Source of the DNA: a phage | Direction: 5' to 3' (one strand) | Length of the DNA: 64,000 nucleotides | Sequence record: PZ338878.1 | Shown: positions 1-64,000 of the stretch, piece by piece | Numbering within the stretch: position 1 is the stretch's first letter | How the letters are laid out: each line of letters begins with the position of its first letter | Notes under the pieces: model-generated | Seen by the model: only the letters and a program-made list of their open reading frames with translations | Told to the model about the DNA's origin: nothing | Database searches by the model: none | Position numbers and translations under genes: made by a program

Positions 1-1
1 G

Positions 2-166
2 TTAGATAATTATGGTGTAGATTATCTACTTAAAATTTATGAATATTTAACATTTGAAGACTATGTACAAGATCTTCACGTTAAAGATGCGGATATTAAA
101 CGTGGTCAACAGAGAACAATAAGAGAACTGGATACGGCTATGAAAAAATTAATTCCAGATTCATAA
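2..166 (+). CDS. 3' end of an upstream gene (partial, unknown function)
   Basis: Open frame from the window edge to a TAA at about 164-166; too short for the ORF track; followed by GGAGG RBS of the next gene. Confidence 0.3.
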   Translation, partial: LDNYGVDYLLKIYEYLTFEDYVQDLHVKDADIKRGQQRTIRELDTAMKKLIPDS

Positions 167-185
167 GTAATACGGAGGATTACCC

Positions 186-2165
186 TTGTTAGAAATTAAC
201 ACTTCCAAGATTAAGAATACAGTAACGTTTACTGTAGATAAAGACAGTTTAAAAAATACTAAAGACGCAATTAAAAACCTTAAAACTTTTACAGAATCTA
301 TTGAACCATCTTTAAATATGACTAAAATGCGTCGTCAGTTTAAAAGTATGGAAGAGTATGCTAAAAGAATAAGGCAGCAAATGTCAGGTCTTGGCGGCGG
401 TAATCCTCCACCAATCCCACCAGCCGGAGGTTCAAGTGGTGGTGGAAAAGGAGGAAGTGGTAGAGGTGGTTCTGGATCTTCTGGAGGACGTAAGACACCA
501 GAGGAAAGAGCCGCAGAAGCCGCCGCTAAACGTGCAGCACTTGCTAATATGAAGCAAGACGATTTTAGTTTTAAAGCTATGCCTTTTACAAAAGCAGACA
601 GCAGAATTCTAGAAAAATCTAAAAAGATTGTAGAAGAAACTGTTGAACTTTATCGTAAAGGTGTAATCACTAGCCAACAAATGAATAATACTTTGGCTAG
701 ACAGTTAGAAGAACTACGAAGATCTCATAGAGAGAAGAATGCACAACTTCTTGATGAAGAGAGAGCTAGACGTAGAATTGCCCGTCTGCAAGAAGCAGAA
801 GATAAAAGAAGACAGCGTATCCGAGAAAGAGAAAGAAAGGATTTCGAACGTCAGCAAAGAAGAGAGAAAGAAGCAAGACAACGAGATAGACAACGTAAGC
901 TATCTGGTGTAGGTAATGCTGCTATTGCTCTTAACCCTGCTATGTTTGGTGCTGCTCTTTTAGGTGCTGGTTTATATCAAGGTATAAGCAAAATAGCTGA
1001 AAATATTACAGCGGCGGCAGAACGTATTAATATGGTTAGTAAAGGTGGTCAGAACGTACAGGTAAACCCTAACGCAATTTTAACAATGCGTACTTGGGGT
1101 GAAATGAACGGTGTAGACTCTGCCAGCATTATTAAAGCCATTGACAATATTAAAGACGTTCGTGAACGTTTAGGTAATACTGTACTCCACTCTGAATTTG
1201 ATGAAAAATCAGGTAAATGGAAAGGTGGAGATAGTGGTATTAATGAAATCATGAACCAATTTGGTTGGTCGAAAGAAGATGTTGCTAAATTCCAGAACAG
1301 ACCTCTAGACTTTGTTCAAGCACTTGTTAATGAAGGTCAAAAAAGAGGAATGAACTCCGCGCAAATTGGTCGTTTGATGGAAAACCTTGGTGATGACTTA
1401 ATGCACTACCAACGTATGTTTTTGGATAACGGTAAAGAGTACATGAAAGTCTTGGATATGTTAAAAAATTCAGGAGCAACTCTTAACGATGAAAACATCA
1501 AAGCAGCACAAGATTTTGTTAAACTAAGAGCACAAATTAGTGCAGCAGGAGAAGGTTTTACCAATAACTTACTTGTAGGGTTTATGGATGGTTTAAAATC
1601 TGCACCAGATTTTGCAGAAAATATGAAAACTTTCCAAGAAGCTGCTCGTGGTCTTGGTGAAATGTCTGGTAGTATTGTAAGTAGCCTTGCAAAAATTGCG
1701 AAATATTTCCTTGATTTTTCAAATAAGGTTGGGCCAAAAAACAATACTAAAGAAGCTGTAAGAGATTATTATAATGGTACGCAGTATGGGTACGATGCAC
1801 AGGTTGGTGGTAATCCTTGGGCTTATTGGCCTATTGGAAGAGATCAACATAAACCTGAAAATCAACCTTTAGGTGACTTTGATAGTAGTTTCTTAACTAG
1901 CGCCTTAAACCCAAGTGCTTCTAGTATTGGTTACAATAGACCTGATTTAACAGCATCTATGCTAACACCACGCCAAGGTGTTCCAGTACCGTTAAGTCTA
2001 GAGAATACGGTTGTTATCCCAGACAACGCATTCCAGATTAATGTTATTCCAGATGGTTATGGTTTTAGTAATTATCTAGATGCGACAATGAATACCAGTT
2101 TTAGTAACTTCTCACAAGGTTTAACTCTTCAGTTAAGCAGTGGACAATCTTCTACTGGTGGTTAA
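186..2165 (+). CDS. putative tail tape measure protein
   Basis: 659 aa; Gly-rich N-terminal segment, long charged coiled-coil (RRRIARLQEAEDKRRQRIRERERK...); sits immediately upstream of baseplate genes; TTG start with GGAGG RBS. Confidence 0.45.
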   Translation: MLEINTSKIKNTVTFTVDKDSLKNTKDAIKNLKTFTESIEPSLNMTKMRRQFKSMEEYAKRIRQQMSGLGGGNPPPIPPAGGSSGGGKGGSGRGGSGSSGGRKTPEERAAEAAAKRAALANMKQDDFSFKAMPFTKADSRILEKSKKIVEETVELYRKGVITSQQMNNTLARQLEELRRSHREKNAQLLDEERARRRIARLQEAEDKRRQRIRERERKDFERQQRREKEARQRDRQRKLSGVGNAAIALNPAMFGAALLGAGLYQGISKIAENITAAAERINMVSKGGQNVQVNPNAILTMRTWGEMNGVDSASIIKAIDNIKDVRERLGNTVLHSEFDEKSGKWKGGDSGINEIMNQFGWSKEDVAKFQNRPLDFVQALVNEGQKRGMNSAQIGRLMENLGDDLMHYQRMFLDNGKEYMKVLDMLKNSGATLNDENIKAAQDFVKLRAQISAAGEGFTNNLLVGFMDGLKSAPDFAENMKTFQEAARGLGEMSGSIVSSLAKIAKYFLDFSNKVGPKNNTKEAVRDYYNGTQYGYDAQVGGNPWAYWPIGRDQHKPENQPLGDFDSSFLTSALNPSASSIGYNRPDLTASMLTPRQGVPVPLSLENTVVIPDNAFQINVIPDGYGFSNYLDATMNTSFSNFSQGLTLQLSSGQSSTGG

Positions 2166-2172
2166 TGCATAA

Positions 2173-2198
2173 AGCCTCGCTTCGGCGGGGCTTTTTAT
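2173..2198 (+). terminator. rho-independent terminator-like hairpin
   Basis: AGCCTCGC-TTCG-GCGGGGCT stem-loop followed by TTTTTATTT, directly after the 186-2165 stop. Confidence 0.6.
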
Positions 2199-2203
2199 TT
2201 GTC

Positions 2204-2233
2204 TTGACAAAGAGTTGTTTTTCGTGATAAAAT
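2204..2233 (+). promoter_or_regulatory. sigma70-like promoter candidate
   Basis: TTGACA at 2204-2209, about 18 nt spacer, TAAAAT at about 2228-2233, upstream of the AAGAGG RBS of the 2281 gene. Confidence 0.3.
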
Positions 2234-2280
2234 GAGTGATAAGGGAGAATGTTTCTTATCACATTAAGAGGTAAAATTAT

Positions 2281-2991
2281 ATGGCAGCAAACACTCCAGA
2301 ACAACACGTTCAAGCGGTTTATAAAGCGGAACAAGATATAAATTCTACAAAAAACACAAATAACTCTGCCTCTACTGTGAAAGGGGAGAATGGTTTTTGT
2401 ATTTTAGCAAGTGTTTACAATAGTGCAAGTGATCAATATATTCAAAACTACCAGGCTATAGTTTTTGATGCTGTGCCAAATATCGGTGTAAAACGCCAAG
2501 CAGATGTTACTAGCTATCCTGTAGAAAATGGTGCTAATGTATCGGATCACGTTCAAGTTAAAAATAATACTTTCTCTTTATCAGGAATGATTACAGAGAC
2601 ACCTGTAAGATTGATGCGAGATATGCTATATAGTGCTGGTGTTAACGGTACTCGTATCAGTCAAGCAATTACTTACTTAGATAAAATATTTGATGAAAGA
2701 CAGCCTATCATTTTAATAACAGAACATAAGGTGTATGAGAATGTTATTTTGAAAGGCATATCATATGAATATCAAACAGAATATGCAATGCAATTTGACT
2801 TGGAATTTGAACAAGTAAGATTAGTTTCCTACGGGGAAACAAATGCTATTGCACTTAAGACAAAACCAAATAAGAATACAGGTGTTAAAAACAAGAAAGG
2901 TACTAGTCCAGATGCTGATTTGGATGCAAGAACAGGGAAAGCAACTGGTACAGAACATCTTAGTGATCACAGTGCAGATGGTAAAAAATAA
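2281..2991 (+). CDS. tail/baseplate-associated structural protein (function unknown)
   Basis: 236 aa ORF between tape measure and baseplate hub; no motif recognised. Confidence 0.4.
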   Translation: MAANTPEQHVQAVYKAEQDINSTKNTNNSASTVKGENGFCILASVYNSASDQYIQNYQAIVFDAVPNIGVKRQADVTSYPVENGANVSDHVQVKNNTFSLSGMITETPVRLMRDMLYSAGVNGTRISQAITYLDKIFDERQPIILITEHKVYENVILKGISYEYQTEYAMQFDLEFEQVRLVSYGETNAIALKTKPNKNTGVKNKKGTSPDADLDARTGKATGTEHLSDHSADGKK

Positions 2992-3002
2992 GGAGAAAAT
3001 TT

Positions 3003-3422
3003 TTGGCTATTTCATCTTATTCAAAGATCAGTAGAAGCACATCTAATAGTGGCTACAATGCAGTATTTATTGATCGAAATTTAGGTTATTATTCTTGGTA
3101 CTTACCTACAGAACAGTACCCAGACCAAACATATACGGTAACTCTCGATGGAGTAGATTATGATATACGTTTGAGATGGAATACAAGAGATCAAGCGTGG
3201 CAAATGCAATTAGGATTATCAGGAGACAACCCTAGTGTAACTTTTAAAGTAACCAATGGTTTAGATCTTCTAGAACCATATAAGTATATAGAATCTGTGC
3301 CGGATGGTCAACTCTATTTGGTAGATACTGTTAAAATAAACGGTAGACCTAATTACTATGACACAGGTGTAGATAAAAGATTTGCTTTGGTTTATATCGA
3401 CGCTCTTCCATATCAAGCATGA
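3003..3422 (+). CDS. hypothetical structural protein
   Basis: 139 aa; TTG start 7 nt after AAGGAG; position in tail module. Confidence 0.4.
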   Translation: MAISSYSKISRSTSNSGYNAVFIDRNLGYYSWYLPTEQYPDQTYTVTLDGVDYDIRLRWNTRDQAWQMQLGLSGDNPSVTFKVTNGLDLLEPYKYIESVPDGQLYLVDTVKINGRPNYYDTGVDKRFALVYIDALPYQA

Positions 3423-3438
3423 TAAAAGGAGTTTTTAA

Positions 3439-4449
3439 ATGGCAGAAGAAAGAAATTACACAAAAGCTCCTGCACCCAATCTAAACAGAGCATACAAACT
3501 GTTAATAGGTACAGCTACTAATACTAAAGAAAAAAGGACAAAAAATTCCTCTTTCAAATCTACAGTAGACTTAGATACTAAACTAGGGGATGCTAAAAAA
3601 TCAACCCCTAATTTGTATGTTATTACGGAGCACCAAATATCTTTCACAATAAGAAAAGATAATAATAAAGATCCTAATCAAGCCGAGATAACTATTTATA
3701 ACCTAAGTGATGATACTGTTAATTATATTAACAAAGGTATTCGTAACAACTTGGCTGTTGCTTTGGCAGTAGGTTATGAAGGTCAAGAGTTAATTATGAT
3801 CTTTAAGGGAACGGTGCAGTGGGTGAGTGATACCTTTAACAATACAGACAGACGTACAGTGTTACATTGTCTGGATGGTGGTATTAACATCTCCGAAGCA
3901 AGGACAAGCAGAAGTTATCCGAAAGGTACAAAAGTAAGTAAGGTTGTTAAAGATTTAGTTAAAGATTTAGGTACTACAGAAGGTAATATTCACGTAGATA
4001 CAGAGAAAACTTTATCATCTGCAACAGCTATGTGTGGGAACACATCACATTACTTAGAAAGTATCTGTAAAGGTATTGATCATAACGTGTCAATACAAGA
4101 CGGATCTGTTTACGTGACACCAAGATCACAAATGTCTAGTGCAAGATGCGCATATATTAGTGCAGAAACAGGTTTAATTGGTAGTCCAGAACCTTTCCAC
4201 AACGATATTAAACCGACACAAAAAGTAACTAAATCTTCTAAGAAAGCTAAAAAGCCTACAGATGGTGTTAAGTTCAGATGTGAAATGAACGGTGCTATCT
4301 TACCAGAAAAAACTGTTTGGCTCAAGAGCCATAACTATGATGGTGGTTTTAAGGTGGTGTCTGTTGTTCATACAGGCGATAGGGAAGGTAAAGACTGGAC
4401 AACTGAAGTAGAGTCTGTATCTGTATCTGCAATTATTAAGAAGGGCTAG
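3439..4449 (+). CDS. putative baseplate hub protein (P2 gpD / Mu gp44-like by position)
   Basis: 336 aa ORF immediately upstream of the spike gene; assignment by gene order only. Confidence 0.35.
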   Translation: MAEERNYTKAPAPNLNRAYKLLIGTATNTKEKRTKNSSFKSTVDLDTKLGDAKKSTPNLYVITEHQISFTIRKDNNKDPNQAEITIYNLSDDTVNYINKGIRNNLAVALAVGYEGQELIMIFKGTVQWVSDTFNNTDRRTVLHCLDGGINISEARTSRSYPKGTKVSKVVKDLVKDLGTTEGNIHVDTEKTLSSATAMCGNTSHYLESICKGIDHNVSIQDGSVYVTPRSQMSSARCAYISAETGLIGSPEPFHNDIKPTQKVTKSSKKAKKPTDGVKFRCEMNGAILPEKTVWLKSHNYDGGFKVVSVVHTGDREGKDWTTEVESVSVSAIIKKG

Positions 4450-4451
4450 AA

Positions 4452-5189
4452 ATGGATGCTTTAAATTTTGTAACAGCAATCCGTGGATTAATCAACGAAC
4501 AAGTTGCGGAAGTACATACATCTTTACCTGTAAGGGTAATTGGTGTAGATTATGGATCTAAGACAGTAACTTTAGAATCTATTGTAAAAAACACCAGATC
4601 TACTGAAGATGAAATAGATTACCCAACATTCCACGATGTTCCTTTTATGGTAAATGGTGGTGGTACAGGTAGAATTTCATTTCCAATTAAAGCAGGAGAT
4701 ATTGGTGTTGTTGTCTTTTCGGAAAGAGATCCGTCGAATGCTTTCCAGACAGATGGAGATACAGCCAGCAGCGGAACATTAATTCAACCTTGTGGTTTAT
4801 ATCCAGCCTGTTTTATTCCTAAGATAGCAACAGCTACAGATTCTTCAGAAGAAGTAGATTCTGAAAAAGTTGTTATCTCAAATAATAAGCAAACTTACGC
4901 TTCGTTTGATCCTAACGGTAATATATCTGTGTACAACACACAAGGTATGAAAATAGATATGACACCAAACAGTATCGTTCTTACTGATGCAGGAGGAGGA
5001 AAACTTACACTGCAAGGCGGGACTATGACATATAAAGGTGGTACTGTAAATTTAAACGGTTTAACAATCACACCTGACGGTCGTATGAAAGATAGTGGTG
5101 GCATTGGTTTACACACACATACACACCCTGTACGCGGTGTTGAAACTGGTGGTAGCACTGTTACTTCCGACAAACCAAATGGAGGTTAA
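4452..5189 (+). CDS. baseplate central spike protein (gpV-like)
   Basis: 245 aa; N-terminal OB-like region, Gly-rich beta-strand repeats, C-terminal GLHTHTHPVRG His-rich apex typical of gpV/gp138-type spikes; precedes gp25-like gene. Confidence 0.55.
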   Translation: MDALNFVTAIRGLINEQVAEVHTSLPVRVIGVDYGSKTVTLESIVKNTRSTEDEIDYPTFHDVPFMVNGGGTGRISFPIKAGDIGVVVFSERDPSNAFQTDGDTASSGTLIQPCGLYPACFIPKIATATDSSEEVDSEKVVISNNKQTYASFDPNGNISVYNTQGMKIDMTPNSIVLTDAGGGKLTLQGGTMTYKGGTVNLNGLTITPDGRMKDSGGIGLHTHTHPVRGVETGGSTVTSDKPNGG

Positions 5190-5192
5190 CAG

Positions 5193-5828
5193 ATGGGAAT
5201 ACCATTTGATTTAAAACTTGATGGTTCTAACGATTTAGTAATGGTGGATGGTGATTTAACACTAACCACAACTAAAAGTGAAATTGCAGCACAGACGCTT
5301 GGAATAACACTTAGAACTTTCCGTGGAGAATGGTTCCTCAATTCTAATTTTGGGGTTCCATATCTGCAAGAGATTATTGGTGTTGCCAAGAAGAAAGAGA
5401 TTGTTGATCGCATTTTCTTATCAACTATCGCAAGTAATGTTTATATAGATAATATCAATTCCTATACATCCTCTTATGATAGAGATGATAGGTATTACTC
5501 AATGAACGTTACTGTTACAGTTGGTGAACAAGTTGTTAGTGCTCTATTCAGTACACAGCCGTCTGAAGAATATATCTATCCAGAAGCTGGTGATGATAAT
5601 GCAGCAATCACTTGTGAAGCATTTGAAATTGTTGAATCTGCAAATAGACTCTATCGCTTTATTAACATTGTTGGTCTTCCTAAAGATACTTATTCTACTT
5701 GGTGGAATGAGTGGTCTAACGAGGCATTGCTTGAAAAATACCTTGTTAACGAAGCCAATAAAGGTCTTGCAACCAATTACAATTATGCTATAACAGCAAC
5801 AATGGGAGCTACAAATAATAATGGCTGA
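5193..5828 (+). CDS. baseplate wedge protein (gp25/GPW-like)
   Basis: N-terminal region (MGIPFDLKLDGSNDLVMVDGDLTLTTT..., GEWFLNSNFGVPYLQEIIG) resembles GPW/gp25 family; gene order. Confidence 0.55.
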   Translation: MGIPFDLKLDGSNDLVMVDGDLTLTTTKSEIAAQTLGITLRTFRGEWFLNSNFGVPYLQEIIGVAKKKEIVDRIFLSTIASNVYIDNINSYTSSYDRDDRYYSMNVTVTVGEQVVSALFSTQPSEEYIYPEAGDDNAAITCEAFEIVESANRLYRFINIVGLPKDTYSTWWNEWSNEALLEKYLVNEANKGLATNYNYAITATMGATNNNG

Positions 5829-6294
5829 TTTAACTACAATCAAGGTGTCTGATCTACCTGTAACAACATCTGTTTCAGACACAGATTATTTTGTAACAGA
5901 TCAATCAGGCATCACTAAGAAAACATCATTACGTGTTCTTCTTGCGGGTGCTGGTGTTACACGAAATCGTCTTTCTGCAAGGGGTACTGTTACAAATACC
6001 CTAGCTTTAGATATTAGCACGGCAGAGTATTTCTCTGCCACTTTATCTAGTCCAACTTGCAGTATTTCATTTAGTAATGTTCCAGTTACAACTAACATTG
6101 TTCAAAACTTTACTCTATCCCTACGTCAAGGCAGTGGAGCAAATAAAGTAACGTGGCCTCAATCTGTTAAATGGAGTTTTGGTCGCGCTCCTGTTTTGAG
6201 TTATAAACAGGGAGCTACAGATATTTTTGAATTTGTTAGTTATGATAATGGAGCTACCTGGATAGGTAGTTTAGTGATGGCAGGAGTGATTTAA
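5821..6294 (+). CDS. fibre-like structural protein
   Basis: N-terminus (SDLPVTTSVSDTDYFVTDQSGITKKTSL) shares the motif seen at the N-terminus of the 11347 tailspike (TNLPETSKVNGSDYLVLDQPDKTVKSTVSNFL). Confidence 0.45.
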   Translation: MADLTTIKVSDLPVTTSVSDTDYFVTDQSGITKKTSLRVLLAGAGVTRNRLSARGTVTNTLALDISTAEYFSATLSSPTCSISFSNVPVTTNIVQNFTLSLRQGSGANKVTWPQSVKWSFGRAPVLSYKQGATDIFEFVSYDNGATWIGSLVMAGVI

Positions 6295-9170
6295 TGTCAA
6301 GAATTAAGCACAGAATTGACAATGTTTTTCAACTGATCGATGGACATATTCAGTTCTTAGATCGTAATACAGGTTTAACTGTAGATCCTACAGTGCAACA
6401 CTATGTATTAAACCCACAAAACGTTCTAGCTAATAACAGACACTTTATAAACTGGACTGCTCAAGAAGGGCAACCAAACGGGGATGCTACAACAGAAGGT
6501 CAATCCGTGCTTGTTCTTGGTTGCGCTTATGCATACCTAGCTTCCGGCGATACAAAGTATTTAGACTCTGCTAAAAAATATTGGCAAGCCTATATAGATT
6601 ACTTCTTTGGTGGTCAACCTATCCCAGATCCGCCAGCAAAATATCGCCCTAACTGGATTATTAACGGTAAAGAACCACGTCTTGCACACTATCCTCTTAC
6701 AGATGATGGCTACCCTACACACGGAGGTTTTAAGGGTAGCTTAATGACGTGGACTAACGGTAGAACAGTTATTCCTCATGGTGCTCCACATTGGGGAGAA
6801 TACCTTGATAAAGCATGGTTTGCTTTTAATGGTAATCTAGGATGGAACTCTGTAAACGCTACAGTATATGCTGTTAATGCAGATGGAACAACAGATTGGT
6901 CTAAGAATGGAGATCAGTGGGACGTTGATTGGATCATTGATCGTCTAGGACGTAAAGTTGATTGGGATGGAAATATCTTAGAAGAAGGTTTTCCAACATC
7001 TCAATACGGAACAGTTCAACTAAAAAATACTTCTGTCAACGGTACATATAAATTTAACTACGCGACTTGTAACCCTGTTGAACACGGCGGTTATTTAATG
7101 GAGCGTAACACTATGTGGCATAACAGACCAGTTAACGTTCCGGTAGAAATGGGCTTTCAGGATAATGCGTCAGATGCCGAAACTTGGTGGTGTGATGCTA
7201 ATTACCTGATGTACCAAATTACAGGAGAAAGAAAATATTGGCTATGCTGGCAGTCTTCACTGTTAGTGTGTCAAGATTACTCAAACATTGATATGTTTGA
7301 TAAATTCTTCCGTAAATCTACATATGCAACTATTCCGTTTACAGATGGCATCTCTTACGATTATTCGTATCCATCTACAGCAATACCTAAATATTCAAGA
7401 GATACTTTAGGTTATATTGTTATTAGACAAGATGTTGCTGCTCAAACAACATTAGAACAGCAAGCCATTTGGTTTAAAGTTGATCAGAACTCTAAGTTAC
7501 GAGTTCAGTTCCAAGGTGTAGATGACGTAGGACATGGTATCCTTTTCCGTCCAGAATTGGAGCTAAGTAAGACCAAAGATGAAAATAACACAGTAACTTA
7601 CCGTTGTGGTTTACCACTAGGTACAGCTAATATGACAAGCATGGATATTCCATTATCCAGCTTTATGAGAAGTACCCCTCCGAATGGTGGAACATATATT
7701 ATCGCAGACCCGCGAATTATTGTTGACTGGGGTGACAATACTGTGGTACAATATAAGTATGTAACAGGTATTGCTGGAACTAATAATGACCAGATTGTTA
7801 CTGCATCAATGGATACGGATGGTGGTATCACTGTTGGTTTTTGGTTAACTCCTACATCAAAAGCTAATGTTAAGTCTATCACATATAGAACATATGAAGA
7901 TGACTTTAACATGACTATCACGGATGCTCAAGGTTGGAGATGGTGGGCTATGCTGCCTAAAACGCAAGGGGCATGGAGTACGAAGACTTTATCAGCCTCT
8001 GCTTTTAAGTTAAGTGCTTATCAGCCTAATCATCCAGAAACAGATCCTAAACCTTCAGCAATAAATCTTACTGCGGTAGATCAGGTAAATTTAGTTCTGG
8101 ATACGGCTCCTGTCAATGGTTTAACAGGAACAATAGATTTCTATTGTATTAACGATGTACCTGAAAGATATTCATCATCTTCTGGTGATGATTATACCAT
8201 GTACTTCCGTATCACTGTACAGGCTTCAAGTTCTCATACTGCTAAGTTAGGTGATTGTACTATTATTGACTATAAGTTAAATAGTCTTAATTACACACCA
8301 GGAATAATTCCATTCTCTAATATCAGTGACCCAAACACTGCATTATACGATGGATGGCGTGGTATTCCATACCCAGGATACCAGTATCCTTCCTTATACT
8401 GTTTCGCAGGTAGGGATATTGATTGGACACGTTTAAACAACAGTATTGATTTCTTGTATGATGCTCAAATGTGGTTTTATAACACGTTTGATCCTGTGAT
8501 GCCTGGGCCTATGGCACAAGCATATGTGTGGGATCGTTGGGATGCAAGAAAATACGGTGAACCGAATACGTTCACAATGAAACACTGGAATGAAAAAGCG
8601 TGGGATGGTTATGAAGCTCGTGCATTCTACTGTGCTTGTCATGCTGTATACGAACTTGTACAAAGAGGAGAAACACCTCCTGAAAAACTGGTAACAGTTT
8701 GTAAAAATTGGATCAACTACCTTAAATGGTTCCAAGACAATAATGATGGAAGAACACCAACTATCTTTAACCCAGATGGTACAGTTCTTGCACCTATAGA
8801 TGACTTTACTAGTCATATGTCTGCACTGTTTATGGCTGGTTGTTCAATCATGGGTTTGGCAGGTTATGATTCACAAATTCCAAACATTGGTATTGTAGCA
8901 GACAGATGTTTTGATCTGATTCAGCAAAACTATATTGTGCTTTCCCCTAACCATCCGATGAATGGTTGTTGGAGTGTTGCACCGCGTCCAGATTCAGATA
9001 ACGGAATGTTCTTTGGTTTCCATGCTGGAGAACTACTACGTGGTTTTGGTTTATATGCTTTATATCGTAAACTAAATCCTCAAAACGCCTTACCAATTTT
9101 GGACAATAGTAACATACCGACACTAACTGTTCTAACTATGAATGATATTAGTGTTGATGTAACCAAATAA
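6294..9170 (+). CDS. large virion structural protein, possibly enzymatic
   Basis: 958 aa ORF in the baseplate/fibre region; TAATG coupling to upstream gene; Trp/Tyr-rich carbohydrate-binding-like composition. Confidence 0.45.
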   Translation: MSRIKHRIDNVFQLIDGHIQFLDRNTGLTVDPTVQHYVLNPQNVLANNRHFINWTAQEGQPNGDATTEGQSVLVLGCAYAYLASGDTKYLDSAKKYWQAYIDYFFGGQPIPDPPAKYRPNWIINGKEPRLAHYPLTDDGYPTHGGFKGSLMTWTNGRTVIPHGAPHWGEYLDKAWFAFNGNLGWNSVNATVYAVNADGTTDWSKNGDQWDVDWIIDRLGRKVDWDGNILEEGFPTSQYGTVQLKNTSVNGTYKFNYATCNPVEHGGYLMERNTMWHNRPVNVPVEMGFQDNASDAETWWCDANYLMYQITGERKYWLCWQSSLLVCQDYSNIDMFDKFFRKSTYATIPFTDGISYDYSYPSTAIPKYSRDTLGYIVIRQDVAAQTTLEQQAIWFKVDQNSKLRVQFQGVDDVGHGILFRPELELSKTKDENNTVTYRCGLPLGTANMTSMDIPLSSFMRSTPPNGGTYIIADPRIIVDWGDNTVVQYKYVTGIAGTNNDQIVTASMDTDGGITVGFWLTPTSKANVKSITYRTYEDDFNMTITDAQGWRWWAMLPKTQGAWSTKTLSASAFKLSAYQPNHPETDPKPSAINLTAVDQVNLVLDTAPVNGLTGTIDFYCINDVPERYSSSSGDDYTMYFRITVQASSSHTAKLGDCTIIDYKLNSLNYTPGIIPFSNISDPNTALYDGWRGIPYPGYQYPSLYCFAGRDIDWTRLNNSIDFLYDAQMWFYNTFDPVMPGPMAQAYVWDRWDARKYGEPNTFTMKHWNEKAWDGYEARAFYCACHAVYELVQRGETPPEKLVTVCKNWINYLKWFQDNNDGRTPTIFNPDGTVLAPIDDFTSHMSALFMAGCSIMGLAGYDSQIPNIGIVADRCFDLIQQNYIVLSPNHPMNGCWSVAPRPDSDNGMFFGFHAGELLRGFGLYALYRKLNPQNALPILDNSNIPTLTVLTMNDISVDVTK

Positions 9171-9178
9171 GGAAAATA

Positions 9179-11338
9179 ATGAAACAGGCTATTTTTACTG
9201 TAACTCGAAATACGAGAGTAAATGCCAGTTCATTCAGCTATAAGACCGTCGATGGAACGGCGGTCGCTGGTAGAGATTATGTAGCTAAACAGGGAACAGT
9301 AACGTTCCCTTCTGATGCAGATTCTGCTACTGTGGTGGTTGATGTATATGAACGTCCGGCAAACTCTTTAGATCTTTATTTTACTCTTGAGATTACTAGC
9401 ATAAGTCAAAATAACATGATGATCAATGAAGAAATTCGTTGTGTTATTACGACTAATCAATCGAATACAACCCCGCTAACTTGGCCTGTTGTGAAGTCTA
9501 GAATGTTTGATCCTAAGTTTTGGACAATAGATTCTCAAGCAACAGAAAGTTGTTCTATTATCTCTAATGGTGATTCTTTCACAGCAAGAATGGTTAATAG
9601 GACAGTGGCTGGTCTTGCTGGGATTATTTGGTCAACTTACGATAAATATGATCACAAAGGATTAGGCTACCAAGAACATTCTGACTTAAGTAAAGAGAAA
9701 CTTTGGTTTAAAATGGAACTTAGTCAAGGTGTTCCTGGATTAAAAGAAGAAAAATTAATACCATCCTTAACAGTGACACTGAAGGATGAAACAGTTCATT
9801 ATGTATCTCTAAACTTTTATGCAGAAGAAGTTTCAGAAGATGGTAAGACAGCAACAATCAAATTAGATTTCTCAAACTTAAAATCGGGGCCAGAAAATGA
9901 TATTGTTGTTGACACTACACAAATAGATAATATGTTCTTCTCCTTGATCTCAACGAGGTATCAAGAAATTGAAGATATTATTCCTGTAGACAATGAGGAT
10001 CTTTCCTTTAAGTTTACCATACTGGAGCCTGATACTGGTTACAGTATGATGAATATGGGTAATTTAAATGTTCCAGCACACACCATAAGAATGTGTACAT
10101 CTTATGATGATATGTATAACCTGACCCCAGAGCGAATTATTTCTAACACCTACAGATTAGGTTATAGGGATATGATTAACCACTATAATGGTATGTCACA
10201 CTATTATCAGTTTAGTTGGGATGCTGGTTCTAATAAATGGGCTTTGAATAGAACAGAATATTTAAACCCAGCAACAGAAGCATGGTTTGATAATTTCCAC
10301 GCTAATGCAAAAGCTATGGGCTACACAGTAATGAATTCCTTAAGTTTTGAACTTATGAGTACAGTGTGTCCTGTAGAATGGGTACAACATACTTGGAATG
10401 ATGATCTTGCTGCTACAGGTTATGAGCCACCAAGTTATGTTTTATCTCCTTCAATTGATGAAGGGATGAATTATTTACAAGGTGTAATAAATAAAATAGC
10501 TTCTATATCCGCTGCTAATGATCTTCCGGTTATTATTCAGGTTGGTGAACCGTGGTGGTGGTATAACACAGCTACCAATCTACCGTGTATTTATGATTAT
10601 ACAACCAAAGTTGCATTTAATAATGAAACTGGATTGTATGCACAAGATGTTGGTACAGTTAAAAATTATAAAACTGGTACACCATATAATGAATATTATG
10701 CATTCCTATCTAAAACATTAGGACTGCGTGTTGCTAAATTTGCAACAGATACCAGATTAGCATATCCTGGAGCTAAAGTTACATTGTTACCATTTGTGCC
10801 ATCCATTTTGGGTAATGGTATGATGGAGTTTGTTAACTTCCCTAAAGATTATTATATCCCAGAGAACTTTGACTTTTATTGTTCAGAATGTTATGACTGG
10901 TTGTTGGAAGGTAAGATGGAAAAATCTTTCGACGCTATCACAATACCTAATGAGCAACTAGGTTTTAGTTACGATAAGATACATTATCTTGCAGGGTTTG
11001 TTCCAGACGCAACTCTAGCACCATTATATGGCTTTGATCCTGAATCAGACTACAGAACATATTTGTGGAAAATGATTATAGGTAATATTGTATTGAATGA
11101 TCAGAAGTTTGTTGGTTTATATCAATACATATGGGCTTACCCACAAATAATGCATGATTCAATAACTGTTCTTAATTCAAAATCCCAAGTGTTTTATATG
11201 GGTAATGTGCCTTTGAATTGCTACTTGCAAGATATCACTCTTAAACAGGTAAATGTTGAGATTGCCACTATAAGTGGAATTACATTAGCCACTAAATCTG
11301 GAGAAGATTTAGTAACAACACAAAAATTTTATATATAG
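9179..11338 (+). CDS. virion structural protein (baseplate/fibre-associated)
   Basis: 719 aa ORF tightly packed between structural genes. Confidence 0.45.
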   Translation: MKQAIFTVTRNTRVNASSFSYKTVDGTAVAGRDYVAKQGTVTFPSDADSATVVVDVYERPANSLDLYFTLEITSISQNNMMINEEIRCVITTNQSNTTPLTWPVVKSRMFDPKFWTIDSQATESCSIISNGDSFTARMVNRTVAGLAGIIWSTYDKYDHKGLGYQEHSDLSKEKLWFKMELSQGVPGLKEEKLIPSLTVTLKDETVHYVSLNFYAEEVSEDGKTATIKLDFSNLKSGPENDIVVDTTQIDNMFFSLISTRYQEIEDIIPVDNEDLSFKFTILEPDTGYSMMNMGNLNVPAHTIRMCTSYDDMYNLTPERIISNTYRLGYRDMINHYNGMSHYYQFSWDAGSNKWALNRTEYLNPATEAWFDNFHANAKAMGYTVMNSLSFELMSTVCPVEWVQHTWNDDLAATGYEPPSYVLSPSIDEGMNYLQGVINKIASISAANDLPVIIQVGEPWWWYNTATNLPCIYDYTTKVAFNNETGLYAQDVGTVKNYKTGTPYNEYYAFLSKTLGLRVAKFATDTRLAYPGAKVTLLPFVPSILGNGMMEFVNFPKDYYIPENFDFYCSECYDWLLEGKMEKSFDAITIPNEQLGFSYDKIHYLAGFVPDATLAPLYGFDPESDYRTYLWKMIIGNIVLNDQKFVGLYQYIWAYPQIMHDSITVLNSKSQVFYMGNVPLNCYLQDITLKQVNVEIATISGITLATKSGEDLVTTQKFYI

Positions 11339-11346
11339 GAGTAAAA

Positions 11347-13662
11347 ATGTCAACTACAATTACTAATTTACCCGAAACATCAAAAGTTAATGGTTCTGAT
11401 TACCTGGTTTTAGACCAACCTGATAAGACTGTTAAAAGCACAGTTTCCAACTTTCTTACTAACACTGGGGTGGTTGCTGCGGGGAGTTATACACCTAGAA
11501 CATTAGCCGATAGATTTGCTGATGTATTTAACGTTAAAGACTTTGGTGCAATTGGTGATGGAGTTACCGATGATACAGCAGCACTGCAAGCAGCAATAGG
11601 CGCAGCAGCAACTTCTGGTGTAAAACTGATATGGCCTGCTGGTACTTACTTGTTCACCAAACTTAGTAGCACTATTAGATATGGAGCATACAATTGGGAG
11701 GCAATAGGTCACGTAGAGCTTATCAGCACAGCTAACCCTGTCGGTGAAGCAGGTCAGGCTATACTACTAAGCGGAGCTTATAGTTCAGATCTGCTAAGTT
11801 TCGAGGAATATGATGTTAAGAAAGGTGATAGATCTATTACCTTAAATAAGGTACTTGATGCATCTACAAAAGACCTCATCGTGATTCGTAATAAGCACGT
11901 TGTACGAGGTGATCATCGTGGTAGCTGGCAAGAAGGTCAAATATCAGGTATTACAAAAGTAGAAGGAAATACCATTATGTTAGACCAGAATGCGCAGTAT
12001 TACTATAGGTCTGGTGGTAACTTCCATTTCACAGTTACTGGTGCGGAAAGTGGACGCAAGTTTTCTGCTGCTGAGTTTTCTGTTACCAACCCGCCACGTG
12101 ATGCATTATATCGTATCACAGGAACAACCGGTGTTAATGCTGGTATAACAAAGGTTGTAACAGCATATGATGATGCAACTAAGACCTTCACCATAGGTTC
12201 TGATGCAAACACAGGGTTCCCTAATACACCAGCAGTTGGTGATCAGTTCTTACTAGATAGGAAAGCAGAGGCTTGGTTGGTATACCCAGCAACTGTACAC
12301 ATTTCTGGTGACTTCGTACTTAAGACACAGCGTGGCCTTATTACAGATGCAGAAAAAGGTTCTCTCGCATGGGATGGACTTGTTCTAAGATATTGCCGTG
12401 ACAGCAAGATACAACTTGGTGGTGTACACAATTTCCCTAACTCAGGTGTTACAGTGAATATGTCATTGCGTGTTCATGTCAATGTAAGTAATATTACTGG
12501 GGCTAACAGGGTGTGGGATGGGTCAGGAGGCTCTGGTAATGCGGTATCCATTAACACCAGTAGCTTCTGCATAGTAGAAGGTCTGTCTTCGACAGGTTGC
12601 CGAAGGGGTGTAGATGTCACCGGTAGTAACTGGTCTAGTTTCTATAACATGATTAAAGACATCTCTGTGAGAGGGGGTGGCGTAGGTTTCACAGGTCAAT
12701 CTATCTTCCCACAGATAGGGTCTGCTGCTGATTGCTATGGAGTGGGCAGTCATGGCGGAGCTGTAGGTACAATGTATGATGGATGTGATTTAGTGGATTG
12801 CACTATACCATTTACCATACGTGGTTTTGATGAGAGTATTCAGAATAGTACAATTCGTGGGTATTGCTCTCAGCCAATTCGCCTGTATTACGCAAGCGGG
12901 TGCTACATTAACAATGTTACATACTCTGACGGTTTCACAGAAACTAAAGGGAGCACTAGCGAGTGGCAGACGATTACAACGACAGAGTACCGTAAGTTAC
13001 GACCAATTAGTTTCTTGACTATCACAGATACTTGGTCTTTTGAAACACCAACTGTAGTGGAGAATTGTGTTGCCAAATCTATTACTCGCTCTTTTGCTTA
13101 TGTAACAACAAAGGAAGAACAGCTAGATAACTTGGTACTTAAGGGTTGTATAGCTTATGTGGATAACTATGGCGCATCTACCACTGATGCAGCTTTCTTG
13201 CAAGTGATTGGTACTCCAGAGTTCCTAGGTAATATAGGTATGTTTGGTGGATGTGATCTTATTTTAGTTGGTTCAAACAACACAGTAAGCTCAAGTCAAA
13301 TGGTGAGAATTGCCTCCGCTTGTACTGGTATCATCCGCAGAAGTGAGACATTGTGGGAAGTAAGGATTAATTCAGGAGAGCAGAAGCGTGTGCCTCTTTC
13401 GAAAACATCTTCTATGCTTCTTGTAGATGTAGCTAACATGGGCAACCCAGGTAACTATAGTGCTTGCAATGTAATCATGGGTAAGGACGATGCAACCGAT
13501 TACTCGCCACTAAGCTCCTTCAACAAGAATAAGGTAGAGTTGCGAGATACTGGAGGGGCAACTGCCGGCACTCTTGCCTTATGGTTTTCTGGTAACAAGC
13601 TAGGAATAACTAATGGTTTCGGAGGAAAAGCTAATATACTTATAGATATTAGATCGTTCTAA
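11347..13662 (+). CDS. tailspike protein with pectate-lyase-like beta-helix domain (depolymerase 1)
   Basis: FGAIGDGVTDDTAALQAAI motif typical of pectate_lyase_3 / right-handed beta-helix tailspikes; fibre-type N-terminal motif. Confidence 0.7.
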   Translation: MSTTITNLPETSKVNGSDYLVLDQPDKTVKSTVSNFLTNTGVVAAGSYTPRTLADRFADVFNVKDFGAIGDGVTDDTAALQAAIGAAATSGVKLIWPAGTYLFTKLSSTIRYGAYNWEAIGHVELISTANPVGEAGQAILLSGAYSSDLLSFEEYDVKKGDRSITLNKVLDASTKDLIVIRNKHVVRGDHRGSWQEGQISGITKVEGNTIMLDQNAQYYYRSGGNFHFTVTGAESGRKFSAAEFSVTNPPRDALYRITGTTGVNAGITKVVTAYDDATKTFTIGSDANTGFPNTPAVGDQFLLDRKAEAWLVYPATVHISGDFVLKTQRGLITDAEKGSLAWDGLVLRYCRDSKIQLGGVHNFPNSGVTVNMSLRVHVNVSNITGANRVWDGSGGSGNAVSINTSSFCIVEGLSSTGCRRGVDVTGSNWSSFYNMIKDISVRGGGVGFTGQSIFPQIGSAADCYGVGSHGGAVGTMYDGCDLVDCTIPFTIRGFDESIQNSTIRGYCSQPIRLYYASGCYINNVTYSDGFTETKGSTSEWQTITTTEYRKLRPISFLTITDTWSFETPTVVENCVAKSITRSFAYVTTKEEQLDNLVLKGCIAYVDNYGASTTDAAFLQVIGTPEFLGNIGMFGGCDLILVGSNNTVSSSQMVRIASACTGIIRRSETLWEVRINSGEQKRVPLSKTSSMLLVDVANMGNPGNYSACNVIMGKDDATDYSPLSSFNKNKVELRDTGGATAGTLALWFSGNKLGITNGFGGKANILIDIRSF

Positions 13663-13752
13663 TGCCACTAATCAAATCAGTTAAGCAAAGTGCTGTACGC
13701 CAGAACACACAAGAGGTTATTCAGTCAGGACGTGACACTAAACAGGTTATAA

Positions 13753-13775
13753 GACCCCTCTTCGGAGGGGTTTAC
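13753..13775 (+). terminator. terminator-like hairpin
   Basis: ACCCCTC-TTCG-GAGGGGT followed by TTT, downstream of the tailspike stop. Confidence 0.45.
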
Positions 13776-13796
13776 TAGAAAAACAAAGAGGTACTT

Positions 13797-13946
13797 ATGA
13801 ACGAATTATTCTACCAAGGCGGTATTGCCCCAGGTACTACTGCCATTAGTCTTAGTGCTGCTGTACTTGTGCATTCAGCGGGTTCTGTAGACCTTGGGGA
13901 ATTAGCTGTATCTTGTGATTTAAAAAGTAATGAGAACGCACCATGA
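13797..13946 (+). CDS. small hydrophobic protein (49 aa)
   Basis: ATG 6 nt after AAAGAGG; hydrophobic core IAPGTTAISLSAAVLVHSAG; stop overlaps the start of the next ORF; not in ORF track because under 60 aa. Confidence 0.3.
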   Translation: MNELFYQGGIAPGTTAISLSAAVLVHSAGSVDLGELAVSCDLKSNENAP

Positions 13947-14188
13947 GAAAATTTTTAATAGGTATGTTTTGTACATATCCTGATAATAAAGTCAGTTCTA
14001 CTAAAGTTTGGAATGCTATTGGTATGATTGTTATGTCCAGTATGTTTATTTATTTGGGAATTGATAAAGAAATTCCTGAATGGATGGGCTGGGCTTTTGT
14101 TTTTATGATCACACCATCCAGACTAATGAAGAATTTAATAGATTTACGTTGGGGCAGATCACCTGCCCCTGATAAGGAGGATAACTAA
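13943..14188 (+). CDS. small membrane protein (two predicted TM helices)
   Basis: 81 aa with two hydrophobic stretches (IGMIVMSSMFIYLGI, WMGWAFVFMITP); ATGA coupling to downstream gene. Confidence 0.4.
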   Translation: MRKFLIGMFCTYPDNKVSSTKVWNAIGMIVMSSMFIYLGIDKEIPEWMGWAFVFMITPSRLMKNLIDLRWGRSPAPDKEDN

Positions 14189-15675
14189 TGGCAGATTATG
14201 GTTTAACAGATGCTGGTTTTGTAATTCCAACGTTTGATGATATTTTAAATAATTATATGACAGCATTGAAAAACACTTTCGGTGCAGATACAGCTACATC
14301 TGAAGATACTGTCTTTGGTCAACTGTTTCGTATTATTGCATATACAGATTACACACTTTGGGAAGGTATGCAAGGTGTTTACAATACCCAAACCTTAGAT
14401 GGTGCAGAAGGTATTTACCTTGATGAAATTTTCTCTAAAAGGGGTTTTTATCGTAAAGCTGCTTCTGCTGGTAGTGGTTATGCTTATGTTAAATCTAACA
14501 ATAAGGCAGCTTGGACTTATGAACTAAGCACAGATGTTTATTTTAATGCCGATAACGATTTGACATATTATGTCAGTGCACCAACAATGTTGAATGCTAA
14601 GATTGGAGCATATACCATTTCTAAAGCAAACGCAACAGCTTCTGGTGAAACTTCTATTACTTTCTACATTCAAAGTGCTATTGATGGTGGTCTTAACAGT
14701 AAAACATTAAGTCCTAGCAATACAAACTTTATTGTAGATCTCACGAATTTCATTAAAGCTAACGTATCAACAACAGATCGTGCTTTAGTATGGAATGATG
14801 CTAGTAATGTTTACATGGGTTATAATCCAGAAGATAATGTTAATCCAATAGGTCTAGTAACACCAGTGAAATTTTATGCATCTATTGCCATTGGTACAAA
14901 ATGGAGTGAAATTCCAGTTACGTGTTCAGACGTTGGTTATAATCCAGTAGGTACAGAAAGTATTACAGGTATTTCTTCAACGTTTACAGGCTTTTTAGAT
15001 ACAGGTAACTTCTATCCGTTCTCTCCAGGTACAGATGTTGAAACAGATGCAGAATTCCGTTCTCGTTTCAATGATAATATGGATGAAGCTAATGCTGCTA
15101 CTCGTGCTGCTATTGTTAAAGCTCTATTACTGACAGACGGTGTGACAAAGGTTAAGATTTATGATAACCCTACACTACACGATCAGGAACATGCTCCAGC
15201 TATGACATTTCAGACTATTGTGTATGGTGGTACAGCAGAAGAAGTTGCACAGGTTATTTATAATACTAAGCCTATTAACACCTTAACTTATGGTACGACA
15301 GCAATTACTATCATAACAGAAGATGGTGGTCAAGAAGTAATTCGTTTTTCTCCTGGTGATAATGCGGAATACTCACTTAAACTGGTATATCAAACTGGCA
15401 ATGGTAGTGTGTTAAGTACAACAGAAAGGGAAAATATTGTTTCTGCTCTTGCAAACTTACAGGCTTATTTTGAATTAGGCTCAACAGTAACTAACGATCA
15501 GATAAAAGGTGTAATTTATTCTGCACTTGCGTTCGGACGCTTGACTTCTCTCCGTGTTTATGTTAAACTTAATACTGAGGATGACAGTAAATATAATGAG
15601 GGAGATATCACTCCAGCGTACAATGTTGTACCATCCTTTGACCTTGATAATATTTCCTACGAGTACGGAGTCTAA
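14188..15675 (+). CDS. baseplate J-like protein
   Basis: 495 aa; position after gp25-like and before gpI-like/fibre genes; N-terminal region resembles gpJ/gp47 family. Confidence 0.5.
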   Translation: MADYGLTDAGFVIPTFDDILNNYMTALKNTFGADTATSEDTVFGQLFRIIAYTDYTLWEGMQGVYNTQTLDGAEGIYLDEIFSKRGFYRKAASAGSGYAYVKSNNKAAWTYELSTDVYFNADNDLTYYVSAPTMLNAKIGAYTISKANATASGETSITFYIQSAIDGGLNSKTLSPSNTNFIVDLTNFIKANVSTTDRALVWNDASNVYMGYNPEDNVNPIGLVTPVKFYASIAIGTKWSEIPVTCSDVGYNPVGTESITGISSTFTGFLDTGNFYPFSPGTDVETDAEFRSRFNDNMDEANAATRAAIVKALLLTDGVTKVKIYDNPTLHDQEHAPAMTFQTIVYGGTAEEVAQVIYNTKPINTLTYGTTAITIITEDGGQEVIRFSPGDNAEYSLKLVYQTGNGSVLSTTERENIVSALANLQAYFELGSTVTNDQIKGVIYSALAFGRLTSLRVYVKLNTEDDSKYNEGDITPAYNVVPSFDLDNISYEYGV

Positions 15676-15677
15676 AA

Positions 15678-16307
15678 ATGGCAGTGAGTGTTGACCATGT
15701 GACAACGTGGGATAGTATCAATGAAGATGTTAAAGACCTACTGATTGAAGATTTTAAATCTTCTCCGAACATTGTCAAACTACTCTATATCATTTCTAGC
15801 GAAAAACAAAAGATAGATCAGGCAATGATCTATCTTGCCAAACACCGCTTAATCTCTACTGCAACTGGTAAGTATTTAGATCTTATTGGTGAAGAGATGG
15901 GGATGGAGAGAAATGGTGCTACGGATGAAGAGTATCGTACAATATTAAAAATCAGGGCTTATCGTGTTGCGTCTTCTGGTACGCGAGATGATATCATTGA
16001 TATGTTCGCTCGTTTTACAGGAACAGAAAAAGAAACGATCAATACATACGTTGGATTAAATAAAACATTCGACGTATTCTTTTATAATTTGTGTCTACAA
16101 TCCGATCAGGCAGTAGCACAGTTACTTAACGTTTTCCCGATCCTAAGTAGTTATCGCTTAGGTGCGAAAGCGGGTGCAGCCTTTGGTTTCACTTCCTATT
16201 ATGCCACAAAGCCACCTCATGGTATAGGTGGTTTAGGTTCTCTTTACACAGAGGCTGAAGGAGATGATACAGGGCGAATGACTATGCTGATAGCTCAAAT
16301 AGAATAA
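15678..16307 (+). CDS. baseplate protein (gpI-like by position)
   Basis: 209 aa directly downstream of the J-like gene. Confidence 0.4.
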   Translation: MAVSVDHVTTWDSINEDVKDLLIEDFKSSPNIVKLLYIISSEKQKIDQAMIYLAKHRLISTATGKYLDLIGEEMGMERNGATDEEYRTILKIRAYRVASSGTRDDIIDMFARFTGTEKETINTYVGLNKTFDVFFYNLCLQSDQAVAQLLNVFPILSSYRLGAKAGAAFGFTSYYATKPPHGIGGLGSLYTEAEGDDTGRMTMLIAQIE

Positions 16308-16320
16308 GGAGTTACTCTTA

Positions 16321-17301
16321 ATGGCAAAGCCACAATACTACCCTGACTGGGCGACACAAACAGTAACCCTCCCAGGAACGGGAAACACAAACAAGATTAG
16401 ACCAAAAGAAACCATCCGTAATGTTGGTATGGATTTTGGTCAGATTATGACTTGTGAAGAAATGAACTGGATCTTGAACAATATTGGGTCTTGGATTCGC
16501 TATATGCAAGATGAATTCTTCCCAACATTGCCTACTACATATCTTCCTATAGTCGGTACTAAAATTACAATGGCAGGTGATGCTACAGGTGAAGTTACAT
16601 GGAATGGTAATGCTGCTGTAACATTATCTATTCAAGTCGTAGATAATAGTCATAATCACTTATCAGCTAACATTACAGACGCAACATCAAACCAAGTTGT
16701 AGGAAATGTCCTTGTTAAGCGTGATAATGGTGGTGCTATCTATGCAGGTGATATTTACACTTGTGGTACAGGTGCTACAGATCCTGCAACATTATTTTTT
16801 AGAAACTATAACGGACAAACAGTAGGCAATATGTCTTCTGAACCAGGTGCAGGTGGTCAACTCTATATTTATAGAATAAATCCATCTACTGGAGGAACAT
16901 CTTGTGGAGTCCGTTTGTATGATGCAGGTTATGTTTTAATAGACAACCCTCGTTCTAATTCTGGTCAAGATACTGGTAATGGTAATGCTCTTGTAAGATT
17001 AGATTATCTTAACTCAAGACTAAACTCATTGCAAAGTACACTGCAAAATAATATTAACAACGTTAATAGCAACTTGCAAGGCCAAATTAATAACATTAAC
17101 AATAGAGTTTCTTCTGTTGTGTCTTCTATCCGTCTAGGTACACGTATTAAAGCTGGTGTATCTGAATCTCCTTTCTATGCTGGTCACGTGATCACAGGCT
17201 GGGGTTTTGGTGATAAGAAAGAACTTCGTGGTGCTTGGTATTGGTCTGCTCCGCTACAATATTACATTAATGGTAGGTGGATAACAGTAACCAACGTTTA
17301 G
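16321..17301 (+). CDS. tail fibre protein
   Basis: 326 aa; Gly/Thr/Asn-rich beta region and C-terminal coiled coil (LNSRLNSLQSTLQNNINNVNSNLQGQINNINNRVSSV). Confidence 0.55.
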   Translation: MAKPQYYPDWATQTVTLPGTGNTNKIRPKETIRNVGMDFGQIMTCEEMNWILNNIGSWIRYMQDEFFPTLPTTYLPIVGTKITMAGDATGEVTWNGNAAVTLSIQVVDNSHNHLSANITDATSNQVVGNVLVKRDNGGAIYAGDIYTCGTGATDPATLFFRNYNGQTVGNMSSEPGAGGQLYIYRINPSTGGTSCGVRLYDAGYVLIDNPRSNSGQDTGNGNALVRLDYLNSRLNSLQSTLQNNINNVNSNLQGQINNINNRVSSVVSSIRLGTRIKAGVSESPFYAGHVITGWGFGDKKELRGAWYWSAPLQYYINGRWITVTNV

Positions 17302-17313
17302 TAAGGAGAACAC

Positions 17314-17865
17314 ATGAAAAAAGATGTTATTTACACTGGCTTTGAACTATATCAACCAGAATTGACAGAAGAAAATGTCATCTATCTTTCAATAGGTGCT
17401 GGTTTTCTTAAAGATAAAGATGGTAATGATTGGTACGAAATTCAGAAATATTTATCCAAAAATTACCCTGATGCCTATTTCTTAACTCTAGATCACAATA
17501 ATGTAGTTGTTGCAGCTACGAAAGATGTTTCTACATATTTTCCCGCTGGTCTTACTGTTCTTGTAACATACAATGTTCCAGATAAAATAGAAGAAGAAAG
17601 CAACCTAGGATCGTGGAGATATGACAATGGTAAGTTTATTTCTCATAATGGGTTTGCAATAGAAGATGCCAACCTTAAAATGGAAAAAGAATTAACTTGG
17701 GCCACAAATCAAATATCTGCAATTCAAGATTTAGAGGAATTACAAGGTTTATCTGAAGAACAAAAAGATTGGTTAGGAAAAGTTAAACTATATCGTGCAA
17801 CACTGATTCAAATTAACGTTGAAGATGCACCTAATATAACTTGGCCTACAAGACCTAAGAAATAG
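17314..17865 (+). CDS. tail fibre assembly chaperone (Tfa-like)
   Basis: 183 aa immediately after the fibre gene; C-terminus (DWLGKVKLYRATLIQINVEDAPNITWPTRP) resembles the Tfa/gpG C-terminal signature. Confidence 0.5.
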   Translation: MKKDVIYTGFELYQPELTEENVIYLSIGAGFLKDKDGNDWYEIQKYLSKNYPDAYFLTLDHNNVVVAATKDVSTYFPAGLTVLVTYNVPDKIEEESNLGSWRYDNGKFISHNGFAIEDANLKMEKELTWATNQISAIQDLEELQGLSEEQKDWLGKVKLYRATLIQINVEDAPNITWPTRPKK

Positions 17866-17874
17866 GGGTAATGT

Positions 17875-18216
17875 ATGGAGCTAACAGAAGTATGGGATAT
17901 CGCTAAAGAGGCGATTATCCCTCTTATTGGTGTAATCTGGGTGGTCTTCAAACAGAAGATAGATGATATAGCAAGTGATTTGGATAAAATGGAAGACAAA
18001 TACCGTGAACTAGAAAAGAAGTTGGTGTTTGTTGAATCCACTTATGCTACCAAAGCAGAACTTGCTCAAATGCTTAACCAGATCAACTCTACATTAATGG
18101 CAAATAATACTGCCTTAGAACAGAAGATTGAAAAAATAATGGATTTAAAAAATGCTCCTGTTCAATTAATGCTAGAGGAGATTACGAAGCGCACACAAAG
18201 TAAGGACAAAAATTAA
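17875..18216 (+). CDS. hypothetical coiled-coil protein
   Basis: 113 aa; N-terminal hydrophobic segment then charged helix; ATGA-type coupling to next gene. Confidence 0.4.
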   Translation: MELTEVWDIAKEAIIPLIGVIWVVFKQKIDDIASDLDKMEDKYRELEKKLVFVESTYATKAELAQMLNQINSTLMANNTALEQKIEKIMDLKNAPVQLMLEEITKRTQSKDKN

Positions 18217-20630
18217 TGGCGAATTTTCCAACATATCCTGCTACGACACTAGAACAAGGTGTTGATCTGGTTATATTCTCGTCTAACCAGATGCATGATG
18301 TTATTAACGGGGATGCTACAGCAACTGTAGAAACCGAAACAGGTTTAATACCTACACTGCGTAAAGCACTTGTTGATAACTTCTTCTTTAAGAGTCCTGT
18401 TGCTTGGTCAGCAGGATCAACTGAAACTGTATTTAACCAGTTACGTTATTTTGAAAACGGTATCTTGAGTGGGTACTACTATGCTCCATCTGCCACTACT
18501 GCGAACCCTGTACCTATGCAGGGTACACCTGTAGGAGACAGTAACTGGACTCTGTATGCTCTTAAAACTGAACAGTTAGCTTCAGATGTGTATCCTTGGT
18601 ATTTTAAAGGTGCTACAGGGTATGAGACAGAAATCAGTCCTCCTTATATCTTTGATAATGCTATTGTCACCATTAACGGTGTAATTCAGATTCAGGGTGA
18701 AGCATTTACTATCAAAGATAGTAAAATTATTCTGGCAGAACCATTAGGTTTAGATCCGTCTACTGGTCTACCTAACAAATTGTTTGCTTTTATTGGTAAA
18801 ACAACAGCCTCTACTTCTTACGTAGAGAAAAACCTTTTGTCATCTACCACTGGTGCAGCAATGGTTGGTCTTCCATCTGGAGGCAATCTGTTACAAGCTC
18901 AATACTTTGTAACGCCTGAGCAGTTTGGTGCAATTGGTGATGGAGTTACCGATGATACTCAAGCAATTCTAAAAACCATTACTTTCGCTAACACGAATAA
19001 CATTCAAGTACGTGCAGATAAGAATTATAGATTCACAAGCTCAATTGCTATGTCTGGTATTCGTTGGTATGGTGGTACATTCACTGGTAACGGTGGAACA
19101 ATGATTTCTACTGTGTCCTGTTGGATTGAAAACGTTCGCTTTGAAAAATGTTATGTTAAGATGTTAGGTGGTGATTGCCGATTCTATCGTAATATCTTCT
19201 CCAACGCAACATCTACAGCAGCATTTTTAATGCAAGCAATGACAAGTGAAGGTACGTTGGACTTCAGTTACAACGAAATGTATGGTTGTAAATATGCGAT
19301 CCTGCAACAAGGTACTGGAGAAGTAATGACCTATGGGCGTTACTCTAACAACTACATTCACGATATCAAAGGTGATGCTATTGAACTTAACGTAGTTCAA
19401 AAACACTACACTGAAGGTTTGATCATCGAGAATAACCACATTGCTAACGTAGATGCTTCTGGACAAGGGGCAAACTGGGGTATTGGTATTGGTGTAGCAG
19501 GTAGTGGCCCATATGGTGTTGATGCTCCTGATTCACAATATGTACGTAACTTCAGTATCGTTGGAAATAGGGTTTACAATTGCCGTCAATGTTTACACGT
19601 TGAAATGGGTAAAAACTTCACTATACGTGACAACGAAGTTTATCCTAACACAGCAGTTTCAACAGGTACAGGTTTAACTACTTGTGGTGTTGCATTATAC
19701 GGATGCCAAGATTTTGAAGTTGATGGTTTAACTGGTTATCTGCTTAATGATCCGTCTGTTTCAACACGCATGGTCTTTATTGACTGGGGTGTTAACAGTG
19801 GAAGATATGCGGGGCCACCAATTAACTTTACAATTAAGAATTTGGATATTCCAGAATCTTCAATTGAAATTGCAACGGCTGGATCAGATGCCTGGGAAAA
19901 CTCTACAATTGTTAGTAACATCAATTGTAATGTTTTTAAATGGCGTGGATTACCATCTAGCTCTACCTTTAATAATATTCGTTGCCGTAGTATTGACTTT
20001 ATTGGTCAACACGGAAGCGGAGAAGGAAGTGGTGGCGGTTTCTATACTCGCAGCCAATTCACTTATATGAAGTGGGTAGGATGTACAGCACTTAGCGGAG
20101 ATGAAACAACAGTTTCTTTTGCTAAAATCTACACGGATCGTTGCGATCAGGTTGGAAATAACTTTGGTGTTCCAACTGCTGTTGATGGTACAGGTCATCG
20201 TGGGCCAGTCTTAACCACTATTTCTGAACAATATTTTACAGATTATGATGAATTCCCAGGTGGGCGTGACTTCCCTACTGGAACAGTTATTCATTGTGCA
20301 AGCGGTAAAAAACACGTTGTTACAGTAGGTGGTGCTTTCTTTAGTAATAATGAGAAAATAAAAGCAACTGTTACAGGTCAAACCTATCTACAGTCTAATG
20401 CTTTAAACTGGGCTAGTAATGGCTACGCTAAAGCGGCAGGTACTAAGATTGTTATTCCAGGTGCAGGAGCAAATGGTGGCGATCTTGTGACAACTATAGC
20501 ACGTGCTACGTATGTGACAAATAGTTTGTACACAATAGATATTGCAGATCCAATTGTAACACCTACAGCAGAGAATACACAAATTAAAGCTCTGAACCCT
20601 GTTACTTTTGTTACTGTCAATAATGCTTAA
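18216..20630 (+). CDS. tailspike protein with pectate-lyase-like beta-helix domain (depolymerase 2)
   Basis: FGAIGDGVTDDTQAILKTI motif; 804 aa; distinct sequence from the 11347 tailspike outside the motif. Confidence 0.7.
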   Translation: MANFPTYPATTLEQGVDLVIFSSNQMHDVINGDATATVETETGLIPTLRKALVDNFFFKSPVAWSAGSTETVFNQLRYFENGILSGYYYAPSATTANPVPMQGTPVGDSNWTLYALKTEQLASDVYPWYFKGATGYETEISPPYIFDNAIVTINGVIQIQGEAFTIKDSKIILAEPLGLDPSTGLPNKLFAFIGKTTASTSYVEKNLLSSTTGAAMVGLPSGGNLLQAQYFVTPEQFGAIGDGVTDDTQAILKTITFANTNNIQVRADKNYRFTSSIAMSGIRWYGGTFTGNGGTMISTVSCWIENVRFEKCYVKMLGGDCRFYRNIFSNATSTAAFLMQAMTSEGTLDFSYNEMYGCKYAILQQGTGEVMTYGRYSNNYIHDIKGDAIELNVVQKHYTEGLIIENNHIANVDASGQGANWGIGIGVAGSGPYGVDAPDSQYVRNFSIVGNRVYNCRQCLHVEMGKNFTIRDNEVYPNTAVSTGTGLTTCGVALYGCQDFEVDGLTGYLLNDPSVSTRMVFIDWGVNSGRYAGPPINFTIKNLDIPESSIEIATAGSDAWENSTIVSNINCNVFKWRGLPSSSTFNNIRCRSIDFIGQHGSGEGSGGGFYTRSQFTYMKWVGCTALSGDETTVSFAKIYTDRCDQVGNNFGVPTAVDGTGHRGPVLTTISEQYFTDYDEFPGGRDFPTGTVIHCASGKKHVVTVGGAFFSNNEKIKATVTGQTYLQSNALNWASNGYAKAAGTKIVIPGAGANGGDLVTTIARATYVTNSLYTIDIADPIVTPTAENTQIKALNPVTFVTVNNA

Positions 20631-20633
20631 TTA

Positions 20634-20656
20634 AAAGGGGCGAAAGCCCCTTTATA
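20634..20656 (+). terminator. rho-independent terminator
   Basis: GGGGC-GAAA-GCCCC hairpin followed by TTTAT. Confidence 0.6.
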
Positions 20657-20670
20657 AAAGGAGTAGTAAA

Positions 20671-22632
20671 GTGATTTTAACACGTCCAAATAGTGCCATT
20701 GCAGACATGGTAGAGTCTCGCTATAGAAAGCGTAGAAGTTTTGCAAGTGGTTTTACCTTAAGAGATGCTCGTGAAGCATTGCTCTTTGAAGCTGACGGTA
20801 ACTACTATCAGTGGAAAGGTTCTCTACCTAAAGTTGTACCTGCTAACTCTACTCCTACATCTACTGGAGGGATTTCAGATACAGCTTGGAAAAATGTGGG
20901 TAATGCAGATGACATTGCTCAAATAGAATCAGAATTAGATGCTATTGAAGCTGAAATTGAAGATCTTAGAGAATCCATCCCAGAAGCTGGTAAATCAGCT
21001 TACCAGATTGCCGTAGACAATGGTTTCCAAGGTACTGAGACACAGTGGTTGGCTTCTTTAAAAGGTGATCCAGGTGCTCCATTAAAGCTATTAGGGACAC
21101 TATCTAATACCAACCAATTACCTACAAGTGGAAACAATGCAGGGGATGCATGGATTGTAGGCGAGAATATGTATGCTTGGGATGGTACTGCTTGGAGAAA
21201 AGTAAACTCACAGGGGCCAGAAGGTAAATCTGCTTATGAAGTATGGCTTGCAGCAGGAAATGAAGGTACAGAACTAGATTATCTTGCTTCAATTAAAGGT
21301 GATAAAGGGGAGCCTGGCCCAGAGGGGCCACAAGGTGTGCCAGGTAATAATGCTAATGGTTTTGATTACCAAGGCGCAGCTAATTCCGTTTCAGATCTTC
21401 CTTCTGCATCTCATGGAAACACATCTCAAGCATGGAGTGTTGGTACATATCTATACGTGTCAAACGGTGTAGAATGGATCAATATGGGTGCTATAGTGGG
21501 GCCAAAAGGAGATAAAGGCGACAAAGGTGATAAGGGTAACACTGGTGATTCAGCTTATCAAGTCTGGTTAAATGCTGGTAACGTTGGTACTATTGACGAA
21601 TATATTGCCTCTCTGAAAGGAGAAAAAGGTGATAAGGGAGACAAGGGTGATCAAGGTGCACAGGGTATACAAGGCTTGACGGGGCCAACTGGTGCAGGGT
21701 TGACCATTATTGACATTCTGACTAACACTTCTGAACTACCACAAACTGGAGAAGAGGGTGATGGTTATCTGATCAATAATGAACTTTGGGTCTGGTTGCA
21801 AGGAGCCACAGAGTGGACAAATGTTGGTCGTTTAGCTGGTACTCCAATCACTGCAAAAGGACACGTTGCGTCTGCAAGTGCACTTCCTCCTACAGCTAAT
21901 TACGGTGATGCTTATCTGACGGAAGATACAGGTCATCTTTACATTTACACCTATGATGAACAAACTCAAACTGCTGAATATGTAGATATGGGTAGTTTGA
22001 AAGGTGATAAGGGTGAAAAAGGTGACGCTGGTACTAACGGTACAGACGGTGCAACTTGGATTGTTAAAACAACAGATCCAATCTCTAGTGATGGTAAACA
22101 AGGTGATTATGCCTTTAATATCTCCACGGGCGAGGTGTTCTTAAAAACATCTGCAACTGTCTGGACTTCTCAAGGTACACTACCTAGTATCACAGATGCA
22201 CCTAGTGACGGTAAGACTTATGCTCGTAAAGATGGGGCATGGGAAGAACTCACTAATTCTGTAGATGGTCAAGATATAGTTCCAACAAAAGTAACAACTA
22301 ATTTTATAGAGGTTACAGCATATACCAACAATTCTGTTACAGGGGACTGGACACCTCCAGGAACACATAACATGAATGTGTTGAATCTTACTGGTAACGC
22401 TACTATAAAAGCATGGCCTGGTGTCGAAGATAGTACAAAACCTAAACCATTCTCTGCAATAGTTTATCTTATCCAAGATGCCACTGGAGGTCGTACTGTT
22501 ACTTTAGATCCATCTTACAAAGTAATTGGTTCCAGTGATATTAATACAGATCCTAACGGAGTAACAATACTACAACTAACATATTGTGGTGTTGGCGATT
22601 ACGTGGATGCTATTGTTGCTAAACGCACATAA
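20671..22632 (+). CDS. collagen-like tail fibre protein
   Basis: Gly-X-Y triplet runs (GPKGDKGDKGDKGNTGD; GEKGDKGDKGDQGAQGIQGLTGPTG) and a reiterated module SAY(Q/E)(I/V)W..AGN.GT..EY(L/I)AS(L/I)KG. Confidence 0.7.
   Translation: MILTRPNSAIADMVESRYRKRRSFASGFTLRDAREALLFEADGNYYQWKGSLPKVVPANSTPTSTGGISDTAWKNVGNADDIAQIESELDAIEAEIEDLRESIPEAGKSAYQIAVDNGFQGTETQWLASLKGDPGAPLKLLGTLSNTNQLPTSGNNAGDAWIVGENMYAWDGTAWRKVNSQGPEGKSAYEVWLAAGNEGTELDYLASIKGDKGEPGPEGPQGVPGNNANGFDYQGAANSVSDLPSASHGNTSQAWSVGTYLYVSNGVEWINMGAIVGPKGDKGDKGDKGNTGDSAYQVWLNAGNVGTIDEYIASLKGEKGDKGDKGDQGAQGIQGLTGPTGAGLTIIDILTNTSELPQTGEEGDGYLINNELWVWLQGATEWTNVGRLAGTPITAKGHVASASALPPTANYGDAYLTEDTGHLYIYTYDEQTQTAEYVDMGSLKGDKGEKGDAGTNGTDGATWIVKTTDPISSDGKQGDYAFNISTGEVFLKTSATVWTSQGTLPSITDAPSDGKTYARKDGAWEELTNSVDGQDIVPTKVTTNFIEVTAYTNNSVTGDWTPPGTHNMNVLNLTGNATIKAWPGVEDSTKPKPFSAIVYLIQDATGGRTVTLDPSYKVIGSSDINTDPNGVTILQLTYCGVGDYVDAIVAKRT
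21290..21700 (+). repeat. collagen-like G-X-Y coding repeat blocks
   Basis: Three blocks of GGN-GAT/AAA-AAR type triplet codons at about 21299-21346, 21498-21548 and 21617-21697. Confidence 0.7.
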
Positions 22633-22635
22633 TCA

Positions 22636-22660
22636 AAGCCCCTTCGGGGGCTTATTATTT
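22636..22660 (+). terminator. rho-independent terminator
   Basis: AAGCCCC-TTCG-GGGGCTT hairpin followed by ATTATTT. Confidence 0.6.
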
Positions 22661-22671
22661 AAGGAGATTAA

Positions 22672-25491
22672 ATGTATCCTATTCCTTTATTTATGTCAAC
22701 AACATCAGCTTCAGTAGTAACAGCTACATCTATAACCACTTCCTCTATTGGTATTGCAATAGTTGGTAGTAAAAAGCAACTGACATACACAGTTTCACCG
22801 GAAGATGGTGCGTTATTTGATATAGCTTTTTCATCTTCAGATAATACCAAAATGGTTATAGATAATAATGGTATGATGGAGTTTGTTGCCGAAGGTGGTT
22901 TTGATGCAATAATGACAGCTAAAAATAATTTAGGTGCTGTCTTAACTGATCAATCTGGTGGCTATGCTTCAGAATTAAGTGTGTACACTGAAAGTCTGTC
23001 TGCTATGGATGCAGGAACTACTCAACAATTGGTTGCTACAATCAGTCCAGAAGGTGCTAAAGACCTTCCAGACATGGTAATTACGTACACCACAACAGAT
23101 CCAGAAGTAGCTACTGTAAGTCCTACAGGATTAATAACTGCTCTTAAAGATGGCAGTTGCCGTATAGGTTGCACTGCAACTTATCAAGGAACAGTGGTGG
23201 CCTCTGATAGTTCTTATTTAGGTGTTAATGCTGTTCCTGTTATTTCTAATGTAACAGCCGTGGCAAACAGCTATGGAGACATTCGTGTTGCTTGGGATGT
23301 AGCTGATCCGCTAGATGGTGATACTTATACTGTAGAAGTATTAGATTTAAGTAATAACAGTGTCCAGTGGACTACAACAACCACGAATACTTACGCTTAC
23401 TTTGATATCTCTGACTCTATTCCTCTTTATGGGTTTGCTCCAACATACCTTAAAATTAGCGTTAAGAGCACCAAAGCAGCACCCGTTATCTTTAATAACT
23501 CAATAGCTACAGATGATTCATTCATTAAAGAAGTTATTGTCTTTGCTGGACAAGATAACGTAAATGCACACTTTACAGAACTATCTGGTGCAAATAAAGC
23601 AGCAATGAGTAGCACAACAGCCCGTAATGCATATGCTACGCAACGTGGTTTAGCAAATGCTGAAGTTCTCCCGTTAAATACAGCTTCTGGATCATCAGCA
23701 GCAGATAAATATGCTGACGATAAAGCTGGAACAGGTACACCAGACAACTACTGGTATGATCTGGATAACACAGCAGATGGGCCATGCTTAACTAACTTTA
23801 TCACTAAAGTCACACCTTATGCAAGTAAGGTTAAAGCGATTATTTGGGGACAAGGTGAAAATGATGCTGTATCAGCATCTTCAACTGTTGCAGGTAGATA
23901 CAGTAACACTACACGTTACCATGATGCTACGATAGCTATCTTTGATAAGATGCGTACAATAGTTCCTGCTTCTCAAGCAAAAATTGTTTGGCAGATCCTA
24001 GGACGTTCTTATTTATATGGTGTAGAAGTTAATGGTGTGGATTGGCAGAAATACAGAAATGTACAAAGAACCATCTCTACAGCACGTGACGATGTTATCA
24101 TTGGTTCTTGGGTGGATGGTGCTGAACGCTACAGTGGTTATGTTTATGAAGAAGGTATTGCTGGTCGTATCCATTATATTTCTTCTGTATACCAAACAGC
24201 AGCTACAAAACTTGCTAAATCAGCAGCAGACGGTACAGACCTAACATCAACGTCACCTGTTTGGGTTGATATGGCTGTTCCAACTGGAGCAACAGCTATT
24301 TCCCAATCTAATCAAGATATAATTTTAGCATGGGATGCTCAAGGTTATAGTAAACACTACTTCCGTAATATTAACGTCTTAACAGCATCTGTATTAACTG
24401 AACAAACCCTTAATACGAACAGTTATACGTTTACCTATGCAGATCAAGTAGAACAATATGGTTTTGCAGCAGGTACTACGGTATTTGATGTTGCATATTA
24501 TGACGAAGCAAATGATGTGTTATCTCCTTTAGTACGTTTTAATGTTAGCGTTACAGCAGGAAAAGTAGAAGATAAACCTGTCGTGATGGATTATGATTTG
24601 ACACAAGAAACTCTTCCATCAGATGTTAAGGTTAATGGTGGGAACTCTTTTGCTCGTGCTTCTGGAGATAAACTTGTAGCCACTAACACCTTGGTTGCTC
24701 CGTTGGAGTATGTTGGTACTACCCCTGTAGGTAGACGTGTAACAGCTAACACAGCTACACAAATTTTTGTCAACAACGCCTTAACAAGCGCAAGCCCGTG
24801 GGTAAAGACCAACTTAACTGTTGCAGCTTCATCTGATAACTCTCCGGCTGGAACTACTGCTAATGTATTCAAATTAACTCCGACTACAACCTCTGGTAGT
24901 CATATCTTAACTGCAACATATACTAACGCGTACAACATATCTGCCGGACGTAACTGGTCTGCCTCTGTTTTCTTGAAAGCGAACGGGATTACTAAGGCCA
25001 AACTAAGATTAAAAGCAGGAACTGAAGTTAATGAGGGTACTTTTGATTTAGCAGCAGGTACATTCGCAGGAAGTGAAGCTAATATTATATCTATGGGCAA
25101 CGGTTGGTATCGTGCTATTCTGCATAAAACAGGGATAGCCAAACAGTCCTCCATAAGTTTTGAAATAATTGCCTTGGATGCAACTGGTGCGGAGATTTTC
25201 GCTGGAGATGGTACTAGTAACCTTGCAGTTTGGTTGCCACAGCTTGAAGGTGCTTCTACAGGAGACACATCAAAAGCTGGATCGCCTTATGTCTGCACAT
25301 ATCCTGGAAATTTAGGAGGAGTATCCTTCACTATACCAAGGAACGGACATACTGGTGTGGATGTTTACTATTCCAACGGAGACGTTGTTCGTGACGTATT
25401 CTCTGGTACGGCATCTACTTGGACAATAAACTACTCCAGCTTGTACGATTGGGGATCAGTCTTTATTACAGGTTTGAAATATTACGACTAA
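22672..25491 (+). CDS. fibre/decoration protein with Ig-like region and SASA/SGNH-esterase-like domain
   Basis: 939 aa; central motifs VIVFAGQDNVNAHF and IWGQGENDA resemble sialate O-acetylesterase-type blocks; Thr/Ser-rich Ig-like N-terminal part; lectin-like C-terminus. Confidence 0.45.
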   Translation: MYPIPLFMSTTSASVVTATSITTSSIGIAIVGSKKQLTYTVSPEDGALFDIAFSSSDNTKMVIDNNGMMEFVAEGGFDAIMTAKNNLGAVLTDQSGGYASELSVYTESLSAMDAGTTQQLVATISPEGAKDLPDMVITYTTTDPEVATVSPTGLITALKDGSCRIGCTATYQGTVVASDSSYLGVNAVPVISNVTAVANSYGDIRVAWDVADPLDGDTYTVEVLDLSNNSVQWTTTTTNTYAYFDISDSIPLYGFAPTYLKISVKSTKAAPVIFNNSIATDDSFIKEVIVFAGQDNVNAHFTELSGANKAAMSSTTARNAYATQRGLANAEVLPLNTASGSSAADKYADDKAGTGTPDNYWYDLDNTADGPCLTNFITKVTPYASKVKAIIWGQGENDAVSASSTVAGRYSNTTRYHDATIAIFDKMRTIVPASQAKIVWQILGRSYLYGVEVNGVDWQKYRNVQRTISTARDDVIIGSWVDGAERYSGYVYEEGIAGRIHYISSVYQTAATKLAKSAADGTDLTSTSPVWVDMAVPTGATAISQSNQDIILAWDAQGYSKHYFRNINVLTASVLTEQTLNTNSYTFTYADQVEQYGFAAGTTVFDVAYYDEANDVLSPLVRFNVSVTAGKVEDKPVVMDYDLTQETLPSDVKVNGGNSFARASGDKLVATNTLVAPLEYVGTTPVGRRVTANTATQIFVNNALTSASPWVKTNLTVAASSDNSPAGTTANVFKLTPTTTSGSHILTATYTNAYNISAGRNWSASVFLKANGITKAKLRLKAGTEVNEGTFDLAAGTFAGSEANIISMGNGWYRAILHKTGIAKQSSISFEIIALDATGAEIFAGDGTSNLAVWLPQLEGASTGDTSKAGSPYVCTYPGNLGGVSFTIPRNGHTGVDVYYSNGDVVRDVFSGTASTWTINYSSLYDWGSVFITGLKYYD

Positions 25492-25492
25492 T

Positions 25493-25523
25493 AAAAAAGG
25501 AGCCATTAGGCTCCTTTTCTTTT
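25493..25523. terminator. bidirectional terminator at convergence of plus and minus modules
   Basis: A-tract, AAGGAGCC-ATTA-GGCTCCTT hairpin, T-tract; lies between the last plus-strand gene and the last minus-strand gene. Confidence 0.65.
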
Positions 25524-25526
25524 ATC

Positions 25527-25907
25527 TTAATCAGTGAAAATTACGCTCACATCTTCTTTAGAGAAGAGTTTATGATCTTCACCTTTTGTCTCAAGAGTTT
25601 CATACAGGTTAAGAAGTTCTGAAACATCTTTCTCTACCAGTTTCTTCAATGTTGCAATTTTCTGTTTGCGATTCTTAATACGTTCAGCTACAACCTTACG
25701 TTGGTATCCAGCAGTACGATAACCTGAGAAAGTTACACCAGTAAGACTTGCAGTTACAGGATCGTAGTGACGTTCAATCTGAAATTTATTAAAAGGTACA
25801 GCGTCATCACGAATAATCTTACCGCCATTACTTACTTGACGAAGACCAGTAACTTGTTCCAGTCGTGCCATAGAAATCTTTGGAGACAGACCAGAGTCCA
25901 AATTCAT
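25527..25907 (-). CDS. hypothetical protein
   Basis: ORF-track 25527-25958; probable start at internal Met (MNLDSG...) to avoid overlap with the methyltransferase gene. Confidence 0.45.
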   Translation of the reverse strand: MNLDSGLSPKISMARLEQVTGLRQVSNGGKIIRDDAVPFNKFQIERHYDPVTASLTGVTFSGYRTAGYQRKVVAERIKNRKQKIATLKKLVEKDVSELLNLYETLETKGEDHKLFSKEDVSVIFTD

Positions 25908-25914
25908 ACCGTTG

Positions 25915-26646
25915 TTAATCAGTGCTTTCAGGGTGATTTTGCTGTTCAGTGTACTCATTTAGTCGTTCCTCCGCTTGCTTAAAAATATTTACATCGGCTT
26001 CACAGCCTAAGTATTCTCTACCTGTTAAAAGTGCCGCAACTTGTGTTGTTGCACTTCCAGAGAAGAAGTCTAAGACTACATCTCCTTCGTTGGTATGTAT
26101 ATTAATAAGGTCACAAAACAAAGTCAAGTGTTTTTGTGTTGGATGAAAACGATCTGCTCCTTGATAGATAGGATACTCAAACACACCCTTATGGTAGGAA
26201 GCATTGAAGGTTGGCTTCGAACCTTTAACACAAACAATAGCCATCTCTTTAGCGTTACTAAGGTAGTTAACACCACTGTTGATGGGTACAGGGTTTGTTT
26301 TAATCCATTCAATAGTACGGAACATACGAAAACCAAGCGGTTCAAGGATTTCACGTAGTTCCTGGATCTTCCAGATATCATACCAAACTATGCAAGTACC
26401 ACCTTTTCTAAGCACCCTATAGGCTTCTTTGAATACTTCTTTAAAGTAAGGAATATCTACAACATCCCAGTCACCAAAGTTGTAAGATACACGGAATCTA
26501 TCCGTATCTTTTCCAGTAGGTTCTCCAGATTGAAAATTTGTGTCACGAGAAATAGCATATGGTGGGTCAGTAAGAATCAAATCTACACTATTGCTTTCGA
26601 GGGTTTGCAGGTAGTTTAATGCGGTGTTGTTTACAAATTCGCTCAT
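25915..26646 (-). CDS. DNA methyltransferase (beta-class, N6-adenine or N4-cytosine)
   Basis: N-terminal DPPY motif (LILTDPPYAI) and C-terminal AdoMet motif (VVLDFFSGSATT); no adjacent restriction endonuclease recognised. Confidence 0.75.
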   Translation of the reverse strand: MSEFVNNTALNYLQTLESNSVDLILTDPPYAISRDTNFQSGEPTGKDTDRFRVSYNFGDWDVVDIPYFKEVFKEAYRVLRKGGTCIVWYDIWKIQELREILEPLGFRMFRTIEWIKTNPVPINSGVNYLSNAKEMAIVCVKGSKPTFNASYHKGVFEYPIYQGADRFHPTQKHLTLFCDLINIHTNEGDVVLDFFSGSATTQVAALLTGREYLGCEADVNIFKQAEERLNEYTEQQNHPESTD

Positions 26647-26656
26647 TATATCTCCT

Positions 26657-26686
26657 TCAAAGAAAAGGAGCCGTTAGGCTCCTTAT
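26657..26686 (-). terminator. terminator-like hairpin between SSB and methyltransferase genes
   Basis: AAGGAGCC-GTTA-GGCTCCTT followed on the minus strand by TTTCTTTG. Confidence 0.5.
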
Positions 26687-26706
26687 ATTCACACAATATT
26701 TAATTA

Positions 26707-27654
26707 TTAGAAACAGTGCAGGAAGTTTCGACCATATTGCAAACCAATAGGAGCAAACGGGATATCATCATCGAAATCTTGAACAACAGGTTCTGGTTCT
26801 TTCGGTGCTGGCTCTTTCTTCTCTACTTTTTTAGTTTCTTTCTTAACTTCTTGTACTGGGGTAGACATTCCACGGATAGCAGCAGCTACTTTATCAGACA
26901 AAGCAAGAACTTCACGAGCAGCTTCAATAATCTCTTCTGCCGTTACAGTTTTACCTGTATGATCACGACAAGCGTTAAGAATTGCGTGTCCAACTGAAGC
27001 ACCAAGATCATAGTCAGTTACATCAACGCCACGATCTTTAGCAATTTCAGCTTTCAGAGTAACAGTTGCAGATTGTACCACACCAGCCAAGTCGAAAGCA
27101 TCACCTTTCACACCAGCACGTAGAAGCTCCAGAGCGCCGTTTACAGCGTGTCCTGTTTCAATCCCTACGGTATCACGTTTTTTGTAGTTAGGCTTGTTAC
27201 CGTCATTATTAGATGGCTTATTTCCACCTTTTGAAGAGGATTGCGCTTGCTGAACACCTTCTGTTGAAAGAATAGTGATTTTACCTTTAGAGGAGTTGTA
27301 GTATGTTTTGCCATTCCATTCGGAAGGTTTAACATCCATAGTTAGTTCTACGCCTTTTTCGATAGTAACCCACTTATCACCATCTTTAACTTGCAGGTTT
27401 TCATGTTCTGGGTGCAGTTTAACTTCACCTAGGCTAACCCAAACACCTTTATCATCAGCACCAGCACCTTTCTCTTTAATAAGCAGAGATGCTTTGTGAG
27501 TTGATTCAATTTTCTTATCTGGCTGACCTGCAACCTTAATATAAGAGACTTTCATTTCATCAAACTTATCTAGTTTGACATATTCGACAATACCTTCAGC
27601 CCAGAATGCTTCTTTTTTAGTACGGCGGTCGATTTCAGAATTAATTACTGGCAT
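26707..27654 (-). CDS. ssb: single-stranded DNA-binding protein
   Basis: Gly/Ser/Asn-rich linker and C-terminal acidic tail ending DDDIPF, the canonical SSB C-terminus. Confidence 0.75.
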   Translation of the reverse strand: MPVINSEIDRRTKKEAFWAEGIVEYVKLDKFDEMKVSYIKVAGQPDKKIESTHKASLLIKEKGAGADDKGVWVSLGEVKLHPEHENLQVKDGDKWVTIEKGVELTMDVKPSEWNGKTYYNSSKGKITILSTEGVQQAQSSSKGGNKPSNNDGNKPNYKKRDTVGIETGHAVNGALELLRAGVKGDAFDLAGVVQSATVTLKAEIAKDRGVDVTDYDLGASVGHAILNACRDHTGKTVTAEEIIEAAREVLALSDKVAAAIRGMSTPVQEVKKETKKVEKKEPAPKEPEPVVQDFDDDIPFAPIGLQYGRNFLHCF

Positions 27655-27670
27655 AAATTCTCCTCTATAA

Positions 27671-28069
27671 TTACATTACTTTAACACAAAACTCTCGTAA
27701 AAGAGTAGCGTCAGTTTCTTCCAACAGGTATTTACCAAGACCAATACCAAATCCTATTTCACCACTTTCAAAATGGAGAATTTGTATCTTTTCTCCACCA
27801 AGGTTAATTACTTTTGCTTTTCCAGGATTGTCCAAAACATCTCGTATTGTGTCCTGTAGTAGCATTAGTTCACGTTTTGTAATAGTGGTTTCAGATATCT
27901 CTTTGTCTTCTACCCGCACTGTTAAACGGTTGTATCCACCAAAGAGACATAGTATTTGAATAAAAAAGGTATTATCTTGAGGTTCAACATCTTTTTTAGT
28001 TAGTTCAAGACGATTAGTTTCTCTACTATAGAACGTCTCGACTAAGATTTTAGAACGATTGTCTGTCAT
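27671..28069 (-). CDS. hypothetical protein
   Basis: 132 aa ORF in the replication operon. Confidence 0.45.
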   Translation of the reverse strand: MTDNRSKILVETFYSRETNRLELTKKDVEPQDNTFFIQILCLFGGYNRLTVRVEDKEISETTITKRELMLLQDTIRDVLDNPGKAKVINLGGEKIQILHFESGEIGFGIGLGKYLLEETDATLLREFCVKVM

Positions 28070-28112
28070 TCAAGTCCTCATAATAACACATAATTGTAAG
28101 GTTTGTCAACAC

Positions 28113-28706
28113 TTAAATCTTAAATTCTTCGTTGTTAAACGAATCTAGTGTACGTACTTCTGGTTTTTTGGGAATGAAAACGTCTTTTACAAAGCGGAAC
28201 ATAGGGAAACGTTCTGCCATTTTACGGACGTGTGCTTCTTTACCTGTGTATCGGTGATTAATAGTGCAAATATTAGTTTTCAATGCAAAGTCAAAATCTG
28301 GATGATATACATAATTTTGACCATCCCAGTAACACAGGCAAATAGCTACGTCAAAATTCCATACGATTTCACTGCGTACACCCTCTTCCATGATCATAAA
28401 GTTAAACTTAAGATCTTTATAGTATGCTTCAAATACCCATTTCAAATGTGGTAGTTCGGCATAAGTGTGTTCTGTTTGCTTAGTAAGTTGTTTAACATTA
28501 CGTGCACCAACACCCAACATCAAAAATTTCTCTACCAGTACGGTTGTATTGTGGTTAGGCATACGCAAGTAAATGTCAATATCTTGCGCAGGTGTTTCTA
28601 ATCGCCAGTCGCGTACAGCGCCGCCAGCTACAATTGCAAACGGATCTACCAGTTGGCACATACGTAATACTTCTAAAGCGCGTACTTTTTGATCTTCAAT
28701 ATTCAT
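28113..28706 (-). CDS. Pol-beta-superfamily nucleotidyltransferase (CCA-adding/poly(A) polymerase head-domain-like)
   Basis: IVAGGAVRDWRL...AQDIDIYL matches the GG(A/S)VRD ... DxD signature of class II CCA-adding enzymes; only 197 aa. Confidence 0.5.
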   Translation of the reverse strand: MNIEDQKVRALEVLRMCQLVDPFAIVAGGAVRDWRLETPAQDIDIYLRMPNHNTTVLVEKFLMLGVGARNVKQLTKQTEHTYAELPHLKWVFEAYYKDLKFNFMIMEEGVRSEIVWNFDVAICLCYWDGQNYVYHPDFDFALKTNICTINHRYTGKEAHVRKMAERFPMFRFVKDVFIPKKPEVRTLDSFNNEEFKI

Positions 28707-28843
28707 ATTTTCTCCTATCTCTTATGGTCTTTGCGTTATTCTAGATGTTCAAACATCTAATTATGAAATGGTTTAAAAGTGCGGAACAACCTTGGCAATA
28801 ATAGATTGTCCCACATAAAAACTCCTTTAAAATCAAACAGATA

Positions 28844-31423
28844 CTAGTGACAACTGGCCCATGAGTTACCAACATCGTAACCAGCAGTGAGAGGTACATT
28901 AAGATTGTAATACTCACCAGCTTTATTAACAGCGATAGATGCTAATTCTCCAGCACGACTGTAGGCTGTAAACCAACCACCTTTCGGAGATTCATGTACG
29001 TTAGCCCAAATCTTGCCAGTACGTTTCTCTTCTTCTTCTTTCCAGGCGTTAACTTTATCCAAACATTCTTTATCAATTTTCTTTTGTTCTTCTGGATCAT
29101 CAACTTGAGTCCAACCTAAAGATTCTTTAGAGAACCATTTAAAATGCACTAGATCACGAGTTACTTCAAGCTGTGCTTCATCGTGATATGCAATCATTTG
29201 TTGAACGAATGACTTATTTTTCCAGTCATCAACAAAAAAGTCAACAGCTAATCCTTCTTCTTCGATAAGATCATCGTAGATAACCATTGCTCTTTTTGCA
29301 CAAATAACACCACCACTCTGGAACAGAGAGTTAAGTATTGCGTGTGCAGATCGTGTAGGTACTTTCCTACCATCAATACCAAGAATGTATTTCTTACCTG
29401 TTTTAACCCAAAAATCATGCAGACGTTCTTTAAGAAGCGCAAGAGGCTTTGCAGCTTCCCAGAAAGCATCGTATACAAGCTGTCCTGTATACATATCACT
29501 ACCAATAGTTTTTGCTACTTTTGCAGCTTGAGCACCATAGGTAATACCATATTTAACAGATTTAGCAGGGCTTCGTTCAAACTTACGACCAATAGTATCA
29601 GAAATACGTCGAGCCATCATTGTATGAACATCATTAGGTTTTTCCAACAATAGAGCGTTACAATATTCGTGTGGCTCCTGCTCGTACCGCCAACAGTAGT
29701 GTGATTCTATTTTTGCTTCAAGAGAATCGAAGTCATAACCAATCTGGAAGTATTTTGGAACTTCTACACCAAATAAGTTACGCATTTCATATCCGTACAG
29801 AGATGTTACACGTGGAATGTTTGCTACTAATCTATGTTTCATACGAGACGTAGCTGCATCACACGTTGCAGCAGGAGTTGGTATACGACCATCAGCCCTT
29901 ACTGCCGCCAGATAACCTTTATCGTAATCCTCTTCATCTTCTTCCCAATCAGCACCACCACCTAGAATAGAGTTTCTACGATGTTTATACGTAAGATACT
30001 GCACAATCTGCGTAGCATAAGGAAACTTTTCACCCAGTGCTTCCAAGTTAGGACAAATATCTTTCTCTTGCCCTTTTGTAAAGGAAGGGTTAGTAAGCAC
30101 TTTAACACCACGACCTTTAGCTTTAGCAATACGATCTCTTAGTTTCCATTCCAAAGTTTCTGGTGTGCACTCCAGATGATCACATCTATCCTGGCAGAAG
30201 TTAGATGCTAATGTTTGATCAACATAGTCACGAATAGCCTTCTCCATTTGTGCTTCATCTTTCTTAATCTTAGTGCCAGATTTAAGAGTGATATCTTTAT
30301 CTTTATATTCAGATGGACTCCAACCTAAACCAACTAACCAATTTTTAATATGTGTAGTGTCGTCTAAAGTAGCAGGTACTGTAGGATCACAAATAGGTTC
30401 TTCTGCTGGAATAGGTAGTTTAAACTCTTTACCTAATGCAAATAACCACCAACCATCTTCTTTTTGTACAAGTTCACCAGAATGTTTCTCTGCAAACTTT
30501 AGCATGTTACTTGAAGGTTCACCATTCTTTTTAAACTGTAGTTTAGGTGGAATGAATGATTTCAAATAACCTTTAGTAGCAGGTTTAGGAGGTAGCACAG
30601 GTTCTGCCTCTAAACGACATGCTTCCATTCGAGCATCCAGATCACGAATATTATCCTCTGCTTGTTTCATATTGAAAGCAAAGCCACGGTGCTCTTGACG
30701 TGTAATAATATCAGCTACACGTTGTTCTAAGTTAAATGGTTCAGACCACTTATTATAATCACCCCACTCTTCCATCAAATAACGGAACACTGCGGTGTTA
30801 GCTTTGTTATCGTAAATACAGTAATACAGCATATCTGCTGCAAATGTTCTAAATCTTTCAGTTTCAGGGATGTTTTTTCTAAAATCAATTTTAACATCCC
30901 CTCCAGCTTTCTTAGATAACTCTGCCAGACTATGACCACCGAAGCGATCAGGGTTTAGTGTCTTACTTAAGATCATAGTATCACAAATTTCAATGTTACT
31001 ATTACCCCAAGTATTGTACTTAATACTGTAGTTGAGTTTAAAAAATAATTTAATTGCCAGTAAGTCGAAGTTAATGATGTTGTGTCCAACTACTTTGGTA
31101 ATTTTATAGTTTGAATTACCTTTAAATTTACCTGTTCCATTTACAAAATCAGGAAAATCTTTAAGAGGGAAATGGGTATATTCTAAATGCTCATATTCCT
31201 CCAGTCGGTATTCATACTTTCCGTCAGTCTCAATATACGGACGACCATCGAAAAGATATTTATCACCATCATGGAAAGCAATAATCTCTCCAGTATCATG
31301 ACTTTCACACACAATACAGTGCATTGCAAAACTATCTTTTAAACGATATGGACTTGCCAAGTAATCTACACTTTCGTCATTAAGCAAGTTGTTACTTTCA
31401 ATGTCGAAAGTAAAAGCTCCCAT
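28844..31423 (-). CDS. DNA polymerase, family A, with 3'-5' exonuclease domain
   Basis: Exo I motif FDIESNN near N-terminus; motif B-like RSPAKSVKYGITYGAQAAK; motif C MIAYHDEAQ; AAGGAGGGAG RBS. Confidence 0.85.
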   Translation of the reverse strand: MGAFTFDIESNNLLNDESVDYLASPYRLKDSFAMHCIVCESHDTGEIIAFHDGDKYLFDGRPYIETDGKYEYRLEEYEHLEYTHFPLKDFPDFVNGTGKFKGNSNYKITKVVGHNIINFDLLAIKLFFKLNYSIKYNTWGNSNIEICDTMILSKTLNPDRFGGHSLAELSKKAGGDVKIDFRKNIPETERFRTFAADMLYYCIYDNKANTAVFRYLMEEWGDYNKWSEPFNLEQRVADIITRQEHRGFAFNMKQAEDNIRDLDARMEACRLEAEPVLPPKPATKGYLKSFIPPKLQFKKNGEPSSNMLKFAEKHSGELVQKEDGWWLFALGKEFKLPIPAEEPICDPTVPATLDDTTHIKNWLVGLGWSPSEYKDKDITLKSGTKIKKDEAQMEKAIRDYVDQTLASNFCQDRCDHLECTPETLEWKLRDRIAKAKGRGVKVLTNPSFTKGQEKDICPNLEALGEKFPYATQIVQYLTYKHRRNSILGGGADWEEDEEDYDKGYLAAVRADGRIPTPAATCDAATSRMKHRLVANIPRVTSLYGYEMRNLFGVEVPKYFQIGYDFDSLEAKIESHYCWRYEQEPHEYCNALLLEKPNDVHTMMARRISDTIGRKFERSPAKSVKYGITYGAQAAKVAKTIGSDMYTGQLVYDAFWEAAKPLALLKERLHDFWVKTGKKYILGIDGRKVPTRSAHAILNSLFQSGGVICAKRAMVIYDDLIEEEGLAVDFFVDDWKNKSFVQQMIAYHDEAQLEVTRDLVHFKWFSKESLGWTQVDDPEEQKKIDKECLDKVNAWKEEEEKRTGKIWANVHESPKGGWFTAYSRAGELASIAVNKAGEYYNLNVPLTAGYDVGNSWASCH

Positions 31424-31464
31424 TCTCCCTCCTTAAAATATTTCTAAAGTCTTAATTTGTTAAT

Positions 31465-31493
31465 ACTGTACCATAAATTAATTGTTTTGTAAA
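31465..31493 (-). promoter_or_regulatory. sigma70-like promoter candidate for the DNA polymerase gene
   Basis: On minus strand TTTACA - 17 nt - TACAGT, upstream of the polymerase RBS. Confidence 0.3.
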
Positions 31494-31509
31494 GGGGCTT
31501 TCGCCCCTT
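31494..31509 (-). terminator. GC-rich hairpin downstream of the 31514 gene
   Basis: GGGGC-TTTC-GCCCC stem-loop; weak U-tract on the minus strand. Confidence 0.4.
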
Positions 31510-31513
31510 CTTG

Positions 31514-31909
31514 TTATTTATTGTCAGCACTTAATTGTACTTTAATAAGGCAATTAGGGACACCATTGGTATTTCTCAAACCTACACGGTCAATTTTAAC
31601 TGTCCCTGTTAAGCCACTAAAAGTGGAAACAATGTTATTAATGTTTTCATCCTTACTAGCGATATCAAGAACAACTTTATCACTAACATTTTTCAACATA
31701 CGATCTACAAGCTCTCCCACAAAACCACTGGTAGTTTGAATGAGAAGGTATAGGCAACCATCCTCAAACCACAAATGTTCGCCATAAGCATAACCGTATG
31801 GTTCTAACTCCGATCCATCTTGAAATTTAAACTTGGCAATAGTTTTCGTATAATCATACCCTAACGCAGAAGGGGATACCCCATAGAGGATATTTTCGTT
31901 GTCTTTCAT
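31514..31909 (-). CDS. hypothetical protein
   Basis: ORF-track 31514-32038; start reassigned to ATG at 31909 (MKDNEN...) preceded by AAGGAG, removing overlap with the primase-helicase gene. Confidence 0.5.
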   Translation of the reverse strand: MKDNENILYGVSPSALGYDYTKTIAKFKFQDGSELEPYGYAYGEHLWFEDGCLYLLIQTTSGFVGELVDRMLKNVSDKVVLDIASKDENINNIVSTFSGLTGTVKIDRVGLRNTNGVPNCLIKVQLSADNK

Positions 31910-31919
31910 ATTTTTCTCC

Positions 31920-33692
31920 TTAATAAGAACCATCAGGAATATTCTCTGGGTTACTTGTGTATTGATCGTAATCGTGAAGTGTCGCTGTTTTAATCTCATA
32001 GAAGAAACTACCTGCTGCACCAGTCTCTGAGAACTCACGGTTCTTTAGAATGTAGCAATATGTGCGGTTACGTTCCATAGGATCTTCAGCTTGTTTATCA
32101 CGCTCCAGCGCAATTGTGATACCAGCACCTTTAGCAAGGAAGCTACTACCCATTGCATCATCTTCTACAATATGTTCATTACTATTGTTAGAAGACTTTT
32201 TAACGTGTGAAATTACAACAATGGTAATTGCGTACTCTTTCATAATGCGTTTGAGCCACGTCGCAAGTTCCTCTTGTTGTGACACGTCCATACCAGAAAG
32301 CAAGTCAGAATAAGGGTCGATAACAAGAATGGTTACTCCGAAATAAATAATCATTTCCAGAACCTTCTCTTTAATCACATCTACGTTAGCTCCACGATCA
32401 TCACAAACATAGAAACGTGGTGTTCCATCTTCTCGTTCGTAAAAATCACGAATCTTTTCTTCATTATCTTTTAAAATCTTTTCCTTCTCTTCTTTTGTTT
32501 TACGGTGAAGAGGGATGTGCAAGAATGAAGACAGTAAGTTACGAGAATACTTCTTATACGTTGCCTCCAAAGATAAAATACCAAGAGTATGTTCTGGGTG
32601 TGCAAGAATAATGTGCTTTGTAATCTCGTTAACCAACAGTGTTTTACCGATACTTGTTTTTGCAAGTATAACAGTAATTTCTTCTTCTACCAAGCCTCCA
32701 CCTAACATATTAGAAGCAACACGCATGAATGGAGGAAGGGTGATCATTTTAGCTTCCAGGCATTCCAAGGCTGCTTCATACAGTACGTTAGAAGCATAAA
32801 CACCAGCAGGTGTGTACAGTTTAGCTTTGAAAAAGCGATCAAGAAAGTGATCAATTTTTCCTTCTACTAGTGCCTGGTTAGGATCTTTAACATCCGTTAG
32901 TTCCATCACGTAAACTTTATTACGTGGTAAGATTTTAACACATTTCTCAACTGCTGCACGTCCAGCTTCATCATTATCCATACACAGAACAATCTTTTTA
33001 AATTGATCTAAGAATTTATAACGATGTTGAAGCTGCTTATGCAGAGATGTTTCGCCACAAGTACCAGATACTACAGCAGGAACAGGGTATTTACCGCCCT
33101 TGTTATAGTCTTTTAGCATCTGTGTTGCAGCCAGCATATCGTGTTCACCACCAACGATTAGAATAGTACCGCTGTGGTTACGATATTTAAACTCACCAAA
33201 AAGATCACAATCCTTTCCTGTTTCACCAATAGGATGCGAAAAATCTTTTGGATCGATACGTTGTTTATACCCAGCAATATTGTAATCTTTAGTTGTAGGG
33301 TATAATGTTGAAATTACTTCGCCAGTAGCTTCATCGTACATATAGCGTACACCGAAAGGTTTAGAGATATCTTCACGAATACCGCGATAACCTTTTGGAT
33401 TAGTTCCAGTGCTGGCTTTTAGTTTATCATGTACTTCTGGATTAAACTCACTACCCAAGATATCCTCCTCTTCAATTTCTTCGCCGTGTGCATTTAACCA
33501 TTTTTGATCAGGGATAGTAAAGCCACAAGAAAAACAATGTGCGCCTCGATGGTCTTCATCGGCATCTAAGCCATATACCATCAAATTGTTTTGTGATCGA
33601 TCACGCCCTCCTTTCATACAACGAGGACACCCAGTATGTCCTTCTTGACTTAGATCAATGTTATACCCATATTTATTTACAACATAAGACAC
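31920..33692 (-). CDS. bifunctional DNA primase/helicase (T7 gp4-like)
   Basis: N-terminal zinc ribbon (CPRCMKGG...HCFSCGF), TOPRIM-like region (ILIVGGEHDMLAATQ), DnaB-family Walker A (AKTSIGKT) and Walker B (VLVIDPYS). Confidence 0.8.
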   Translation of the reverse strand: MSYVVNKYGYNIDLSQEGHTGCPRCMKGGRDRSQNNLMVYGLDADEDHRGAHCFSCGFTIPDQKWLNAHGEEIEEEDILGSEFNPEVHDKLKASTGTNPKGYRGIREDISKPFGVRYMYDEATGEVISTLYPTTKDYNIAGYKQRIDPKDFSHPIGETGKDCDLFGEFKYRNHSGTILIVGGEHDMLAATQMLKDYNKGGKYPVPAVVSGTCGETSLHKQLQHRYKFLDQFKKIVLCMDNDEAGRAAVEKCVKILPRNKVYVMELTDVKDPNQALVEGKIDHFLDRFFKAKLYTPAGVYASNVLYEAALECLEAKMITLPPFMRVASNMLGGGLVEEEITVILAKTSIGKTLLVNEITKHIILAHPEHTLGILSLEATYKKYSRNLLSSFLHIPLHRKTKEEKEKILKDNEEKIRDFYEREDGTPRFYVCDDRGANVDVIKEKVLEMIIYFGVTILVIDPYSDLLSGMDVSQQEELATWLKRIMKEYAITIVVISHVKKSSNNSNEHIVEDDAMGSSFLAKGAGITIALERDKQAEDPMERNRTYCYILKNREFSETGAAGSFFYEIKTATLHDYDQYTSNPENIPDGSY

Positions 33693-33704
33693 ATGATTCT
33701 CCTA

Positions 33705-33974
33705 CTAAAATGATTCGTTTGTCTCCATAATATATTGCATTTCCAAATCTTCCATATGTTTCTTAAATTGGTAAACAATTTCCGATGGGGAAATATCTAT
33801 ATCAAAAAGTTCTTTTGTACCAGAATAGAACCTAATACCATCAACAATAAGGCCACCATAATAATCCCAATCACTTTCTCGTGAGAAAGGATTAGGTTCT
33901 TCATAATAGTAATCTACTTCAACAATAATAGGTTCTTTATTATCTTGTTTATACTCAAAATCAAAAGTGTTCAT
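33705..33974 (-). CDS. hypothetical protein
   Basis: 89 aa acidic, Tyr-rich ORF; stop-start overlap with neighbour. Confidence 0.4.
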   Translation of the reverse strand: MNTFDFEYKQDNKEPIIVEVDYYYEEPNPFSRESDWDYYGGLIVDGIRFYSGTKELFDIDISPSEIVYQFKKHMEDLEMQYIMETNESF

Positions 33975-34918
33975 TATAAATCCTCGATAAGCAGTCTGCG
34001 GGTTTCATTTAAATCATCAATATTGTAGTTATCTCTTACATACTTAGCAAGAGCCAATCCTTTCTCAATACAAACATCAGGAGATTCGATTAAGTATTCT
34101 ACAATATCTTTCCACTCTTTAACTGAATCAGCAAAGAAGATTAGATCTTTAAATTCTTCAGTATAGTAGTTCTCTCGTGGAGAACAAACGAGTGGCAAAC
34201 CTTTAGCACCAGCCTCAAGAATTTTTAAATTACTTTTGGCATTATTAAAATGATTATTTACTAACGGAGCTATGGAGATTTGATGACCATCGTATGCTTC
34301 CATATAACACTCATAAGGACGAATACCTTCATAAACACAATCTGGTTGAATATCTTCTTTAATTTGCAACCATTGAGCACTACTTAACTCTTCGTGATCT
34401 CTACGAAATCCACATAAAGTTAAATCTTTACCAAAAGTAGGAAGAATTGCTAAATCATGTTTATGGGTTTCACTTCCAGCCCAAACCAGTGGGCTTTTAG
34501 AATAACGATCTTTAGTAAGAACAAACTGTCCTTCATCAAAAGGTAGTCCGTTAGGCACAATATGTACATTATCATTGTATTGGCTTAATTCAACCTTTAA
34601 TGCTGGAGTTGTTGTAGTTACAAGATCGCTTCTTTCAAGGAACCATTTTAGGTCATCTCGGATTTGATTTTCAAATAATCCTTCCAGCATATGCCCTTCA
34701 GGAATAATTAAAGAATCATCCAAATCCATTACCAATTTAAACCCAAGCTGTTTAAGAGCCAGGAAACCTGGCTTTCCACGAGTTGGTACTCCATTGAATA
34801 CAAAAATATTATGCTTAGGATTAATAGTCAGTTTGCGTTTATATGGCAAAATGATTCTATGAAAGTCACATACACTATACCTTTCATGTCCACGTGTGTC
34901 AAGAATAATATTAGGCAT
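33974..34918 (-). CDS. putative glycosyltransferase (GT-B-like), paralog A
   Basis: Clear paralogy with the next ORF (LPFDEGQFVLTKDRYS...; SNLKILEAGAKGLPLVCSP); C-terminal E..K..E-like block resembles GT1-type nucleotide-sugar-binding region. Confidence 0.45.
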   Translation of the reverse strand: MPNIILDTRGHERYSVCDFHRIILPYKRKLTINPKHNIFVFNGVPTRGKPGFLALKQLGFKLVMDLDDSLIIPEGHMLEGLFENQIRDDLKWFLERSDLVTTTTPALKVELSQYNDNVHIVPNGLPFDEGQFVLTKDRYSKSPLVWAGSETHKHDLAILPTFGKDLTLCGFRRDHEELSSAQWLQIKEDIQPDCVYEGIRPYECYMEAYDGHQISIAPLVNNHFNNAKSNLKILEAGAKGLPLVCSPRENYYTEEFKDLIFFADSVKEWKDIVEYLIESPDVCIEKGLALAKYVRDNYNIDDLNETRRLLIEDL

Positions 34919-34929
34919 ATGGCTCCTTG

Positions 34930-35904
34930 TTAAAGACTTTCAATAACTTGACGACGCAGTTCATTGGCATCTGCAAGATTATAATTAAGACGAACGTGCT
35001 CTGCAAGCATCATACCACGATCTTCTGTGTATCTAGGGTTCCTCATTAGCTTGACAACTTCATAATGCCAAGATGCTTTAGAGTCTGCATAAATAACAGC
35101 CTTTGCATCTACCGGATTGAAGTACGGCAGCACAGGAGAACAGATAATAGGAAGACCCTTTGCACCTGCTTCCAAAATCTTCAAATTGCTTTTACAGTTG
35201 TTGAAGTCATTATCTACCAGAGGAGCAATTGCAATACTGTGACCGTCATACACAGACATATACTCACCTAAATTTTTAATAGCTGGTTTATACTGTGCAT
35301 TTGGAATTTTACGTTTTACTTTAACCCACTCCGCAGTAGTTAGATACTGACTATTATTTCCAACAGGTGCAGAAGGATACACTTCATACCCTGCAATTGT
35401 CAATAGTGTATCATCAAATGTATTAGCTACAAGAGATAAATCAGGTTCATGGCTTGCTCCTCCAGCCCAAATAATAGGCGTGTCAGAATAACGGTCTTTT
35501 GTCAAAGTAAATTGACCTTCATCGTAAGGTAGTGCGTTTCTAATAACGACAACATTACGATTTAAATGACGAATTTTGTAAGCCAGATATTCTGTTGTTA
35601 CAGTAACAACATCTGCTAACTTAATCATCTCTACAATAGTCTTTGAGTGATTAGTAAACACGCCAGCCATATAATGTTCAGGATTAAGTGAATAAAAGTC
35701 ATCTAAATCAACAATAATCTTAACACCTTGTGCCTTCAGGCGTTTAACTTCGTCTGATCCACGAGAATACACTCTATTAAAAACTAAAACGTCTTTCTTA
35801 GGCTTAAACGTATTTCCCGCAAATGGCATTACAATACGATGGTAATCACAACCACTGCCTAACTTATTATCACACTTAAGTACAGGAGTATTAGGATTTA
35901 CCAT
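34930..35904 (-). CDS. putative glycosyltransferase (GT-B-like), paralog B
   Basis: ORF-track 34930-35943; start probably at internal Met (MVNPNTPVL), aligning with paralog A; LPYDEGQFTLTKDRYS and SNLKILEAGAKGLPIICSP. Confidence 0.45.
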   Translation of the reverse strand: MVNPNTPVLKCDNKLGSGCDYHRIVMPFAGNTFKPKKDVLVFNRVYSRGSDEVKRLKAQGVKIIVDLDDFYSLNPEHYMAGVFTNHSKTIVEMIKLADVVTVTTEYLAYKIRHLNRNVVVIRNALPYDEGQFTLTKDRYSDTPIIWAGGASHEPDLSLVANTFDDTLLTIAGYEVYPSAPVGNNSQYLTTAEWVKVKRKIPNAQYKPAIKNLGEYMSVYDGHSIAIAPLVDNDFNNCKSNLKILEAGAKGLPIICSPVLPYFNPVDAKAVIYADSKASWHYEVVKLMRNPRYTEDRGMMLAEHVRLNYNLADANELRRQVIESL

Positions 35905-36577
35905 ATTTTTGAGCCTCCTCATAAGAGATAAAAGTTTTACCATTGCGAAGATCCTCCAGTGATTGTTTATATTGTTCCCAGTTTACACCAATCCCCTGTT
36001 CTTTCTCTTCTTTTGACAGATTCGCAAAAGGTAAAGGGTTGTCTCCAAACACATCATCAGGATGGATAAACGCCATAATTCGAATAGGACATGGTACGCC
36101 CTGAATACCTCGGTTCAAACCTGCCAGTGGAACGCGCTGAATCCACTCTGCATCTTCATATCCATAACCGTGGGTGTATGAGCGGAAATAGCCAGCTTTC
36201 TCAATAACTGCACGGGAATACATACCAAACTGGCACATACCTAGTTCCCAAATAACCACTTCACCTTCAATACCTTTTACTTTATCTTTAAAGTATTCAG
36301 GCATACCAAAGAAATCCCAGCCATTTTCCTTAGCCTGTTTTACAAAATATGTTTCCCAACCTGGCACAACCGGATAGCAATCATCATCAAAAATAAACCA
36401 GTAATCATACCCTTCATCATAAAACTTTTTCATCAGTTCATTACGGGCATATGCAACACCTTTTCGTTCCCGATCATACTGTACAACAAAAGTAGCATTA
36501 GGATCAGTCACAAGATAATCTTTAAGAGGACGCTTACCTACAGTAATAACACCAACACCAATTTTTGTATTTTCCAA
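35891..36577 (-). CDS. putative glycosyltransferase (GT-A-like, DxD motif)
   Basis: YWFIFDDDCYPV motif after an N-terminal Rossmann-like stretch. Confidence 0.45.
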   Translation of the reverse strand: MENTKIGVGVITVGKRPLKDYLVTDPNATFVVQYDRERKGVAYARNELMKKFYDEGYDYWFIFDDDCYPVVPGWETYFVKQAKENGWDFFGMPEYFKDKVKGIEGEVVIWELGMCQFGMYSRAVIEKAGYFRSYTHGYGYEDAEWIQRVPLAGLNRGIQGVPCPIRIMAFIHPDDVFGDNPLPFANLSKEEKEQGIGVNWEQYKQSLEDLRNGKTFISYEEAQKYGKS

Positions 36578-36586
36578 AATAACTCC

Positions 36587-37150
36587 TTAAATAATTTTAT
36601 TCATGTCTTGACAATGTAAAAGGTGTGAAACAGCTTTTCTAGGATCATCGTTACCTAAACGGTATGTGTGAAATAAATATAACCCACGTAGTAAACCTAG
36701 CCTTTTATTGTTAGCGTGTAATGCTTTAGAGAAAATTATATCAAACTGTATTGATCTTTCCTCAAAAGGGATTTCATTCCACAGACTCTTACGAAAGAGA
36801 AGAAAGAATCCTGCTAAGATAGCATCTGTAGGTACTTCCTCTATTGAGTTTCCCCATTCTAGATGTGCTCTTTTTGCAATCTCAATGTGGTGTAATATAT
36901 TTGGATCTTCACTTCTTTCATTATTAAATAATTGATATGTTGATCCCAATCTATTACAAGATGCACCAAGAACATCAAAATCAGGATTTGAACGGACTAT
37001 TGATTCCAACCAAGCAGGTTGTTCTGGAAGAAGAAACATTGTATCAATGTCTCTTAGGCAAATCCAACTATCTTCTGGTAAGACACTTATTGTGTCATTG
37101 ATACCTTTTCCAATATCTCCAGAAAGATAGGGAGTTATGTGAAATATCAT
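36587..37150 (-). CDS. hypothetical protein, possibly glycosyltransferase-like
   Basis: 187 aa; LRDIDTMFL acidic motif; adjacent to glycosyltransferase genes. Confidence 0.3.
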   Translation of the reverse strand: MIFHITPYLSGDIGKGINDTISVLPEDSWICLRDIDTMFLLPEQPAWLESIVRSNPDFDVLGASCNRLGSTYQLFNNERSEDPNILHHIEIAKRAHLEWGNSIEEVPTDAILAGFFLLFRKSLWNEIPFEERSIQFDIIFSKALHANNKRLGLLRGLYLFHTYRLGNDDPRKAVSHLLHCQDMNKII

Positions 37151-37207
37151 ACTCCCTCCGTATTATTACTTTAGCATTTTTAGACTAAAAAGTCCAAATG
37201 GTTTTAC

Positions 37208-37402
37208 CTATTGATTACGTTTTGCGAGTTCCATCTGGATAGCTAAACTGTGATCTCGTGCTTCCATATACTCTTTATATGTTTCATTAAGATGATCACG
37301 ACAAACATCACGCAGTTTAATCAGTTTATCTGTAGGGATACCACTAAGATCATCCCAAGACTTTACAACTTCACCAGTATCATTGATCCCAATGGTTTTC
37401 AT
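37208..37402 (-). CDS. hypothetical protein
   Basis: 64 aa ORF. Confidence 0.35.
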   Translation of the reverse strand: MKTIGINDTGEVVKSWDDLSGIPTDKLIKLRDVCRDHLNETYKEYMEARDHSLAIQMELAKRNQ

Positions 37403-37610
37403 CTACAACCTCCTTAATTGCTACAGCACAGTTTTTGCAGATACACTGCCCTTTACCTTTAGAAATCTGGATGTAAGGTTCATTTTCATTTTCGCCCTTA
37501 CGTGAGTCATATATTACAGAATTGAAGCACACAACGCAAATATTTTTTAAGATTGTATACTTATCAACTTTCTTTTTTGTTTTAAAGTTAACTTCAATAA
37601 CATCAGCCAT
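37380..37610 (-). CDS. zinc-ribbon protein
   Basis: ORF-track 37380-37658 trimmed to internal Met; CVVCFNSV ... CICKNCAV four-Cys arrangement. Confidence 0.4.
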   Translation of the reverse strand: MADVIEVNFKTKKKVDKYTILKNICVVCFNSVIYDSRKGENENEPYIQISKGKGQCICKNCAVAIKEVVDENHWDQ

Positions 37611-37888
37611 CAGTGTAACACTCCCAGTATGTTGTTTTGTGACATAACCATAGAACATTCAACATTATCGTGACTACGTGAAAAACGTTCCCAAACATCT
37701 TCATCGACTCGTAAAGCTATACAAGGATAGACGTTATCATTGATCATTTCAATTGAATAAACATCCACATTGTCTTCGTCTTCGATGAACATCATTGCAA
37801 ACTGTTCTAAATGTTTCCTAATGTAATGTACATCCTCTTCTGTAAGACCAATAACAAGATAACTTGCAACGATAACGCCATCTTTCAT
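37610..37888 (-). CDS. hypothetical protein
   Basis: 92 aa acidic ORF. Confidence 0.4.
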   Translation of the reverse strand: MKDGVIVASYLVIGLTEEDVHYIRKHLEQFAMMFIEDEDNVDVYSIEMINDNVYPCIALRVDEDVWERFSRSHDNVECSMVMSQNNILGVLH

Positions 37889-37898
37889 CTATATCTCC

Positions 37899-38408
37899 TT
37901 AGCGATAGAATTGATGTTCTTTGTAGCGGTACACTAGAACCATATCTTTTTCCCAGTGTGCTCTTATTGTAGATTTTTTAAAGTATAATGCTCCTTTTGT
38001 AATATCTAATGCAATTCGTAATTCTGGAAAATGGTTATCGAGATAAAGTAGACGTTCTGCTATAGCTTTAGCGTCTTTCCACTTATCGTGTTCCATAACG
38101 TTGAATGTCTTCGTGTAAGAGAATTGTCCTTTTTGAAACAAAACTTCTTTTATAGTATCAGGGAAATATGAATCTCTCGCCCTATTCAATACTACATTAC
38201 CAACAGCAGACATACCGCGCTTTCCTTGATTACGACTTTCTGCATAGATTGCACAAGCTAATAGATTTTCTTTACTATCACGCTTTGTACACTTGTGAAC
38301 TACTTTAGCAGTTTTTACGTTTGCAGCTTCGGCTTGCGCCACAACAGGTGTAAATGTAAAAGCAGTTAAGGATAGTAACGCAATTGCGACAAAGGTTTTT
38401 ATTGACAA
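37899..38408 (-). CDS. secreted cell-wall hydrolase, SleB/Hydrolase_2 family (candidate endolysin)
   Basis: N-terminal signal peptide (MSIKTFVAIALLSLTAFTFTPVVAQA); CAIYAESRNQGKRGMSAVGNVVLNRARDSYFPDTIKEVLFQKGQFSY resembles SleB-type hydrolases. Confidence 0.65.
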   Translation of the reverse strand: MSIKTFVAIALLSLTAFTFTPVVAQAEAANVKTAKVVHKCTKRDSKENLLACAIYAESRNQGKRGMSAVGNVVLNRARDSYFPDTIKEVLFQKGQFSYTKTFNVMEHDKWKDAKAIAERLLYLDNHFPELRIALDITKGALYFKKSTIRAHWEKDMVLVYRYKEHQFYR

Positions 38409-38471
38409 ACTTGCCTCCTATTTTGTTAAACGAACTTTTATTGTAACACAGAAGAGGCTATTTTGCAAGTG

Positions 38472-38490
38472 GAGGGGGATAATCCCCCTC
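38472..38490 (-). terminator. GC-rich hairpin (terminator or processing site)
   Basis: GAGGGGGA-TAA-TCCCCCTC perfect stem-loop between the 38501 gene and the hydrolase gene; no clear U-tract. Confidence 0.35.
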
Positions 38491-38500
38491 TTACACTCTG

Positions 38501-39103
38501 TTAGATATTGTAAACCTTTGTATGAGTTACTACACCATCTTCTACAAAATCAATACGTTCTTGATCCGTAACTAGTGCAGACAACACTTTAAATTTAATT
38601 TTTACACGTTCAAAAGCTGGTTGACCATCTTTAAGATAATTATGTTCAGTTGTCACTGTCTTGTTTACAAAATCAACTTTTGCTTTACCGTTCTCGCGTA
38701 AGTGGAATGTTTTTCCTGCTTTATACACAATTTCAACATTACCTTCGAGAGTAATTCCTTCAAAAAGTTCACCCTCTTCTTCATTTTCTTCACTTTTGAA
38801 CAGACGACGAAACTCTTCCATATCAAGATAAACAACATCTTCAGAATAACTATCAGTAAGATATGTCTTACCCTCCATTAACCCGAAATATTGCCAGATT
38901 GCCGAATAAACATCACTAGATGATCCAAGGGTTTCTCTGAGTTTAGTTCCACGGATTACTTCATAAACTTCAAAATTGAAACCAGACTGCAAAGCATCAA
39001 ACAGCACATCACTAACTTCTAAAGCATAATCTTCATTGTTGTCAATATCTACAAGAAAATTGCCGCTACGAATAAGTTTTTGACCTTCTAAAGTAATACT
39101 CAT
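38501..39103 (-). CDS. hypothetical protein
   Basis: 200 aa acidic ORF. Confidence 0.45.
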   Translation of the reverse strand: MSITLEGQKLIRSGNFLVDIDNNEDYALEVSDVLFDALQSGFNFEVYEVIRGTKLRETLGSSSDVYSAIWQYFGLMEGKTYLTDSYSEDVVYLDMEEFRRLFKSEENEEEGELFEGITLEGNVEIVYKAGKTFHLRENGKAKVDFVNKTVTTEHNYLKDGQPAFERVKIKFKVLSALVTDQERIDFVEDGVVTHTKVYNI

Positions 39104-39119
39104 TGTTTTCTCCTCTTTT

Positions 39120-39150
39120 ATTTCAAATATGCGCCCCGAAGGGCGCTATG
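39120..39150 (-). terminator. terminator-like hairpin downstream of terD-like gene
   Basis: GCGCCC-CGAA-GGGCGC followed on the minus strand by a T-rich run. Confidence 0.5.
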
Positions 39151-39167
39151 ATTTATTACTTGATGTA

Positions 39168-39764
39168 TTACTCGAACCAATCGTCGCCAGCGCCAAACGC
39201 TTTAACTACATCGTAAATGTCAAGCCCAGCTTTACCTACACCATATGCTTTCAGTTTCCATTCGCTATCTTCTCGCACCAGGGAGGCAACGTGGCAAATG
39301 GTGTTACCTGCAAGTTCTGGAGCCAAGAAGTCAAAGTCCAGCAGTTCAACATTACGTTCATCATCGAAGATTTTAAGGAAACCTTCGGTAGCGTGACCAA
39401 GGCGTTTCTTACCCGTTTCGTCATCAATAGTAATTACGAATGCAATTTCCTGTGCTTCAGCAGAGATATTATCCAGTGTAACATCAATCTGCTCCATCTG
39501 TCCTACACCATCACGAACATCTTCACCTGCAAAAGTAGAACGTTCAGGATCAAATTTCTGTGCGTAGCACACCAGGTGACGAGGAGACAACAGTTCCGGC
39601 AGACCAGATGCATTGTGTCGGCAAATCAGAGCACTAACATCCAGATCCAGTTTTTCGTTAGATTTCCAAGAGAATTCCAGACGAATGCGTTTCAGTGCTG
39701 GTGCGATCTTTTTCAGAGAAACTTTTTCGCTAGAACCTTTTTTCAGGGAAATTTTCTGAGTCAT
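39168..39764 (-). CDS. terD: TerD-domain protein
   Basis: ISLKKG...VSLKK, DLDVSAL, FAGEDVRDG, EIAFVITIDD, EWKLKAYGVG match TerD-family hallmarks. Confidence 0.8.
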   Translation of the reverse strand: MTQKISLKKGSSEKVSLKKIAPALKRIRLEFSWKSNEKLDLDVSALICRHNASGLPELLSPRHLVCYAQKFDPERSTFAGEDVRDGVGQMEQIDVTLDNISAEAQEIAFVITIDDETGKKRLGHATEGFLKIFDDERNVELLDFDFLAPELAGNTICHVASLVREDSEWKLKAYGVGKAGLDIYDVVKAFGAGDDWFE

Positions 39765-39837
39765 AATTTATTATCTCCTTTGTTGTTAATTTACGTTGTC
39801 TATTTTACTAATCTTTTCTACAAAGTCAAGCGTTTTT

Positions 39838-40632
39838 TTACGCTTTTGCTCCGAATTTTTTAACCCACTCACCAAACTCTTCAGATAACAATTTATCGTA
39901 AAGTTCTTCATCAGACAAGGACAAATCTGCAATACCGATAAAATCAACATTATCGTACTCTTTTGCCAAGTCTTTCAGGAATTTAAAGTTTGCATTACCT
40001 ACACCAACCATAAACCAGTAAACAGGCGTATTGCGGTGTTTGTTCAGTAAGCTACGTACTGCTGAAGTATCCATGTTTTCCCCGTCAGTTTGGAAGAAAA
40101 TCATTGCAGGAGTACGATCAACTTGTGCATCAGTATCTACAACCTGTTCTACAACAGTACGTGTTACTTCTACAAGTTCTTTTTTACCAGTTAGTTTAGC
40201 AAGGAAACCCTTAGCTGGGACTTCTTCATACTCAACGACTTCGCGTGTAATATTTTTCATAGGTACACTACCGAAGTATGTATCATAGATCTCCTGCATT
40301 ACTGGAGCATAAGCAGTACCACCATTGATGCAAACATTAGACATGCAAGAGCCGACATAATCATCATACACATCAGCCGTTGCAGGAGGCAGTTCAAAAG
40401 AAGAACTATTGAAAGCCCACATGTCAATCTGTGCATTGTCATCAAACTTCATACCAAACGGCAGCAGTTTACCTACAAAATCACTAACAGTGCCATCACG
40501 ATACAGCTCACACATACTACCCGAAATATCTAAGGCGCTACCGACACGAAGAACAACATCGTTAATCTTTTTCTTACGCAGAGATACAGTAAGAGTTTCT
40601 TGACGTTTTTTAAGACTGATTTTATTGGACAT
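39838..40632 (-). CDS. vWA-domain protein with TerD-like N-terminal motif (TerY/TerF-like)
   Basis: N-terminal ISLKKRQETLTVSLRK then MIDAS-type DISGSM. Confidence 0.6.
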   Translation of the reverse strand: MSNKISLKKRQETLTVSLRKKKINDVVLRVGSALDISGSMCELYRDGTVSDFVGKLLPFGMKFDDNAQIDMWAFNSSSFELPPATADVYDDYVGSCMSNVCINGGTAYAPVMQEIYDTYFGSVPMKNITREVVEYEEVPAKGFLAKLTGKKELVEVTRTVVEQVVDTDAQVDRTPAMIFFQTDGENMDTSAVRSLLNKHRNTPVYWFMVGVGNANFKFLKDLAKEYDNVDFIGIADLSLSDEELYDKLLSEEFGEWVKKFGAKA

Positions 40633-40633
40633 A

Positions 40634-40903
40634 TTATTTCTCCTTTCTGAGTGTAATGTTAGTAACTTCTAAATCCACTTCTACCATTTCTGTATCATAT
40701 GAAATACAGCTAAGTTGACCTCTTTGTGAACCGTTCAGACACATTGCTTGGTTTGTATTAACTTTAATAAACACTAAGTTTCTGAACGTATCTAAACCAG
40801 AATCTTGATACGCAACATAATATACGAATGTATCACCTGCGTCAAGTTCTCCAAAACATTTAGGTTCATCTGATTTATCGTCTTTGATATTAAATTTAAG
40901 CAC
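40634..40903 (-). CDS. hypothetical protein
   Basis: 89 aa. Confidence 0.4.
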   Translation of the reverse strand: MLKFNIKDDKSDEPKCFGELDAGDTFVYYVAYQDSGLDTFRNLVFIKVNTNQAMCLNGSQRGQLSCISYDTEMVEVDLEVTNITLRKEK

Positions 40904-41459
40904 TGTCTTCTCCTTTACCTGCCCTCCAGCCTAAATAGAAAGCCTCTCTGGTGATCTTTTGCAACTCGTTTAAAGAGATAGTTACAACTAAATTATCTTC
41001 AATTTCTAGCTTTGAGTCTTCTTCTGTCTCAATGCAAGTATTATGCACTTTGTGGTAAGGATTGTCAACACGTTTAAATTTATTATTTTCAGTGCTGAAG
41101 AAGCAATCTGGATCTTCTTCTCCATCACCCCAACCCTGGTTAGGGTCTTCTTCAGATCTTTCTGTTGGGATCTCACCTGTAAAGTGCTCTTCTAATACCA
41201 TAGCGATACCATCTCCAAGATCGGAAGAGAACATCAAATTACAAACTTCTTCCCAAGGCATAGACCACTTAAATCTTTTACGATTACCATGTTTATCTTC
41301 TTCGTTAGAGAAAACACTACCATAGCTATCATAATTGCCATACATCTCTTCAACAACTTTACCACCTTTCAAAAGAAATAGGTAGCAAGGAGAACCATCG
41401 AAAGAGGTAGAAAGAGCAGCATTGCCAGACTCTTTGCACAAGAAACTAAAACACCCCAT
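40896..41459 (-). CDS. hypothetical acidic protein
   Basis: 187 aa; C-terminal motif LNELQKITREAFYLGWRAG. Confidence 0.45.
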   Translation of the reverse strand: MGCFSFLCKESGNAALSTSFDGSPCYLFLLKGGKVVEEMYGNYDSYGSVFSNEEDKHGNRKRFKWSMPWEEVCNLMFSSDLGDGIAMVLEEHFTGEIPTERSEEDPNQGWGDGEEDPDCFFSTENNKFKRVDNPYHKVHNTCIETEEDSKLEIEDNLVVTISLNELQKITREAFYLGWRAGKGEDSA

Positions 41460-41659
41460 TATACACCAGCCTTAAGATCAATTAAAGCCAAAGTTGTTTC
41501 AGAATGTGTTTGCTCGTCTACAGGTGCAGTCATATGATAATACAAAAAGTCTTCGGCATCATACCAATCTGATTCTTGACCTTGTTTCCAACCATCAATG
41601 AAAGCATCCTCCATAATGGTTTGTAATTCTTCACGAGTTAAGTGAATATCTTTATTCAT
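41459..41659 (-). CDS. hypothetical protein sharing motif with upstream neighbour
   Basis: 66 aa; N-terminal LTREELQTIMEDAFIDGWKQG. Confidence 0.4.
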   Translation of the reverse strand: MNKDIHLTREELQTIMEDAFIDGWKQGQESDWYDAEDFLYYHMTAPVDEQTHSETTLALIDLKAGV

Positions 41660-41892
41660 TACACATTCTCCTCTTTTACCAATTCCATCGTTGAACTATC
41701 AAAACCATCTTTAGAAGAATAGGTATAGACAGAACGTAGTTCTCGCAGGACAGTAAATACATTAGGATCATCTAACCAAGCATCCTGGAGGAGAACATAA
41801 CGATCTTCATTGTCATACTGGACAGCAATCATAGAACCAGACAGTTTGTAAATTTTAATATTCATAATATATTTCTCCTTAAAGTAGACCAC
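41659..41892 (-). CDS. hypothetical protein
   Basis: 77 aa. Confidence 0.4.
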   Translation of the reverse strand: MVYFKEKYIMNIKIYKLSGSMIAVQYDNEDRYVLLQDAWLDDPNVFTVLRELRSVYTYSSKDGFDSSTMELVKEENV

Positions 41893-42982
41893 GTTTAACA
41901 GTTTGAATCATACCATCTTCAAGAGATTGCACTTCTTGAATGTAATCAATACGAGCAGCACGGGCTTCAGTGTTGATTCGGTTAGTTTCTTCCAACATTT
42001 TAACTAAGTTTTCTTGATCGCGACGTAATGTTTCAATATCCAATACTTGACGATTAGCAAGTTGCGTAGCTTCAATTTGGTTTTGTGCAGCCAGATCACT
42101 ACCCATTGCAATAGCAGCATTAAATTCATTCAGTACATTGTTCTGTGTATCGGCTGCTTTCTTCTGGCGTAGACTTTCAATATACATAGAAAAGTTTGCA
42201 GAGTAAGCAGGAATAACATTATTCACAATATTACGGGCTGATCGCATCAAACTTGCAGATACTTTCTGCATACTTTGTACACGTGGCCCCATCTGAACAC
42301 ACAGTAAACGCAAGGCTTTCAGGTCTGCAATACGAATTTCAAGCAGATCCATAGTATCACGAGTACGTTGACGCTCTTCTACTTCATTTTCAGGTAGTGT
42401 ATTAAGGCGAACTTCTTCTTTTTCATAAGTAGCTGTTAGAAGCTCTATATCCCTGTTTAAGCTAAGAGCATATTTTGCAATAGCCTCTTCTAAACGTTGC
42501 AGATATCGTAAAGAATCTTCTTCTTTTTTCAAGTCTGTTTGGAGTGTCTTTACCAAACCTTCAATACGATTATTGATGGTGTCAAATTCACCAAACAAAT
42601 CTTCTTTCATACCTAATACTTTCTTAACTAGTTTACCTAAGCCTTTAGATTGTTTAATAGAATTAGGATCAAGTTGCTTTGCTTGCTTAATAAGTGCAGT
42701 TAAACGCTCACTCATTTCATCTCCCTGAGATGAACGCTGGTGTTTAAGCACTTCCGCATTAAGGTTACGAAGAGTAAGTCCTGCATCAGCACCAACCTGT
42801 TCAATCTCTTCACGAGACATTGGAGGCAGCATTTGTACAGGTCGTGCAACAGCAGGGGCATATACAGGGCTTGCATCCATAGCAGTTGGAGCAAACAAAG
42901 ACTTACTTTTTTCTGTTGTTGCCGTGAATACACTCATTTCAGACGGTTTGCTTTTTACGGCACTGATAAAAGGACTGGACAT
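41879..42982 (-). CDS. telA: TelA-like toxic anion resistance family protein
   Basis: 367 aa, largely helical/coiled-coil, with size and pattern resembling TelA/KlaA; context with TerD/TerC. Confidence 0.55.
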   Translation of the reverse strand: MSSPFISAVKSKPSEMSVFTATTEKSKSLFAPTAMDASPVYAPAVARPVQMLPPMSREEIEQVGADAGLTLRNLNAEVLKHQRSSQGDEMSERLTALIKQAKQLDPNSIKQSKGLGKLVKKVLGMKEDLFGEFDTINNRIEGLVKTLQTDLKKEEDSLRYLQRLEEAIAKYALSLNRDIELLTATYEKEEVRLNTLPENEVEERQRTRDTMDLLEIRIADLKALRLLCVQMGPRVQSMQKVSASLMRSARNIVNNVIPAYSANFSMYIESLRQKKAADTQNNVLNEFNAAIAMGSDLAAQNQIEATQLANRQVLDIETLRRDQENLVKMLEETNRINTEARAARIDYIQEVQSLEDGMIQTVKRGLL

Positions 42983-43050
42983 TCAATTTCCTCCATATTC
43001 TTTAGTAGATGGTGATACCTCTGTACCACCATCATAACACAAATTAAGTA

Positions 43051-43902
43051 TTAAACAAACATATCTAAATAATTTGTAGTAATAAATGCTCCATCTGCTT
43101 CCAGATTAACATAACCAGTAGCATTAGTGGTTAAGAAATCCAGATCGAAGGACTCTTTAACACCCCGTACCTCAACACGAGAGATATCGAATACAGGTAG
43201 TGTAACAGCCTCTTCGTGCAATACCGTACCTTTGTAGGTTGCCTTAATGATAAACTTGATATTACCCGTTCCCGCATCATACAAAACACTTTCAAAGCCT
43301 TTGAGAGTATACTTATCACCAGAGGTGAAGTGCAAAGTTGCTTTGTTTACAGTACGTTTTTTACGAGGAGTTCCTTTCACACGTTTATGATCACTACGTT
43401 TTTTGTATTTAGGAATGAATACAAACGATACACTCTCAAGAAAAGTATCAACATCAAGGATTTTAATATCCTCTGTTGCAGCAAATTTTGAAGTCGTTGC
43501 ATCAAAATGCTTTGCTCTGCGATCATACATAAAGATATCAAACCGATCTTCTAAATCAAACAAATTGTGTATCTTAATTTCAGAATGCTTGCACATTGCA
43601 GCAACCTTAAACTCTTCAAAACGTGGGTGTTCTACAAGCTCTTCAAGTTTTACACCAAAGACAGTATATTGTTTCGAAGTTTTTTCTGGCGTTGGCATTA
43701 CAGAAGCATAATCACCGATTGCGCTTTTAAAGCAAAATTGTTCTTGACCTGTATTTTTACCAACGAATTTACAGTATTCGTCATCGTGCATACTTTCTTT
43801 GGTAGTACCAACAAACTCAAAACCATCTTTATTCTTCTCAAGAATTTCTTGATTAAAGATCCAACCTTCCAGGCGATACACTTTACCAACTTCTAGTTTC
43901 AT
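43051..43902 (-). CDS. hypothetical protein
   Basis: 283 aa; basic patch KKRSDHKRVKGTPRKKRTVNK. Confidence 0.45.
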   Translation of the reverse strand: MKLEVGKVYRLEGWIFNQEILEKNKDGFEFVGTTKESMHDDEYCKFVGKNTGQEQFCFKSAIGDYASVMPTPEKTSKQYTVFGVKLEELVEHPRFEEFKVAAMCKHSEIKIHNLFDLEDRFDIFMYDRRAKHFDATTSKFAATEDIKILDVDTFLESVSFVFIPKYKKRSDHKRVKGTPRKKRTVNKATLHFTSGDKYTLKGFESVLYDAGTGNIKFIIKATYKGTVLHEEAVTLPVFDISRVEVRGVKESFDLDFLTTNATGYVNLEADGAFITTNYLDMFV

Positions 43903-43937
43903 CTGTTTCTCCTTCTTATTTAATCTGTATTAAATTA

Positions 43938-44543
43938 TTAACGACGACGTGAGCTACTAAAACTACGTTTCGACGAAGAATAACTTTTCGAAGACTTACT
44001 ATAAGAGCTAATAGGGCTTGAGTAAGACTTACGAGCAGAGTAATCACTATTCACTTTTGTTGTTGATGGGCGTGAATACGTTTGTACACTTTGCTGCTTA
44101 ATTGTGTTTTGTTTAGTTGTTGTATATGTATTCCCTTGTTTATCATAAAAACTATGCTTTTGTGTTGTATATGATTTACTGTTAGTTGTAGGAGCAGCGT
44201 TGTTATTAATAATTGTTGTATTGCTACCGCCATCTCTATAACCACCACCGCCACTATTACCACTCAACATATGACCAAGAAGCATACCTGTAGCAAATTC
44301 ACCTACACCAGAAGAACCACTGCCGCCTCCTTGCACAACAACTGTTGAAGGCTGTGCAGGTGCTGCTTGAACAACTTGAGGTGCAGGTTGATTTACATAT
44401 TGTTCATCTACCATCTGATTTGGTGTCTGTTGGTAACGTTGGTTTTGTACATTTTCAGAATCATCACAACCTACCAGCAATGCACTACCTAAAACAACTG
44501 CAACAATAAAAGATTTAATGTTTTTCATTTGTAACCCTCTCAT
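43938..44543 (-). CDS. lipoprotein with Gly-zipper segment
   Basis: Signal peptide with lipobox (VVLGSALLVG-C); Q/P-rich linker; GGGSGSSGVGEFATGMLLGHMLSGNSGGGG; S/Y/T-rich basic C-terminus. Confidence 0.55.
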   Translation of the reverse strand: MRGLQMKNIKSFIVAVVLGSALLVGCDDSENVQNQRYQQTPNQMVDEQYVNQPAPQVVQAAPAQPSTVVVQGGGSGSSGVGEFATGMLLGHMLSGNSGGGGYRDGGSNTTIINNNAAPTTNSKSYTTQKHSFYDKQGNTYTTTKQNTIKQQSVQTYSRPSTTKVNSDYSARKSYSSPISSYSKSSKSYSSSKRSFSSSRRR

Positions 44544-44721
44544 TTAAAGTCTCGACACAATTTTTAAAATCTCTAGAGAAACAATACATCTGTTCTCCGT
44601 TCCTGTTGATAGTAATTGTATGGTTATCAACATATGTTGTCAAGATAAAAATCAAACAAAATAACCCTAAAGCAAAACAAATATTTTCAAACAGAATCCA
44701 AAGAACACGTAAAACCACCAT
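44515..44721 (-). CDS. small membrane protein
   Basis: 68 aa; N-terminal TM helix; GAGGTGA RBS; overlaps 5' end of lipoprotein ORF. Confidence 0.3.
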   Translation of the reverse strand: MVVLRVLWILFENICFALGLFCLIFILTTYVDNHTITINRNGEQMYCFSRDFKNCVETLNERVTNEKH

Positions 44722-44736
44722 CAGATCACCTCAATA

Positions 44737-44757
44737 AAGCCCCCGAAGGGGCTTAAT
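44737..44757 (-). terminator. terminator-like hairpin downstream of terC
   Basis: AAGCCCC-CGAA-GGGGCTT followed on the minus strand by TTTATT. Confidence 0.45.
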
Positions 44758-44760
44758 AAA

Positions 44761-45738
44761 TTAAGCAACAGACTGGTCTTCTTTTTCAGGGAAGATTAAA
44801 CTTGCAATAACACCCAGCCCCAGAGTACCTAACACAATATACATACTGATCGTCGGATCAATGTGTGCTGGCAGGAAACTCACTTTTGCGTGCAGAGTTT
44901 CTGCAAACGGGTGATACATCAGTTTTACACCCACAAATACCAGGACTACGATAACTGCTTTCTCCAGATGAACCAAATATTTCAGTGCAACACTAAGGAC
45001 AAAGAACAGAGCACGCAGACCTAAAATTGCACACAGCATTGAAGAAAATACAAGCAGAGGTTCTTGTGTCACTGCAATTACTGCTGGAACAGAGTCTACT
45101 GCAAAAATTACGTCAACCATTTCCATTACAAATACACAAACCAATGCAGGAGTTGCTACACGAACACCATTTTTGATTGTGAAGAACTTCTCACCATCCA
45201 TCTGATCAGATACAGGGAACAGCTTACGAACAATGCGAGTAGCCCAGTGCTTAGAGTAATCAACTTCTGCGTCATTATCTCCAGCAAATACCATTTTAGC
45301 TGCACAGAAAAGGATGACCGCACCGAAGAAGATATTAACATACCAACCCAAACTCAACAAGTAAGTGCCTACTGCTACAAACACACCTCGGAAGACAATC
45401 GCACCTGCAATACCCCAAAGTAGAATCTTGTGTTGCAAGTGTGTGCTTTTAATACCAAAACTTGCGAATACTGCCACAAATACTACTAAGTTATCTACAG
45501 AAAGAGATTTCTCCAACACATACCCACTCAAAAACAAGCTCGCAAAATCAGCACCGTGTTGGAAGTATACAAAACCATAGTAGGCTAACGATACCCCAAT
45601 CCAGAAAATTGACCAGCCAATTGCAGATTTAAATGAAATTTCTTTGTTTTCTCTGTGTCCAAAGAAATCAATACAAATCGACAAGACTAAAATACCCACT
45701 AAAACAACCACATCAATAATTGGGAAACCCAGTTGCAT
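44761..45738 (-). CDS. terC: TerC-family integral membrane protein
   Basis: 325 aa with multiple TM helices and the TerC-type LEKSLSVDNLVVF motif. Confidence 0.8.
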   Translation of the reverse strand: MQLGFPIIDVVVLVGILVLSICIDFFGHRENKEISFKSAIGWSIFWIGVSLAYYGFVYFQHGADFASLFLSGYVLEKSLSVDNLVVFVAVFASFGIKSTHLQHKILLWGIAGAIVFRGVFVAVGTYLLSLGWYVNIFFGAVILFCAAKMVFAGDNDAEVDYSKHWATRIVRKLFPVSDQMDGEKFFTIKNGVRVATPALVCVFVMEMVDVIFAVDSVPAVIAVTQEPLLVFSSMLCAILGLRALFFVLSVALKYLVHLEKAVIVVLVFVGVKLMYHPFAETLHAKVSFLPAHIDPTISMYIVLGTLGLGVIASLIFPEKEDQSVA

Positions 45739-45756
45739 TCTTTTCTCCTCTTTAAT

Positions 45757-45775
45757 GCGGAGGACAATCCTCCGC
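45757..45775 (-). promoter_or_regulatory. hairpin in terC 5' leader
   Basis: GCGGAGGA-CAA-TCCTCCGC perfect stem-loop 18 nt upstream of the terC RBS; no U-tract. Confidence 0.35.
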
Positions 45776-45815
45776 TCTATGTCGTATACTATAAACTGTT
45801 TTTAAAGAAAGTCAA

Positions 45816-46064
45816 CTAGTTCAGTTCTGTAATTTTAAGTTTATCTTCTTTGTTAATGATAGGGAAAGCTACAGCATCACCTACATCATCAATAAAGCAA
45901 ACAGCAAGACCACCTTCCACTTTGCTAACCTGACCATTAAAGGCGTGATACGGGGCAGGAACAATATCTCCATCTTCAAGGAGAATAGCCTCATAAACCT
46001 TACCAATAGTACAATCACGAGTGTTTTTAAATTTTTCAAGCACTTCAACATTTACTTTACGCAT
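45816..46064 (-). CDS. hypothetical protein
   Basis: 82 aa. Confidence 0.45.
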   Translation of the reverse strand: MRKVNVEVLEKFKNTRDCTIGKVYEAILLEDGDIVPAPYHAFNGQVSKVEGGLAVCFIDDVGDAVAFPIINKEDKLKITELN

Positions 46065-46078
46065 ATAAAGATCCTCTC

Positions 46079-46285
46079 TTATTTGTTAGATTGAAAGATA
46101 CCACGAAGTACCGCAAGAATGAACGTCACACAGACTACACTCCAAAACGTTACAGGAACATGATGCCAGTCTAAGCCGATAATGTCAATCATATAGTTGT
46201 ATGCTAAAAGCAGTAGCCAACTAGGGATTAACACAATCAAGAACACAACAATAAAACAACCTAATACTGCTAAAACACCTGCCAT
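46079..46285 (-). CDS. small membrane protein (two TM helices)
   Basis: 68 aa; VLAVLGCFIVVFLIVLIPSWLLLLAY and FWSVVCVTFILAVL. Confidence 0.45.
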   Translation of the reverse strand: MAGVLAVLGCFIVVFLIVLIPSWLLLLAYNYMIDIIGLDWHHVPVTFWSVVCVTFILAVLRGIFQSNK

Positions 46286-46294
46286 ACTTTCTCC

Positions 46295-47011
46295 TTATTT
46301 CAGTTTGTAAACAATTACATTTAAACCTTTGTTCACTAGAGTTTCTTCGATCATAAGTTTTACAATATTCCAAGAACCTCCAGCCAAACCACAACCAAGC
46401 ATTGGTAAACCTACAATTTTACCGCCTGAAGATACAACATCGTCTCCCATACTATCTAACGCATTGTAGATAGCTTCATAATTCAGGTCACGCTTACCTT
46501 CCTCACGACGACTATAACCATATTGTCCATATAAATTATAAATTGTCAAATTGTTTTCTGTATACTTAGTAAACGTACCTAATTTTTTATAATCACCACG
46601 TTTAGTGGCACAATCTGCTTTAAACGCACCAGGCCACTTGCTTTTAATTTTTGGTGCAATACCACTACCCATAGTGCAAAAACAGTTACAGCAGTGTGCT
46701 ATAGCGTCTATATCGCCTCTCTCTGCTGCTGCTAAAAGATCACCGTATACCTCAATGATACCTGGTGGATAACTTGTTACAATTTCATCTTCCCAGTACA
46801 TTTGCTCTACACCACCGATCAGTGCAAAGTTTTGTGTGATGCGATCATCAATATAATTAAGACCTGAAACATACACAGCATATTCATCCTGTGCTGTAAT
46901 GCCTTGTACACGAATTCTTAAGACACCATCTTTATCTGTTGCTACACGCCCAAAATCTTTTTCTGTAATATTGGTGATAGGATCTCCGAAAGTCGTCACT
47001 TTATTAGACAT
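46295..47011 (-). CDS. macro-domain protein (ADP-ribose binding/processing)
   Basis: ORF-track 46295-47077, start at internal ATG with AAAGGGGA RBS; GDIDAIAHCCNCFCTMGSGIAPKI and LPMLGCGLAGGSW resemble macro-domain motifs. Confidence 0.55.
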   Translation of the reverse strand: MSNKVTTFGDPITNITEKDFGRVATDKDGVLRIRVQGITAQDEYAVYVSGLNYIDDRITQNFALIGGVEQMYWEDEIVTSYPPGIIEVYGDLLAAAERGDIDAIAHCCNCFCTMGSGIAPKIKSKWPGAFKADCATKRGDYKKLGTFTKYTENNLTIYNLYGQYGYSRREEGKRDLNYEAIYNALDSMGDDVVSSGGKIVGLPMLGCGLAGGSWNIVKLMIEETLVNKGLNVIVYKLK

Positions 47012-47073
47012 AATAATCCCCTTTAACATTAGATTTGTTGATAATGTTGCTTTCAAAAAATTGACGCAGGAAA

Positions 47074-47862
47074 TCAAAGTTCTCTTTGTATTTTTTCAAT
47101 ATTATTGTAACCTTCTGCAAGGCAACCAAAGAACAGTTGTTCTACATAATACAAAGGAAGTTGTGAAAGTGCAATTTTAAAATCAACTTCGCTTTGACTC
47201 ATTAGATACTTAATAGGACGAACCAAACATTTAGCATCAGTTTCTTGCTTAATCATTTTAATAAAAGCTGCCAAGTTATTGATATAGTTGAAGTTAAGTG
47301 CAGCTTCGGTGTTGGCTTCTGTACCTTCATACTTTGCAAAGTACAGGAAAAACGTATCGTTTTCAACACCTTCTTTGTCTAAAATTTCAATAAGTTTTTC
47401 TTCGTGTGTTCCTGTAATATTAACATCATCAATGAAAATCAGAGTTTTATTACCCCAGAAATCACGATTGATAGAGAAAGTGTCACCATCGATCAAAGCC
47501 TTACGATCTTCTTTGCTAAGAAATCCATAATCATTGATATAACTCACTTTACGATGAACGATATCCCACTCTACTGCTTTACCTCCTTTGATAGAGATTA
47601 GGTAGTTGAGGTGATCTACAAAATGCTCAGATAACACTGTAGCTGCATTTTTCACATAGTTATATGGAGATGGAATAACAACAAAACTTTCATTTGCCAG
47701 TCGTTCTTCATACTTAGAAAAGAAACTTTCAGCCAAAATGCGCCCCATTCTTTTTGCTGCCTGGTTACTACCAAACTTTAGTTTGGAATAATCTGCAATA
47801 TTAAATTTTGCTTCCTTCAGGTTAGTAAAAGTATTAGCAAAATGTTGAATTTGATTACGCAT
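47074..47862 (-). CDS. phosphoribosyltransferase (PRTase)-like protein
   Basis: PRPP-binding-type motif KTLIFIDDVNITGTHEEK. Confidence 0.6.
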   Translation of the reverse strand: MRNQIQHFANTFTNLKEAKFNIADYSKLKFGSNQAAKRMGRILAESFFSKYEERLANESFVVIPSPYNYVKNAATVLSEHFVDHLNYLISIKGGKAVEWDIVHRKVSYINDYGFLSKEDRKALIDGDTFSINRDFWGNKTLIFIDDVNITGTHEEKLIEILDKEGVENDTFFLYFAKYEGTEANTEAALNFNYINNLAAFIKMIKQETDAKCLVRPIKYLMSQSEVDFKIALSQLPLYYVEQLFFGCLAEGYNNIEKIQREL

Positions 47863-48511
47863 TAATAAGTTCCTCTTTTTTAAGTTTAGCCAACAAGTCT
47901 TCTGGATTAATAATATGACAGAACTTCATCCCTATGTCAACAGCTTTTCCATCATAAATCAAACTATCTCCAACGTGTAAAATCTCCTCTGGTGCGAGAT
48001 CAAACGTTACCATTTCATCAAAAGAGAGTTTAAAAAACCTAGGATCTGGTTTACACAAGCAAAACTCATCAGAAAAATGCATAAAGTCAAATGGTAATTT
48101 TGTTAAGCCAGAATATACAGCTAAGAAACTACCTGGTACAAAATTAGTATTGCTCTTAATACTCAAAGAATAGATTGAACTCAGCTCTTCCAATTTCTTG
48201 CAAAGCTCAGGGTTCAATATTGGAGGATGTTTTATAAACATTGCTAAACAGTCTCTTTTTAACCCATCCACTTTATCAAGATCAATGTTCAAACGAGTAG
48301 AAAGTGTTTCCCAAGCATTCCTAGACGTTCCACAAATGCCTTTTTCTGCTTTTAAATCCAGGAGAGTTTTTACCTCTTTATATACGGTAGCTGCTTCTGC
48401 CTCAGAACAAGAGGCATACTCGGCAATAACCTTGTTGCGTTCTTCTGCATACAAAGGATTAGCAGTAATAAGAGTATTCCATACATCAAAAGAAATATGC
48501 TTAACAGTCAT
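47855..48511 (-). CDS. HAD-superfamily hydrolase-like protein
   Basis: ORF-track 47855-48529, start at ATG 48511 after GGAGG; motif I-like FDVWNTL, motif III K in CKPDPRFF, motif IV HVGDSLIYD. Confidence 0.5.
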   Translation of the reverse strand: MTVKHISFDVWNTLITANPLYAEERNKVIAEYASCSEAEAATVYKEVKTLLDLKAEKGICGTSRNAWETLSTRLNIDLDKVDGLKRDCLAMFIKHPPILNPELCKKLEELSSIYSLSIKSNTNFVPGSFLAVYSGLTKLPFDFMHFSDEFCLCKPDPRFFKLSFDEMVTFDLAPEEILHVGDSLIYDGKAVDIGMKFCHIINPEDLLAKLKKEELINA

Positions 48512-48513
48512 TT

Positions 48514-48669
48514 TTAATCCTCCGTCCAAAAGAATATCATCTGCTTAATTTTATTGATCTCTTGATGTAGTAACTTTCCAGCATGTGATTGATCTTTAAT
48601 ATTGACAGCAAGAATTTCAAGCTCCGTTAGTTTTTCCTGAATAGCTTTATATTCATCATCTGTAAGCAT
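48514..48669 (-). CDS. small helical protein (about 51 aa)
   Basis: Unlisted short ORF (MLTDDEYKAIQEKLTELEILAVNIKDQ...) with purine-rich RBS, filling the gap between the 48681 ORF and the HAD gene. Confidence 0.25.
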   Translation of the reverse strand: MLTDDEYKAIQEKLTELEILAVNIKDQSHAGKLLHQEINKIKQMIFFWTED

Positions 48670-48680
48670 TTTCTTCCCCT

Positions 48681-48884
48681 TTAGAATGGTAATCTTTGTA
48701 TGTCACTTATCCCCACACCCAGAAGTCTAGCAATATCCTTATCTAAAAGCAACTCTTTTTGTTCTAAAATGTTAATCAAATCTCCTAATACTTCTTTAAT
48801 GTCACGATCATTTTTAGCAACGTGACCACCTGCGGTATCAACTTTATCTTTAAAAACAAAATAATGATCCATAATACCCTCCAT
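48681..48884 (-). CDS. hypothetical protein
   Basis: 67 aa; possible start at internal Met after GGAGGG. Confidence 0.4.
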   Translation of the reverse strand: MEGIMDHYFVFKDKVDTAGGHVAKNDRDIKEVLGDLINILEQKELLLDKDIARLLGVGISDIQRLPF

Positions 48885-48912
48885 ATAAATAAAGGAGGCT
48901 TTCGCCTCCTTT
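48880..48912 (-). terminator. rho-independent terminator downstream of the ATPase gene
   Basis: AAAGGAGGC-TTTC-GCCTCCTTT followed on the minus strand by TTTATTTAT. Confidence 0.6.
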
Positions 48913-48918
48913 TATCAC

Positions 48919-50079
48919 TTAGTAAGAACGACCACCAAACACATACTCTGTGTAGTTTTTACGTTCTTTGTTTTTAATAACAACTTCAATGTTGTTACCT
49001 TTATCATCGGTGAACATAAAGTGATAACCGTCACCACCCATTGTACGAATGTGTTTTTCATCATACGTTAGCAAGATACGGTCTACACCCCAGTAGTAGT
49101 CACCTTCTTCATCTTTATCTTCTACGGTAACAATCCCTTCCATTTCAGGAAGATGCTCTTCTCCTGACTTATGATCTACAGCTACAACATAACGATTACC
49201 GCTAAACAAACCTTGTGCTGTCATACCGTCAATATCGGTATCTGACGAAACATCTGCTGTACGATCTACACCATTAACTTTCAGAAGTTTAACTTCTTTT
49301 GCAGCATAGCGGTGTTCAGTAATACTGATACCCATTAATGCAAGTGCATCAGAGAATTTGTCATTAGGATAACGGTTAAGTTCTTCTACTAATGATTGAA
49401 CAATATCAAAGTTCAAATCCACGGAGAGATTATAAAGCGTTTCAAAATCTGGTAAGAAGGCTTTGTTCTCCAGATTTTTAGCCAGATAATCATCCATAGT
49501 AGCTTTAGGTAGTTTCTTATAGCTAAAACTGTAGAAAATACGGCTAGGACGATTACGCAAAAATTCTGATACATAACCATCATTTTTAGTCAATACAAAC
49601 AGCTTGTCATAACCACCAACACCATCCAGCAGGGTAAGCAAACCATCTTGTGCATCTTTTTCAGCATACAGTTTATCAAATTCATCGATCATAATCATCA
49701 CAGGTTGTGTGATTTTAGACATAAAGTTGATAAAGCCTTCACCATTAAAAGCACTACCGATAGAAATAGTAGGAATACCCATTTCACGAAGAGCAGAAGA
49801 CAGCATTTTAGCTTGCAAAGTTTTACCGCTACCTTTCGTACCCTCAAGGAGAACACCTGTGTTTTTACCTTTGCGGCTAAGGAACGTCTTGATAATACGT
49901 TCTGATTTATCATCAGTATCACCGTATGTTACTGAAGGTACTTCCATATCATTTTTAGGATACAGGAAGAACTCACCACTTTGAGTAACACCTACACCAA
50001 AAGTTCCTGCTGGAATTTCTTCAATATCTGTACCAGACTTCTGACGCAGGAAGATTTGATTGCCGAATACTGTAAACAT
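48919..50079 (-). CDS. P-loop NTPase, AAA-like ATPase
   Basis: Walker A GVLLEGTKGSGKT, Walker B VMIMIDEFD, sensor-1-like FVLTKND, Arg-rich RNRPSR; extra N- and C-terminal regions. Confidence 0.6.
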   Translation of the reverse strand: MFTVFGNQIFLRQKSGTDIEEIPAGTFGVGVTQSGEFFLYPKNDMEVPSVTYGDTDDKSERIIKTFLSRKGKNTGVLLEGTKGSGKTLQAKMLSSALREMGIPTISIGSAFNGEGFINFMSKITQPVMIMIDEFDKLYAEKDAQDGLLTLLDGVGGYDKLFVLTKNDGYVSEFLRNRPSRIFYSFSYKKLPKATMDDYLAKNLENKAFLPDFETLYNLSVDLNFDIVQSLVEELNRYPNDKFSDALALMGISITEHRYAAKEVKLLKVNGVDRTADVSSDTDIDGMTAQGLFSGNRYVVAVDHKSGEEHLPEMEGIVTVEDKDEEGDYYWGVDRILLTYDEKHIRTMGGDGYHFMFTDDKGNNIEVVIKNKERKNYTEYVFGGRSY

Positions 50080-50099
50080 AGTTTTCTCCTCTATTTAAT

Positions 50100-50570
50100 T
50101 TAGTCAGATTCCCAAATGTTGTCTTTCTTAACCCACATTCGTTGATTATCTGAACCTCTATAACGTTTCGTTGTTGGTTGATTCATATCATACTTACCAT
50201 CTATCACTATGTCAACCAGTTTTTTAATTTTTTCTGGAATTTCTTCAAAAAGATATCCTGTATATAAGACAATATCTTTTTTGTTTCCAAAACAATCTCT
50301 TACCTTCTCAAGAACATACTCTACAGTGTCAATGTTCTCTTTGTCAAGAGGTTCACCACCTAAAACTGTTAATCCTTTAATGAAAGGTCGAGATAAATCT
50401 TCCAAGATAAGATCTAATGTTTCAACAGTGAACTCTTGTCCGTAATTATACGACCAGGCTTTCTGGTTAAAGCAGCCACGGCAACCGTGGCTACAACCGC
50501 TCACCCACAAAGAGCATCTTACACCGTCACCGTTGAGCATGTCAACAGGTTCATATCCGGCGTAATTCAA
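50100..50570 (-). CDS. nrdG: anaerobic ribonucleotide reductase activating protein
   Basis: Radical-SAM cysteine cluster CSLWVSGCSHGCRGCFN; overlaps nrdD stop. Confidence 0.8.
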   Translation of the reverse strand: MNYAGYEPVDMLNGDGVRCSLWVSGCSHGCRGCFNQKAWSYNYGQEFTVETLDLILEDLSRPFIKGLTVLGGEPLDKENIDTVEYVLEKVRDCFGNKKDIVLYTGYLFEEIPEKIKKLVDIVIDGKYDMNQPTTKRYRGSDNQRMWVKKDNIWESD

Positions 50571-52366
50571 AAATGTTTCTCCCTTTCTAGTACCTCTTGC
50601 ATTTTACCTTTGTTATAAGGGCGAGAGTTAGGGGCAGAAAGGTATCCTGACACTCTTCTGATCACAGATATGGATTCTTCTTCATGATTACCGCAACTTG
50701 GACACTCGAAGCCTTTAGCCGTTGCTTTAAATTCACCATGAAAACCACATTTGAAACACTGATCTACAGGTTGGTTCACGCCAAAATAAGGAATTTTATT
50801 GTAGGCATAATCTACAAGAGTTTCCAGTGCTTGCAAGTTATTTTTAAGGTTTGGTGTTTCTACATAACCTATGTTCCCACCATTACTAATTTGTGCAAAA
50901 CCTTCCTCATAATCCCATTTTTGGAACGGGGTAGTGTGCATCCATACAGGTTGATGGAAAGAGTTTGTCAAGTAGTCACGATCAATAGAACCAGGATAGC
51001 GATCATTTAATGCTTTGGCAAATTTATAGCACAAGGATTCTGCTGGTGTTCCATACAAACTAAAAGCTAAACCAGAACGTTCTTTAAATGTGCAACAGAT
51101 ATCCTTCATATATTGAAGGATGTTTTTACCCATTGCTTTTGGATTGGTGTTATTTGGGTATAAAATCTCCATAGCTTCTGCTAAACCTACATAACCGATA
51201 CTAATAGAGGCATAGCCACCTTCAAATAGTTTACCAATCTCTTCATTAGCTTCTAATCGAGCTAAAGCCCCTTCCATAAACAATGTAGGGTTTTGAGATG
51301 CTTTGGTATGTCTAATACGGTTAACACGTAGCATATGTGCCTTATACGCCATCTCCATATGTTGTTCCAACAGTTCAGTAAATAAGATGCCCTTTTCACG
51401 GGACTCTGCTGCAATGATAGGTAAGTTTAAAGAAACTACGCCTAAGTTGAAACGACCATCATATTTTTCACCTTGCTCTGTTGCATAGTATGACAAGAAA
51501 CTACGGCAACCCATGCTTGTGACGCGACCATCTGAAGATCCTGTAACTTCTTTGTTTAAAGGTACAGAGATAAAATCAGGATAAATGCGTTCAGCACAAC
51601 ACTCCATTGCCAGTTGCTTCAAATCATAGTTTGGATCACCAGCTTTCATGTTAACACCATCTTCCAAGAAGAAGATAACTTTAGGAAACACAGGAGTTAC
51701 CCTATCTTTTCCTAATCCTTGTTTGTGCACCATTAGGTAGTTTTTAGTGATCATTCTACCAAAAGCAGAGGTATCCAAACCTAAACTAATTGTTATAAAA
51801 GGTGACTGACCATTTACACTCATTAGGGTGTTCACCTGGTAGATTAAAGTTTGCATTGCATCATAGACCTGTTTATCTACCATACGCATAGCAATATCAT
51901 AATCGCCAACATCGGCATATATTTTATTAAAACTTGCTTTAACGTATTGACTAAGCCCAGTATCAATATGTGCACAAGTTTGTCCACCATATTGGCTAGA
52001 AGCTACTGCTTGAATAATTTGAGTTAGAACAGTAGTTGCTACACCGATAGATTTTGGTTTTTCAATATGTGCATTACCAATACGGAAACCGTTCTCAAGC
52101 ATATCTTGGTAATTTACCAGGCAACAATTAGTTAAAGGTGAGAGTAAATAATCTAAATCGTGAATGTGACCATACCCGCTTTTATGCCATTCTGCTAGAT
52201 CTTCCGGTAAAATATGGGTCATTGCCATGTGCTTGCTCAGGATACCTGCTAGTAAGTCTCGGTGAGTATTAACAATCATTGCAGGTTTGTTTGCATTTTC
52301 ACGAGTAAATTCTTCGGATGTTTGTTCGAGGAATCCGATTACATCCTCATATAGTTTTTGGGTCAT
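50567..52366 (-). CDS. nrdD: anaerobic ribonucleoside-triphosphate reductase
   Basis: ORF-track 50567-52396, start at ATG 52366 after GGAGG; C-terminal Zn ribbon CFKCGF...CPSCGN and glycyl-radical-type RVSGYL. Confidence 0.85.
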   Translation of the reverse strand: MTQKLYEDVIGFLEQTSEEFTRENANKPAMIVNTHRDLLAGILSKHMAMTHILPEDLAEWHKSGYGHIHDLDYLLSPLTNCCLVNYQDMLENGFRIGNAHIEKPKSIGVATTVLTQIIQAVASSQYGGQTCAHIDTGLSQYVKASFNKIYADVGDYDIAMRMVDKQVYDAMQTLIYQVNTLMSVNGQSPFITISLGLDTSAFGRMITKNYLMVHKQGLGKDRVTPVFPKVIFFLEDGVNMKAGDPNYDLKQLAMECCAERIYPDFISVPLNKEVTGSSDGRVTSMGCRSFLSYYATEQGEKYDGRFNLGVVSLNLPIIAAESREKGILFTELLEQHMEMAYKAHMLRVNRIRHTKASQNPTLFMEGALARLEANEEIGKLFEGGYASISIGYVGLAEAMEILYPNNTNPKAMGKNILQYMKDICCTFKERSGLAFSLYGTPAESLCYKFAKALNDRYPGSIDRDYLTNSFHQPVWMHTTPFQKWDYEEGFAQISNGGNIGYVETPNLKNNLQALETLVDYAYNKIPYFGVNQPVDQCFKCGFHGEFKATAKGFECPSCGNHEEESISVIRRVSGYLSAPNSRPYNKGKMQEVLEREKHF

Positions 52367-52379
52367 TAATCCTCCGTGG

Positions 52380-52410
52380 AAAATAAAAGCCAGCATTAAG
52401 CTGGCTTTAG
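52380..52410 (-). terminator. terminator-like hairpin upstream of nrdD
   Basis: GCCAGC-ATTAA-GCTGGC stem-loop with flanking A/T tracts, between the 52456 gene and nrdD. Confidence 0.5.
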
Positions 52411-52455
52411 GGTGGATCTTTATTTTAAATCTTTTTCGTAAGATTGTCCTTGATC

Positions 52456-53406
52456 TTAGTCAAGGTTTTTGGTAATACGTGTACAACCATCAGAAGTCAA
52501 ACCGTCAACTTGAGTTTCCCAAGTACCATGAATATTTCGGAACAATGTTGTTACACCTTTTGGTTCATTAATAATGATTGCCATAACAAGTTTAGGATCG
52601 ATAACAGACATAATCTTTTCCTCAATACCCTCTGTAATAACATTATTGCGCACAATATTAATTGCATCTTCTTGTACAGTAAGAACACTTACGTTCTTAA
52701 GAGTATATACCTGCTGTGTAGTGTAAATGATACGAACATAACTTACAGAACGAGTAGGCACAGGTTTACGCGGTCGGCGAAAACGTGGTTTTGGTGAAGA
52801 TTCAGTTTTACTTTCATCTTTTGAATAATACTCCTCAAACAGTTTAGTAAATGTTTTTACATCAACTACAAACCGATCTTTCCGATATGGAGAATTCTTA
52901 TGTGCACCATTAATACCACTGTTTTCATCGAAGAAAGTAATGTTTTCTTCAGTTGAATACATTAGATAATGATCTGCATTTTTCCAATGTGGTTGTGGAC
53001 AACGAGGATTACAAACTGAAAGCAGATAACTAATATCTTCTTCCGTGGCATCAGTATCCAGGAAACACGTATTATGCACAGTCAGTTGTACTTTTTCAGC
53101 CATATCTTTTTCTTTATCCTCATTAGCAAGATATTCAGTACGAATAATTTCCAGAAAACCTTCAGGTGTTACTTCCATAAATGTATATTCAGGATGAAGT
53201 TCCATATATTCAAATCCACAACCATCTAACTGCTGTAGAAAGTTAGGGTAGAAGAACAAATCATTAACACTGTGAATCAGATCATTGATTTCTGCTTCAG
53301 TTGTGTAGCCAAAACTCTTGTGAATTGCTTCGTTAAGAATATGCAGGATACCCATCTCTTCTGCTGCTTTTTTAACTTCCAGTTTATTAGCGTAAAATGC
53401 AATCAT
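52456..53406 (-). CDS. hypothetical protein
   Basis: 316 aa; basic patch PKPRFRRPRKPVPTR. Confidence 0.5.
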   Translation of the reverse strand: MIAFYANKLEVKKAAEEMGILHILNEAIHKSFGYTTEAEINDLIHSVNDLFFYPNFLQQLDGCGFEYMELHPEYTFMEVTPEGFLEIIRTEYLANEDKEKDMAEKVQLTVHNTCFLDTDATEEDISYLLSVCNPRCPQPHWKNADHYLMYSTEENITFFDENSGINGAHKNSPYRKDRFVVDVKTFTKLFEEYYSKDESKTESSPKPRFRRPRKPVPTRSVSYVRIIYTTQQVYTLKNVSVLTVQEDAINIVRNNVITEGIEEKIMSVIDPKLVMAIIINEPKGVTTLFRNIHGTWETQVDGLTSDGCTRITKNLD

Positions 53407-53423
53407 TATGTTCTCCTTCTAAA

Positions 53424-53858
53424 TTAGTTTAAAATTTCTTTTGCAATGGTAGAAGCAAGTTTTCCATCATATTGATTCGGATACTCTGCTTTAAGGTGTT
53501 TCATCATATCTGGCATTTTCTTGCCTGTCAAGGCAAATTCTTCAGCAATAGCTCGAAGATCATCTTCAGATAGCATTTCTGGTAAATATTTTTCCAGAGT
53601 GGTGATATCACGCATAGCTCGCTCACACTTGCTAAGGGAAGCATTAACTTTCTTAAGTGAGTCTAGTTCCTCTTTAGCGTGTGCAATACCAATCTTAACA
53701 ATGTTAATCATAATATCGTCTTCTGATTTGTTTAGATTTGCCTTTTGAGTACGAGCAAGGTCAAACTCACCAATAATATTAGTTAACAAAGCAAAAGCAC
53801 CCTTATCGGTTGTACGTGCTAAGATACGATCTGCTTTCATTTGTGTCACAATAGACAT
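53424..53858 (-). CDS. GatB/YqeY-domain protein
   Basis: 144 aa; LEKYLPEMLSEDDLRAIAEEFALTGKKMPDMMKHLKAEYPNQYDGKLASTIAKEILN closely follows YqeY-type architecture. Confidence 0.65.
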   Translation of the reverse strand: MSIVTQMKADRILARTTDKGAFALLTNIIGEFDLARTQKANLNKSEDDIMINIVKIGIAHAKEELDSLKKVNASLSKCERAMRDITTLEKYLPEMLSEDDLRAIAEEFALTGKKMPDMMKHLKAEYPNQYDGKLASTIAKEILN

Positions 53859-53870
53859 TCTATTCTCCTC

Positions 53871-54443
53871 TTATTTGCTAATGCTTTGAATTTTATTTAC
53901 AACACGGTTTATTGCCAGTGAAGCCCTAGGCTCTGCAATACCTGTTGCATAGATATAAGGATGACCTTTTGGAGACTCCCTCATACCGAATGAACCTAAT
54001 TCTAAACCATATTCATCCTCTACGTCAACCCCAATATTAGTGGGTACTAAATATGTTTTAACTCCATAATAAGTAGAGAAGAAACAGCGCATAGCGTTAG
54101 CATACTCTTCAATTGTAGCATCAGGGTAGAACTCAATCAACTCCAATTTCAAGAAAATATTAAAATGAGTATCATCTAAATTTTCTTCTGTACGGTAACA
54201 TGGTGTTAGTGCCATATACGGATTACCTGCTGCAAATTCAAAACCATCCTTCTCCATTTGCAGGAAAGATTGTTCTGCACTAGCTACATAGTATTTACCG
54301 TTAGGATGCCCTAATGGGCGATCCTCTTTATTTTCTGGTAATGTGTACGCCAGTATATCAGCATCCACGAGATATGGAACTTCTAACATTTGTGCAAATC
54401 GACCATAGTAATCAATAGCTTGAGCTATTACTGCAACATTCAT
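53871..54443 (-). CDS. hypothetical protein, possibly class II aminoacyl-tRNA-synthetase-like core
   Basis: MALTPCYRTEEN...FLKLELIEF weakly resembles class II aaRS motif 2; only 190 aa. Confidence 0.35.
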   Translation of the reverse strand: MNVAVIAQAIDYYGRFAQMLEVPYLVDADILAYTLPENKEDRPLGHPNGKYYVASAEQSFLQMEKDGFEFAAGNPYMALTPCYRTEENLDDTHFNIFLKLELIEFYPDATIEEYANAMRCFFSTYYGVKTYLVPTNIGVDVEDEYGLELGSFGMRESPKGHPYIYATGIAEPRASLAINRVVNKIQSISK

Positions 54444-54691
54444 GATCGACCTCCGCTGCGGAATGCACGTTTAGTAATGTTTGACATAGTGATCAAATCT
54501 TGAAGCGTCATATCAGGAAAATGCTGTTCAAGAACACCTTCAACAGCGCCTACAATATCTGATAACTCAATAAGTTGCATCAGCTTGCAATCTTGATCAA
54601 TAGCATCTTGAAGTTCATAAAGCTCTTCTTGAATCTTAGCAACAGAACCATATTCCTCTTTACTAATCTCCTTCAAATGATACCCTGCCAC
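54440..54691 (-). CDS. MazG-like nucleotide pyrophosphohydrolase (small all-alpha)
   Basis: EELYELQDAI and ELSDIVGAVEGVLEQ resemble MazG/HisE-type motifs. Confidence 0.45.
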   Translation of the reverse strand: MAGYHLKEISKEEYGSVAKIQEELYELQDAIDQDCKLMQLIELSDIVGAVEGVLEQHFPDMTLQDLITMSNITKRAFRSGGRS

Positions 54692-54701
54692 TTTAACCCC
54701 C

Positions 54702-57476
54702 TTAGTTTACCAGTTTATTTATGTCTGGTAAAAGATTTATTTCACCTAAAAAATCACCTTCACCTTCCTCTAGCCAACTCTCATATGCTTGTGCATGATT
54801 ATAGTTACCATCAAAAGAATCTGCAACAAATTTTTCTACAGTTTTTCGAGATGTGCCAGCGCCAAATACACCAAGTTTAATACCATTGATCGGTAAAGTA
54901 GGGCTTGTTGGTACTTTCTCTGTTGCAACACGGTTGATATCTATAATCTCTTGTACAGTTGTATTCCATTGTAAGCATTTAACACAACGGGTATGCGCTA
55001 CATACAGTAAGTTTCGCTCTGCCTCTTCTAGTCCTACCCATTCACCAGTCTTTTTATCATAGTTGGAAGGAAAATCATTAGCAACAATAACCTGATCCCA
55101 CTCCAAACCTTTAGACTTATGTGCTGTAGTCAGTGTGACTTTTGCTGTAGGAGAATTTCTATGCGTTCTAAGTGTATGTGCTATAGTGTTTGCCTTGCCA
55201 GAAACTACGATGTTTAACAAGCGTTTAGCATCTGGATCAGCCTCTGCACACTCAACAAATTCATTCCAGTCTGCGTAAGGTAATACAGTTTCATGTTTTA
55301 CTTTCTCAATATCCCCTCTCCGAAGAGCATTAACACTATCCACCATAGAGATAAAATCCCTGGTATCTACGTTAATAATAATTTCTTCCCCATCTGCAAT
55401 ACGATCCATTGCCTCCATAAGCAAGGTTAAATTCTTGCGAAAGATGATAGTGTAAGGTTTTGTATAGTCTACAACATCTGATTTGTAGCTACCTACTACA
55501 GTATCAAAGCCTTTACCAACCAAAGGATGACGCAAAGGTTCTTTATCACTTAAAATCATATTCGCAATGTTTGCCACTTTGGGGCCAAAACGGAAGCAAG
55601 CAGTTAATGGAAGCTCTGCCCCATACTTAGCTGTTTCAATCATCATATTAGAGCTACCTCTAAATTGATAAATGCAGTTGTGGCTAAGAATTTCATTGCC
55701 AAAAAAGTTAGCAGTATCTTCTACTTCAATATCATAATAGATACCCTCACTATCTACAATGTCCACAATCTCTTCTGCCGTTACAGTATCACCATCTTTT
55801 ACTAACACAGACATGCCTTTAAACAAACCCGCTGCCGGAATTAAATTATATTTGGGAGTGTTCACAGAGGACATGCATTCTTTTAAAGATGCAAACGGAA
55901 CTATTTCAAGGATCTTTTGTGCAAAACTCAATGCTTCACGATAAGAATTGAAATATTTACGTACACGGTAACGACCTTCCAATTTAGCAACACTTACGCT
56001 TACACCTGCTTCAATGAGTGAGGCATAGATTGGCATTTCACTTTCTGTCCACTCAAAGCTAACTTGTGTTCCTTTACAACCTTGTGCTCGCAAAGTCACT
56101 GTTAACATTTTTCTTGCATCTACTGCACAATTGATGCTGTGCCAATGTGGATAAGCAAAATGATAGTCTTTATCCTCTAAAAGTTTAAAACCATTTTGTC
56201 CGAATTGTTCAAAGATATTGTTGATCCTTTCTTGATTAATACCGCGTGAACTTGCTTCAAATACACAAGTAGGAATGCCATATTGTAAACTGTATGCCAT
56301 TTCTTTTTCCATAGCAGCTTCACGGTTTTCAACAATATCCAACACCCACAACTTCTGTGCTTTTTCAGAACGTGTACGTTGCCCCAGTTTAGAAAAACCT
56401 TCTTTATCATCGAATTTGTTAGTGATCCCTACTCGGAAACCTAAATCTTTTCTCCACATTAGGTATACCACCATCTGATCATCTTTCAGAACATAAGGTG
56501 AAGCCCAAATACGATGGTTATGTGTCATATCTAAAGTCTTACCTTTAGCAGTAATAATATTCCTACCTTTTGTACGTGTAGATAAAGTCTTATTTGTTAC
56601 TTTTCTAAATGTAACTTTACCGTTAGAATAAGACTCTACCTTATCACCGATTTGCAGGTCTTTCATTGTAACCTGACCATTTTCGGTATTAAGTACCGTG
56701 TTTTCTGACACACATTGGAATTCATCACCAACTACCACAATTTGTTTGGCAGATTTAGCATTCCGCAGAATAGACAAGAATGCAGGGTTAACATCCTGGA
56801 ATTCATCCCCAAAAATAATGTCATAACCAAGATCAGCACCAGACAATTCAAACAATTTTACATAGGTGTCATGCGTCATCAAAGTATCTGTGTTAGGATC
56901 AATGCGCTCTCGCCACAATTGTTTTGCATACTTAACTACTTCTGTAATTAGTTTGTGTTCGTTAATACCTTTTCTTTTAATATCTGCAAGATGTACACCA
57001 GGAAAATGTTTACGGCTGATAAAAGGATCATCCGAAAATTCAAACTTACCTACGGTTTGCTTGATCATTAAACCAATCATAGCACGAGTTAAAAGTGTTT
57101 TCCCTCGTTTATCAATAAGATTATTAATCTTAAATTTCTTTGCTATCTCACTACCTGTACCTGCAACGTTAACATACTGTCCTTCTGGTCGTGACAGTTT
57201 TGCACGTAAACGATGATCCAGGAATTGATAGCAAATGGAATGCAATGTACGGCATTCTACATTTGGTGGCATCTTACGCCGTGCTTCTTCTGCCATGCTT
57301 TTATTGAAAGCTAAGTAAAGAATGCGATCTTCTGTACTGTTAGCCAGCAAATAAAGTGTTGACGTTTTTCCTGATCCAGATTTAGCTTGGATAGTTAAAA
57401 ACCGATGATCTGGAAAAGCCTCCTTAATAGCTGTTTGCTCTTCTGTTGGAGTAAAACTCAACTCTTTCTTAGCCAT
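54702..57476 (-). CDS. UvrD/Rep-like superfamily I DNA helicase containing an intein
   Basis: ORF-track 54702-57515, start at ATG 57476; Walker A AKSGSGKTST, motif II GDEFQD, motif III split by insertion (VVVGDEFQ | intein | CIYQFRGSS). Confidence 0.75.
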   Translation of the reverse strand: MAKKELSFTPTEEQTAIKEAFPDHRFLTIQAKSGSGKTSTLYLLANSTEDRILYLAFNKSMAEEARRKMPPNVECRTLHSICYQFLDHRLRAKLSRPEGQYVNVAGTGSEIAKKFKINNLIDKRGKTLLTRAMIGLMIKQTVGKFEFSDDPFISRKHFPGVHLADIKRKGINEHKLITEVVKYAKQLWRERIDPNTDTLMTHDTYVKLFELSGADLGYDIIFGDEFQDVNPAFLSILRNAKSAKQIVVVGDEFQCVSENTVLNTENGQVTMKDLQIGDKVESYSNGKVTFRKVTNKTLSTRTKGRNIITAKGKTLDMTHNHRIWASPYVLKDDQMVVYLMWRKDLGFRVGITNKFDDKEGFSKLGQRTRSEKAQKLWVLDIVENREAAMEKEMAYSLQYGIPTCVFEASSRGINQERINNIFEQFGQNGFKLLEDKDYHFAYPHWHSINCAVDARKMLTVTLRAQGCKGTQVSFEWTESEMPIYASLIEAGVSVSVAKLEGRYRVRKYFNSYREALSFAQKILEIVPFASLKECMSSVNTPKYNLIPAAGLFKGMSVLVKDGDTVTAEEIVDIVDSEGIYYDIEVEDTANFFGNEILSHNCIYQFRGSSNMMIETAKYGAELPLTACFRFGPKVANIANMILSDKEPLRHPLVGKGFDTVVGSYKSDVVDYTKPYTIIFRKNLTLLMEAMDRIADGEEIIINVDTRDFISMVDSVNALRRGDIEKVKHETVLPYADWNEFVECAEADPDAKRLLNIVVSGKANTIAHTLRTHRNSPTAKVTLTTAHKSKGLEWDQVIVANDFPSNYDKKTGEWVGLEEAERNLLYVAHTRCVKCLQWNTTVQEIIDINRVATEKVPTSPTLPINGIKLGVFGAGTSRKTVEKFVADSFDGNYNHAQAYESWLEEGEGDFLGEINLLPDINKLVN
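55677..56714 (-). mobile_element. intein (about 346 aa) inserted in helicase motif III
   Basis: Begins with Cys after DEFQ (CVSENTVLNTENGQVTMKDLQIGDKV), ends ...FGNEILSHN followed by +1 Cys; codons checked at both junctions. Confidence 0.65.
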
Positions 57477-57477
57477 T

Positions 57478-57954
57478 TCAACCTCTCTTAATTTGTTTAA
57501 CAAGCATAGGAACAAAATCTCGTTTTAAAATTTGTTCAATAATATGATCAGGTAGCTGTTGGAAATTATAATTAAATGCTACTGTCTCACCTTTAGGTGT
57601 TTCTACCCGCACATATAGCATGTTACGAAGTTTATCCACTTGTGCTGTATATTCTAAACCACGTAATTGATGCATTGCAAACATCAAATCATCAGTTTCA
57701 GTTTGGAATCTATCCCTTGTTTGCATCAAGGATAAGGCAAAAGGTAGATTTTCCCTAAGAGCCACCTTCTTAGGCACTAATGAAGGGAAATACTCCCCAA
57801 TAACTTCCTGTGTAAGCTGAATACACTCTTTTTCAAGCTGGTTTTGTTCCTTGAGTTCACAAACACTTTTTTGTAAAGTGTTAACCTCTTTTTGCAAAGC
57901 TGCTAGTTGAGTATTTAACTTTCTTTTTTGATTACGACCAAAACGTTTAGACAT
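57478..57954 (-). CDS. hypothetical coiled-coil protein
   Basis: 158 aa; basic N-terminus and coiled coil. Confidence 0.45.
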   Translation of the reverse strand: MSKRFGRNQKRKLNTQLAALQKEVNTLQKSVCELKEQNQLEKECIQLTQEVIGEYFPSLVPKKVALRENLPFALSLMQTRDRFQTETDDLMFAMHQLRGLEYTAQVDKLRNMLYVRVETPKGETVAFNYNFQQLPDHIIEQILKRDFVPMLVKQIKRG

Positions 57955-57962
57955 ATCTCCCC

Positions 57963-58478
57963 CTAGTAAAACCCCTTAACAATTTGTATTAACTCGGCAC
58001 AACGGTTGACCAACTTTTCATCGTACAATACACGTTGTGGCATATGTTGTATAATATACTCCATTTGCTCATGCCATGTCCACTTTTCTTTTTTGTCTGG
58101 GATAACATCACTAGCACGAGAATTATCTTTTAATGTTTGTATAATCCAATTGCTTGGAAAGTGCTCTCCACCTTTCTTAAATGGTTTATAGTGGCCTAGA
58201 GTGAATTGAGAATCCCCTGTTAGAGCACCCAATTTATTTAGATGGATAATCAAACTACGAAACACGTAGTATTCATAGATGTTATCCACCGTATAGCAAG
58301 CATAATATTTCAAGATGCCCTTATCTCGCGGATACTTACCAACATCCAGATTACACCAGTTGACATTTTCTGGATCATAGTTGTGTTCCTTAAGCCATAT
58401 TTCTCTTTCATCAAAGTCTGGGTATATTACCGCCCTGCTTACAGAGTCAACAAGTGGAGATTGAGCATCAAAAAACAT
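57963..58478 (-). CDS. hypothetical protein
   Basis: 171 aa. Confidence 0.45.
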   Translation of the reverse strand: MFFDAQSPLVDSVSRAVIYPDFDEREIWLKEHNYDPENVNWCNLDVGKYPRDKGILKYYACYTVDNIYEYYVFRSLIIHLNKLGALTGDSQFTLGHYKPFKKGGEHFPSNWIIQTLKDNSRASDVIPDKKEKWTWHEQMEYIIQHMPQRVLYDEKLVNRCAELIQIVKGFY

Positions 58479-58499
58479 TATATTTTCCTTATTGGTTTA

Positions 58500-58940
58500 T
58501 TAAACGTTTTCTAAATCTTTTAAGGCATTACCCAACGTTAGAACAATAACATCGTTTGCTGCCTCTTCCCCATTGATATTGGTGAAATTTGGTGTGACAA
58601 AAGTAACCATATAAAACTCGTCCACCTGGAAGACAGCAATAACACCGTCCATCTTAACATCTTGACGAAAGGAAAAACCAATCATCTTCTCTTGCAAAGG
58701 CATATCCCCTTCCTTCATTACTGCCAGGGAGTTTTCAGGAATGTTATATTTATCTGCTCCGATGTAGATGTACGTAATGTTATCTTTATCGTGATGATAC
58801 AGGGTTGCTTTTTCCATATCTAAACCTGACAGATCAAATACGTTAATTTCTTGTGTAGTCTTCATAAATATCCTCCCAAATCCAATAATCATCTGTGTAA
58901 GTAGGATGCCTTTTATCCCACTCTGTTCTAGCCCAAGCAA
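58500..58940 (-). CDS. hypothetical protein
   Basis: ORF-track coordinates; true start probably an internal Met (MKTTQEIN...) after GGAGG. Confidence 0.4.
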   Translation of the reverse strand: MLGLEQSGIKGILLTQMIIGFGRIFMKTTQEINVFDLSGLDMEKATLYHHDKDNITYIYIGADKYNIPENSLAVMKEGDMPLQEKMIGFSFRQDVKMDGVIAVFQVDEFYMVTFVTPNFTNINGEEAANDVIVLTLGNALKDLENV

Positions 58941-59229
58941 CCGCTGCTACCAACACATCACCATGACAAGGTTGAGGTGAGCAGAAGCAAACTAAGTCTT
59001 TCCCTTCTAATTCTAACAAATCTTCAAGAGTGATTTTACCACAACGAATTTGTTCCCACAACCACTCTTTATATCTTTGTATAGTTGATCCTCGTGGTTC
59101 ATCATCCTTTAACTTAAAAGGATTTGCAAACTTTGAGGCTTTTAACCCCATATGAGGCATAGCTCTGCCAATGTACACTGCACCTTCAGGTATTACTTTA
59201 CCTAAATGGTAGAAATTTAATACTTTCAT
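58843..59229 (-). CDS. DUF4326-like protein
   Basis: ORF-track 58843-59253 trimmed to internal Met; GAVYIGRAMP...SKFANPF...GKDLVCFCSPQPCHGDVL recalled as DUF4326-type signature. Confidence 0.4.
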   Translation of the reverse strand: MKVLNFYHLGKVIPEGAVYIGRAMPHMGLKASKFANPFKLKDDEPRGSTIQRYKEWLWEQIRCGKITLEDLLELEGKDLVCFCSPQPCHGDVLVAAVAWARTEWDKRHPTYTDDYWIWEDIYEDYTRN

Positions 59230-59230
59230 A

Positions 59231-59581
59231 TTAACCCAAACACATCTGTGCAATCAAGCCCTGTATAAATTTATTAGCTTCTTTACTGTCGTAATCAGTT
59301 TCTTCTGGATATCCATCTTCATCGTACACAACTGTACCTTCAATATACCCTGCCTCAATTAAGGCACGGATCATATCAAATTGCCAGCATGAGTTACCAA
59401 ATGGACGTTTACCATTAAAACACTCTTCTTCTCTCCATAACGTAGAGAGTAGTTGTCGGAAATATTCCCGTACAGTGACAGTACCAAGATCTGAATCCTC
59501 AAACATAACATCCAGGGCATCAGGATTGCTTTTCTCTACATAAGGAATATATTTAACACCATTAATAGTTACATCAAGCAT
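59231..59581 (-). CDS. hypothetical protein
   Basis: 116 aa acidic ORF. Confidence 0.45.
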   Translation of the reverse strand: MLDVTINGVKYIPYVEKSNPDALDVMFEDSDLGTVTVREYFRQLLSTLWREEECFNGKRPFGNSCWQFDMIRALIEAGYIEGTVVYDEDGYPEETDYDSKEANKFIQGLIAQMCLG

Positions 59582-59944
59582 TTATTTCTCCTTATCATCA
59601 TATTCTAGGAACATATCTGCACGATATGCTTTACGCTCTTCAAACTTAGCAGGATCTACAACAATAAGCAATACAAGGTTAACATCTAAATACTTCTTAA
59701 CAAATAGAAATAAATCTTTTCCACAGTTAAAACCTACACCAGTATAGGCATCCCCATATTGATCTACTGATTTAATCTTCTTACTAACCGTACATTCTAT
59801 GCTATTCTTTTCTTCTTGGTATAAGGCTTTCCCACCCCAATATGTAAAGAATTTAGTACCGTCAGCACCAAGTTTAAAACCTTCTGTTGCATGTCCAGCA
59901 AATGAAAGTAAACATAACCAAGTGATCATCAGGTACTTTAGCAT
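59582..59944 (-). CDS. secreted/periplasmic protein
   Basis: ORF-track 59582-59998 trimmed to internal Met; signal-peptide-like MLKYLMITWLCLLSFAGHA-TEG. Confidence 0.45.
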   Translation of the reverse strand: MLKYLMITWLCLLSFAGHATEGFKLGADGTKFFTYWGGKALYQEEKNSIECTVSKKIKSVDQYGDAYTGVGFNCGKDLFLFVKKYLDVNLVLLIVVDPAKFEERKAYRADMFLEYDDKEK

Positions 59945-59945
59945 T

Positions 59946-60428
59946 TTAACCACCCAATTGCAAATGTTTAGAAAGAACAATATCCCACTGATCACCACAA
60001 CCGTTATCTATGCGGAACATAATGTACGTATCATCTTCTTCTACAACATATAACACCTCATAGGAATTACAACAGCCTTCCCAATTTTTAACAGCCTCTG
60101 GTGTATCATGTGTAAAAATTTCATTACCATCATACGACCAAAACAAAGGGGTGAGGTTTTCGAAGGTCAGTGAAGTAGGGTTCACTTCATCTTTAACTGC
60201 TTCCTCATACTCCTTATGCGTTTGTACTGCTTTAGTTAGTGTACTCATGTCTATCTCCTTTTCTCCTTCTTGACTATGGAGGATAGCGAACTCTCTAAAC
60301 TCCACTTCACGCCATGTTTTTAAGTAGTGCTTTATAATTTTATCAACATCTGCCTGTTCAACATTACTTTTCAAGCAATAGTAATCATGGTCTTCGCCCA
60401 TTCTACCCCATATGCTATACCTTGTCAT
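59946..60428 (-). CDS. hypothetical protein
   Basis: 160 aa. Confidence 0.45.
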   Translation of the reverse strand: MTRYSIWGRMGEDHDYYCLKSNVEQADVDKIIKHYLKTWREVEFREFAILHSQEGEKEIDMSTLTKAVQTHKEYEEAVKDEVNPTSLTFENLTPLFWSYDGNEIFTHDTPEAVKNWEGCCNSYEVLYVVEEDDTYIMFRIDNGCGDQWDIVLSKHLQLGG

Positions 60429-60696
60429 CTGATTGATCCTTTACATTGCTCTTGGTATACACAGGAATAACATCGTCGTGATCTTTATTACTTTCATCTG
60501 TTAAAGCCCAAAACAACTTACCTGCTGGATGTTTAAAGATGTAGGCAATAGGTTCCTCTTCCTGTGCTTCTTTGCTACGGATACCATCCCGCCAGGCAAG
60601 CCAAGTGTAGATCATCACTTCTTGACGTTCTTCTTCGTTAGGCCACATATGTGGTGGGAAGGTTTTATCAAACCATTGCTTAAATTCTTCGGTCAT
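60415..60696 (-). CDS. hypothetical protein
   Basis: 93 aa. Confidence 0.4.
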   Translation of the reverse strand: MTEEFKQWFDKTFPPHMWPNEEERQEVMIYTWLAWRDGIRSKEAQEEEPIAYIFKHPAGKLFWALTDESNKDHDDVIPVYTKSNVKDQSDDKV

Positions 60697-60931
60697 AATC
60701 TACTCCTTAACGTACAAAGTTAACCTCTGCTTCTTTCAGCTTTGACACTTCTACATAACCACCATGATCATCTTTAATCCATTCTTTTCCTTTACGGATG
60801 ATAACAGGGTATGTAGAGTGAGTAAGTTTAGGTACAGATCTTTTTGTTTTAGTGATAGAAATGTTTTGCATAGTAGTCTCCTTAGTAAATTTTACATAGA
60901 GTCTAGATTATTTAGTAGATAGAGTCAATAA

Positions 60932-61198
60932 CTAATTACTGTTAGATCTGTATTCTGTCTTCCATTCACAATGGTAAACTTCAACAGGTTCTAACTTCCA
61001 GTGTTCAGGAACTAATTCAGGGCAATATCTACAAAAGAGAAATAGATAGATAATTAAGACAGGTATTAAATAGTAAAATGGTATACGATCATAACCATAC
61101 TTACGAGATAACATGTAGACATATAGATAGGGTATAACAATTAATCCTATAACTATAAGTAAGAAGAGAAGTATAAACCTTAGTGTAGTAACATCCAT
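60932..61198 (-). CDS. small membrane protein (two TM helices)
   Basis: 88 aa; LRFILLFLLIVIGLIVIPYLYVYM and IPFYYLIPVLIIYLFLF. Confidence 0.45.
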   Translation of the reverse strand: MDVTTLRFILLFLLIVIGLIVIPYLYVYMLSRKYGYDRIPFYYLIPVLIIYLFLFCRYCPELVPEHWKLEPVEVYHCEWKTEYRSNSN

Positions 61199-61237
61199 AG
61201 TATTCTCCTATACAGTAATATACTCTGTTCCTGCCCC

Positions 61238-61266
61238 TCCATGAGTGGCAGGAACAATATCTATAG
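61238..61266 (-). promoter_or_regulatory. perfect 9-bp stem hairpin in intergenic region
   Basis: GTTCCTGCC-(11 nt)-GGCAGGAAC in the 164-bp gap between two minus-strand genes; no U-tract. Confidence 0.3.
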
Positions 61267-61362
61267 AGAATACTAACTCGCTTCGCTCGTCACCTTTCAG
61301 GTTTAGGGTAGCATGTTTTTCTGAAAAAGTCAATACTCTCCACAAAACTTTACAAAATACTT

Positions 61363-61635
61363 TTACATAGGTACAACAGAGTCTGTTTTGAAGTCGTACA
61401 TATGATTTACACCTGTGATTTTTGACATAGAGATTGCACGTTTAACACCTGCAATTACCTGGTCTGTCTTCTTAATCTCTTCACGGAACTTACGTACAGT
61501 TAGAGAGAAGAAACGATGATCCATCCATTGACGGTTAACACGATCACGTTTGAAGTGACGGAAATCTTCAATCTGTCTGTTACGCAAACGGCGCAGTACA
61601 TATAATAATTCATAGTAAGGGTGTTTATTTTTCAT
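61363..61635 (-). CDS. hypothetical basic protein
   Basis: 90 aa, Arg/Lys-rich. Confidence 0.4.
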   Translation of the reverse strand: MKNKHPYYELLYVLRRLRNRQIEDFRHFKRDRVNRQWMDHRFFSLTVRKFREEIKKTDQVIAGVKRAISMSKITGVNHMYDFKTDSVVPM

Positions 61636-61638
61636 AAT

Positions 61639-62067
61639 TTATTCTCCAAATCGAAAATCGTCAATATCATCAAACCATACACAATGGCGAGTCCTTTCTT
61701 TTTCTGTTGCAGACATTGTTTCAACAGCTTTAGGACTAAGCACAACAGGAATGTAACGAACAGGTCGTTCATAATAGTAGCCATACTTTTCTGTATTAGC
61801 TGCCTCAAAGACTTTACGGCGTTCTTCAAGATCTTCTATGGTGAATCCTACCATATAACCATCATGTTTGCTACCCCATCCTTCCTCACTTTCAACAATC
61901 GGGATATAAAAGCCGTTACGCGTCCCTGACGCTGGTTTTTCTTGAGCCTGAAGGCAAGCCTCCCATCCTGCTTTAAAGACGTTATAGAGCGATTTACGCA
62001 CGTTATGAGTGCCGCTTTCGCTTGCTGGATAGATTTCATTAAACTTGTCTTGGATTTGTTGTGTCAT
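61639..62067 (-). CDS. hypothetical protein
   Basis: 142 aa. Confidence 0.45.
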   Translation of the reverse strand: MTQQIQDKFNEIYPASESGTHNVRKSLYNVFKAGWEACLQAQEKPASGTRNGFYIPIVESEEGWGSKHDGYMVGFTIEDLEERRKVFEAANTEKYGYYYERPVRYIPVVLSPKAVETMSATEKERTRHCVWFDDIDDFRFGE

Positions 62068-62210
62068 ACCCGCCCCTTAGTGATTATTTGACCAGCTAAA
62101 CAAATAGCTTGTAGTACAATAAAGAAGTAGCCTAATTTTACACTACCCAATACCCAGAATGCAATGTTTGCAAACAAACAAAAAGCAATATTAAGTCTAA
62201 AGAATAACAT

Positions 62211-62477
62211 TTAATCCCCTTCATATTTAGGTAAAGGCATATATGCCACAATAGGAGGGTAATCAAAGTGAAAATGATGGTTCACCACAATAATCTTACC
62301 AGACATACTTTTATGCACTTCACAATACCCTTTTCCACCATCTTCCATTACCACCACATACTCACCTAGTGGGATATCGTATGGATCTTCTACTTTTACC
62401 CATTCTGTCATTTTGTAAACTCCTCGTAGTAAGGTAAAGCCTTGATCAGTTGTTCTGAAGTGCCATTTTGCACCCAC
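62211..62477 (-). CDS. hypothetical protein
   Basis: 88 aa. Confidence 0.4.
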   Translation of the reverse strand: MGAKWHFRTTDQGFTLLRGVYKMTEWVKVEDPYDIPLGEYVVVMEDGGKGYCEVHKSMSGKIIVVNHHFHFDYPPIVAYMPLPKYEGD

Positions 62478-62575
62478 GTAACACCATTGTCAACAGAAAC
62501 ATACCCTTTTTTGTCAATAAATTTACGCAGACAGCCAGTGAACTTATTTTTGTAGATAACCATCTTTACTCCTTG

Positions 62576-62929
62576 TTACATCCACAGGTTATGAAAATAC
62601 TTAGCAAATAAAATGCGACCTTCTAAACGATCTTGCCGCTGTTTTTCATTAACTTCTTCTGGTGGAGTTGAGTCCTTAAAAGAAGACTCCATTTTTTCAA
62701 GAATTTCTAACCAGTGTTCTGCTGCTCGTTCTTCCATATAAGGTAGATAGTCACCTTTAGCGTGTGGGTACATCCGACGAAGTAACCCACTAGGAATTTT
62801 AACATTGTTTGTGGCTATCACTTTTGCACGATACGCAGAAAGTGCATTGTAGATCAGTTTACTTAGTGTCACATCCAGATCAAGAAGATCACTCTCTTCA
62901 AATTGAATTTCATCGTGTACAATTTTCAT
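62576..62929 (-). CDS. hypothetical protein
   Basis: 117 aa. Confidence 0.45.
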   Translation of the reverse strand: MKIVHDEIQFEESDLLDLDVTLSKLIYNALSAYRAKVIATNNVKIPSGLLRRMYPHAKGDYLPYMEERAAEHWLEILEKMESSFKDSTPPEEVNEKQRQDRLEGRILFAKYFHNLWM

Positions 62930-63213
62930 CGTGCCTTCTCCCGATCTGCATCTAATTTCAACAAGAAAGCTGTATACTCTTCCGAACCTTGGTGTAAAAA
63001 CATGTGATAAGAGCTTACCAGTTTCTTCGTTGTCGTATAACGTTCCATTTCCCCAACAACACCTCCACCTAGTGTGTAGAGCACAATACCTTCAACTCCA
63101 ACATAGTTTACTACTTCAACCAAGTCTGTGTTATCCCAATAGTAGTTAGGTGACACAATAAGATCGCCCACTGCCAGTTTAATGTTTGCTACTTCGTCTT
63201 GTGAATAATACAT
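62926..63213 (-). CDS. hypothetical protein
   Basis: 95 aa; ATGA-type overlap with downstream gene. Confidence 0.45.
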   Translation of the reverse strand: MYYSQDEVANIKLAVGDLIVSPNYYWDNTDLVEVVNYVGVEGIVLYTLGGGVVGEMERYTTTKKLVSSYHMFLHQGSEEYTAFLLKLDADREKAR

Positions 63214-63225
63214 TTGGTTCTCCTC

Positions 63226-63519
63226 TCACATTAAGACACGTTTTGTGTTGATGGGTGCATTATCAAACATGTTAAGAACATTATCAAGCAGTTTTACTAA
63301 TTCATTTGTAATTTGTTCCCTTGAACGGGAGGAAGTGAGCACTTTGCTTTCACCAACAATATGCATAACTTTTATAGGAGCGTCTAAAATGATGTTGTGC
63401 TGATGATCCTCTTCAAAAGAAGCCAACCATTTCTCATTGTTACCGTGCAAGGCTACAATCACACCAAAACCGTTAATTGTTTCAGAAATATTCTTAGTTG
63501 CTAAAGTAATGTTCATCAT
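63226..63519 (-). CDS. hypothetical protein (promoter-proximal gene of the minus-strand early operon)
   Basis: 97 aa; first ORF downstream of the divergent intergenic region. Confidence 0.45.
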   Translation of the reverse strand: MMNITLATKNISETINGFGVIVALHGNNEKWLASFEEDHQHNIILDAPIKVMHIVGESKVLTSSRSREQITNELVKLLDNVLNMFDNAPINTKRVLM

Positions 63520-63575
63520 CTACCTCTTTTGTTACGATACACACAGAGTACCAGAAACTAATTTCAGATCAAGTA

Positions 63576-63603
63576 TTGACATACTGTTTTATTGTGCTAA
63601 TCT
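63576..63603 (+). promoter_or_regulatory. sigma70-like promoter candidate in divergent intergenic region
   Basis: TTGACA at 63576-63581, 16 nt spacer, TGcTAATCT extended -10-like, upstream of the AGAGGAG RBS and ATG at 63636. Confidence 0.3.
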
Positions 63604-63635
63604 TAATGCATACACAAATGAGAGGAGATAAACGA

Positions 63636-64000
63636 ATGCAAAACACCGATCTGACTTGGGTAGAAGCCAAAGAAGCAATGTTAAAAGGCAAACGTGTTAA
63701 ACATAAATACTTTTGCGAAGGGGAATGGTTTGAAATGCGTAACCGATCCCTTGTAGACGAAAAAGGAAATAACATGGAACAATGGTTCAAAAATGAAATT
63801 TGGCAGGGAACAGGTTGGTCTATAGTTGAAGATCAGCCTAGCTCAAGCGCACTGTTTAGCCCTATTATGTATCGCGTCATCGGTGCTTTAGTTGTTGATC
63901 ACGGAATTGCAGTGGAAAAAGAATGCTGGGAAGAGGTATCTTTTTTCAACCTGGCTTCTTATGCAAAAAGCCATATGCACTTGTTTGAAGAAGGTGATGA
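63636..64000 (+). CDS. hypothetical protein (5' portion; continues beyond window)
   Basis: ATG at 63636 8 nt after AGAGGAG; open to window end (MQNTDLTWVEAKEAMLKGKRVKHKYF...); absent from ORF track because no stop in window. Confidence 0.45.
   Translation, partial: MQNTDLTWVEAKEAMLKGKRVKHKYFCEGEWFEMRNRSLVDEKGNNMEQWFKNEIWQGTGWSIVEDQPSSSALFSPIMYRVIGALVVDHGIAVEKECWEEVSFFNLASYAKSHMHLFEEGD

Follow-up and report, generated by a model that had tools for sequence, protein, structure and literature searches.

The window analysed here is a 64,000-nt stretch of phage DNA (record PZ338878.1). The open reading frame list gives a real reading frame of 939 aa plus stop on its plus strand, with the following immediate surroundings:

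22661..22666, + strand: ribosome-binding site AAGGAG, read off the sequence, with the ATG 5 nt downstream
22672..25491, + strand: tail protein gene, 939 aa, equivalent of phi92 gp152 plus gp153
25495..25518, + strand: hairpin terminator at a convergent gene junction, 10-bp stem followed by a T-run

Phages Paula and PATM have a terminator annotated at the matching place. ORF 22672-25491 is the final structural gene of a phi92-like E. coli myophage (Justusliebigvirus). It closes the tail-fibre block, where a colanidase spike and a collagen-like fibre precede it in the order of phi92 gp150-gp153. It shares 99.1% nucleotide identity with the 'tail protein' gene of Escherichia phage SD2; 27 phage records cover at least 80% of it, 19 phage genomes match it over its full length (97-99% nucleotide identity), and PHROG families 32204 (E = 0) and 11922, both designated 'tail protein', match its product. 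Full-length similarity and conserved position place it among the gp152/gp153-type tail proteins of Justusliebigvirus. In the phi92 reference record the equivalent gene is broken by a deletion and a frameshift (the gp152/gp153 split); provided that this disruption is genuine, the protein is dispensable, at least for phi92. Database labels of the homologues in several genomes read 'tail carbohydrate esterase' or 'glycosidase-domain fibre'.

The product is built from a series of domains, all encoded on the plus strand:

22759..23235, + strand: two Ig-like Big_2 domains (about aa 30-188; Pfam Big_2, E = 7e-14, 2 stretches)
23236..23511, + strand: beta-sandwich domain 1 (aa 189-280; all-beta in the full-length AF2 model, pLDDT about 76-87)
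23512..24276, + strand: SGNH/SASA-fold esterase-like domain (aa 281-535; AF2, Foldseek and BFVD)
24277..24561, + strand: beta-sandwich domain 2 (aa 536-630; full-length AF2 model, pLDDT about 79-92)
24562..25488, + strand: exchangeable, beta-rich C-terminal module (aa 631-939; NCBIfam, homologues and dS)

The full-length AF2 model is confident for aa 190-630 only, the Big_2 and C-terminal parts having pLDDT <50. A short N-terminus (MYPIP.F) ahead of the Big_2 domains is kept in the Avunavirus lineage (Av-05). The Big_2 part matches the Ig region of a carbohydrate-binding protein (PDB 6n1a), and the single-sequence PDB search returned nothing beyond an Ig-domain match. Beta-sandwich domain 1 is the part mostly deleted in the phi92 reference record, and PHROG 15324, an N4-type sheath/receptor-binding protein family, matches aa 452-632. 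At the C-terminus, the NCBIfam GTA head-spike-fibre domain is found at aa 694-863 (E = 1e-18). Homologues of this module occur in other 145-155 kb E. coli phages (63% identity), in small siphophages (about 27% identity) and in the RcapMu tail fibre. Its dS of 1.46 relative to phage EmilieFrey marks the module as swapped; it is a probable carbohydrate-binding tip. The Av-05-type protein (647 aa) stops straight after beta-sandwich domain 2 and has no such module. The sequence-only reading had called the product a fibre protein. It is indeed a tail protein, but 'fibre' is a loose term: Ig-like and beta-sandwich domains are strung together on either side of an esterase-fold domain, and neither a coiled-coil nor a beta-helix fibre segment turned up in it.

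That reading had also assigned an esterase-like domain of it to the sialate-O-acetylesterase/SGNH group, while allowing that the family might be wrong, and the assignment is borne out by structure prediction and by alignment. The AF2 model of aa 272-535 (pLDDT 94.9) is a three-layer alpha/beta/alpha SGNH fold, for which Foldseek gives 64 matches in the PDB at E ≤ 0.001. The best of these is N4 gp65 (E = 1e-13, TM 0.78), followed by the SASA structures 1zmb (E = 5e-07) and 2apj (E = 2e-06); nearly all the other top matches are SGNH, SASA or CE2/GDSL esterases or related acyltransferases, and the structure matches in BFVD are SGNH tailspikes. A word-indexed homologue search with the domain gave two near-identical fragments only and was replaced by an exhaustive search of representatives, which yielded an alignment of 77 sequences. 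Matches in the PDB by sequence needed the family profile, since a distant homologue used as the query gave nothing useful. The supposition that the motifs are chance look-alikes in a non-SGNH/SASA region, or that the true nucleophile Ser lies elsewhere, could draw on the Pfam SASA scores (PF03629) of the query itself: 14.2 bits for the whole protein and 17.0 bits for the domain alone, below the gathering cut-off of 24.8, with an alignment that covers the block III region only. But 20 of 29 aligned homologues match SASA at E ≤ 0.01, and six distant ones scanned separately score 29-49 bits, beyond the curated cut-off, so that the homology of the query is established transitively. Furthermore, the GQSN, G.S, QGExD and His blocks align in that order over the 77 homologues, and the GQSN column of the family profile aligns with GQSNMAG of both 1zmb and 2apj. 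No alignment puts a canonical Ser elsewhere. Mis-assignment of the family is thus rejected as highly improbable.

The residues corresponding to the catalytic blocks are:

23548..23559, + strand: block I, GQDN (aa 293-296), with Asp295 (GAT, 23554-23556) at the nucleophile position
23683..23697, + strand: block II, ASGSS (aa 338-342), which contains Gly340 of the oxyanion hole and aligns with G(G/S)S in the homologues
23848..23865, + strand: block III, GQGEND (aa 393-398), the SASA 'QGExD', in the region of the Pfam SASA match
24172..24174, + strand: block V, His501 (in RIHY), an addition to the blocks listed in the sequence-only reading

The two motifs from which the esterase likeness had originally been proposed, VIVFAGQDNVNAHF (aa 288-301, nt 23533-23574) and IWGQGENDA (aa 391-399, nt 23842-23868), were both located, and the fold match and the SASA-matching homologues show that the resemblance is not due to chance. 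The accompanying claim, that Asp replaces the nucleophile Ser (GQDN for GQSN), is confirmed by the Asp295 column, in which Ser occurs in 66 of 75 ungapped homologues (77 aligned), mostly as GQSN; no other Ser of the protein aligns to the nucleophile column in this alignment. In the AF2 model, strand 287-293 leads into a helix that begins with Asp295, and SGNH nucleophiles sit at this transition from strand to helix. The oxyanion-hole features, Gly340 of block II and Asn397 of block III, are present, and Gly395, Glu396 and Asp398 of block III are invariant in close relatives. The block V His is found in 64 of the 77 homologues. SGNH enzymes are expected to carry an Asp three residues before this His (DxxH); here that residue is Gly, a feature of the entire phage-tail subclade, even of its Ser-containing members. 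Residue 497 is Ala here and in phage SD2 only, and Asp in the other Justusliebigvirus sequences read.

Asp295 was found in every Justusliebigvirus and Av-05-type sequence read at that site. Of 55 Justusliebigvirus records, 40 have exactly the same 34-aa peptide around it and 15 show a single amino acid difference, which in the two that were read leaves GQDN untouched. Blocks II and III and His501 are fully kept in all Justusliebigvirus sequences examined. The Avunavirus (Av-05) lineage, 47% identical, also has Asp (as GGDN) and keeps the His; its block II has changed from ASGSS to TFIAS (Gly to Ile), and the Asn of block III has become Gln. The Asp codon is GAT in every sequence read, which makes synonymous variation at this codon uninformative on selection; a change from Ser to Asp requires at least two nucleotide substitutions. 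Elsewhere in the family Ser was lost independently several times, with Asp, Ala, Met, Glu, Leu, Val or Thr in its stead. Among 73 homologues, both Ser and His are present in 60, neither in 7, Ser only in 4 and His only in 2 (Fisher test, phylogeny ignored, P = 6.5e-6). The dN/dS of the esterase-fold domain is 0.04-0.05, the lowest among the five domains compared with EmilieFrey, with only two amino acid differences in the whole domain. These values indicate strong purifying selection, and, together with the presence of Asp in all sequences read, they mark the domain as something other than a decaying relic.

The nearest relatives outline a second component, which the present phage encodes separately:

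9179..11338, + strand: homologue of phi92 gp142, a separate gene (Calx-beta, NCTSP_N and TIM-barrel_NCTSP; Pfam E = 2e-81)

The product of this gene matches N4 gp64 and gp65 in the PDB. In P0006 and P0008 (51% identical), gp142-like NCTSP_N and TIM-barrel domains are fused to the esterase-fold domain; such fusions occur in 14 of 78 representatives (these two and 12 others). Pfam found neither NCTSP_N nor TIM-barrel_NCTSP in ORF 22672-25491, and both in ORF 9179-11338. As judged from these sequences, the esterase-fold domain and the gp142 TIM-barrel protein are the two halves of an N4 gp65-like receptor-binding protein. A 'glycan deacetylase lateral tail fibre' has been linked to recognition of ECA/NGR (Maffei 2021, Sellner 2021), and phi92 gp142, with its GMSHY motif, has been proposed to bind the N4 glycan receptor, NGR (preprint 10.64898/2026.04.02.716166). 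The GMSHY motif lies at nt 10190, within ORF 9179-11338, and is absent from ORF 22672-25491. Therefore the direct identification of the latter with the published NGR-binding fibre was rejected.

N4 gp65 (PDB 9LC0, 9YF4, 9YF5 and 9YFT) likewise belongs to the virion tail of an E. coli phage, and its esterase-fold domains are degenerate too. Its SGNH-like domains lie at aa 433-604 and 713-1007, and the family profile (alignment A1, N4-like members included) finds two copies in 9lc0_I (hmmsearch E = 3e-85). In domain 2, the closest solved structure to the domain described here, Ser and His are replaced by Gln and Tyr; domain 1, which is truncated, reads GESQ. At about 20% identity to gp65, the present domain differs in having Asp and in keeping the His and blocks II and III. 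N4 is a podovirus, on which gp65, with NCTSP_N and a partial TIM barrel in one polypeptide, assembles with gp64 into a sheath of six-fold symmetry; our protein belongs to a myovirus and has Big_2 domains and a lectin-like C-terminus instead. The SASA/CE6-type acetylesterases (PF03629; 1ZMB, 2APJ), a group that includes human and bacterial sialate O-acetylesterases, share the fold and the ordered blocks GQ(S)N, G.S, QGExD and His; unlike them, the phage domain has Asp for Ser, lacks the DxxH Asp and is set in a virion protein. An SGNH domain on the adsorption organelle, aimed at host polysaccharide, is also found in G7C gp63.1, the Vi-phage spikes and Pectobacterium phage Possum (literature cited in PMC8594841 and PMC9569702). 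The BFVD matches include proteins of Possum, ViI and Vi06, which are remote fold relatives (10-15% identity). Such phage SGNH tailspikes and fibres have been reported as active O-antigen or capsule deacetylases; these spikes are mostly trimeric, whereas the protein studied here is arranged as beads on a string and lacks the Ser. Finally, in CE2 esterases (PDB 2W9X, 2WAB and 2WAO), according to the entry titles, the SGNH active-site cleft doubles as a non-catalytic glycan-binding site. Their match to our domain is at fold level only (Foldseek, E about 1e-5), and they are cellular enzymes with the Ser-His dyad kept, in contrast to a phage domain that has lost the Ser.

Of the three options raised from the sequence alone, namely an inactivated esterase fold retained for glycan binding, an alternative nucleophile and a mis-assigned family, we favour the first. 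Loss of Ser is recurrent and linked to loss of His, the Asp-bearing sister lineage has also lost the Gly of block II and the Asn of block III, and the domain is under strong purifying selection. Asp in place of the catalytic Ser suggests that the domain binds a surface sugar instead of cutting acetyl groups from it, and it is probably a selected, non-catalytic, glycan-binding pseudo-esterase within a modular tail adhesin. Three observations count against this reading: everything but the Ser is intact (Gly340, GQGEND, His501), which would also fit a working Asp site; the published NGR-binding determinant sits in gp142; and the gene is disrupted in the phi92 reference record. The first of these leads to the idea that the domain is still an enzyme in which Asp295, acting as nucleophile or water activator, catalyses hydrolysis with His501 and the oxyanion hole (Gly340, Asn397); its target might be an O-acetyl ester or some other linkage of a host polysaccharide. 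The complete blocks II, III and V throughout the Justusliebigvirus sequences examined would agree with this, as would the retention of both Asp and His across two lineages only 47% identical, the passage through an intermediate that two or more nucleotide changes entail before Asp was fixed, and the strength of purifying selection. Moreover, some other hydrolase folds, for example the alpha/beta hydrolases, can use an Asp nucleophile. However, we know of no SGNH/SASA enzyme that does so, and literature searches on SGNH pseudoenzymes and inactive phage esterases found none, nor any report of this protein or of an Asp-for-Ser SGNH domain. The loss of both oxyanion-hole residues in the Av-05 lineage is unexpected if the same machinery operates there, family members without Ser generally lack His too, and the sole nearby candidate acid, residue 497, is Ala here. 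Retained enzymatic activity is therefore unlikely, and it is slightly more doubtful still that Asp295 and His501 form a working catalytic pair, an Asp-nucleophile or water-activating variant undescribed for the superfamily. If they did, phi92-like and Avunavirus phages would be able to modify a glycan conserved among enterobacteria, the N4 glycan receptor for instance, and the reaction itself might have changed, with another acyl or glycosidic linkage as its target.

A somewhat better case, though still one we consider improbable, can be made for a ligand-free structural spacer or assembly module, with recognition left to the C-terminal tip (aa 631-939) and to other fibres and spikes. Exchange of the C-terminal module among related phages is what would be expected of a specificity determinant, the gene is interrupted in the phi92 record, and the fully degenerate homologous domain of N4 gp65 belongs to the sheath scaffold that surrounds the tail tube (PMC13434306). 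Yet Av-05-type proteins, which lack this tip, still have an esterase-fold domain in which both Asp and His are retained, dN/dS is lower for this domain than for the rest of the protein, and GQ.N, GQGEND and the His are kept in Justusliebigvirus, although two amino acid differences domain-wide do not separate constraint on the pocket from constraint on the fold.

Returning to the glycan-binding pseudo-esterase, the protein would be a modular tail or baseplate-associated adhesin of phi92-like myophages, running from an N-terminal anchor through two Ig-like domains, a beta-sandwich, the SGNH/SASA domain and a further beta-sandwich to an exchangeable lectin-like C-terminal tip. Its ancestors would be the active O-acetyl-esterase domains of N4 gp65-type 'non-contractile tail sheath' receptor-binding proteins, located beside a glycan-binding TIM barrel. 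The exchange of Ser for Asp would date from the last ancestor shared by Justusliebigvirus and the Avunavirus lineage, and strong purifying selection would then have preserved the site as a non-catalytic pocket, used for binding a polysaccharide of the host surface and not for deacetylating it. The likeliest ligand would be the N4 glycan receptor, the conserved glycan that the gp142 TIM-barrel protein is proposed to bind as well, or else some other acetylated polysaccharide. Seeing the two proteins as halves of one receptor-binding unit yields the hypothesis that the esterase-fold domain is a second component of N4-glycan-receptor recognition.

Phi92-like phages infect a very broad range of hosts, for which they are valued, and they are candidates both for therapy and for the engineering of host range. 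Given that the catalytic Ser is missing in two phage genera (sequences read) from a strongly conserved domain, the 'tail carbohydrate esterase' label is probably wrong as to function, and predictions or engineering that rest on a 'deacetylase' activity of these homologues are likely to be wrong as well. The family also offers a natural series for the conversion of a phage receptor-binding enzyme into a lectin, with members that keep Ser, members that have lost Ser with the pocket intact and members that have lost all. The homologues in Achromobacter and Delftia phages retain both Ser and His, and the receptor-glycan gene cluster of Achromobacter is reported to encode O-acetyltransferases (PMC8669472).

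The protein encoded by ORF 22672-25491 had been described as a fibre protein with an esterase-like domain in which Asp replaces the catalytic Ser of a GQSN motif. Three options had been offered in this sequence-only reading: an inactivated fold retained for glycan binding, an alternative nucleophile or a mis-assigned family. Both of its motifs, GQDN and IWGQGENDA, were located exactly. The features relevant here are:

9179-11338 (+), homologue of phi92 gp142, 719 aa, with Calx-beta, NCTSP_N and TIM-barrel_NCTSP
nt 10190, GMSHY motif within ORF 9179-11338
18216-20630, colanidase-type spike, preceding the tail protein gene in the tail-fibre block
20671-22632, collagen-like fibre, after the spike and before the tail protein gene
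22661-22666 (+), AAGGAG, 5' of the tail protein gene
22672-25491 (+), tail protein gene, ORF of 939 aa
23548-23559 (+), GQDN, aa 293-296
23554-23556 (+), GAT codon of Asp295
aa 391-399 (+), IWGQGENDA
RIHY with His501, an extra block absent from the sequence-only reading
25495-25518, hairpin terminator 3' of the tail protein gene, at the junction with opposite-strand genes

The domain at aa 281-535 has the SGNH/SASA esterase fold (SASA being the Pfam sialate-O-acetylesterase family). An exhaustive HMMER search with aa 272-535 against 1.84 billion representatives returned 78 relatives, and an AlphaFold2 model built on an alignment with 28 of them reached a mean pLDDT of 94.9. The best Foldseek match in the PDB was the phage N4 sheath protein gp65 (E 1e-13, TM 0.78), followed by the SASA-family structures 1ZMB and 2APJ and, at lower ranks, by CE2, GDSL and PatB-type SGNH proteins (64 matches in total at E <= 0.001); its matches among viral models are SGNH tailspikes, with the Possum, ViI and Vi06 phage proteins among them. 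A mis-assigned family would fit the score of the query protein alone, which at 14-17 bits lies under the 24.8-bit Pfam SASA cut-off, but Pfam SASA matches 20/29 aligned homologues, and scores of 29-49 bits put distant members above the curated cut-off. Together with the confident model and the fold matches, these scores led us to reject mis-assignment, to which we attach almost no probability.

Asp295 occupies the nucleophile position, as judged from homologue alignment, profile alignment and model. In a MAFFT alignment of 77 homologues its column holds Ser in 66 of the 75 residue-bearing sequences, nearly all of them reading G-Q-S-N; the GQSN of the family profile lines up with GQSNMAG in 1ZMB and 2APJ; and in the model Asp295 opens the helix that follows strand 1 (aa 287-293), which is the canonical SGNH nucleophile site. 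The replacement of Ser by Asp was thus borne out. The remaining blocks are collinear with the family, namely G.S (Gly340), QGExD (GQGEND, 393-398) and His (His501); therefore the protein is without the Ser but retains the residues of the oxyanion hole and the His that serves as base. Three residues before the His, Gly stands instead of the classical Asp, as it does throughout the phage-tail subclade, Ser-keeping members included.

Forty phage records share the 34-aa peptide spanning GQDN without any difference, and 15 others depart from it at one residue; in the two variants read, the changed residue lies outside GQDN. In the Avunavirus lineage (Av-05 type, 647 aa, 47% identical) the motif is GGDN, both in Av-05 itself and in 13/13 members of its 90% cluster. 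In a neighbour-joining tree the Justusliebigvirus and Avunavirus Asp lineages are sisters, and the sister group of both has GQSN (homologue representatives P0007 and P0008) or GQAN (P0006); given this placement, the simplest history is a single replacement in their common ancestor. The Asp codon is GAT in all sequences read, and a change from Ser to Asp requires at least two nucleotide changes.

Several database records require comment. In the phi92 reference (NC_023693.1), positions 91,320-92,982 (15321-16983 of the segment compared here) correspond to window 22672-24530; the annotation gives two ORFs there, gp152 and gp153, and leaves the GQDN region in the unannotated gap. Compared with the window, 218 nt (window gene nt 591-808) and a further single nucleotide are missing from this record, and 2 nt inserted near codon 333 break the frame; either the record contains a sequencing error or the gene is a true pseudogene. 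Four 'Campylobacter phage' records (A150, A145, C3 and A110a; MG065639, MG065645, MG065656 and MG065689) are ~99% identical to the esterase-fold region; these 146-kb unannotated genomes are apparently Justusliebigvirus sequences, either mislabelled or present as contaminants. A Serratia phage record (OK210077) is 97% identical to the 34-aa motif peptide, and an Acinetobacter phage record (OP562383) matches the C-terminal module only, at 63%.

Four points favour a loss of esterase activity. Independent replacements of Ser (by Ala, Met, Glu, Leu, Val or Thr) have occurred in several family branches, and branches lacking Ser are mostly without His as well: among 73 homologues 60 have both, 7 neither, 4 Ser only and 2 His only (Fisher p 6.5e-6, uncorrected for shared ancestry). 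The Av-05 lineage, which has the Asp in common with the phi92 type, carries Ile for the block II Gly and Gln for the block III Asn. The solved structure nearest to the domain is that of N4-type gp65, whose domain 2 carries Gln and Tyr where Ser and His are expected and whose domain 1 has GESQ and is without the final third of the fold. Residue 497 (window 24160-24162), four residues N-terminal to His501 and the sole nearby acid where it is Asp, is Ala in the window and phage SD2 only; it is Asp in the Justusliebigvirus-type sequences actually read (EmilieFrey, phi92, P0001, P0003 and P0083), the 54 other matching records of this type differing from the window somewhere within the 34-aa query peptide for this residue. 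A catalytically competent Asp-His pair is improbable in view of Ala497 and of the usual absence of His from Ser-less branches, and Asp acting via the old oxyanion hole would be hard to reconcile with the block II and III losses of Av-05.

Even so, the domain is not in decay: its dN/dS is 0.04 against EmilieFrey, the smallest among the five domains, and 0.05 against phi92 (12 synonymous and 2 non-synonymous changes). What is preserved would then be something besides esterase chemistry, the simplest candidate being that the former active-site pocket binds a ligand; a purely structural domain is conceivable, if rather unlikely. Taking the joint loss of Ser and His, the Av-05 pocket losses and the low dN/dS together, we favour an inactivated esterase fold kept for binding as the best of the three options, and a reasonably probable one.

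A link to receptor recognition is suggested by gene fusions. In 14/78 representatives, a region homologous to ORF 9179-11338 lies in the same polypeptide as the esterase-fold domain; these include the domain's nearest relatives, P0006 and P0008 (51% identical; phmmer E 1e-106 and 1e-118). ORF 9179-11338 matches both gp64 (E 3e-27) and gp65 of N4, and so is the counterpart of gp64 together with the N-terminal region of the N4 sheath protein. From these fusions and matches, an N4 gp65-like receptor-binding protein appears to be split here over two genes ~11 kb apart, a Rosetta-stone relation which suggests that the esterase-fold domain may act on or beside the same glycan as the gp142 homologue. 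GMSHY has been identified as the signature of binding to the N4 glycan receptor (NGR) in Vequintavirus, Justusliebigvirus and N4 (2026 preprint 10.64898/2026.04.02.716166), and infection of K-12 by Justusliebigvirus phages depends on wecB and nfrB, i.e. on NGR (PMC8669472; PMC11990801).

Ser and His are retained (GINSL...WIHYT) in gp65-like proteins of Achromobacter phage AXY1 and Delftia phage RG-2014; their positions hold Gln and Tyr in the E. coli N4 type (N4-like vB_Eco_SPSP) and Leu and Glu in Pseudomonas phage PspYZU01. Ser is gone in all E. coli phage members, whether of N4, phi92 or Av-05 type. O-acetyltransferase homologues have been reported in the Achromobacter nfrA/nfrB/wecB cluster (PMC8669472). 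Retention of Ser and His may track O-acetylation of the host NGR-like glycan; that the E. coli glycan needs no deacetylation is speculative.

GenBank labels for the gene range from 'hypothetical', 'tail protein' and 'non-contractile tail sheath' to 'lateral tail fiber protein with intimin and glycosidase domains' and 'tail carbohydrate esterase', so the fold assignment is already in databases; the N4 gp65 structure has also been published (PMC13434306). In the literature we found no report of Asp as the nucleophile-position residue in the tail protein domain, of recurrent Ser loss in the family of this domain, or of the esterase-fold domain and gp142 as fission products of a gp65-like protein. 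The finding is likely a pseudo-esterase and no new system, and reuse of inactive enzyme folds as binders is a familiar theme. For a phage group of therapeutic relevance the finding sets a functional annotation right, and the connection to NGR recognition that it offers is testable.

As for the rest of the protein, aa 30-190 hold two Big_2 Ig-like domains (Pfam), and the full-length model is confident for aa 190-630 only (beta-sandwich, SGNH domain, second beta-sandwich). The esterase-like part of the earlier description stands, and 'fibre' is a loose label since no fibrous segment was detected in this protein. The C-terminal 300 residues, which match the NCBIfam GTA head-spike-fibre domain, form an exchangeable module: homologues are 63% identical in other 145-155 kb E. 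coli phages, a ~27% version occurs in small siphophages and Av-05 has none. At this module dS against EmilieFrey rises from ~0.08 to 1.46, and against phi92 it reaches ~1.0 at beta-sandwich 2, indicating recombination breakpoints directly after the esterase-fold domain (window 24277-25488) and module swapping 3' of a conserved core.

The window derives from the genome of a myophage of the phi92 type (genus Justusliebigvirus). The tail protein gene has 99.1% nucleotide identity to a gene for a 'tail protein' in Escherichia phage SD2, and 27 phage records cover 80% or more of its length. It ends a tail-fibre block whose order of spike, collagen-like fibre and tail protein matches phi92 gp150, gp151 and gp152/gp153. 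In the window, between the collagen-like fibre gene and the tail protein gene, a GC-rich hairpin (22636-22653, AAGCCCCTTCGGGGGCTT) is followed by an only weakly T-rich stretch (ATTATTTAAG); within the late operon it may terminate transcription in part or serve RNA stability. On the minus strand, 25527-25958 and 25915-26646 comprise a DNA methyltransferase gene and the small ORF downstream of it, which have 44 nt in common, an overlap also present in phi92 gp155/gp154. The slot of the phi92 endosialidase gp143 is occupied by a 771-aa spike gene (11347-13662, plus strand) whose sole match is to a pectate-lyase-like/endosialidase N-terminal; the depolymerase at this slot is apparently a different one from that of phi92.

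Follow-up and report, generated by a model that had tools for sequence, protein, structure and literature searches.

A phage DNA methyltransferase with no restriction endonuclease beside it raises two questions: which sites it modifies, and what the small protein encoded with it contributes. We address both for a gene pair in a 64,000-nt stretch of phage DNA (record PZ338878.1; hereafter the window), where an initial annotation had seen an orphan, self-protective methylase followed by a protein of no assigned kind. The two proteins are orthologs of phi92 gp155 and gp154, and the features of their genes are collected in Table 1.

Table 1. Features of the gene pair and its surroundings, in window coordinates
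Feature	Position	Strand	Basis
Methyltransferase, 243 aa, phi92 gp155 ortholog, beta class	25915..26646	minus	ORF, PF01555, phrog_67
Motif IV DPPY, catalytic, residues 27-30	26557..26568	minus	read from sequence/translation; invariant in alignment A5
Motif I F-S-G-S-A-T-T, SAM-binding loop, residues 195-201	26044..26064	minus	sequence/translation
gp154-like protein, 143 aa, phi92 gp154 ortholog	25527..25958	minus	ORF; phrog_20244 over 1-143/143
gp154 N-terminal domain, residues ~12-84, presumed DNA-reading	25707..25923	minus	IceA/NlaIII N-domain homology, winged-helix-like fold
gp154 long helix, residues 83-125, basic then leucine-rich	25584..25712	minus	secondary structure of model
Overlap of methylase 3′ end and gp154 5′ end, 44 nt	25915..25958	minus	sequence
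Terminator-like hairpin GGAGCC-N4-GGCTCC + T run, between gp156 and methylase	26665..26684	minus	sequence
Bidirectional terminator-like hairpin, between gp154 and converging tail-fibre gene	25495..25518		sequence

The methyltransferase and the layout of the pair

The enzyme is a beta-class methyltransferase, as first annotated. PF01555 (N6_N4_Mtase) covers it entirely (E 1.9e-30; 106.9 bits against a cut-off of 26.7; profile positions 1-221 of 221), it matches phrog_67 in PHROGs, and the circular permutation that places motif IV N-terminal to motif I is the beta-class order. The FxGxG motif that had been read after DPPY does lie there, but its sequence is FxGxA, the final Gly being replaced by Ala; residues F195, G197, S198, T200 and T201 are invariant (alignment A5). 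A DPPY rather than SPPY tetrapeptide favours N6-adenine methylation. The best PADLOC matches are Type II methylases (1.5e-46), and a Type III model is matched at 1.8e-12, over 65 residues. Two labels carried by database records find no support. The 'Dam-like' label (BASEL records) is at odds with the lack of a PF02086 match, with a motif order that is beta rather than alpha and with the undepleted state of GATC. The 'Type III Mod' label (some GenBank records) does not suit a methylase of 243 residues that has no extra domain and no Res gene nearby. Taken alone the methylase is ordinary, because orthologs of phi92 gp155, of which it is one, are annotated across dozens of Justusliebigvirus genomes; its dN/dS is 0-0.025, and the nucleotide identity of the locus to phi92-like phages is 98.6%.

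The pair closes a minus-strand replication-gene cluster, and tail-fibre genes converge on it. It had been placed at the 3′ end of the early operon, which is correct in that it is the last minus-strand unit of the replication cluster; however, terminator-like hairpins flank both sides, so that the pair stands apart from the operon and is not simply its last genes. The two hairpins are near-identical in core and are the only two copies of that core within the window, and in phage Paula the hairpin carries a terminator annotation. Scans with Pfam, PHROGs and PADLOC, together with inspection of the neighbourhood, found no intact restriction endonuclease gene adjoining the methylase, which agrees with the initial annotation, and no HNH or other nuclease gene adjoins the pair in the window.

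The downstream gene had been given 127 codons and said to follow the methylase immediately. Its ATG at 25958, with a GGAGG Shine-Dalgarno sequence 9 nt upstream (25968-25972), in fact sits within the methylase gene, so the two overlap by 44 nt and the protein has 143 residues. Starting instead at the internal Met18 (25907) would drop a helix conserved across the 29-member family, in which the position of Met18 is usually Leu. The overlap and the position of the Shine-Dalgarno sequence suggest that translation of the methylase and gp154 is coupled. Related loci keep an overlap or near-abutment, of 32-44 nt in L004-L008, 29 nt in L009 and 4-8 nt in L020, L144 and L146.

Homology of gp154 to IceA/NlaIII restriction enzymes

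Direct family scans of gp154 returned no match in Pfam, NCBIfam or PADLOC and only 'unknown function' in PHROGs, and each of the 57 phage records that bear the gene calls its product a hypothetical protein. Even at E <= 10, PF05315 (ICEA) matched neither gp154 nor any of the 29 family members. The protein need not be left as an unknown, though, since a homology search ties its N-domain to the restriction enzymes that partner the methylase's bacterial relatives.

A genome scan for these relatives, which are 45-57% identical to the phage methylase, yielded 75 bacterial loci; the counts use the 67 in which the methylase 3′ end is complete and 700 nt or more of downstream sequence is present. A full-length IceA gene lies immediately downstream on the same strand in 30 of the 67, including the three loci closest to the phage methylase (L042, L106 and L046), and none does in the other 37. 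No gp154-like gene was found beside the methylase in the bacterial relatives. The phage pair, a methylase and then an IceA-homologous gene on one strand, has the order of the 30 bacterial loci. Methylase residues 31-61 hardly vary between the phage enzyme and the IceA-linked methylases; we take this stretch to be the counterpart of the loop with which M1.HpyAVI contacts DNA. IceA and NlaIII are CATG-specific His-Me (HNH) enzymes (PMC5714182, PMC2441816; Xu 2002 on iceA1, as cited in PMC2816704).

It took an IceA profile made for the purpose to reveal the homology, which is confined to the N-domain. Single-sequence hhalign runs against two IceA proteins aligned the same region non-significantly (5.6% and 0.3%), and the profile was built for this reason. 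With it, gp154 aligned to IceA at 96.2% (E 2.4e-9), in a second comparison at 95.4% (E 2e-8) and with the N-domain alone at 97.1%, the E-values over the gp154/IceA comparisons ranging from 2e-8 to 5e-11; as controls, 20 shuffled sequences reached at most 1.1% and the HNH half of IceA alone 0.1%. An HMM built only from bacterial IceA sequences matched 29 of the 29 gp154 family members (14.6-35.3 bits), and the reciprocal gp154 HMM matched, within the bacterial loci, IceA ORFs only. A match of the gp154 core to P0138, a repeat protein of 1452 aa, was discounted because repeats inflate it.

The similarity stops at the equivalent of IceA G121. The IceA invariants D158, H159, N188, C195, C198, C226 and C229 have no counterpart in gp154, which has neither Cys pairs nor a conserved His, and the His-Me (HNH) core with its Cys4 zinc site is absent. 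An AlphaFold model based on a 20-sequence alignment (pLDDT 89; a 5-sequence alignment gave an unusable 54) predicts a winged-helix-like fold. A Foldseek comparison of the model with the PDB gave nothing significant, and the PDB holds no solved structure for the IceA or gp154 families; a separate fold search (BFVD) matched gp154 to a viral 'ICEA1' protein with a probability of 0.90. The long helix that follows the N-domain in the model, for which the PDB matches are weak and of coiled-coil type only, is presumed to be a coiled-coil or dimerisation element in place of the HNH domain.

Judged by these comparisons, gp154 derives from a restriction enzyme of the IceA/NlaIII type, has a homologous N-domain and lacks the nuclease. 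Its dN/dS is 0-0.03, and it is under purifying selection. In effect the gene encodes the front part of a restriction enzyme that selection has preserved, which supplies a concrete and cheap hypothesis for the uncharacterised family phrog_20244. The term orphan is apt in that no functional nuclease gene is present and misleading in that the neighbour is a conserved derivative, lacking the nuclease, of the cognate IceA/NlaIII-type enzyme. Compared with the NlaIII and IceA1 (R.HpyI) systems (PF05315; Type IIP, CATG), the pair shares the methylase-then-R order, the N-domain and a CATG signal. Those enzymes retain the HNH/Zn-finger half, whereas gp154 has a helix of ~45 residues instead. Their methylases probably differ as well: M.NlaIII and M.HpyI are larger and belong to a different class, whereas the phage enzyme has 243 residues and is of the beta class.

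Gene contexts and CATG content of carrier phages

A functional link between the two genes, raised as a possibility in the initial annotation, is strongly supported: the pairing recurs in five or more phage contexts that are not syntenic, and a second, unrelated methylase family takes part in it. In a locus scan with a 9-sequence gp154 subset (the 29-sequence alignment was too divergent), a methylase lay directly upstream in 27 of 36 gp154-like loci. The contexts were phi92-type, RNR/PhoH/ClpP, RNR/ThyA/DHFR, ThyX/MazG/RecG and T7-like, and a divergent gp154-like subfamily follows an unrelated NPPF methylase (phrog_799, E 1.6e-32). Where the surroundings are readable, gp154-like genes follow an adenine methylase of one of these two families or sit in nearly CATG-less genomes. 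The gene also persists in phages that have no methylase, and at one locus (L017) it has its own promoter and terminators. The overlapping methylase and small ORF of rV5 (gp096/gp097) were considered as a further example and proved unrelated to the gp155/gp154 pair.

No other 4-mer in the window is as depleted as CATG, which occurs 98 times where 231.8 occurrences are expected (z -8.8); GATC, in contrast, is undepleted (O/E 0.99), and CCGG and GGCC are low as well. As controls, the CATG O/E is 0.84 in rV5 and 0.75 in E. coli. Among carriers of a gp154-like gene, those with a methylase range from strong to no depletion (CATG O/E 0.08-1.3). A phi92-like lineage that lacks the methylase has 0-1 CATG per 21 kb against ~57 expected (8 samples; ~50 kb of ~141 kb sampled), and Pseudoalteromonas phage J2-1, with no beta-class methylase anywhere in its genome, has 0 against 336 expected in 142 kb. 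J2-1 has purged CCGG too. Because CCGG in J2-1 and CCGG and GGCC in the window are also depleted, site purging may reflect host restriction pressure. The link to gp154 offers an explanation for the extreme avoidance of CATG in several phage lineages.

The IceA-linked relatives, the family name and the CATG statistics together indicate that the methylase most likely produces m6A in CATG. CATG would thus be the probable target of the methylase in the widely used phi92-like phages and in BASEL phages Bas60-62.

Explanations for the pair

Our preferred explanation, which we hold tentatively and rate as close to an even bet, is that the pair is an NlaIII/IceA-type (CATG) restriction-modification cassette whose R gene has lost its nuclease, with gp154 acting as a CATG reader. 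The methylase would place m6A in CATG on phage DNA, and gp154, probably dimerised on the palindrome through a coiled coil, would still read unmethylated CATG. It would thereby target unprotected DNA, either the host chromosome or competing incoming DNA, and could occlude or bridge it or bring in a nuclease from another gene. Methylation and depletion of CATG would spare the phage's own genome, and relatives that lost the methylase would be spared because their genomes have no CATG.

A broader claim, possible but doubtful, is that gp154-like proteins are unrecognised, nuclease-free 'restriction readers' derived from IceA/NlaIII that disable host or rival DNA at unmethylated CATG. The phage would then escape by any adenine methylase at hand or by deleting every CATG, and the result would be a self/non-self system in phages, made from a restriction-modification cassette without a nuclease of its own. 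If the reader model is true, phages repurpose restriction-modification cassettes into nuclease-free discrimination devices, and the N-domain of NlaIII/IceA is a recognition module.

Self-protection, as first proposed for this methylase, we consider rather unlikely as the explanation of the pair. It would have the methylase guard against host CATG-cutters, the same pressure depleting CATG, and would make gp154 an anti-restriction accessory: a captured enzyme fragment that shields CATG or that poisons the host enzyme through competition or hetero-oligomerisation. Phages are known to counter restriction by carrying orphan methylases and by avoiding sites, as Murphy is said to have described in 2013, and the depletion of CCGG and GGCC suggests that restriction by hosts acts as a general pressure. 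In addition, NlaIII is blocked by m6A in CATG (Fusobacterium M.Fnn23.I paper, bioRxiv 2022.07.20.500824). A shield or decoy is useless where there is no CATG, yet the gp154-like gene is kept in such genomes and under its own promoter. Also against self-protection, DNA homologous to the cassette was found in none of 5,426 E. coli genomes, and IceA-family genes on only 1 of 72,556 plasmids (in Priestia). The phi92-like phages are still highly sensitive to the restriction-modification systems tried on them, a finding that is weakly relevant because none of those systems is, to our knowledge, known to target CATG. Protection by the methylase can only be narrow, most likely directed against cleavage at CATG. 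Self-protection leaves the coupling of gp154-like genes to two unrelated methylase families unexplained, and by itself it does not account for a conserved reader derived from a restriction enzyme or for the purge of CATG in carriers without a methylase. The initial interpretation as a whole is partly supported.

It is improbable, in our judgement, that the methylase has another specificity and that the link to CATG is coincidental. The candidates are a GAGG-type site as for M1.HpyAVI, GANTC as for CcrM, or GATC as the 'Dam-like' label implies. M1.HpyAVI of Helicobacter pylori (5hek/5hfj), a minimal N6-adenine methyltransferase that recognises GAGG-type sites, is the nearest solved structure (5hek, E 1.1e-28 over residues 19-238) and is likewise a small, beta-class enzyme with no separate target-recognition domain; CcrM is the top NCBIfam match, and more than half of the bacterial loci counted lack an IceA partner. 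However, M1.HpyAVI is only about one third identical to the phage enzyme, below any of the IceA-linked relatives, and belongs to a different restriction-modification system that has no gp154-like partner, while the CcrM match scores 99 bits against a cut-off of 830. The near-invariance of residues 31-61, the contrast between undepleted GATC and depleted CATG and the coincidence of methylase loss with a total purge of CATG specifically also argue against another target.

Decidedly improbable, too, is a split enzyme in which gp154 is the recognition subunit and a separate HNH protein cleaves, giving working CATG restriction of host or rival DNA. HNH genes do lie beside gp154-like genes in three contexts, upstream in L041 and J2-1 and downstream in L148/L149 (a weak PF01844 match, E 0.0045); the long C-terminal helix of gp154 could dock a partner, and true restriction activity would bring with it just this strict requirement, either a methylase or no CATG at all. 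As a missing nuclease half of IceA these neighbours were rejected, since the three HNH proteins are unrelated to the HNH domain of IceA and to each other and resemble ordinary homing endonucleases, and most contexts, like the window, have no such gene beside the pair.

That gp154 merely serves the methylase, as a controller timing its expression or as a targeting or stimulating subunit, leaving non-phage DNA unaffected, would suit its winged-helix-like fold, the probable translational coupling of the overlapping genes and the terminators that set the pair off, but is very improbable given that phages lacking the methylase conserve gp154-like genes and transcribe them independently, that the methylase's bacterial relatives do without such a gene, that neither gp154 nor its family matches any HTH family, controllers included, and that no CATG lies within or near the pair to act as an operator.

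The preferred explanation, a CATG reader paired with a protecting methylase, can be set beside several known systems. T4 Dam and P1 Dam are likewise phage-encoded adenine methylases that lack a functional cognate nuclease and plausibly protect phage DNA; unlike them, the enzyme described here is of the beta class, has no link to GATC and is consistently tied to a partner derived from a restriction enzyme. T4 Alc and Ndd offer an analogy of logic only, in being selective on unmodified host DNA, and have no sequence or fold relation to gp154; in both cases an early protein would distinguish the host's DNA from the phage's through a modification put in place by the phage, but the discriminating mark in T4 is hydroxymethyl-cytosine rather than site-specific m6A. 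The CviAII system of chlorovirus PBCV-1 (R.CviAII/M.CviAII) shares CATG-directed modification in a virus. Chloroviruses use the difference between methylated and unmethylated CATG to spare their own DNA, but their nuclease is still active and degrades host DNA, whereas gp154 has no nuclease domain. We found no IceA genes in cultured phages. The BFVD match indicates that IceA homologs do occur in giant viruses.

Ancestry of gp154

We found that gp154 (phrog_20244), encoded by the ORF that overlaps the 3' end of the methylase gene, corresponds to an IceA/NlaIII-type enzyme reduced to its N-terminal domain and lacking the nuclease, an assignment that we regard as established by HMM matches, profile alignments, their controls and coinciding invariant residues. 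With 33 full-length bacterial IceA proteins as its sole input, an HMM matched 29 of 29 gp154-family proteins in the same region (14.6–35.3 bits), while the reciprocal gp154 HMM matched only IceA ORFs in bacterial loci. Profile–profile alignments of gp154 with IceA scored 96.2% (E 2.4e-9) and 95.4% (E 2e-8), and the IceA N-half alone scored 97.1% (E 5.5e-11). As comparisons, the IceA HNH half alone scored 0.1% against the gp154 profile, 20 column-shuffled profiles scored at most 1.1%, a reversed profile 0.3% and the methylase profile 0.1%. The invariants common to the gp154 family and IceA (G-x-S, N-G, R-x-D and a final G) coincide.

A word-indexed search with gp154 recovered only four clusters, all from syntenic phi92-like contigs, and an exhaustive HMMER search recovered 28 representatives at 27–48% identity. 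The homology search that the initial annotation had proposed for this "unknown" protein therefore supplies both relatives and an ancestry, and the adjective no longer applies. That annotation also gave it 127 aa, immediately following the methylase; the ORF is present, but it encodes 143 aa and overlaps the methylase gene by 44 nt. The 127-aa form would start at internal Met18; in the alignment of the 29 family members this position falls inside a conserved helix and most often holds Leu, and therefore the long form is real. Among the hits, a 1452-aa protein (P0138) matches gp154 core residues 38–104 with seven tandem repeats (E 5e-11), a score probably inflated by the repeats.

The AlphaFold model (pLDDT 89, 20-sequence alignment) comprises a small alpha/beta N-domain (helices 2–15 and 30–37, hairpin 59–80) followed by a single long helix, 83–125. 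In a viral structure library, a giant-virus protein named 'ICEA1 virulence factor' ranks third (probability 0.90, 77 columns), with one gp154 family member ranking above it. A decaying pseudogene is ruled out by a dN/dS of at most 0.03, like that of the methylase (against two phages of a more divergent phi92-like group, ~91% identical over the region and ~98% within the two genes), and by family motifs kept at 25–40% identity.

The locus and the methylase

Region 24500-28800 of the window shares 98.6% identity with Escherichia phages EC.P2 and vB_EcoM_PHB05; the 92 matching phage records are nearly all phi92-like myoviruses of the genus Justusliebigvirus. The phage Paula record labels the pair as orthologs of phi92 gp155 (methyltransferase) and gp154 (hypothetical), the BASEL phage PaulScherrer record names a 'Dam-like N6-adenine methyltransferase', and further records a 'Type III restriction-modification system methylation subunit'; the methylase per se is therefore known and has been annotated many times. 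The label of gp154 is 'hypothetical protein' in 57 of 57 phage records. The pair is a module derived from a restriction-modification system, and we found no literature on gp154 as an IceA/NlaIII-derived, nuclease-less partner, on its coupling to methylases or on CATG-free genomes of methylase-less carriers. Two records, MG065645 ('Campylobacter phage A145') and MG065656 ('Campylobacter phage C3'), carry a gp154 that shares 99.3% identity with its counterpart in E. coli phi92-like phages of equal genome size, and their Campylobacter host label looks doubtful.

Features of the methylase–gp154 locus in the window
Feature	Position	Strand	Details
Methylase ORF	25915..26646	minus	243 aa
gp154 ORF	25527..25958	minus	143 aa; ATG 44 nt inside methylase gene, GGAGG 9 nt upstream
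Terminator-like hairpin	26684..26665	minus	between gp156 and methylase
Terminator-like hairpin	25495-25518		after gp154; near-identical to the 26684..26665 hairpin
Promoter, near-consensus sigma-70-type	28080-28109	minus	just 5' of gp157; TTGACA, 18 nt, TATTAT
gp158, nucleotidyltransferase	28113-28706	minus	weak PolyA_pol match only

On its 5' side the pair is preceded by gp156 (single-strand binding protein in some records), gp157, a nucleotidyltransferase, DNA polymerase and primase-helicase, and on its 3' side tail-fibre genes converge on it. The two hairpins flanking the pair are the only GGAGCC-N4-GGCTCC hairpins in the 64-kb window, and may be duplicated terminators remaining from cassette insertion or exchange. 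The same hairpin type flanks a lone gp154-like gene in a related contig (L017, 4882-4908 and 5429-5455). The promoter, with an upstream TG and 11 of 12 matches to consensus, is probably the source of transcripts that pass the 26665-26684 hairpin into the methylase. Homologs of gp158 in two related loci (L004, 3209-3856; L006, 3196-3849) have weak precomputed matches to PF26128 (Gad2), which we take to be an anti-Gabija family.

The methylase gives a full-length match to PF01555 (N6_N4_Mtase; E 1.9e-30) and also matches phrog_67, and no NCBIfam model reaches its cut-off. Its closest solved structure is M1.HpyAVI, a minimal beta-class adenine methylase (5hek, E 1.1e-28), with much weaker matches to CcrM, MboIIA and RsrI. 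DPPY (residues 27–30) precedes the SAM loop F-S-G-S-A-T-T (195–201), so the beta-class order initially read holds, although the literal motif reads FxGxA instead of FxGxG.

At E <= 1e-10 the methylase has more than 5,000 related protein clusters, and a PF05315 (ICEA) gene adjoins two relatives at 55–57% identity, on one bacterial and one phage-like contig. Scanning one genome per prokaryotic species yielded 75 loci at 45–57% identity, 67 of them readable, with an intact 3' end of the methylase gene followed by 700 nt or more of sequence. Of these 67, 30, including the three closest, have a full-length IceA gene as the next gene downstream, in the same orientation. Residues 31–61, presumably the counterpart of the M1.HpyAVI DNA-contact loop, are near-invariant in an alignment of the phage enzyme with its IceA-linked relatives. 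PF05315 contains the CATG enzymes NlaIII and IceA1, of the His-Me (HNH) superfamily (PMC5714182, PMC2441816; Xu 2002 as cited in PMC2816704). Because of the IceA-linked relatives, the CATG enzymes of PF05315 and the near-invariant residues, the predicted methylase product is likely m6A in CATG.

Pairing with methylases and CATG content

Of 36 loci with a gp154-like gene, 27 have the beta-class methylase as the gene directly before it, and two more loci end at a contig edge. Many paired loci are not syntenic with phi92: the pair lies between PhoH and ClpP genes (L009), between ribonucleotide reductase and ThyA/DHFR (L020, L027), between ThyX/MazG and RecG (L029) or in a T7-like context (L148, L149). 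In a divergent gp154 subfamily (L144-L147), the overlapping upstream gene encodes a different adenine methylase of 178–190 aa with an NPPF motif, a phrog_799 match (E 1.6e-32), the opposite motif order and no similarity to the window's enzyme. Exchange of the partner for a non-homologous methylase argues for a functional linkage, beyond a merely inherited one. Thus, the functional link that had been suggested for the downstream ORF is borne out by both kinds of pairing.

A distant phi92-like lineage (L017-19, L023, L024, L026, L041) carries the gp154-like gene right after gp156, with no methylase found within 5 kb. The lone gene forms its own unit of terminator, TTGACG-17-TAATAT promoter, Shine-Dalgarno, gene and terminator. 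Pseudoalteromonas phage J2-1 (MF988720; L141-L143) has a gp154-like gene (ATN93514) and no beta-class methylase found anywhere in its 142 kb; its 'DNA adenine methylase' (ATN93500), ~10 kb away, has a non-beta (alpha/gamma) motif order.

CATG counts, with expectations from a maximal-order Markov model
Sequence	Observed	Expected	O/E
Window, 64 kb (z -8.8)	98	231.8	0.42
Coliphage rV5, 50 kb (control)	177	210.1	0.84
E. coli K-12, 50 kb (control)	145	193.3	0.75
Methylase-less phi92-like lineage, per 21-kb sample	0 (one sample 1)	~57	0-0.02
J2-1, 142,204 bp	0	336	0

The eight separate samples of the methylase-less lineage came from at least five contigs. No other tetranucleotide in the window is as depleted as CATG (GATC O/E 0.99), and among methylase-bearing carriers the CATG O/E spans 0.08 to about 1.3. 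Therefore, each readable gp154-like gene comes after an adenine methylase or lies in CATG-free DNA. Other palindromes are also under-represented in the window (CCGG O/E 0.45, GGCC 0.60, CTAG 0.64), and the whole J2-1 genome has no CCGG against 95 expected. A different palindrome is fully purged in the phi92-like IMGVR_UViG_3300014004_000001 (L123, L134; 81% identity at the baseplate protein used as query), with zero CTAG in 43 kb sampled.

Proposed role and alternatives

Both the architecture and the ancestry of the cassette are those of a CATG restriction-modification system, its R-derived gene lacks a nuclease domain and is constrained, and that gene is accompanied by either methylation or absence of CATG. 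We tentatively propose, at somewhat less than even confidence, that the methylase modifies CATG on phage DNA while gp154 would still read unmethylated CATG elsewhere. A CATG-free genome would give gp154 nothing to bind, and therefore its target would have to be other DNA, either the host chromosome or co-infecting elements. From the model, gp154 would probably act as a dimer via its long helix, basic first and leucine-rich after, and could exert its effect by occlusion or bridging, or by recruiting a nuclease encoded elsewhere.

Self-protection against CATG enzymes of the host, in which gp154 would serve as shield or decoy, fits a general site avoidance in which CCGG is also low, but it is rather unlikely: it leaves unexplained both the retention of gp154 in CATG-free genomes and its coupling to two methylase families, no homologous cassette was found in 5,426 E. 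coli genomes, and almost no IceA genes were found on plasmids. Against the Type I, II and III systems that it tested, the BASEL study describes phi92-like phages as 'exceptionally susceptible' (PMC8594841), so any protection must be narrow; of the self-protective anti-restriction methylase initially proposed, a narrow form survives at most. A methylase of different specificity, against the CATG prediction, is unlikely. We consider a true split restriction enzyme improbable; the initial reading of no adjacent restriction endonuclease agrees with our profile searches, which found no nuclease or defence family match among the neighbouring genes. That gp154 regulates or helps the methylase is very improbable.

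No HNH gene was found beside gp154 in the window. In three unrelated contexts (L041, 481-909; L140, 3153-3731; L148, 2278-2616), an HNH endonuclease gene is the immediate neighbour of a gp154-like gene, and comparison of the three HNH proteins found no resemblance to one another or to the IceA nuclease half. No IceA gene was found in cultured phage records. In L013 and L014 (3402-4702), whose neighbouring genes (RNA ligases, HNH) indicate phage-like gene content, a methylase with 55% identity is directly preceded by a full-length IceA gene; this would be an apparently complete CATG-type restriction-modification system in a phage, and the protein cluster is found on contigs as long as ~130 kb.

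Follow-up and report, generated by a model that had tools for sequence, protein, structure and literature searches.

A small stand-alone nucleotidyltransferase with a class II catalytic core, encoded next to the DNA polymerase gene of a phi92-like Escherichia phage

The window, i.e. the whole stretch of 64,000 nucleotides of phage DNA that was analysed (sequence record PZ338878.1), carries on its minus strand an open reading frame (ORF) for a 197-aa nucleotidyltransferase (NTase), which runs from an ATG at 28706-28704 to a TAA at 28115-28113 according to the ORF list and the translation. The first-pass annotation of this DNA had placed an ORF at 28113-28706 without naming its strand, and the ORF is indeed present. 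The DNA of the region is 97.6-98.6% identical to that of phi92-like Escherichia myoviruses (Justusliebigvirus, Stephanstirmvirinae), and by this sequence identity the window is assigned to a phi92-like Escherichia myovirus. The NTase protein shares 98% identity with the protein annotated 'nucleotidyltransferase' in Justusliebigvirus phages; its ortholog, phi92 gene 158, carries the RefSeq product name 'nucleotidyltransferase' and is annotated with the same ribosome-binding-site motif, and some GenBank records name homologs 'putative tRNA nucleotidyl transferase/poly(A) polymerase'. In the order of transcription, and all on the minus strand, the locus comprises a primase/helicase gene, a small ORF, a family A DNA polymerase gene, the NTase gene, a gene for a 132-aa protein, an SSB-like gene and a methyltransferase gene, with the following features:

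31920-33692, minus strand: DNA primase/helicase gene, further upstream of the NTase gene (phrog_239, E = 1.8e-166; neighbour cluster 1)
28844-31423, minus strand: family A (T7-like) DNA polymerase gene, directly upstream of the NTase gene (phi92 gp159, 'DNA polymerase I'; neighbour cluster 2, which matches Pfam DNA_pol_A)
28712-28716, minus strand: Shine-Dalgarno sequence AGGAG of the NTase gene, read off the sequence, 5 nt upstream of the ATG
28113-28706, minus strand: coding sequence of the NTase (ortholog of phi92 gp158; phrog_1614 / PF26128; stand-alone, 197 aa)
28080-28109, minus strand: candidate sigma-70-like promoter (TTGACA-18-TATTAT with an extended -10 TG, 11 of 12 matches; consensus match only)
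27671-28069, minus strand: 132-aa gene, phi92 gp157-like, downstream of the NTase gene (phrog_16560, function unknown)
26707-27654, minus strand: SSB-like gene, phi92 gp156-like, downstream (DFDDDIPF motif; named 'single-stranded DNA-binding protein' in phage BME3)

A sequence scan found no terminator-like site in the gap between the polymerase and NTase genes, and co-transcription of the two is probable. The candidate sigma-70-like promoter was the best in a scan of 8.8 kb and begins 4 nt past the NTase stop codon; as a predicted element, it marks the NTase gene as the final gene ahead of a site where transcription of the downstream genes might start anew. Just 10 nt separate the end of the -10 element of this promoter from the ATG of the next gene (28069), so that an mRNA begun there would have almost no leader and would be without the GAGGA Shine-Dalgarno sequence. 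The 132-aa gene (neighbour cluster 5) and the SSB-like gene (neighbour cluster 6) were each found in 10 of 80 related loci, and accompany the NTase gene only in phi92/rV5-like lineages. DFDDDIPF is the C-terminal tip of the SSB of E. coli, which recruits host proteins; in the SSB-like protein of the window the motif is followed by 15 further residues, and the protein of one relative (L010) terminates exactly at DDDIPF.

The family A DNA polymerase has 859 aa in the window and 1104 aa in phi92 and PD06 (loci L001, 9845-13159, and L002), and the extra length is an in-frame insertion of ~735 bp, probably an intein or homing element; the stretch between polymerase and NTase genes of some relatives also holds HNH endonuclease genes. 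A 174-aa ORF with a GTG start is listed at 31514-32038 (minus strand), overlapping the end of the primase/helicase gene; its match to phrog_22634 spans only residues 44-174, so that the true start probably lies downstream, which would leave ~131 aa as in phi92 gp160. The primase/helicase gene is closely preceded, on its upstream side, by four successive genes (33974-37150, minus strand), all of them glycosyltransferase genes according to the annotation of phi92.

The NTase matches the phrog_1614 family model ('nucleotidyltransferase') over its full length (E = 3.5e-34, residues 7-193) and phrog_10174 with E = 3e-26, and PF26128 is a precomputed tag on its own cluster and on most of the database homologs listed. 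The first-pass annotation had proposed a profile search against the PolyA_pol and NTP_transf_2 families, which gave a match below threshold for the former and none for the latter: the PolyA_pol head (PF01743) matched residues 26-89 only, with E = 8.4e-4 and a score of 20.1 bits that stays below the gathering score of 23, and NTP_transf_2 gave no match. Sixteen of 101 family members match PolyA_pol at E <= 0.01, and a search of NCBIfam with the NTase returned nothing meaningful.

A HMMER search of 1.84 billion representative proteins (E <= 1e-3) yielded 481 clusters at 50% identity, nearly all of 170-230 aa and matching residues ~1-175 of the query, and a profile search of a 5.8-billion-protein collection yielded 484 proteins at E <= 1e-5. 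The window NTase is likewise a single-domain, phage-encoded protein within this size range, and the near-uniform lengths indicate a stand-alone small protein rather than a fragment of a CCA-adding enzyme. Among the 120 database matches listed, PF26128 is the sole Pfam tag, the source names read 'hypothetical protein', and no fusion to a known Pfam domain was seen; the longer homologs (261-400 aa) add only small N-terminal domains of unknown function (phrog_17589; weakly phrog_14592). One lineage with genomes of ~85-93 kb carries the NTase fused to one or two copies of the N-terminal phrog_17589 domain (proteins P0059, P0101 and P0077; loci L026, L040 and L041). The homolog in Vibrio phage ICP1 (ORF223; L044, an ICP1-like contig, 6001-6369) has only 137 aa and ends after the S-x-C strand, so that the region of the conserved K162 is missing; in many ICP1 records the annotation shows two ORFs here, and the gene may be split or decaying. 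The median pI of the family is neutral (6.6).

The family is virtually phage-only, with next to no cellular representation: across 185,579 species representatives a scan gave 11 loci, all on contigs of metagenome-assembled genomes and several of these of phage-genome size. Of some 50,700 isolate genomes, 196 records belong to the branch of the window protein and 265, mostly Autographiviridae of 40-46 kb, to a second branch, roughly 460 together. The second branch is that of the CHARACTERISED relative, Gp22 of the Klebsiella podovirus fHe-Kpn01 (182 aa), which was reported to be toxic on expression in E. coli and whose authors pointed out that it resembles CCA-adding enzymes (PMC7291057). Gp22 and the 'putative tRNA nucleotidyltransferases' of Autographiviridae, from podophages of Klebsiella, Pectobacterium, Vibrio, Aeromonas and Yersinia, resemble the window NTase in their membership of phrog_1614 (E = 1.3e-39 for Gp22), in their size (~180-200 aa) and in their position directly after a family A polymerase gene; the gp22 gene overlaps the stop codon of the polymerase gene, in the same order, polymerase then NTase, as in the window. 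Alignment by hhalign of Gp22 with the family of the window protein gave 86% probability over 105 columns that cover the head and the F-x-x-S/N-I/L-C/N strand, at an identity of only about 18%, and neither protein retrieves the other branch by tblastn. The toxicity is known for Gp22 alone, not for the window NTase.

The gene and its family are thus already annotated (RefSeq, PHROG and Pfam PF26128), and the first observation on this locus, though correct, is a rediscovery. A literature search found no biochemical characterisation or assay of the family, of PF26128, or in follow-up of Gp22.

Conserved residues were examined in an alignment of 101 diverse homologs with about 21-46% identity to the query. 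G28, G29, D42 and D44 are invariant, and conservation reaches at least 90% at Q6, A10, A27, A30, R32, D33, W34, Y82 and K162; the column of Q102 holds 84% Q and 15% N, and a well conserved C-terminal set comprises F118, S/A121, C123, W/Y126, F138, Y153, H159 and F167-P168. As judged from this alignment, the family is under purifying selection on the two-aspartate metal site and the GGxxRD turn. The elements of the protein are located as follows:

28608-28625, minus strand: first half of motif A, G28-G29-A-V-R32-D33, the helix-turn before the catalytic strand; aligned with GGAVRD in CCA enzymes and with GGGVRD in PAP I
28569-28583, minus strand: second half of motif A, D42-I-D44-I-Y46, with two metal-binding aspartates on strand beta2 (predicted 43-48); aligned with the DxD found in CCA enzymes and PAP
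28428-28430, minus strand: E93, candidate third carboxylate, on strand beta4 (predicted 88-96); the column holds 59% E, 11% D and 14% N
28182-28355, minus strand: family-specific C-terminal alpha/beta subdomain, residues ~118-175, from column conservation and predicted secondary structure

The GGAVRD (residues 28-33) and DIDIY (residues 42-46) signatures, on which the first-pass annotation had based its assignment, are therefore present in the translation, and the protein has motif A in the expected form, i.e. GGxVRD followed by DxD. E93 may serve as a third metal ligand. Searched against the PDB, the family profile matched CCA-adding enzymes over helix 1 and motif A (E = 5.5e-4 to a psychrophilic CCA-adding enzyme), and hhalign aligned the family to E. 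coli CCA over 40 columns and to PAP I over 52 columns, in both cases at motif A only; the sequence likeness to CCA-adding enzymes and PAP is hence limited to ~40-50 residues that comprise helix 1, GGxxRD and DxD.

The other motifs of these enzymes were not recovered. For motif B (RRD), no conserved Arg-Arg-Asp is present anywhere in the 101-member alignment, and the positions ahead of F118 are variable (V/I, D/E/P, N/T/S); for motif D (EDxxR), no conserved counterpart exists in the family, and K162 is the sole strongly conserved basic residue of the C-terminal part. A profile of residues 50-180 matched no PDB sequence and left motifs B-E of CCA and PAP undetectable, and hhalign with E. coli CCA and PcnB likewise found nothing beyond motif A. 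Neck, body and tail domains are absent, as had been proposed at first sight: the NTase has 197 aa and its homologs mostly 170-230 aa, against ~400-470 aa for CCA-adding enzymes and PAP I (412 aa for E. coli CCA, 465 aa for PAP I).

An AlphaFold2 model of the NTase (pLDDT 92.8) adopts the class II NTase head fold, a Pol-beta-like alpha/beta catalytic core, so that the absence of a nucleotidyltransferase fold, which would have spoken against the original assignment, is not what the prediction gives. Among predicted viral structures the model had 144 matches at E <= 1e-3, many of them 'poly(A) polymerase head domain' proteins of 167-215 aa from phages of Vibrio, Pectobacterium, Dickeya, Caulobacter, Aeromonas, Pseudomonas and Providencia; ICP1 ORF223 and proteins of 180-190 aa from Pithovirus and Orpheovirus are also among these matches. 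The phrog matches, the PolyA_pol match, the residue conservation, the PDB profile match and the class II head fold together argue that the motif is not a chance occurrence.

In comparison with class II tRNA nucleotidyltransferases and PAP I (PF01743 head), the window NTase is about half the size and lacks motifs B, C, D and E as well as body and tail; no PDB chain matches its C-terminal alpha/beta subdomain in sequence, and its family is phage-only. The NTase uses the class II catalytic scaffold, yet it does not qualify as a CCA-adding enzyme or PAP, because it has neither motif B nor motif D, no neck, body or tail, and a Pfam score below threshold. The fold also matches 2la3 (NP_344798.1 of Streptococcus pneumoniae; PF06042/DUF925), a stand-alone 'CCA-adding enzyme head domain' with 9% identity to the NTase; that family is encoded on bacterial chromosomes whereas the family of the window protein is phage-only, and no family member matched PF06042 at E <= 0.01. 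A small stand-alone Pol-beta NTase is also known in RlaP (PF10127), which is associated with RNA ligase and adds one or two NMP to damaged RNA 3' ends, and a putative RNA ligase is encoded in the lineage of the window phage as well. Membership in the RlaP family was rejected: PF10127 matched none of the 101 members, the RNA ligase gene lies ~95 kb away in the relative muut, and the conserved neighbours of the NTase gene are replication genes. MenT toxins extend tRNA 3' ends, and MenT1 is a PDB chain of 195 residues; the window NTase differs from MenT/AbiEii (DUF1814) in its family, in having no antitoxin partner, and in being encoded by a lytic phage rather than in a bacterial toxin-antitoxin locus.

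The reading that we favour, tentatively, is that of an active, stand-alone, template-independent NTase that is made together with the replication genes and probably extends RNA 3' ends by one or a few nucleotides; catalytic activity, the RNA 3'-end substrate and the biological role are what we infer for the protein. Addition to RNA 3' ends is rated likeliest because the closest structural relatives act on RNA 3' ends, and because RlaP and MenT do so without large RNA-binding domains. D42 and D44, probably with E93, would hold the catalytic metals, and the GGxxRD turn together with K162 and K/R166 would position the NTP, with the family-specific C-terminal subdomain taking the place of the neck, by which C or A is normally selected. 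An NMP would thereby be moved from the NTP onto a free 3'-OH, for one or a few nucleotides, most likely on RNA (tRNA or mRNA ends), so that the NTase may be a short-tailing or end-modifying enzyme and not a true CCA synthase. Expressed with the T7-type replication genes, it might have an accessory role in host interference or repair. The first-pass annotation had offered three options, i.e. repair of tRNA 3' ends, tagging of RNAs, and action with a partner, among which putative RNA tagging is the most plausible.

That the NTase is instead an effector of host takeover or counter-defence is doubtful, whether by nucleotidylylation (e.g. AMPylation) of a small molecule or of a host or phage protein, or by synthesis or consumption of a nucleotide signal. 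In both fold searches, families with such activities ranked clearly below the RNA enzymes of class II, and the GGxxRD helix-turn is specific to class II RNA-end enzymes. Further, neither Pfam nor PADLOC gave a match to the models for the MNT antitoxin (NTP_transf_2) or for MenT/AbiEii (DUF1814), no match was found to the PADLOC defence-system NTases or to the Pfam CD-NTase models, and no paired HEPN or antitoxin gene and no linked partner or target gene was seen across the loci.

The neighbouring genes bear on a second alternative, i.e. that the NTase is a replication accessory that acts on DNA or primer 3' ends in the T7-type replisome, through non-templated tailing, end protection or primer modification. 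Across 80 IMG/VR loci with family members, for which the neighbour genes were clustered, a gp4-type primase-helicase (cluster 1) was found in 59 loci, and family A DNA polymerase fell into two clusters (47 and nine loci); HNH homing endonucleases, a FEN-type 5'-3' exonuclease, an ATP-dependent DNA ligase, dCMP deaminase and ribonucleotide reductase (RNR) were further recurrent neighbours. After dereplication at 60% NTase identity, a polymerase or primase-helicase gene was located within 6 kb of the NTase gene in 29 of 41 lineages, and within about 1.5 kb in roughly half of the lineages; 117 of 121 of these replication genes lie on the same strand as the NTase gene. When only contigs of at least 60 kb are considered, the count is 13 of 22 lineages (binomial P about 6e-5 against a generous expectation of 20%), a value that overstates the evidence since the lineages are non-independent. 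This synteny, the FEN exonuclease, DNA ligase, dCMP deaminase and RNR among the neighbours, and the recurrence of the polymerase-then-NTase order in the unrelated podovirus fHe-Kpn01 all favour a role in the replisome, and without the RRD ribose sensor the enzyme could accept dNTPs. 'Putative tRNA nucleotidyltransferases' are present in 37 of 46 Autographiviridae of Pectobacterium versus only 60 of more than 500 others (PMC7693777), and this patchy, host-associated occurrence suggests an accessory gene, not a core replication gene. We regard action on DNA or primer ends as unlikely. As to the partner protein that the first-pass annotation had envisaged, no conserved partner gene beyond the replication genes was found across the 80 loci, which speaks against this option. 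On one 148-kb viral contig (L008, 9155-11108) the NTase gene lies among small ORFs, ~2.6 kb upstream of a cluster of 10 tRNA genes, with no replication genes beside it.

A genuine, minimal CCA-adding or CCA-repair enzyme, which would rebuild the 3' ends of host or phage tRNAs trimmed by nucleases or damaged by toxins, was the first proposal for this protein, and it draws on motif A and helix 1, i.e. the class II CCA/PAP signature, on the matching head fold, and on the label 'tRNA nucleotidyl transferase/poly(A) polymerase' of many GenBank homologs. Defences that cut tRNA 3' tails do exist, e.g. Cas12a3 (PMC12851939). No tRNA genes were found in the window; the search for tRNA and RNA-repair genes in the rest of the genome, which had been suggested as a check, was positive in near-identical relatives. 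Phage 'alia' (97.5% identical) carries 15 clustered tRNA genes in another part of its genome, and the relative muut has a cluster of phosphoesterase, putative RNA ligase and ATPase genes at 17.6-19.5 kb, together with a tRNA cluster and a HisRS-like fragment. The tRNA genes and the phosphoesterase and RNA ligase genes indicate that the lineage invests in RNA functions; in muut, the RNA ligase gene at 18.2-19.1 kb is ~95 kb apart from the NTase gene at about 116 kb. The stretches of close relatives that hold these genes (L099, i.e. muut NC_052657.1, 12026-14724 and 17619-19509; L084, 43959-46582) include genes for a nicotinamide phosphoribosyltransferase and a ribose-phosphate pyrophosphokinase as well, a pair that looks like an NAD+ reconstitution pathway.

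Several observations stand against CCA repair. All 15 tRNA genes of alia encode their 3' CCA, so that de novo CCA synthesis is unneeded, and a function of the NTase as maturation enzyme of the phage tRNAs was rejected for this reason. tRNA genes occur within 6 kb of the NTase gene in only six of 48 related viral loci, fHe-Kpn01 carries a homolog and has no tRNA genes, and a CCA enzyme is present in the host anyway. No family member has motif D, the amino-acid template that specifies C and A, or motif B, or a body and tail for tRNA binding, which makes specific and faithful CCA synthesis unlikely; further, toxicity is unexpected of a repair enzyme, yet the homolog Gp22 is toxic. Of the proposal that a CCA/PAP-type enzyme repairs tRNA ends, motif A and the head fold were thus recovered, and the remainder is opposed by the absence of motifs B and D and of body and tail, by the encoded CCA, and by replication genes as neighbours; we consider CCA repair quite improbable. 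A catalytically dead, structural or regulatory protein that keeps only the NTase fold might be suspected from the 59% conservation of E93, the missing motifs B-E and the shortened ICP1 homolog (137 aa), but is very improbable given that neither the two aspartates nor the GG turn varies, and that R32, D33 and K162 are at least 90% conserved, in homologs of only about 25-30% identity, as is typical of an active enzyme.

For addition of nucleotides to RNA 3' ends, the preferred reading, the main points in favour are the fold ranking and the motif A signature, and the main points against are the neutral pI and the replication-gene synteny. The toxicity of Gp22 in E. coli is expected for an enzyme that acts on a host macromolecule and is consistent with host interference. 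A more far-reaching version, to which we assign a low probability, is that the family represents a new type of viral effector, i.e. a stripped-down class II NTase that travels with T7-type replication modules and acts on host RNA 3' ends or on DNA or primer 3' ends of the replisome. Either form would explain the toxicity of the homolog, the phage-only distribution and the conserved position beside the DNA polymerase gene. If host RNA 3' ends were the substrate, the protein would be a viral counterpart of MenT-like tRNA poisoning or of PAP-like mRNA tailing, in the service of host shut-off or nucleotide supply; action on DNA or primer 3' ends would represent a previously unrecognised replication accessory activity.

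The discovery value of the locus itself is small, as the RefSeq label and the PHROG and Pfam entries exist and two papers have already remarked on homologs. The family is nevertheless widespread and phage-borne and has the catalytic core of CCA and poly(A) enzymes alone, which makes its biochemistry a fair target; the identity of its substrate could reveal a new mechanism of host takeover or counter-defence, or a compact template-independent polymerase reagent.
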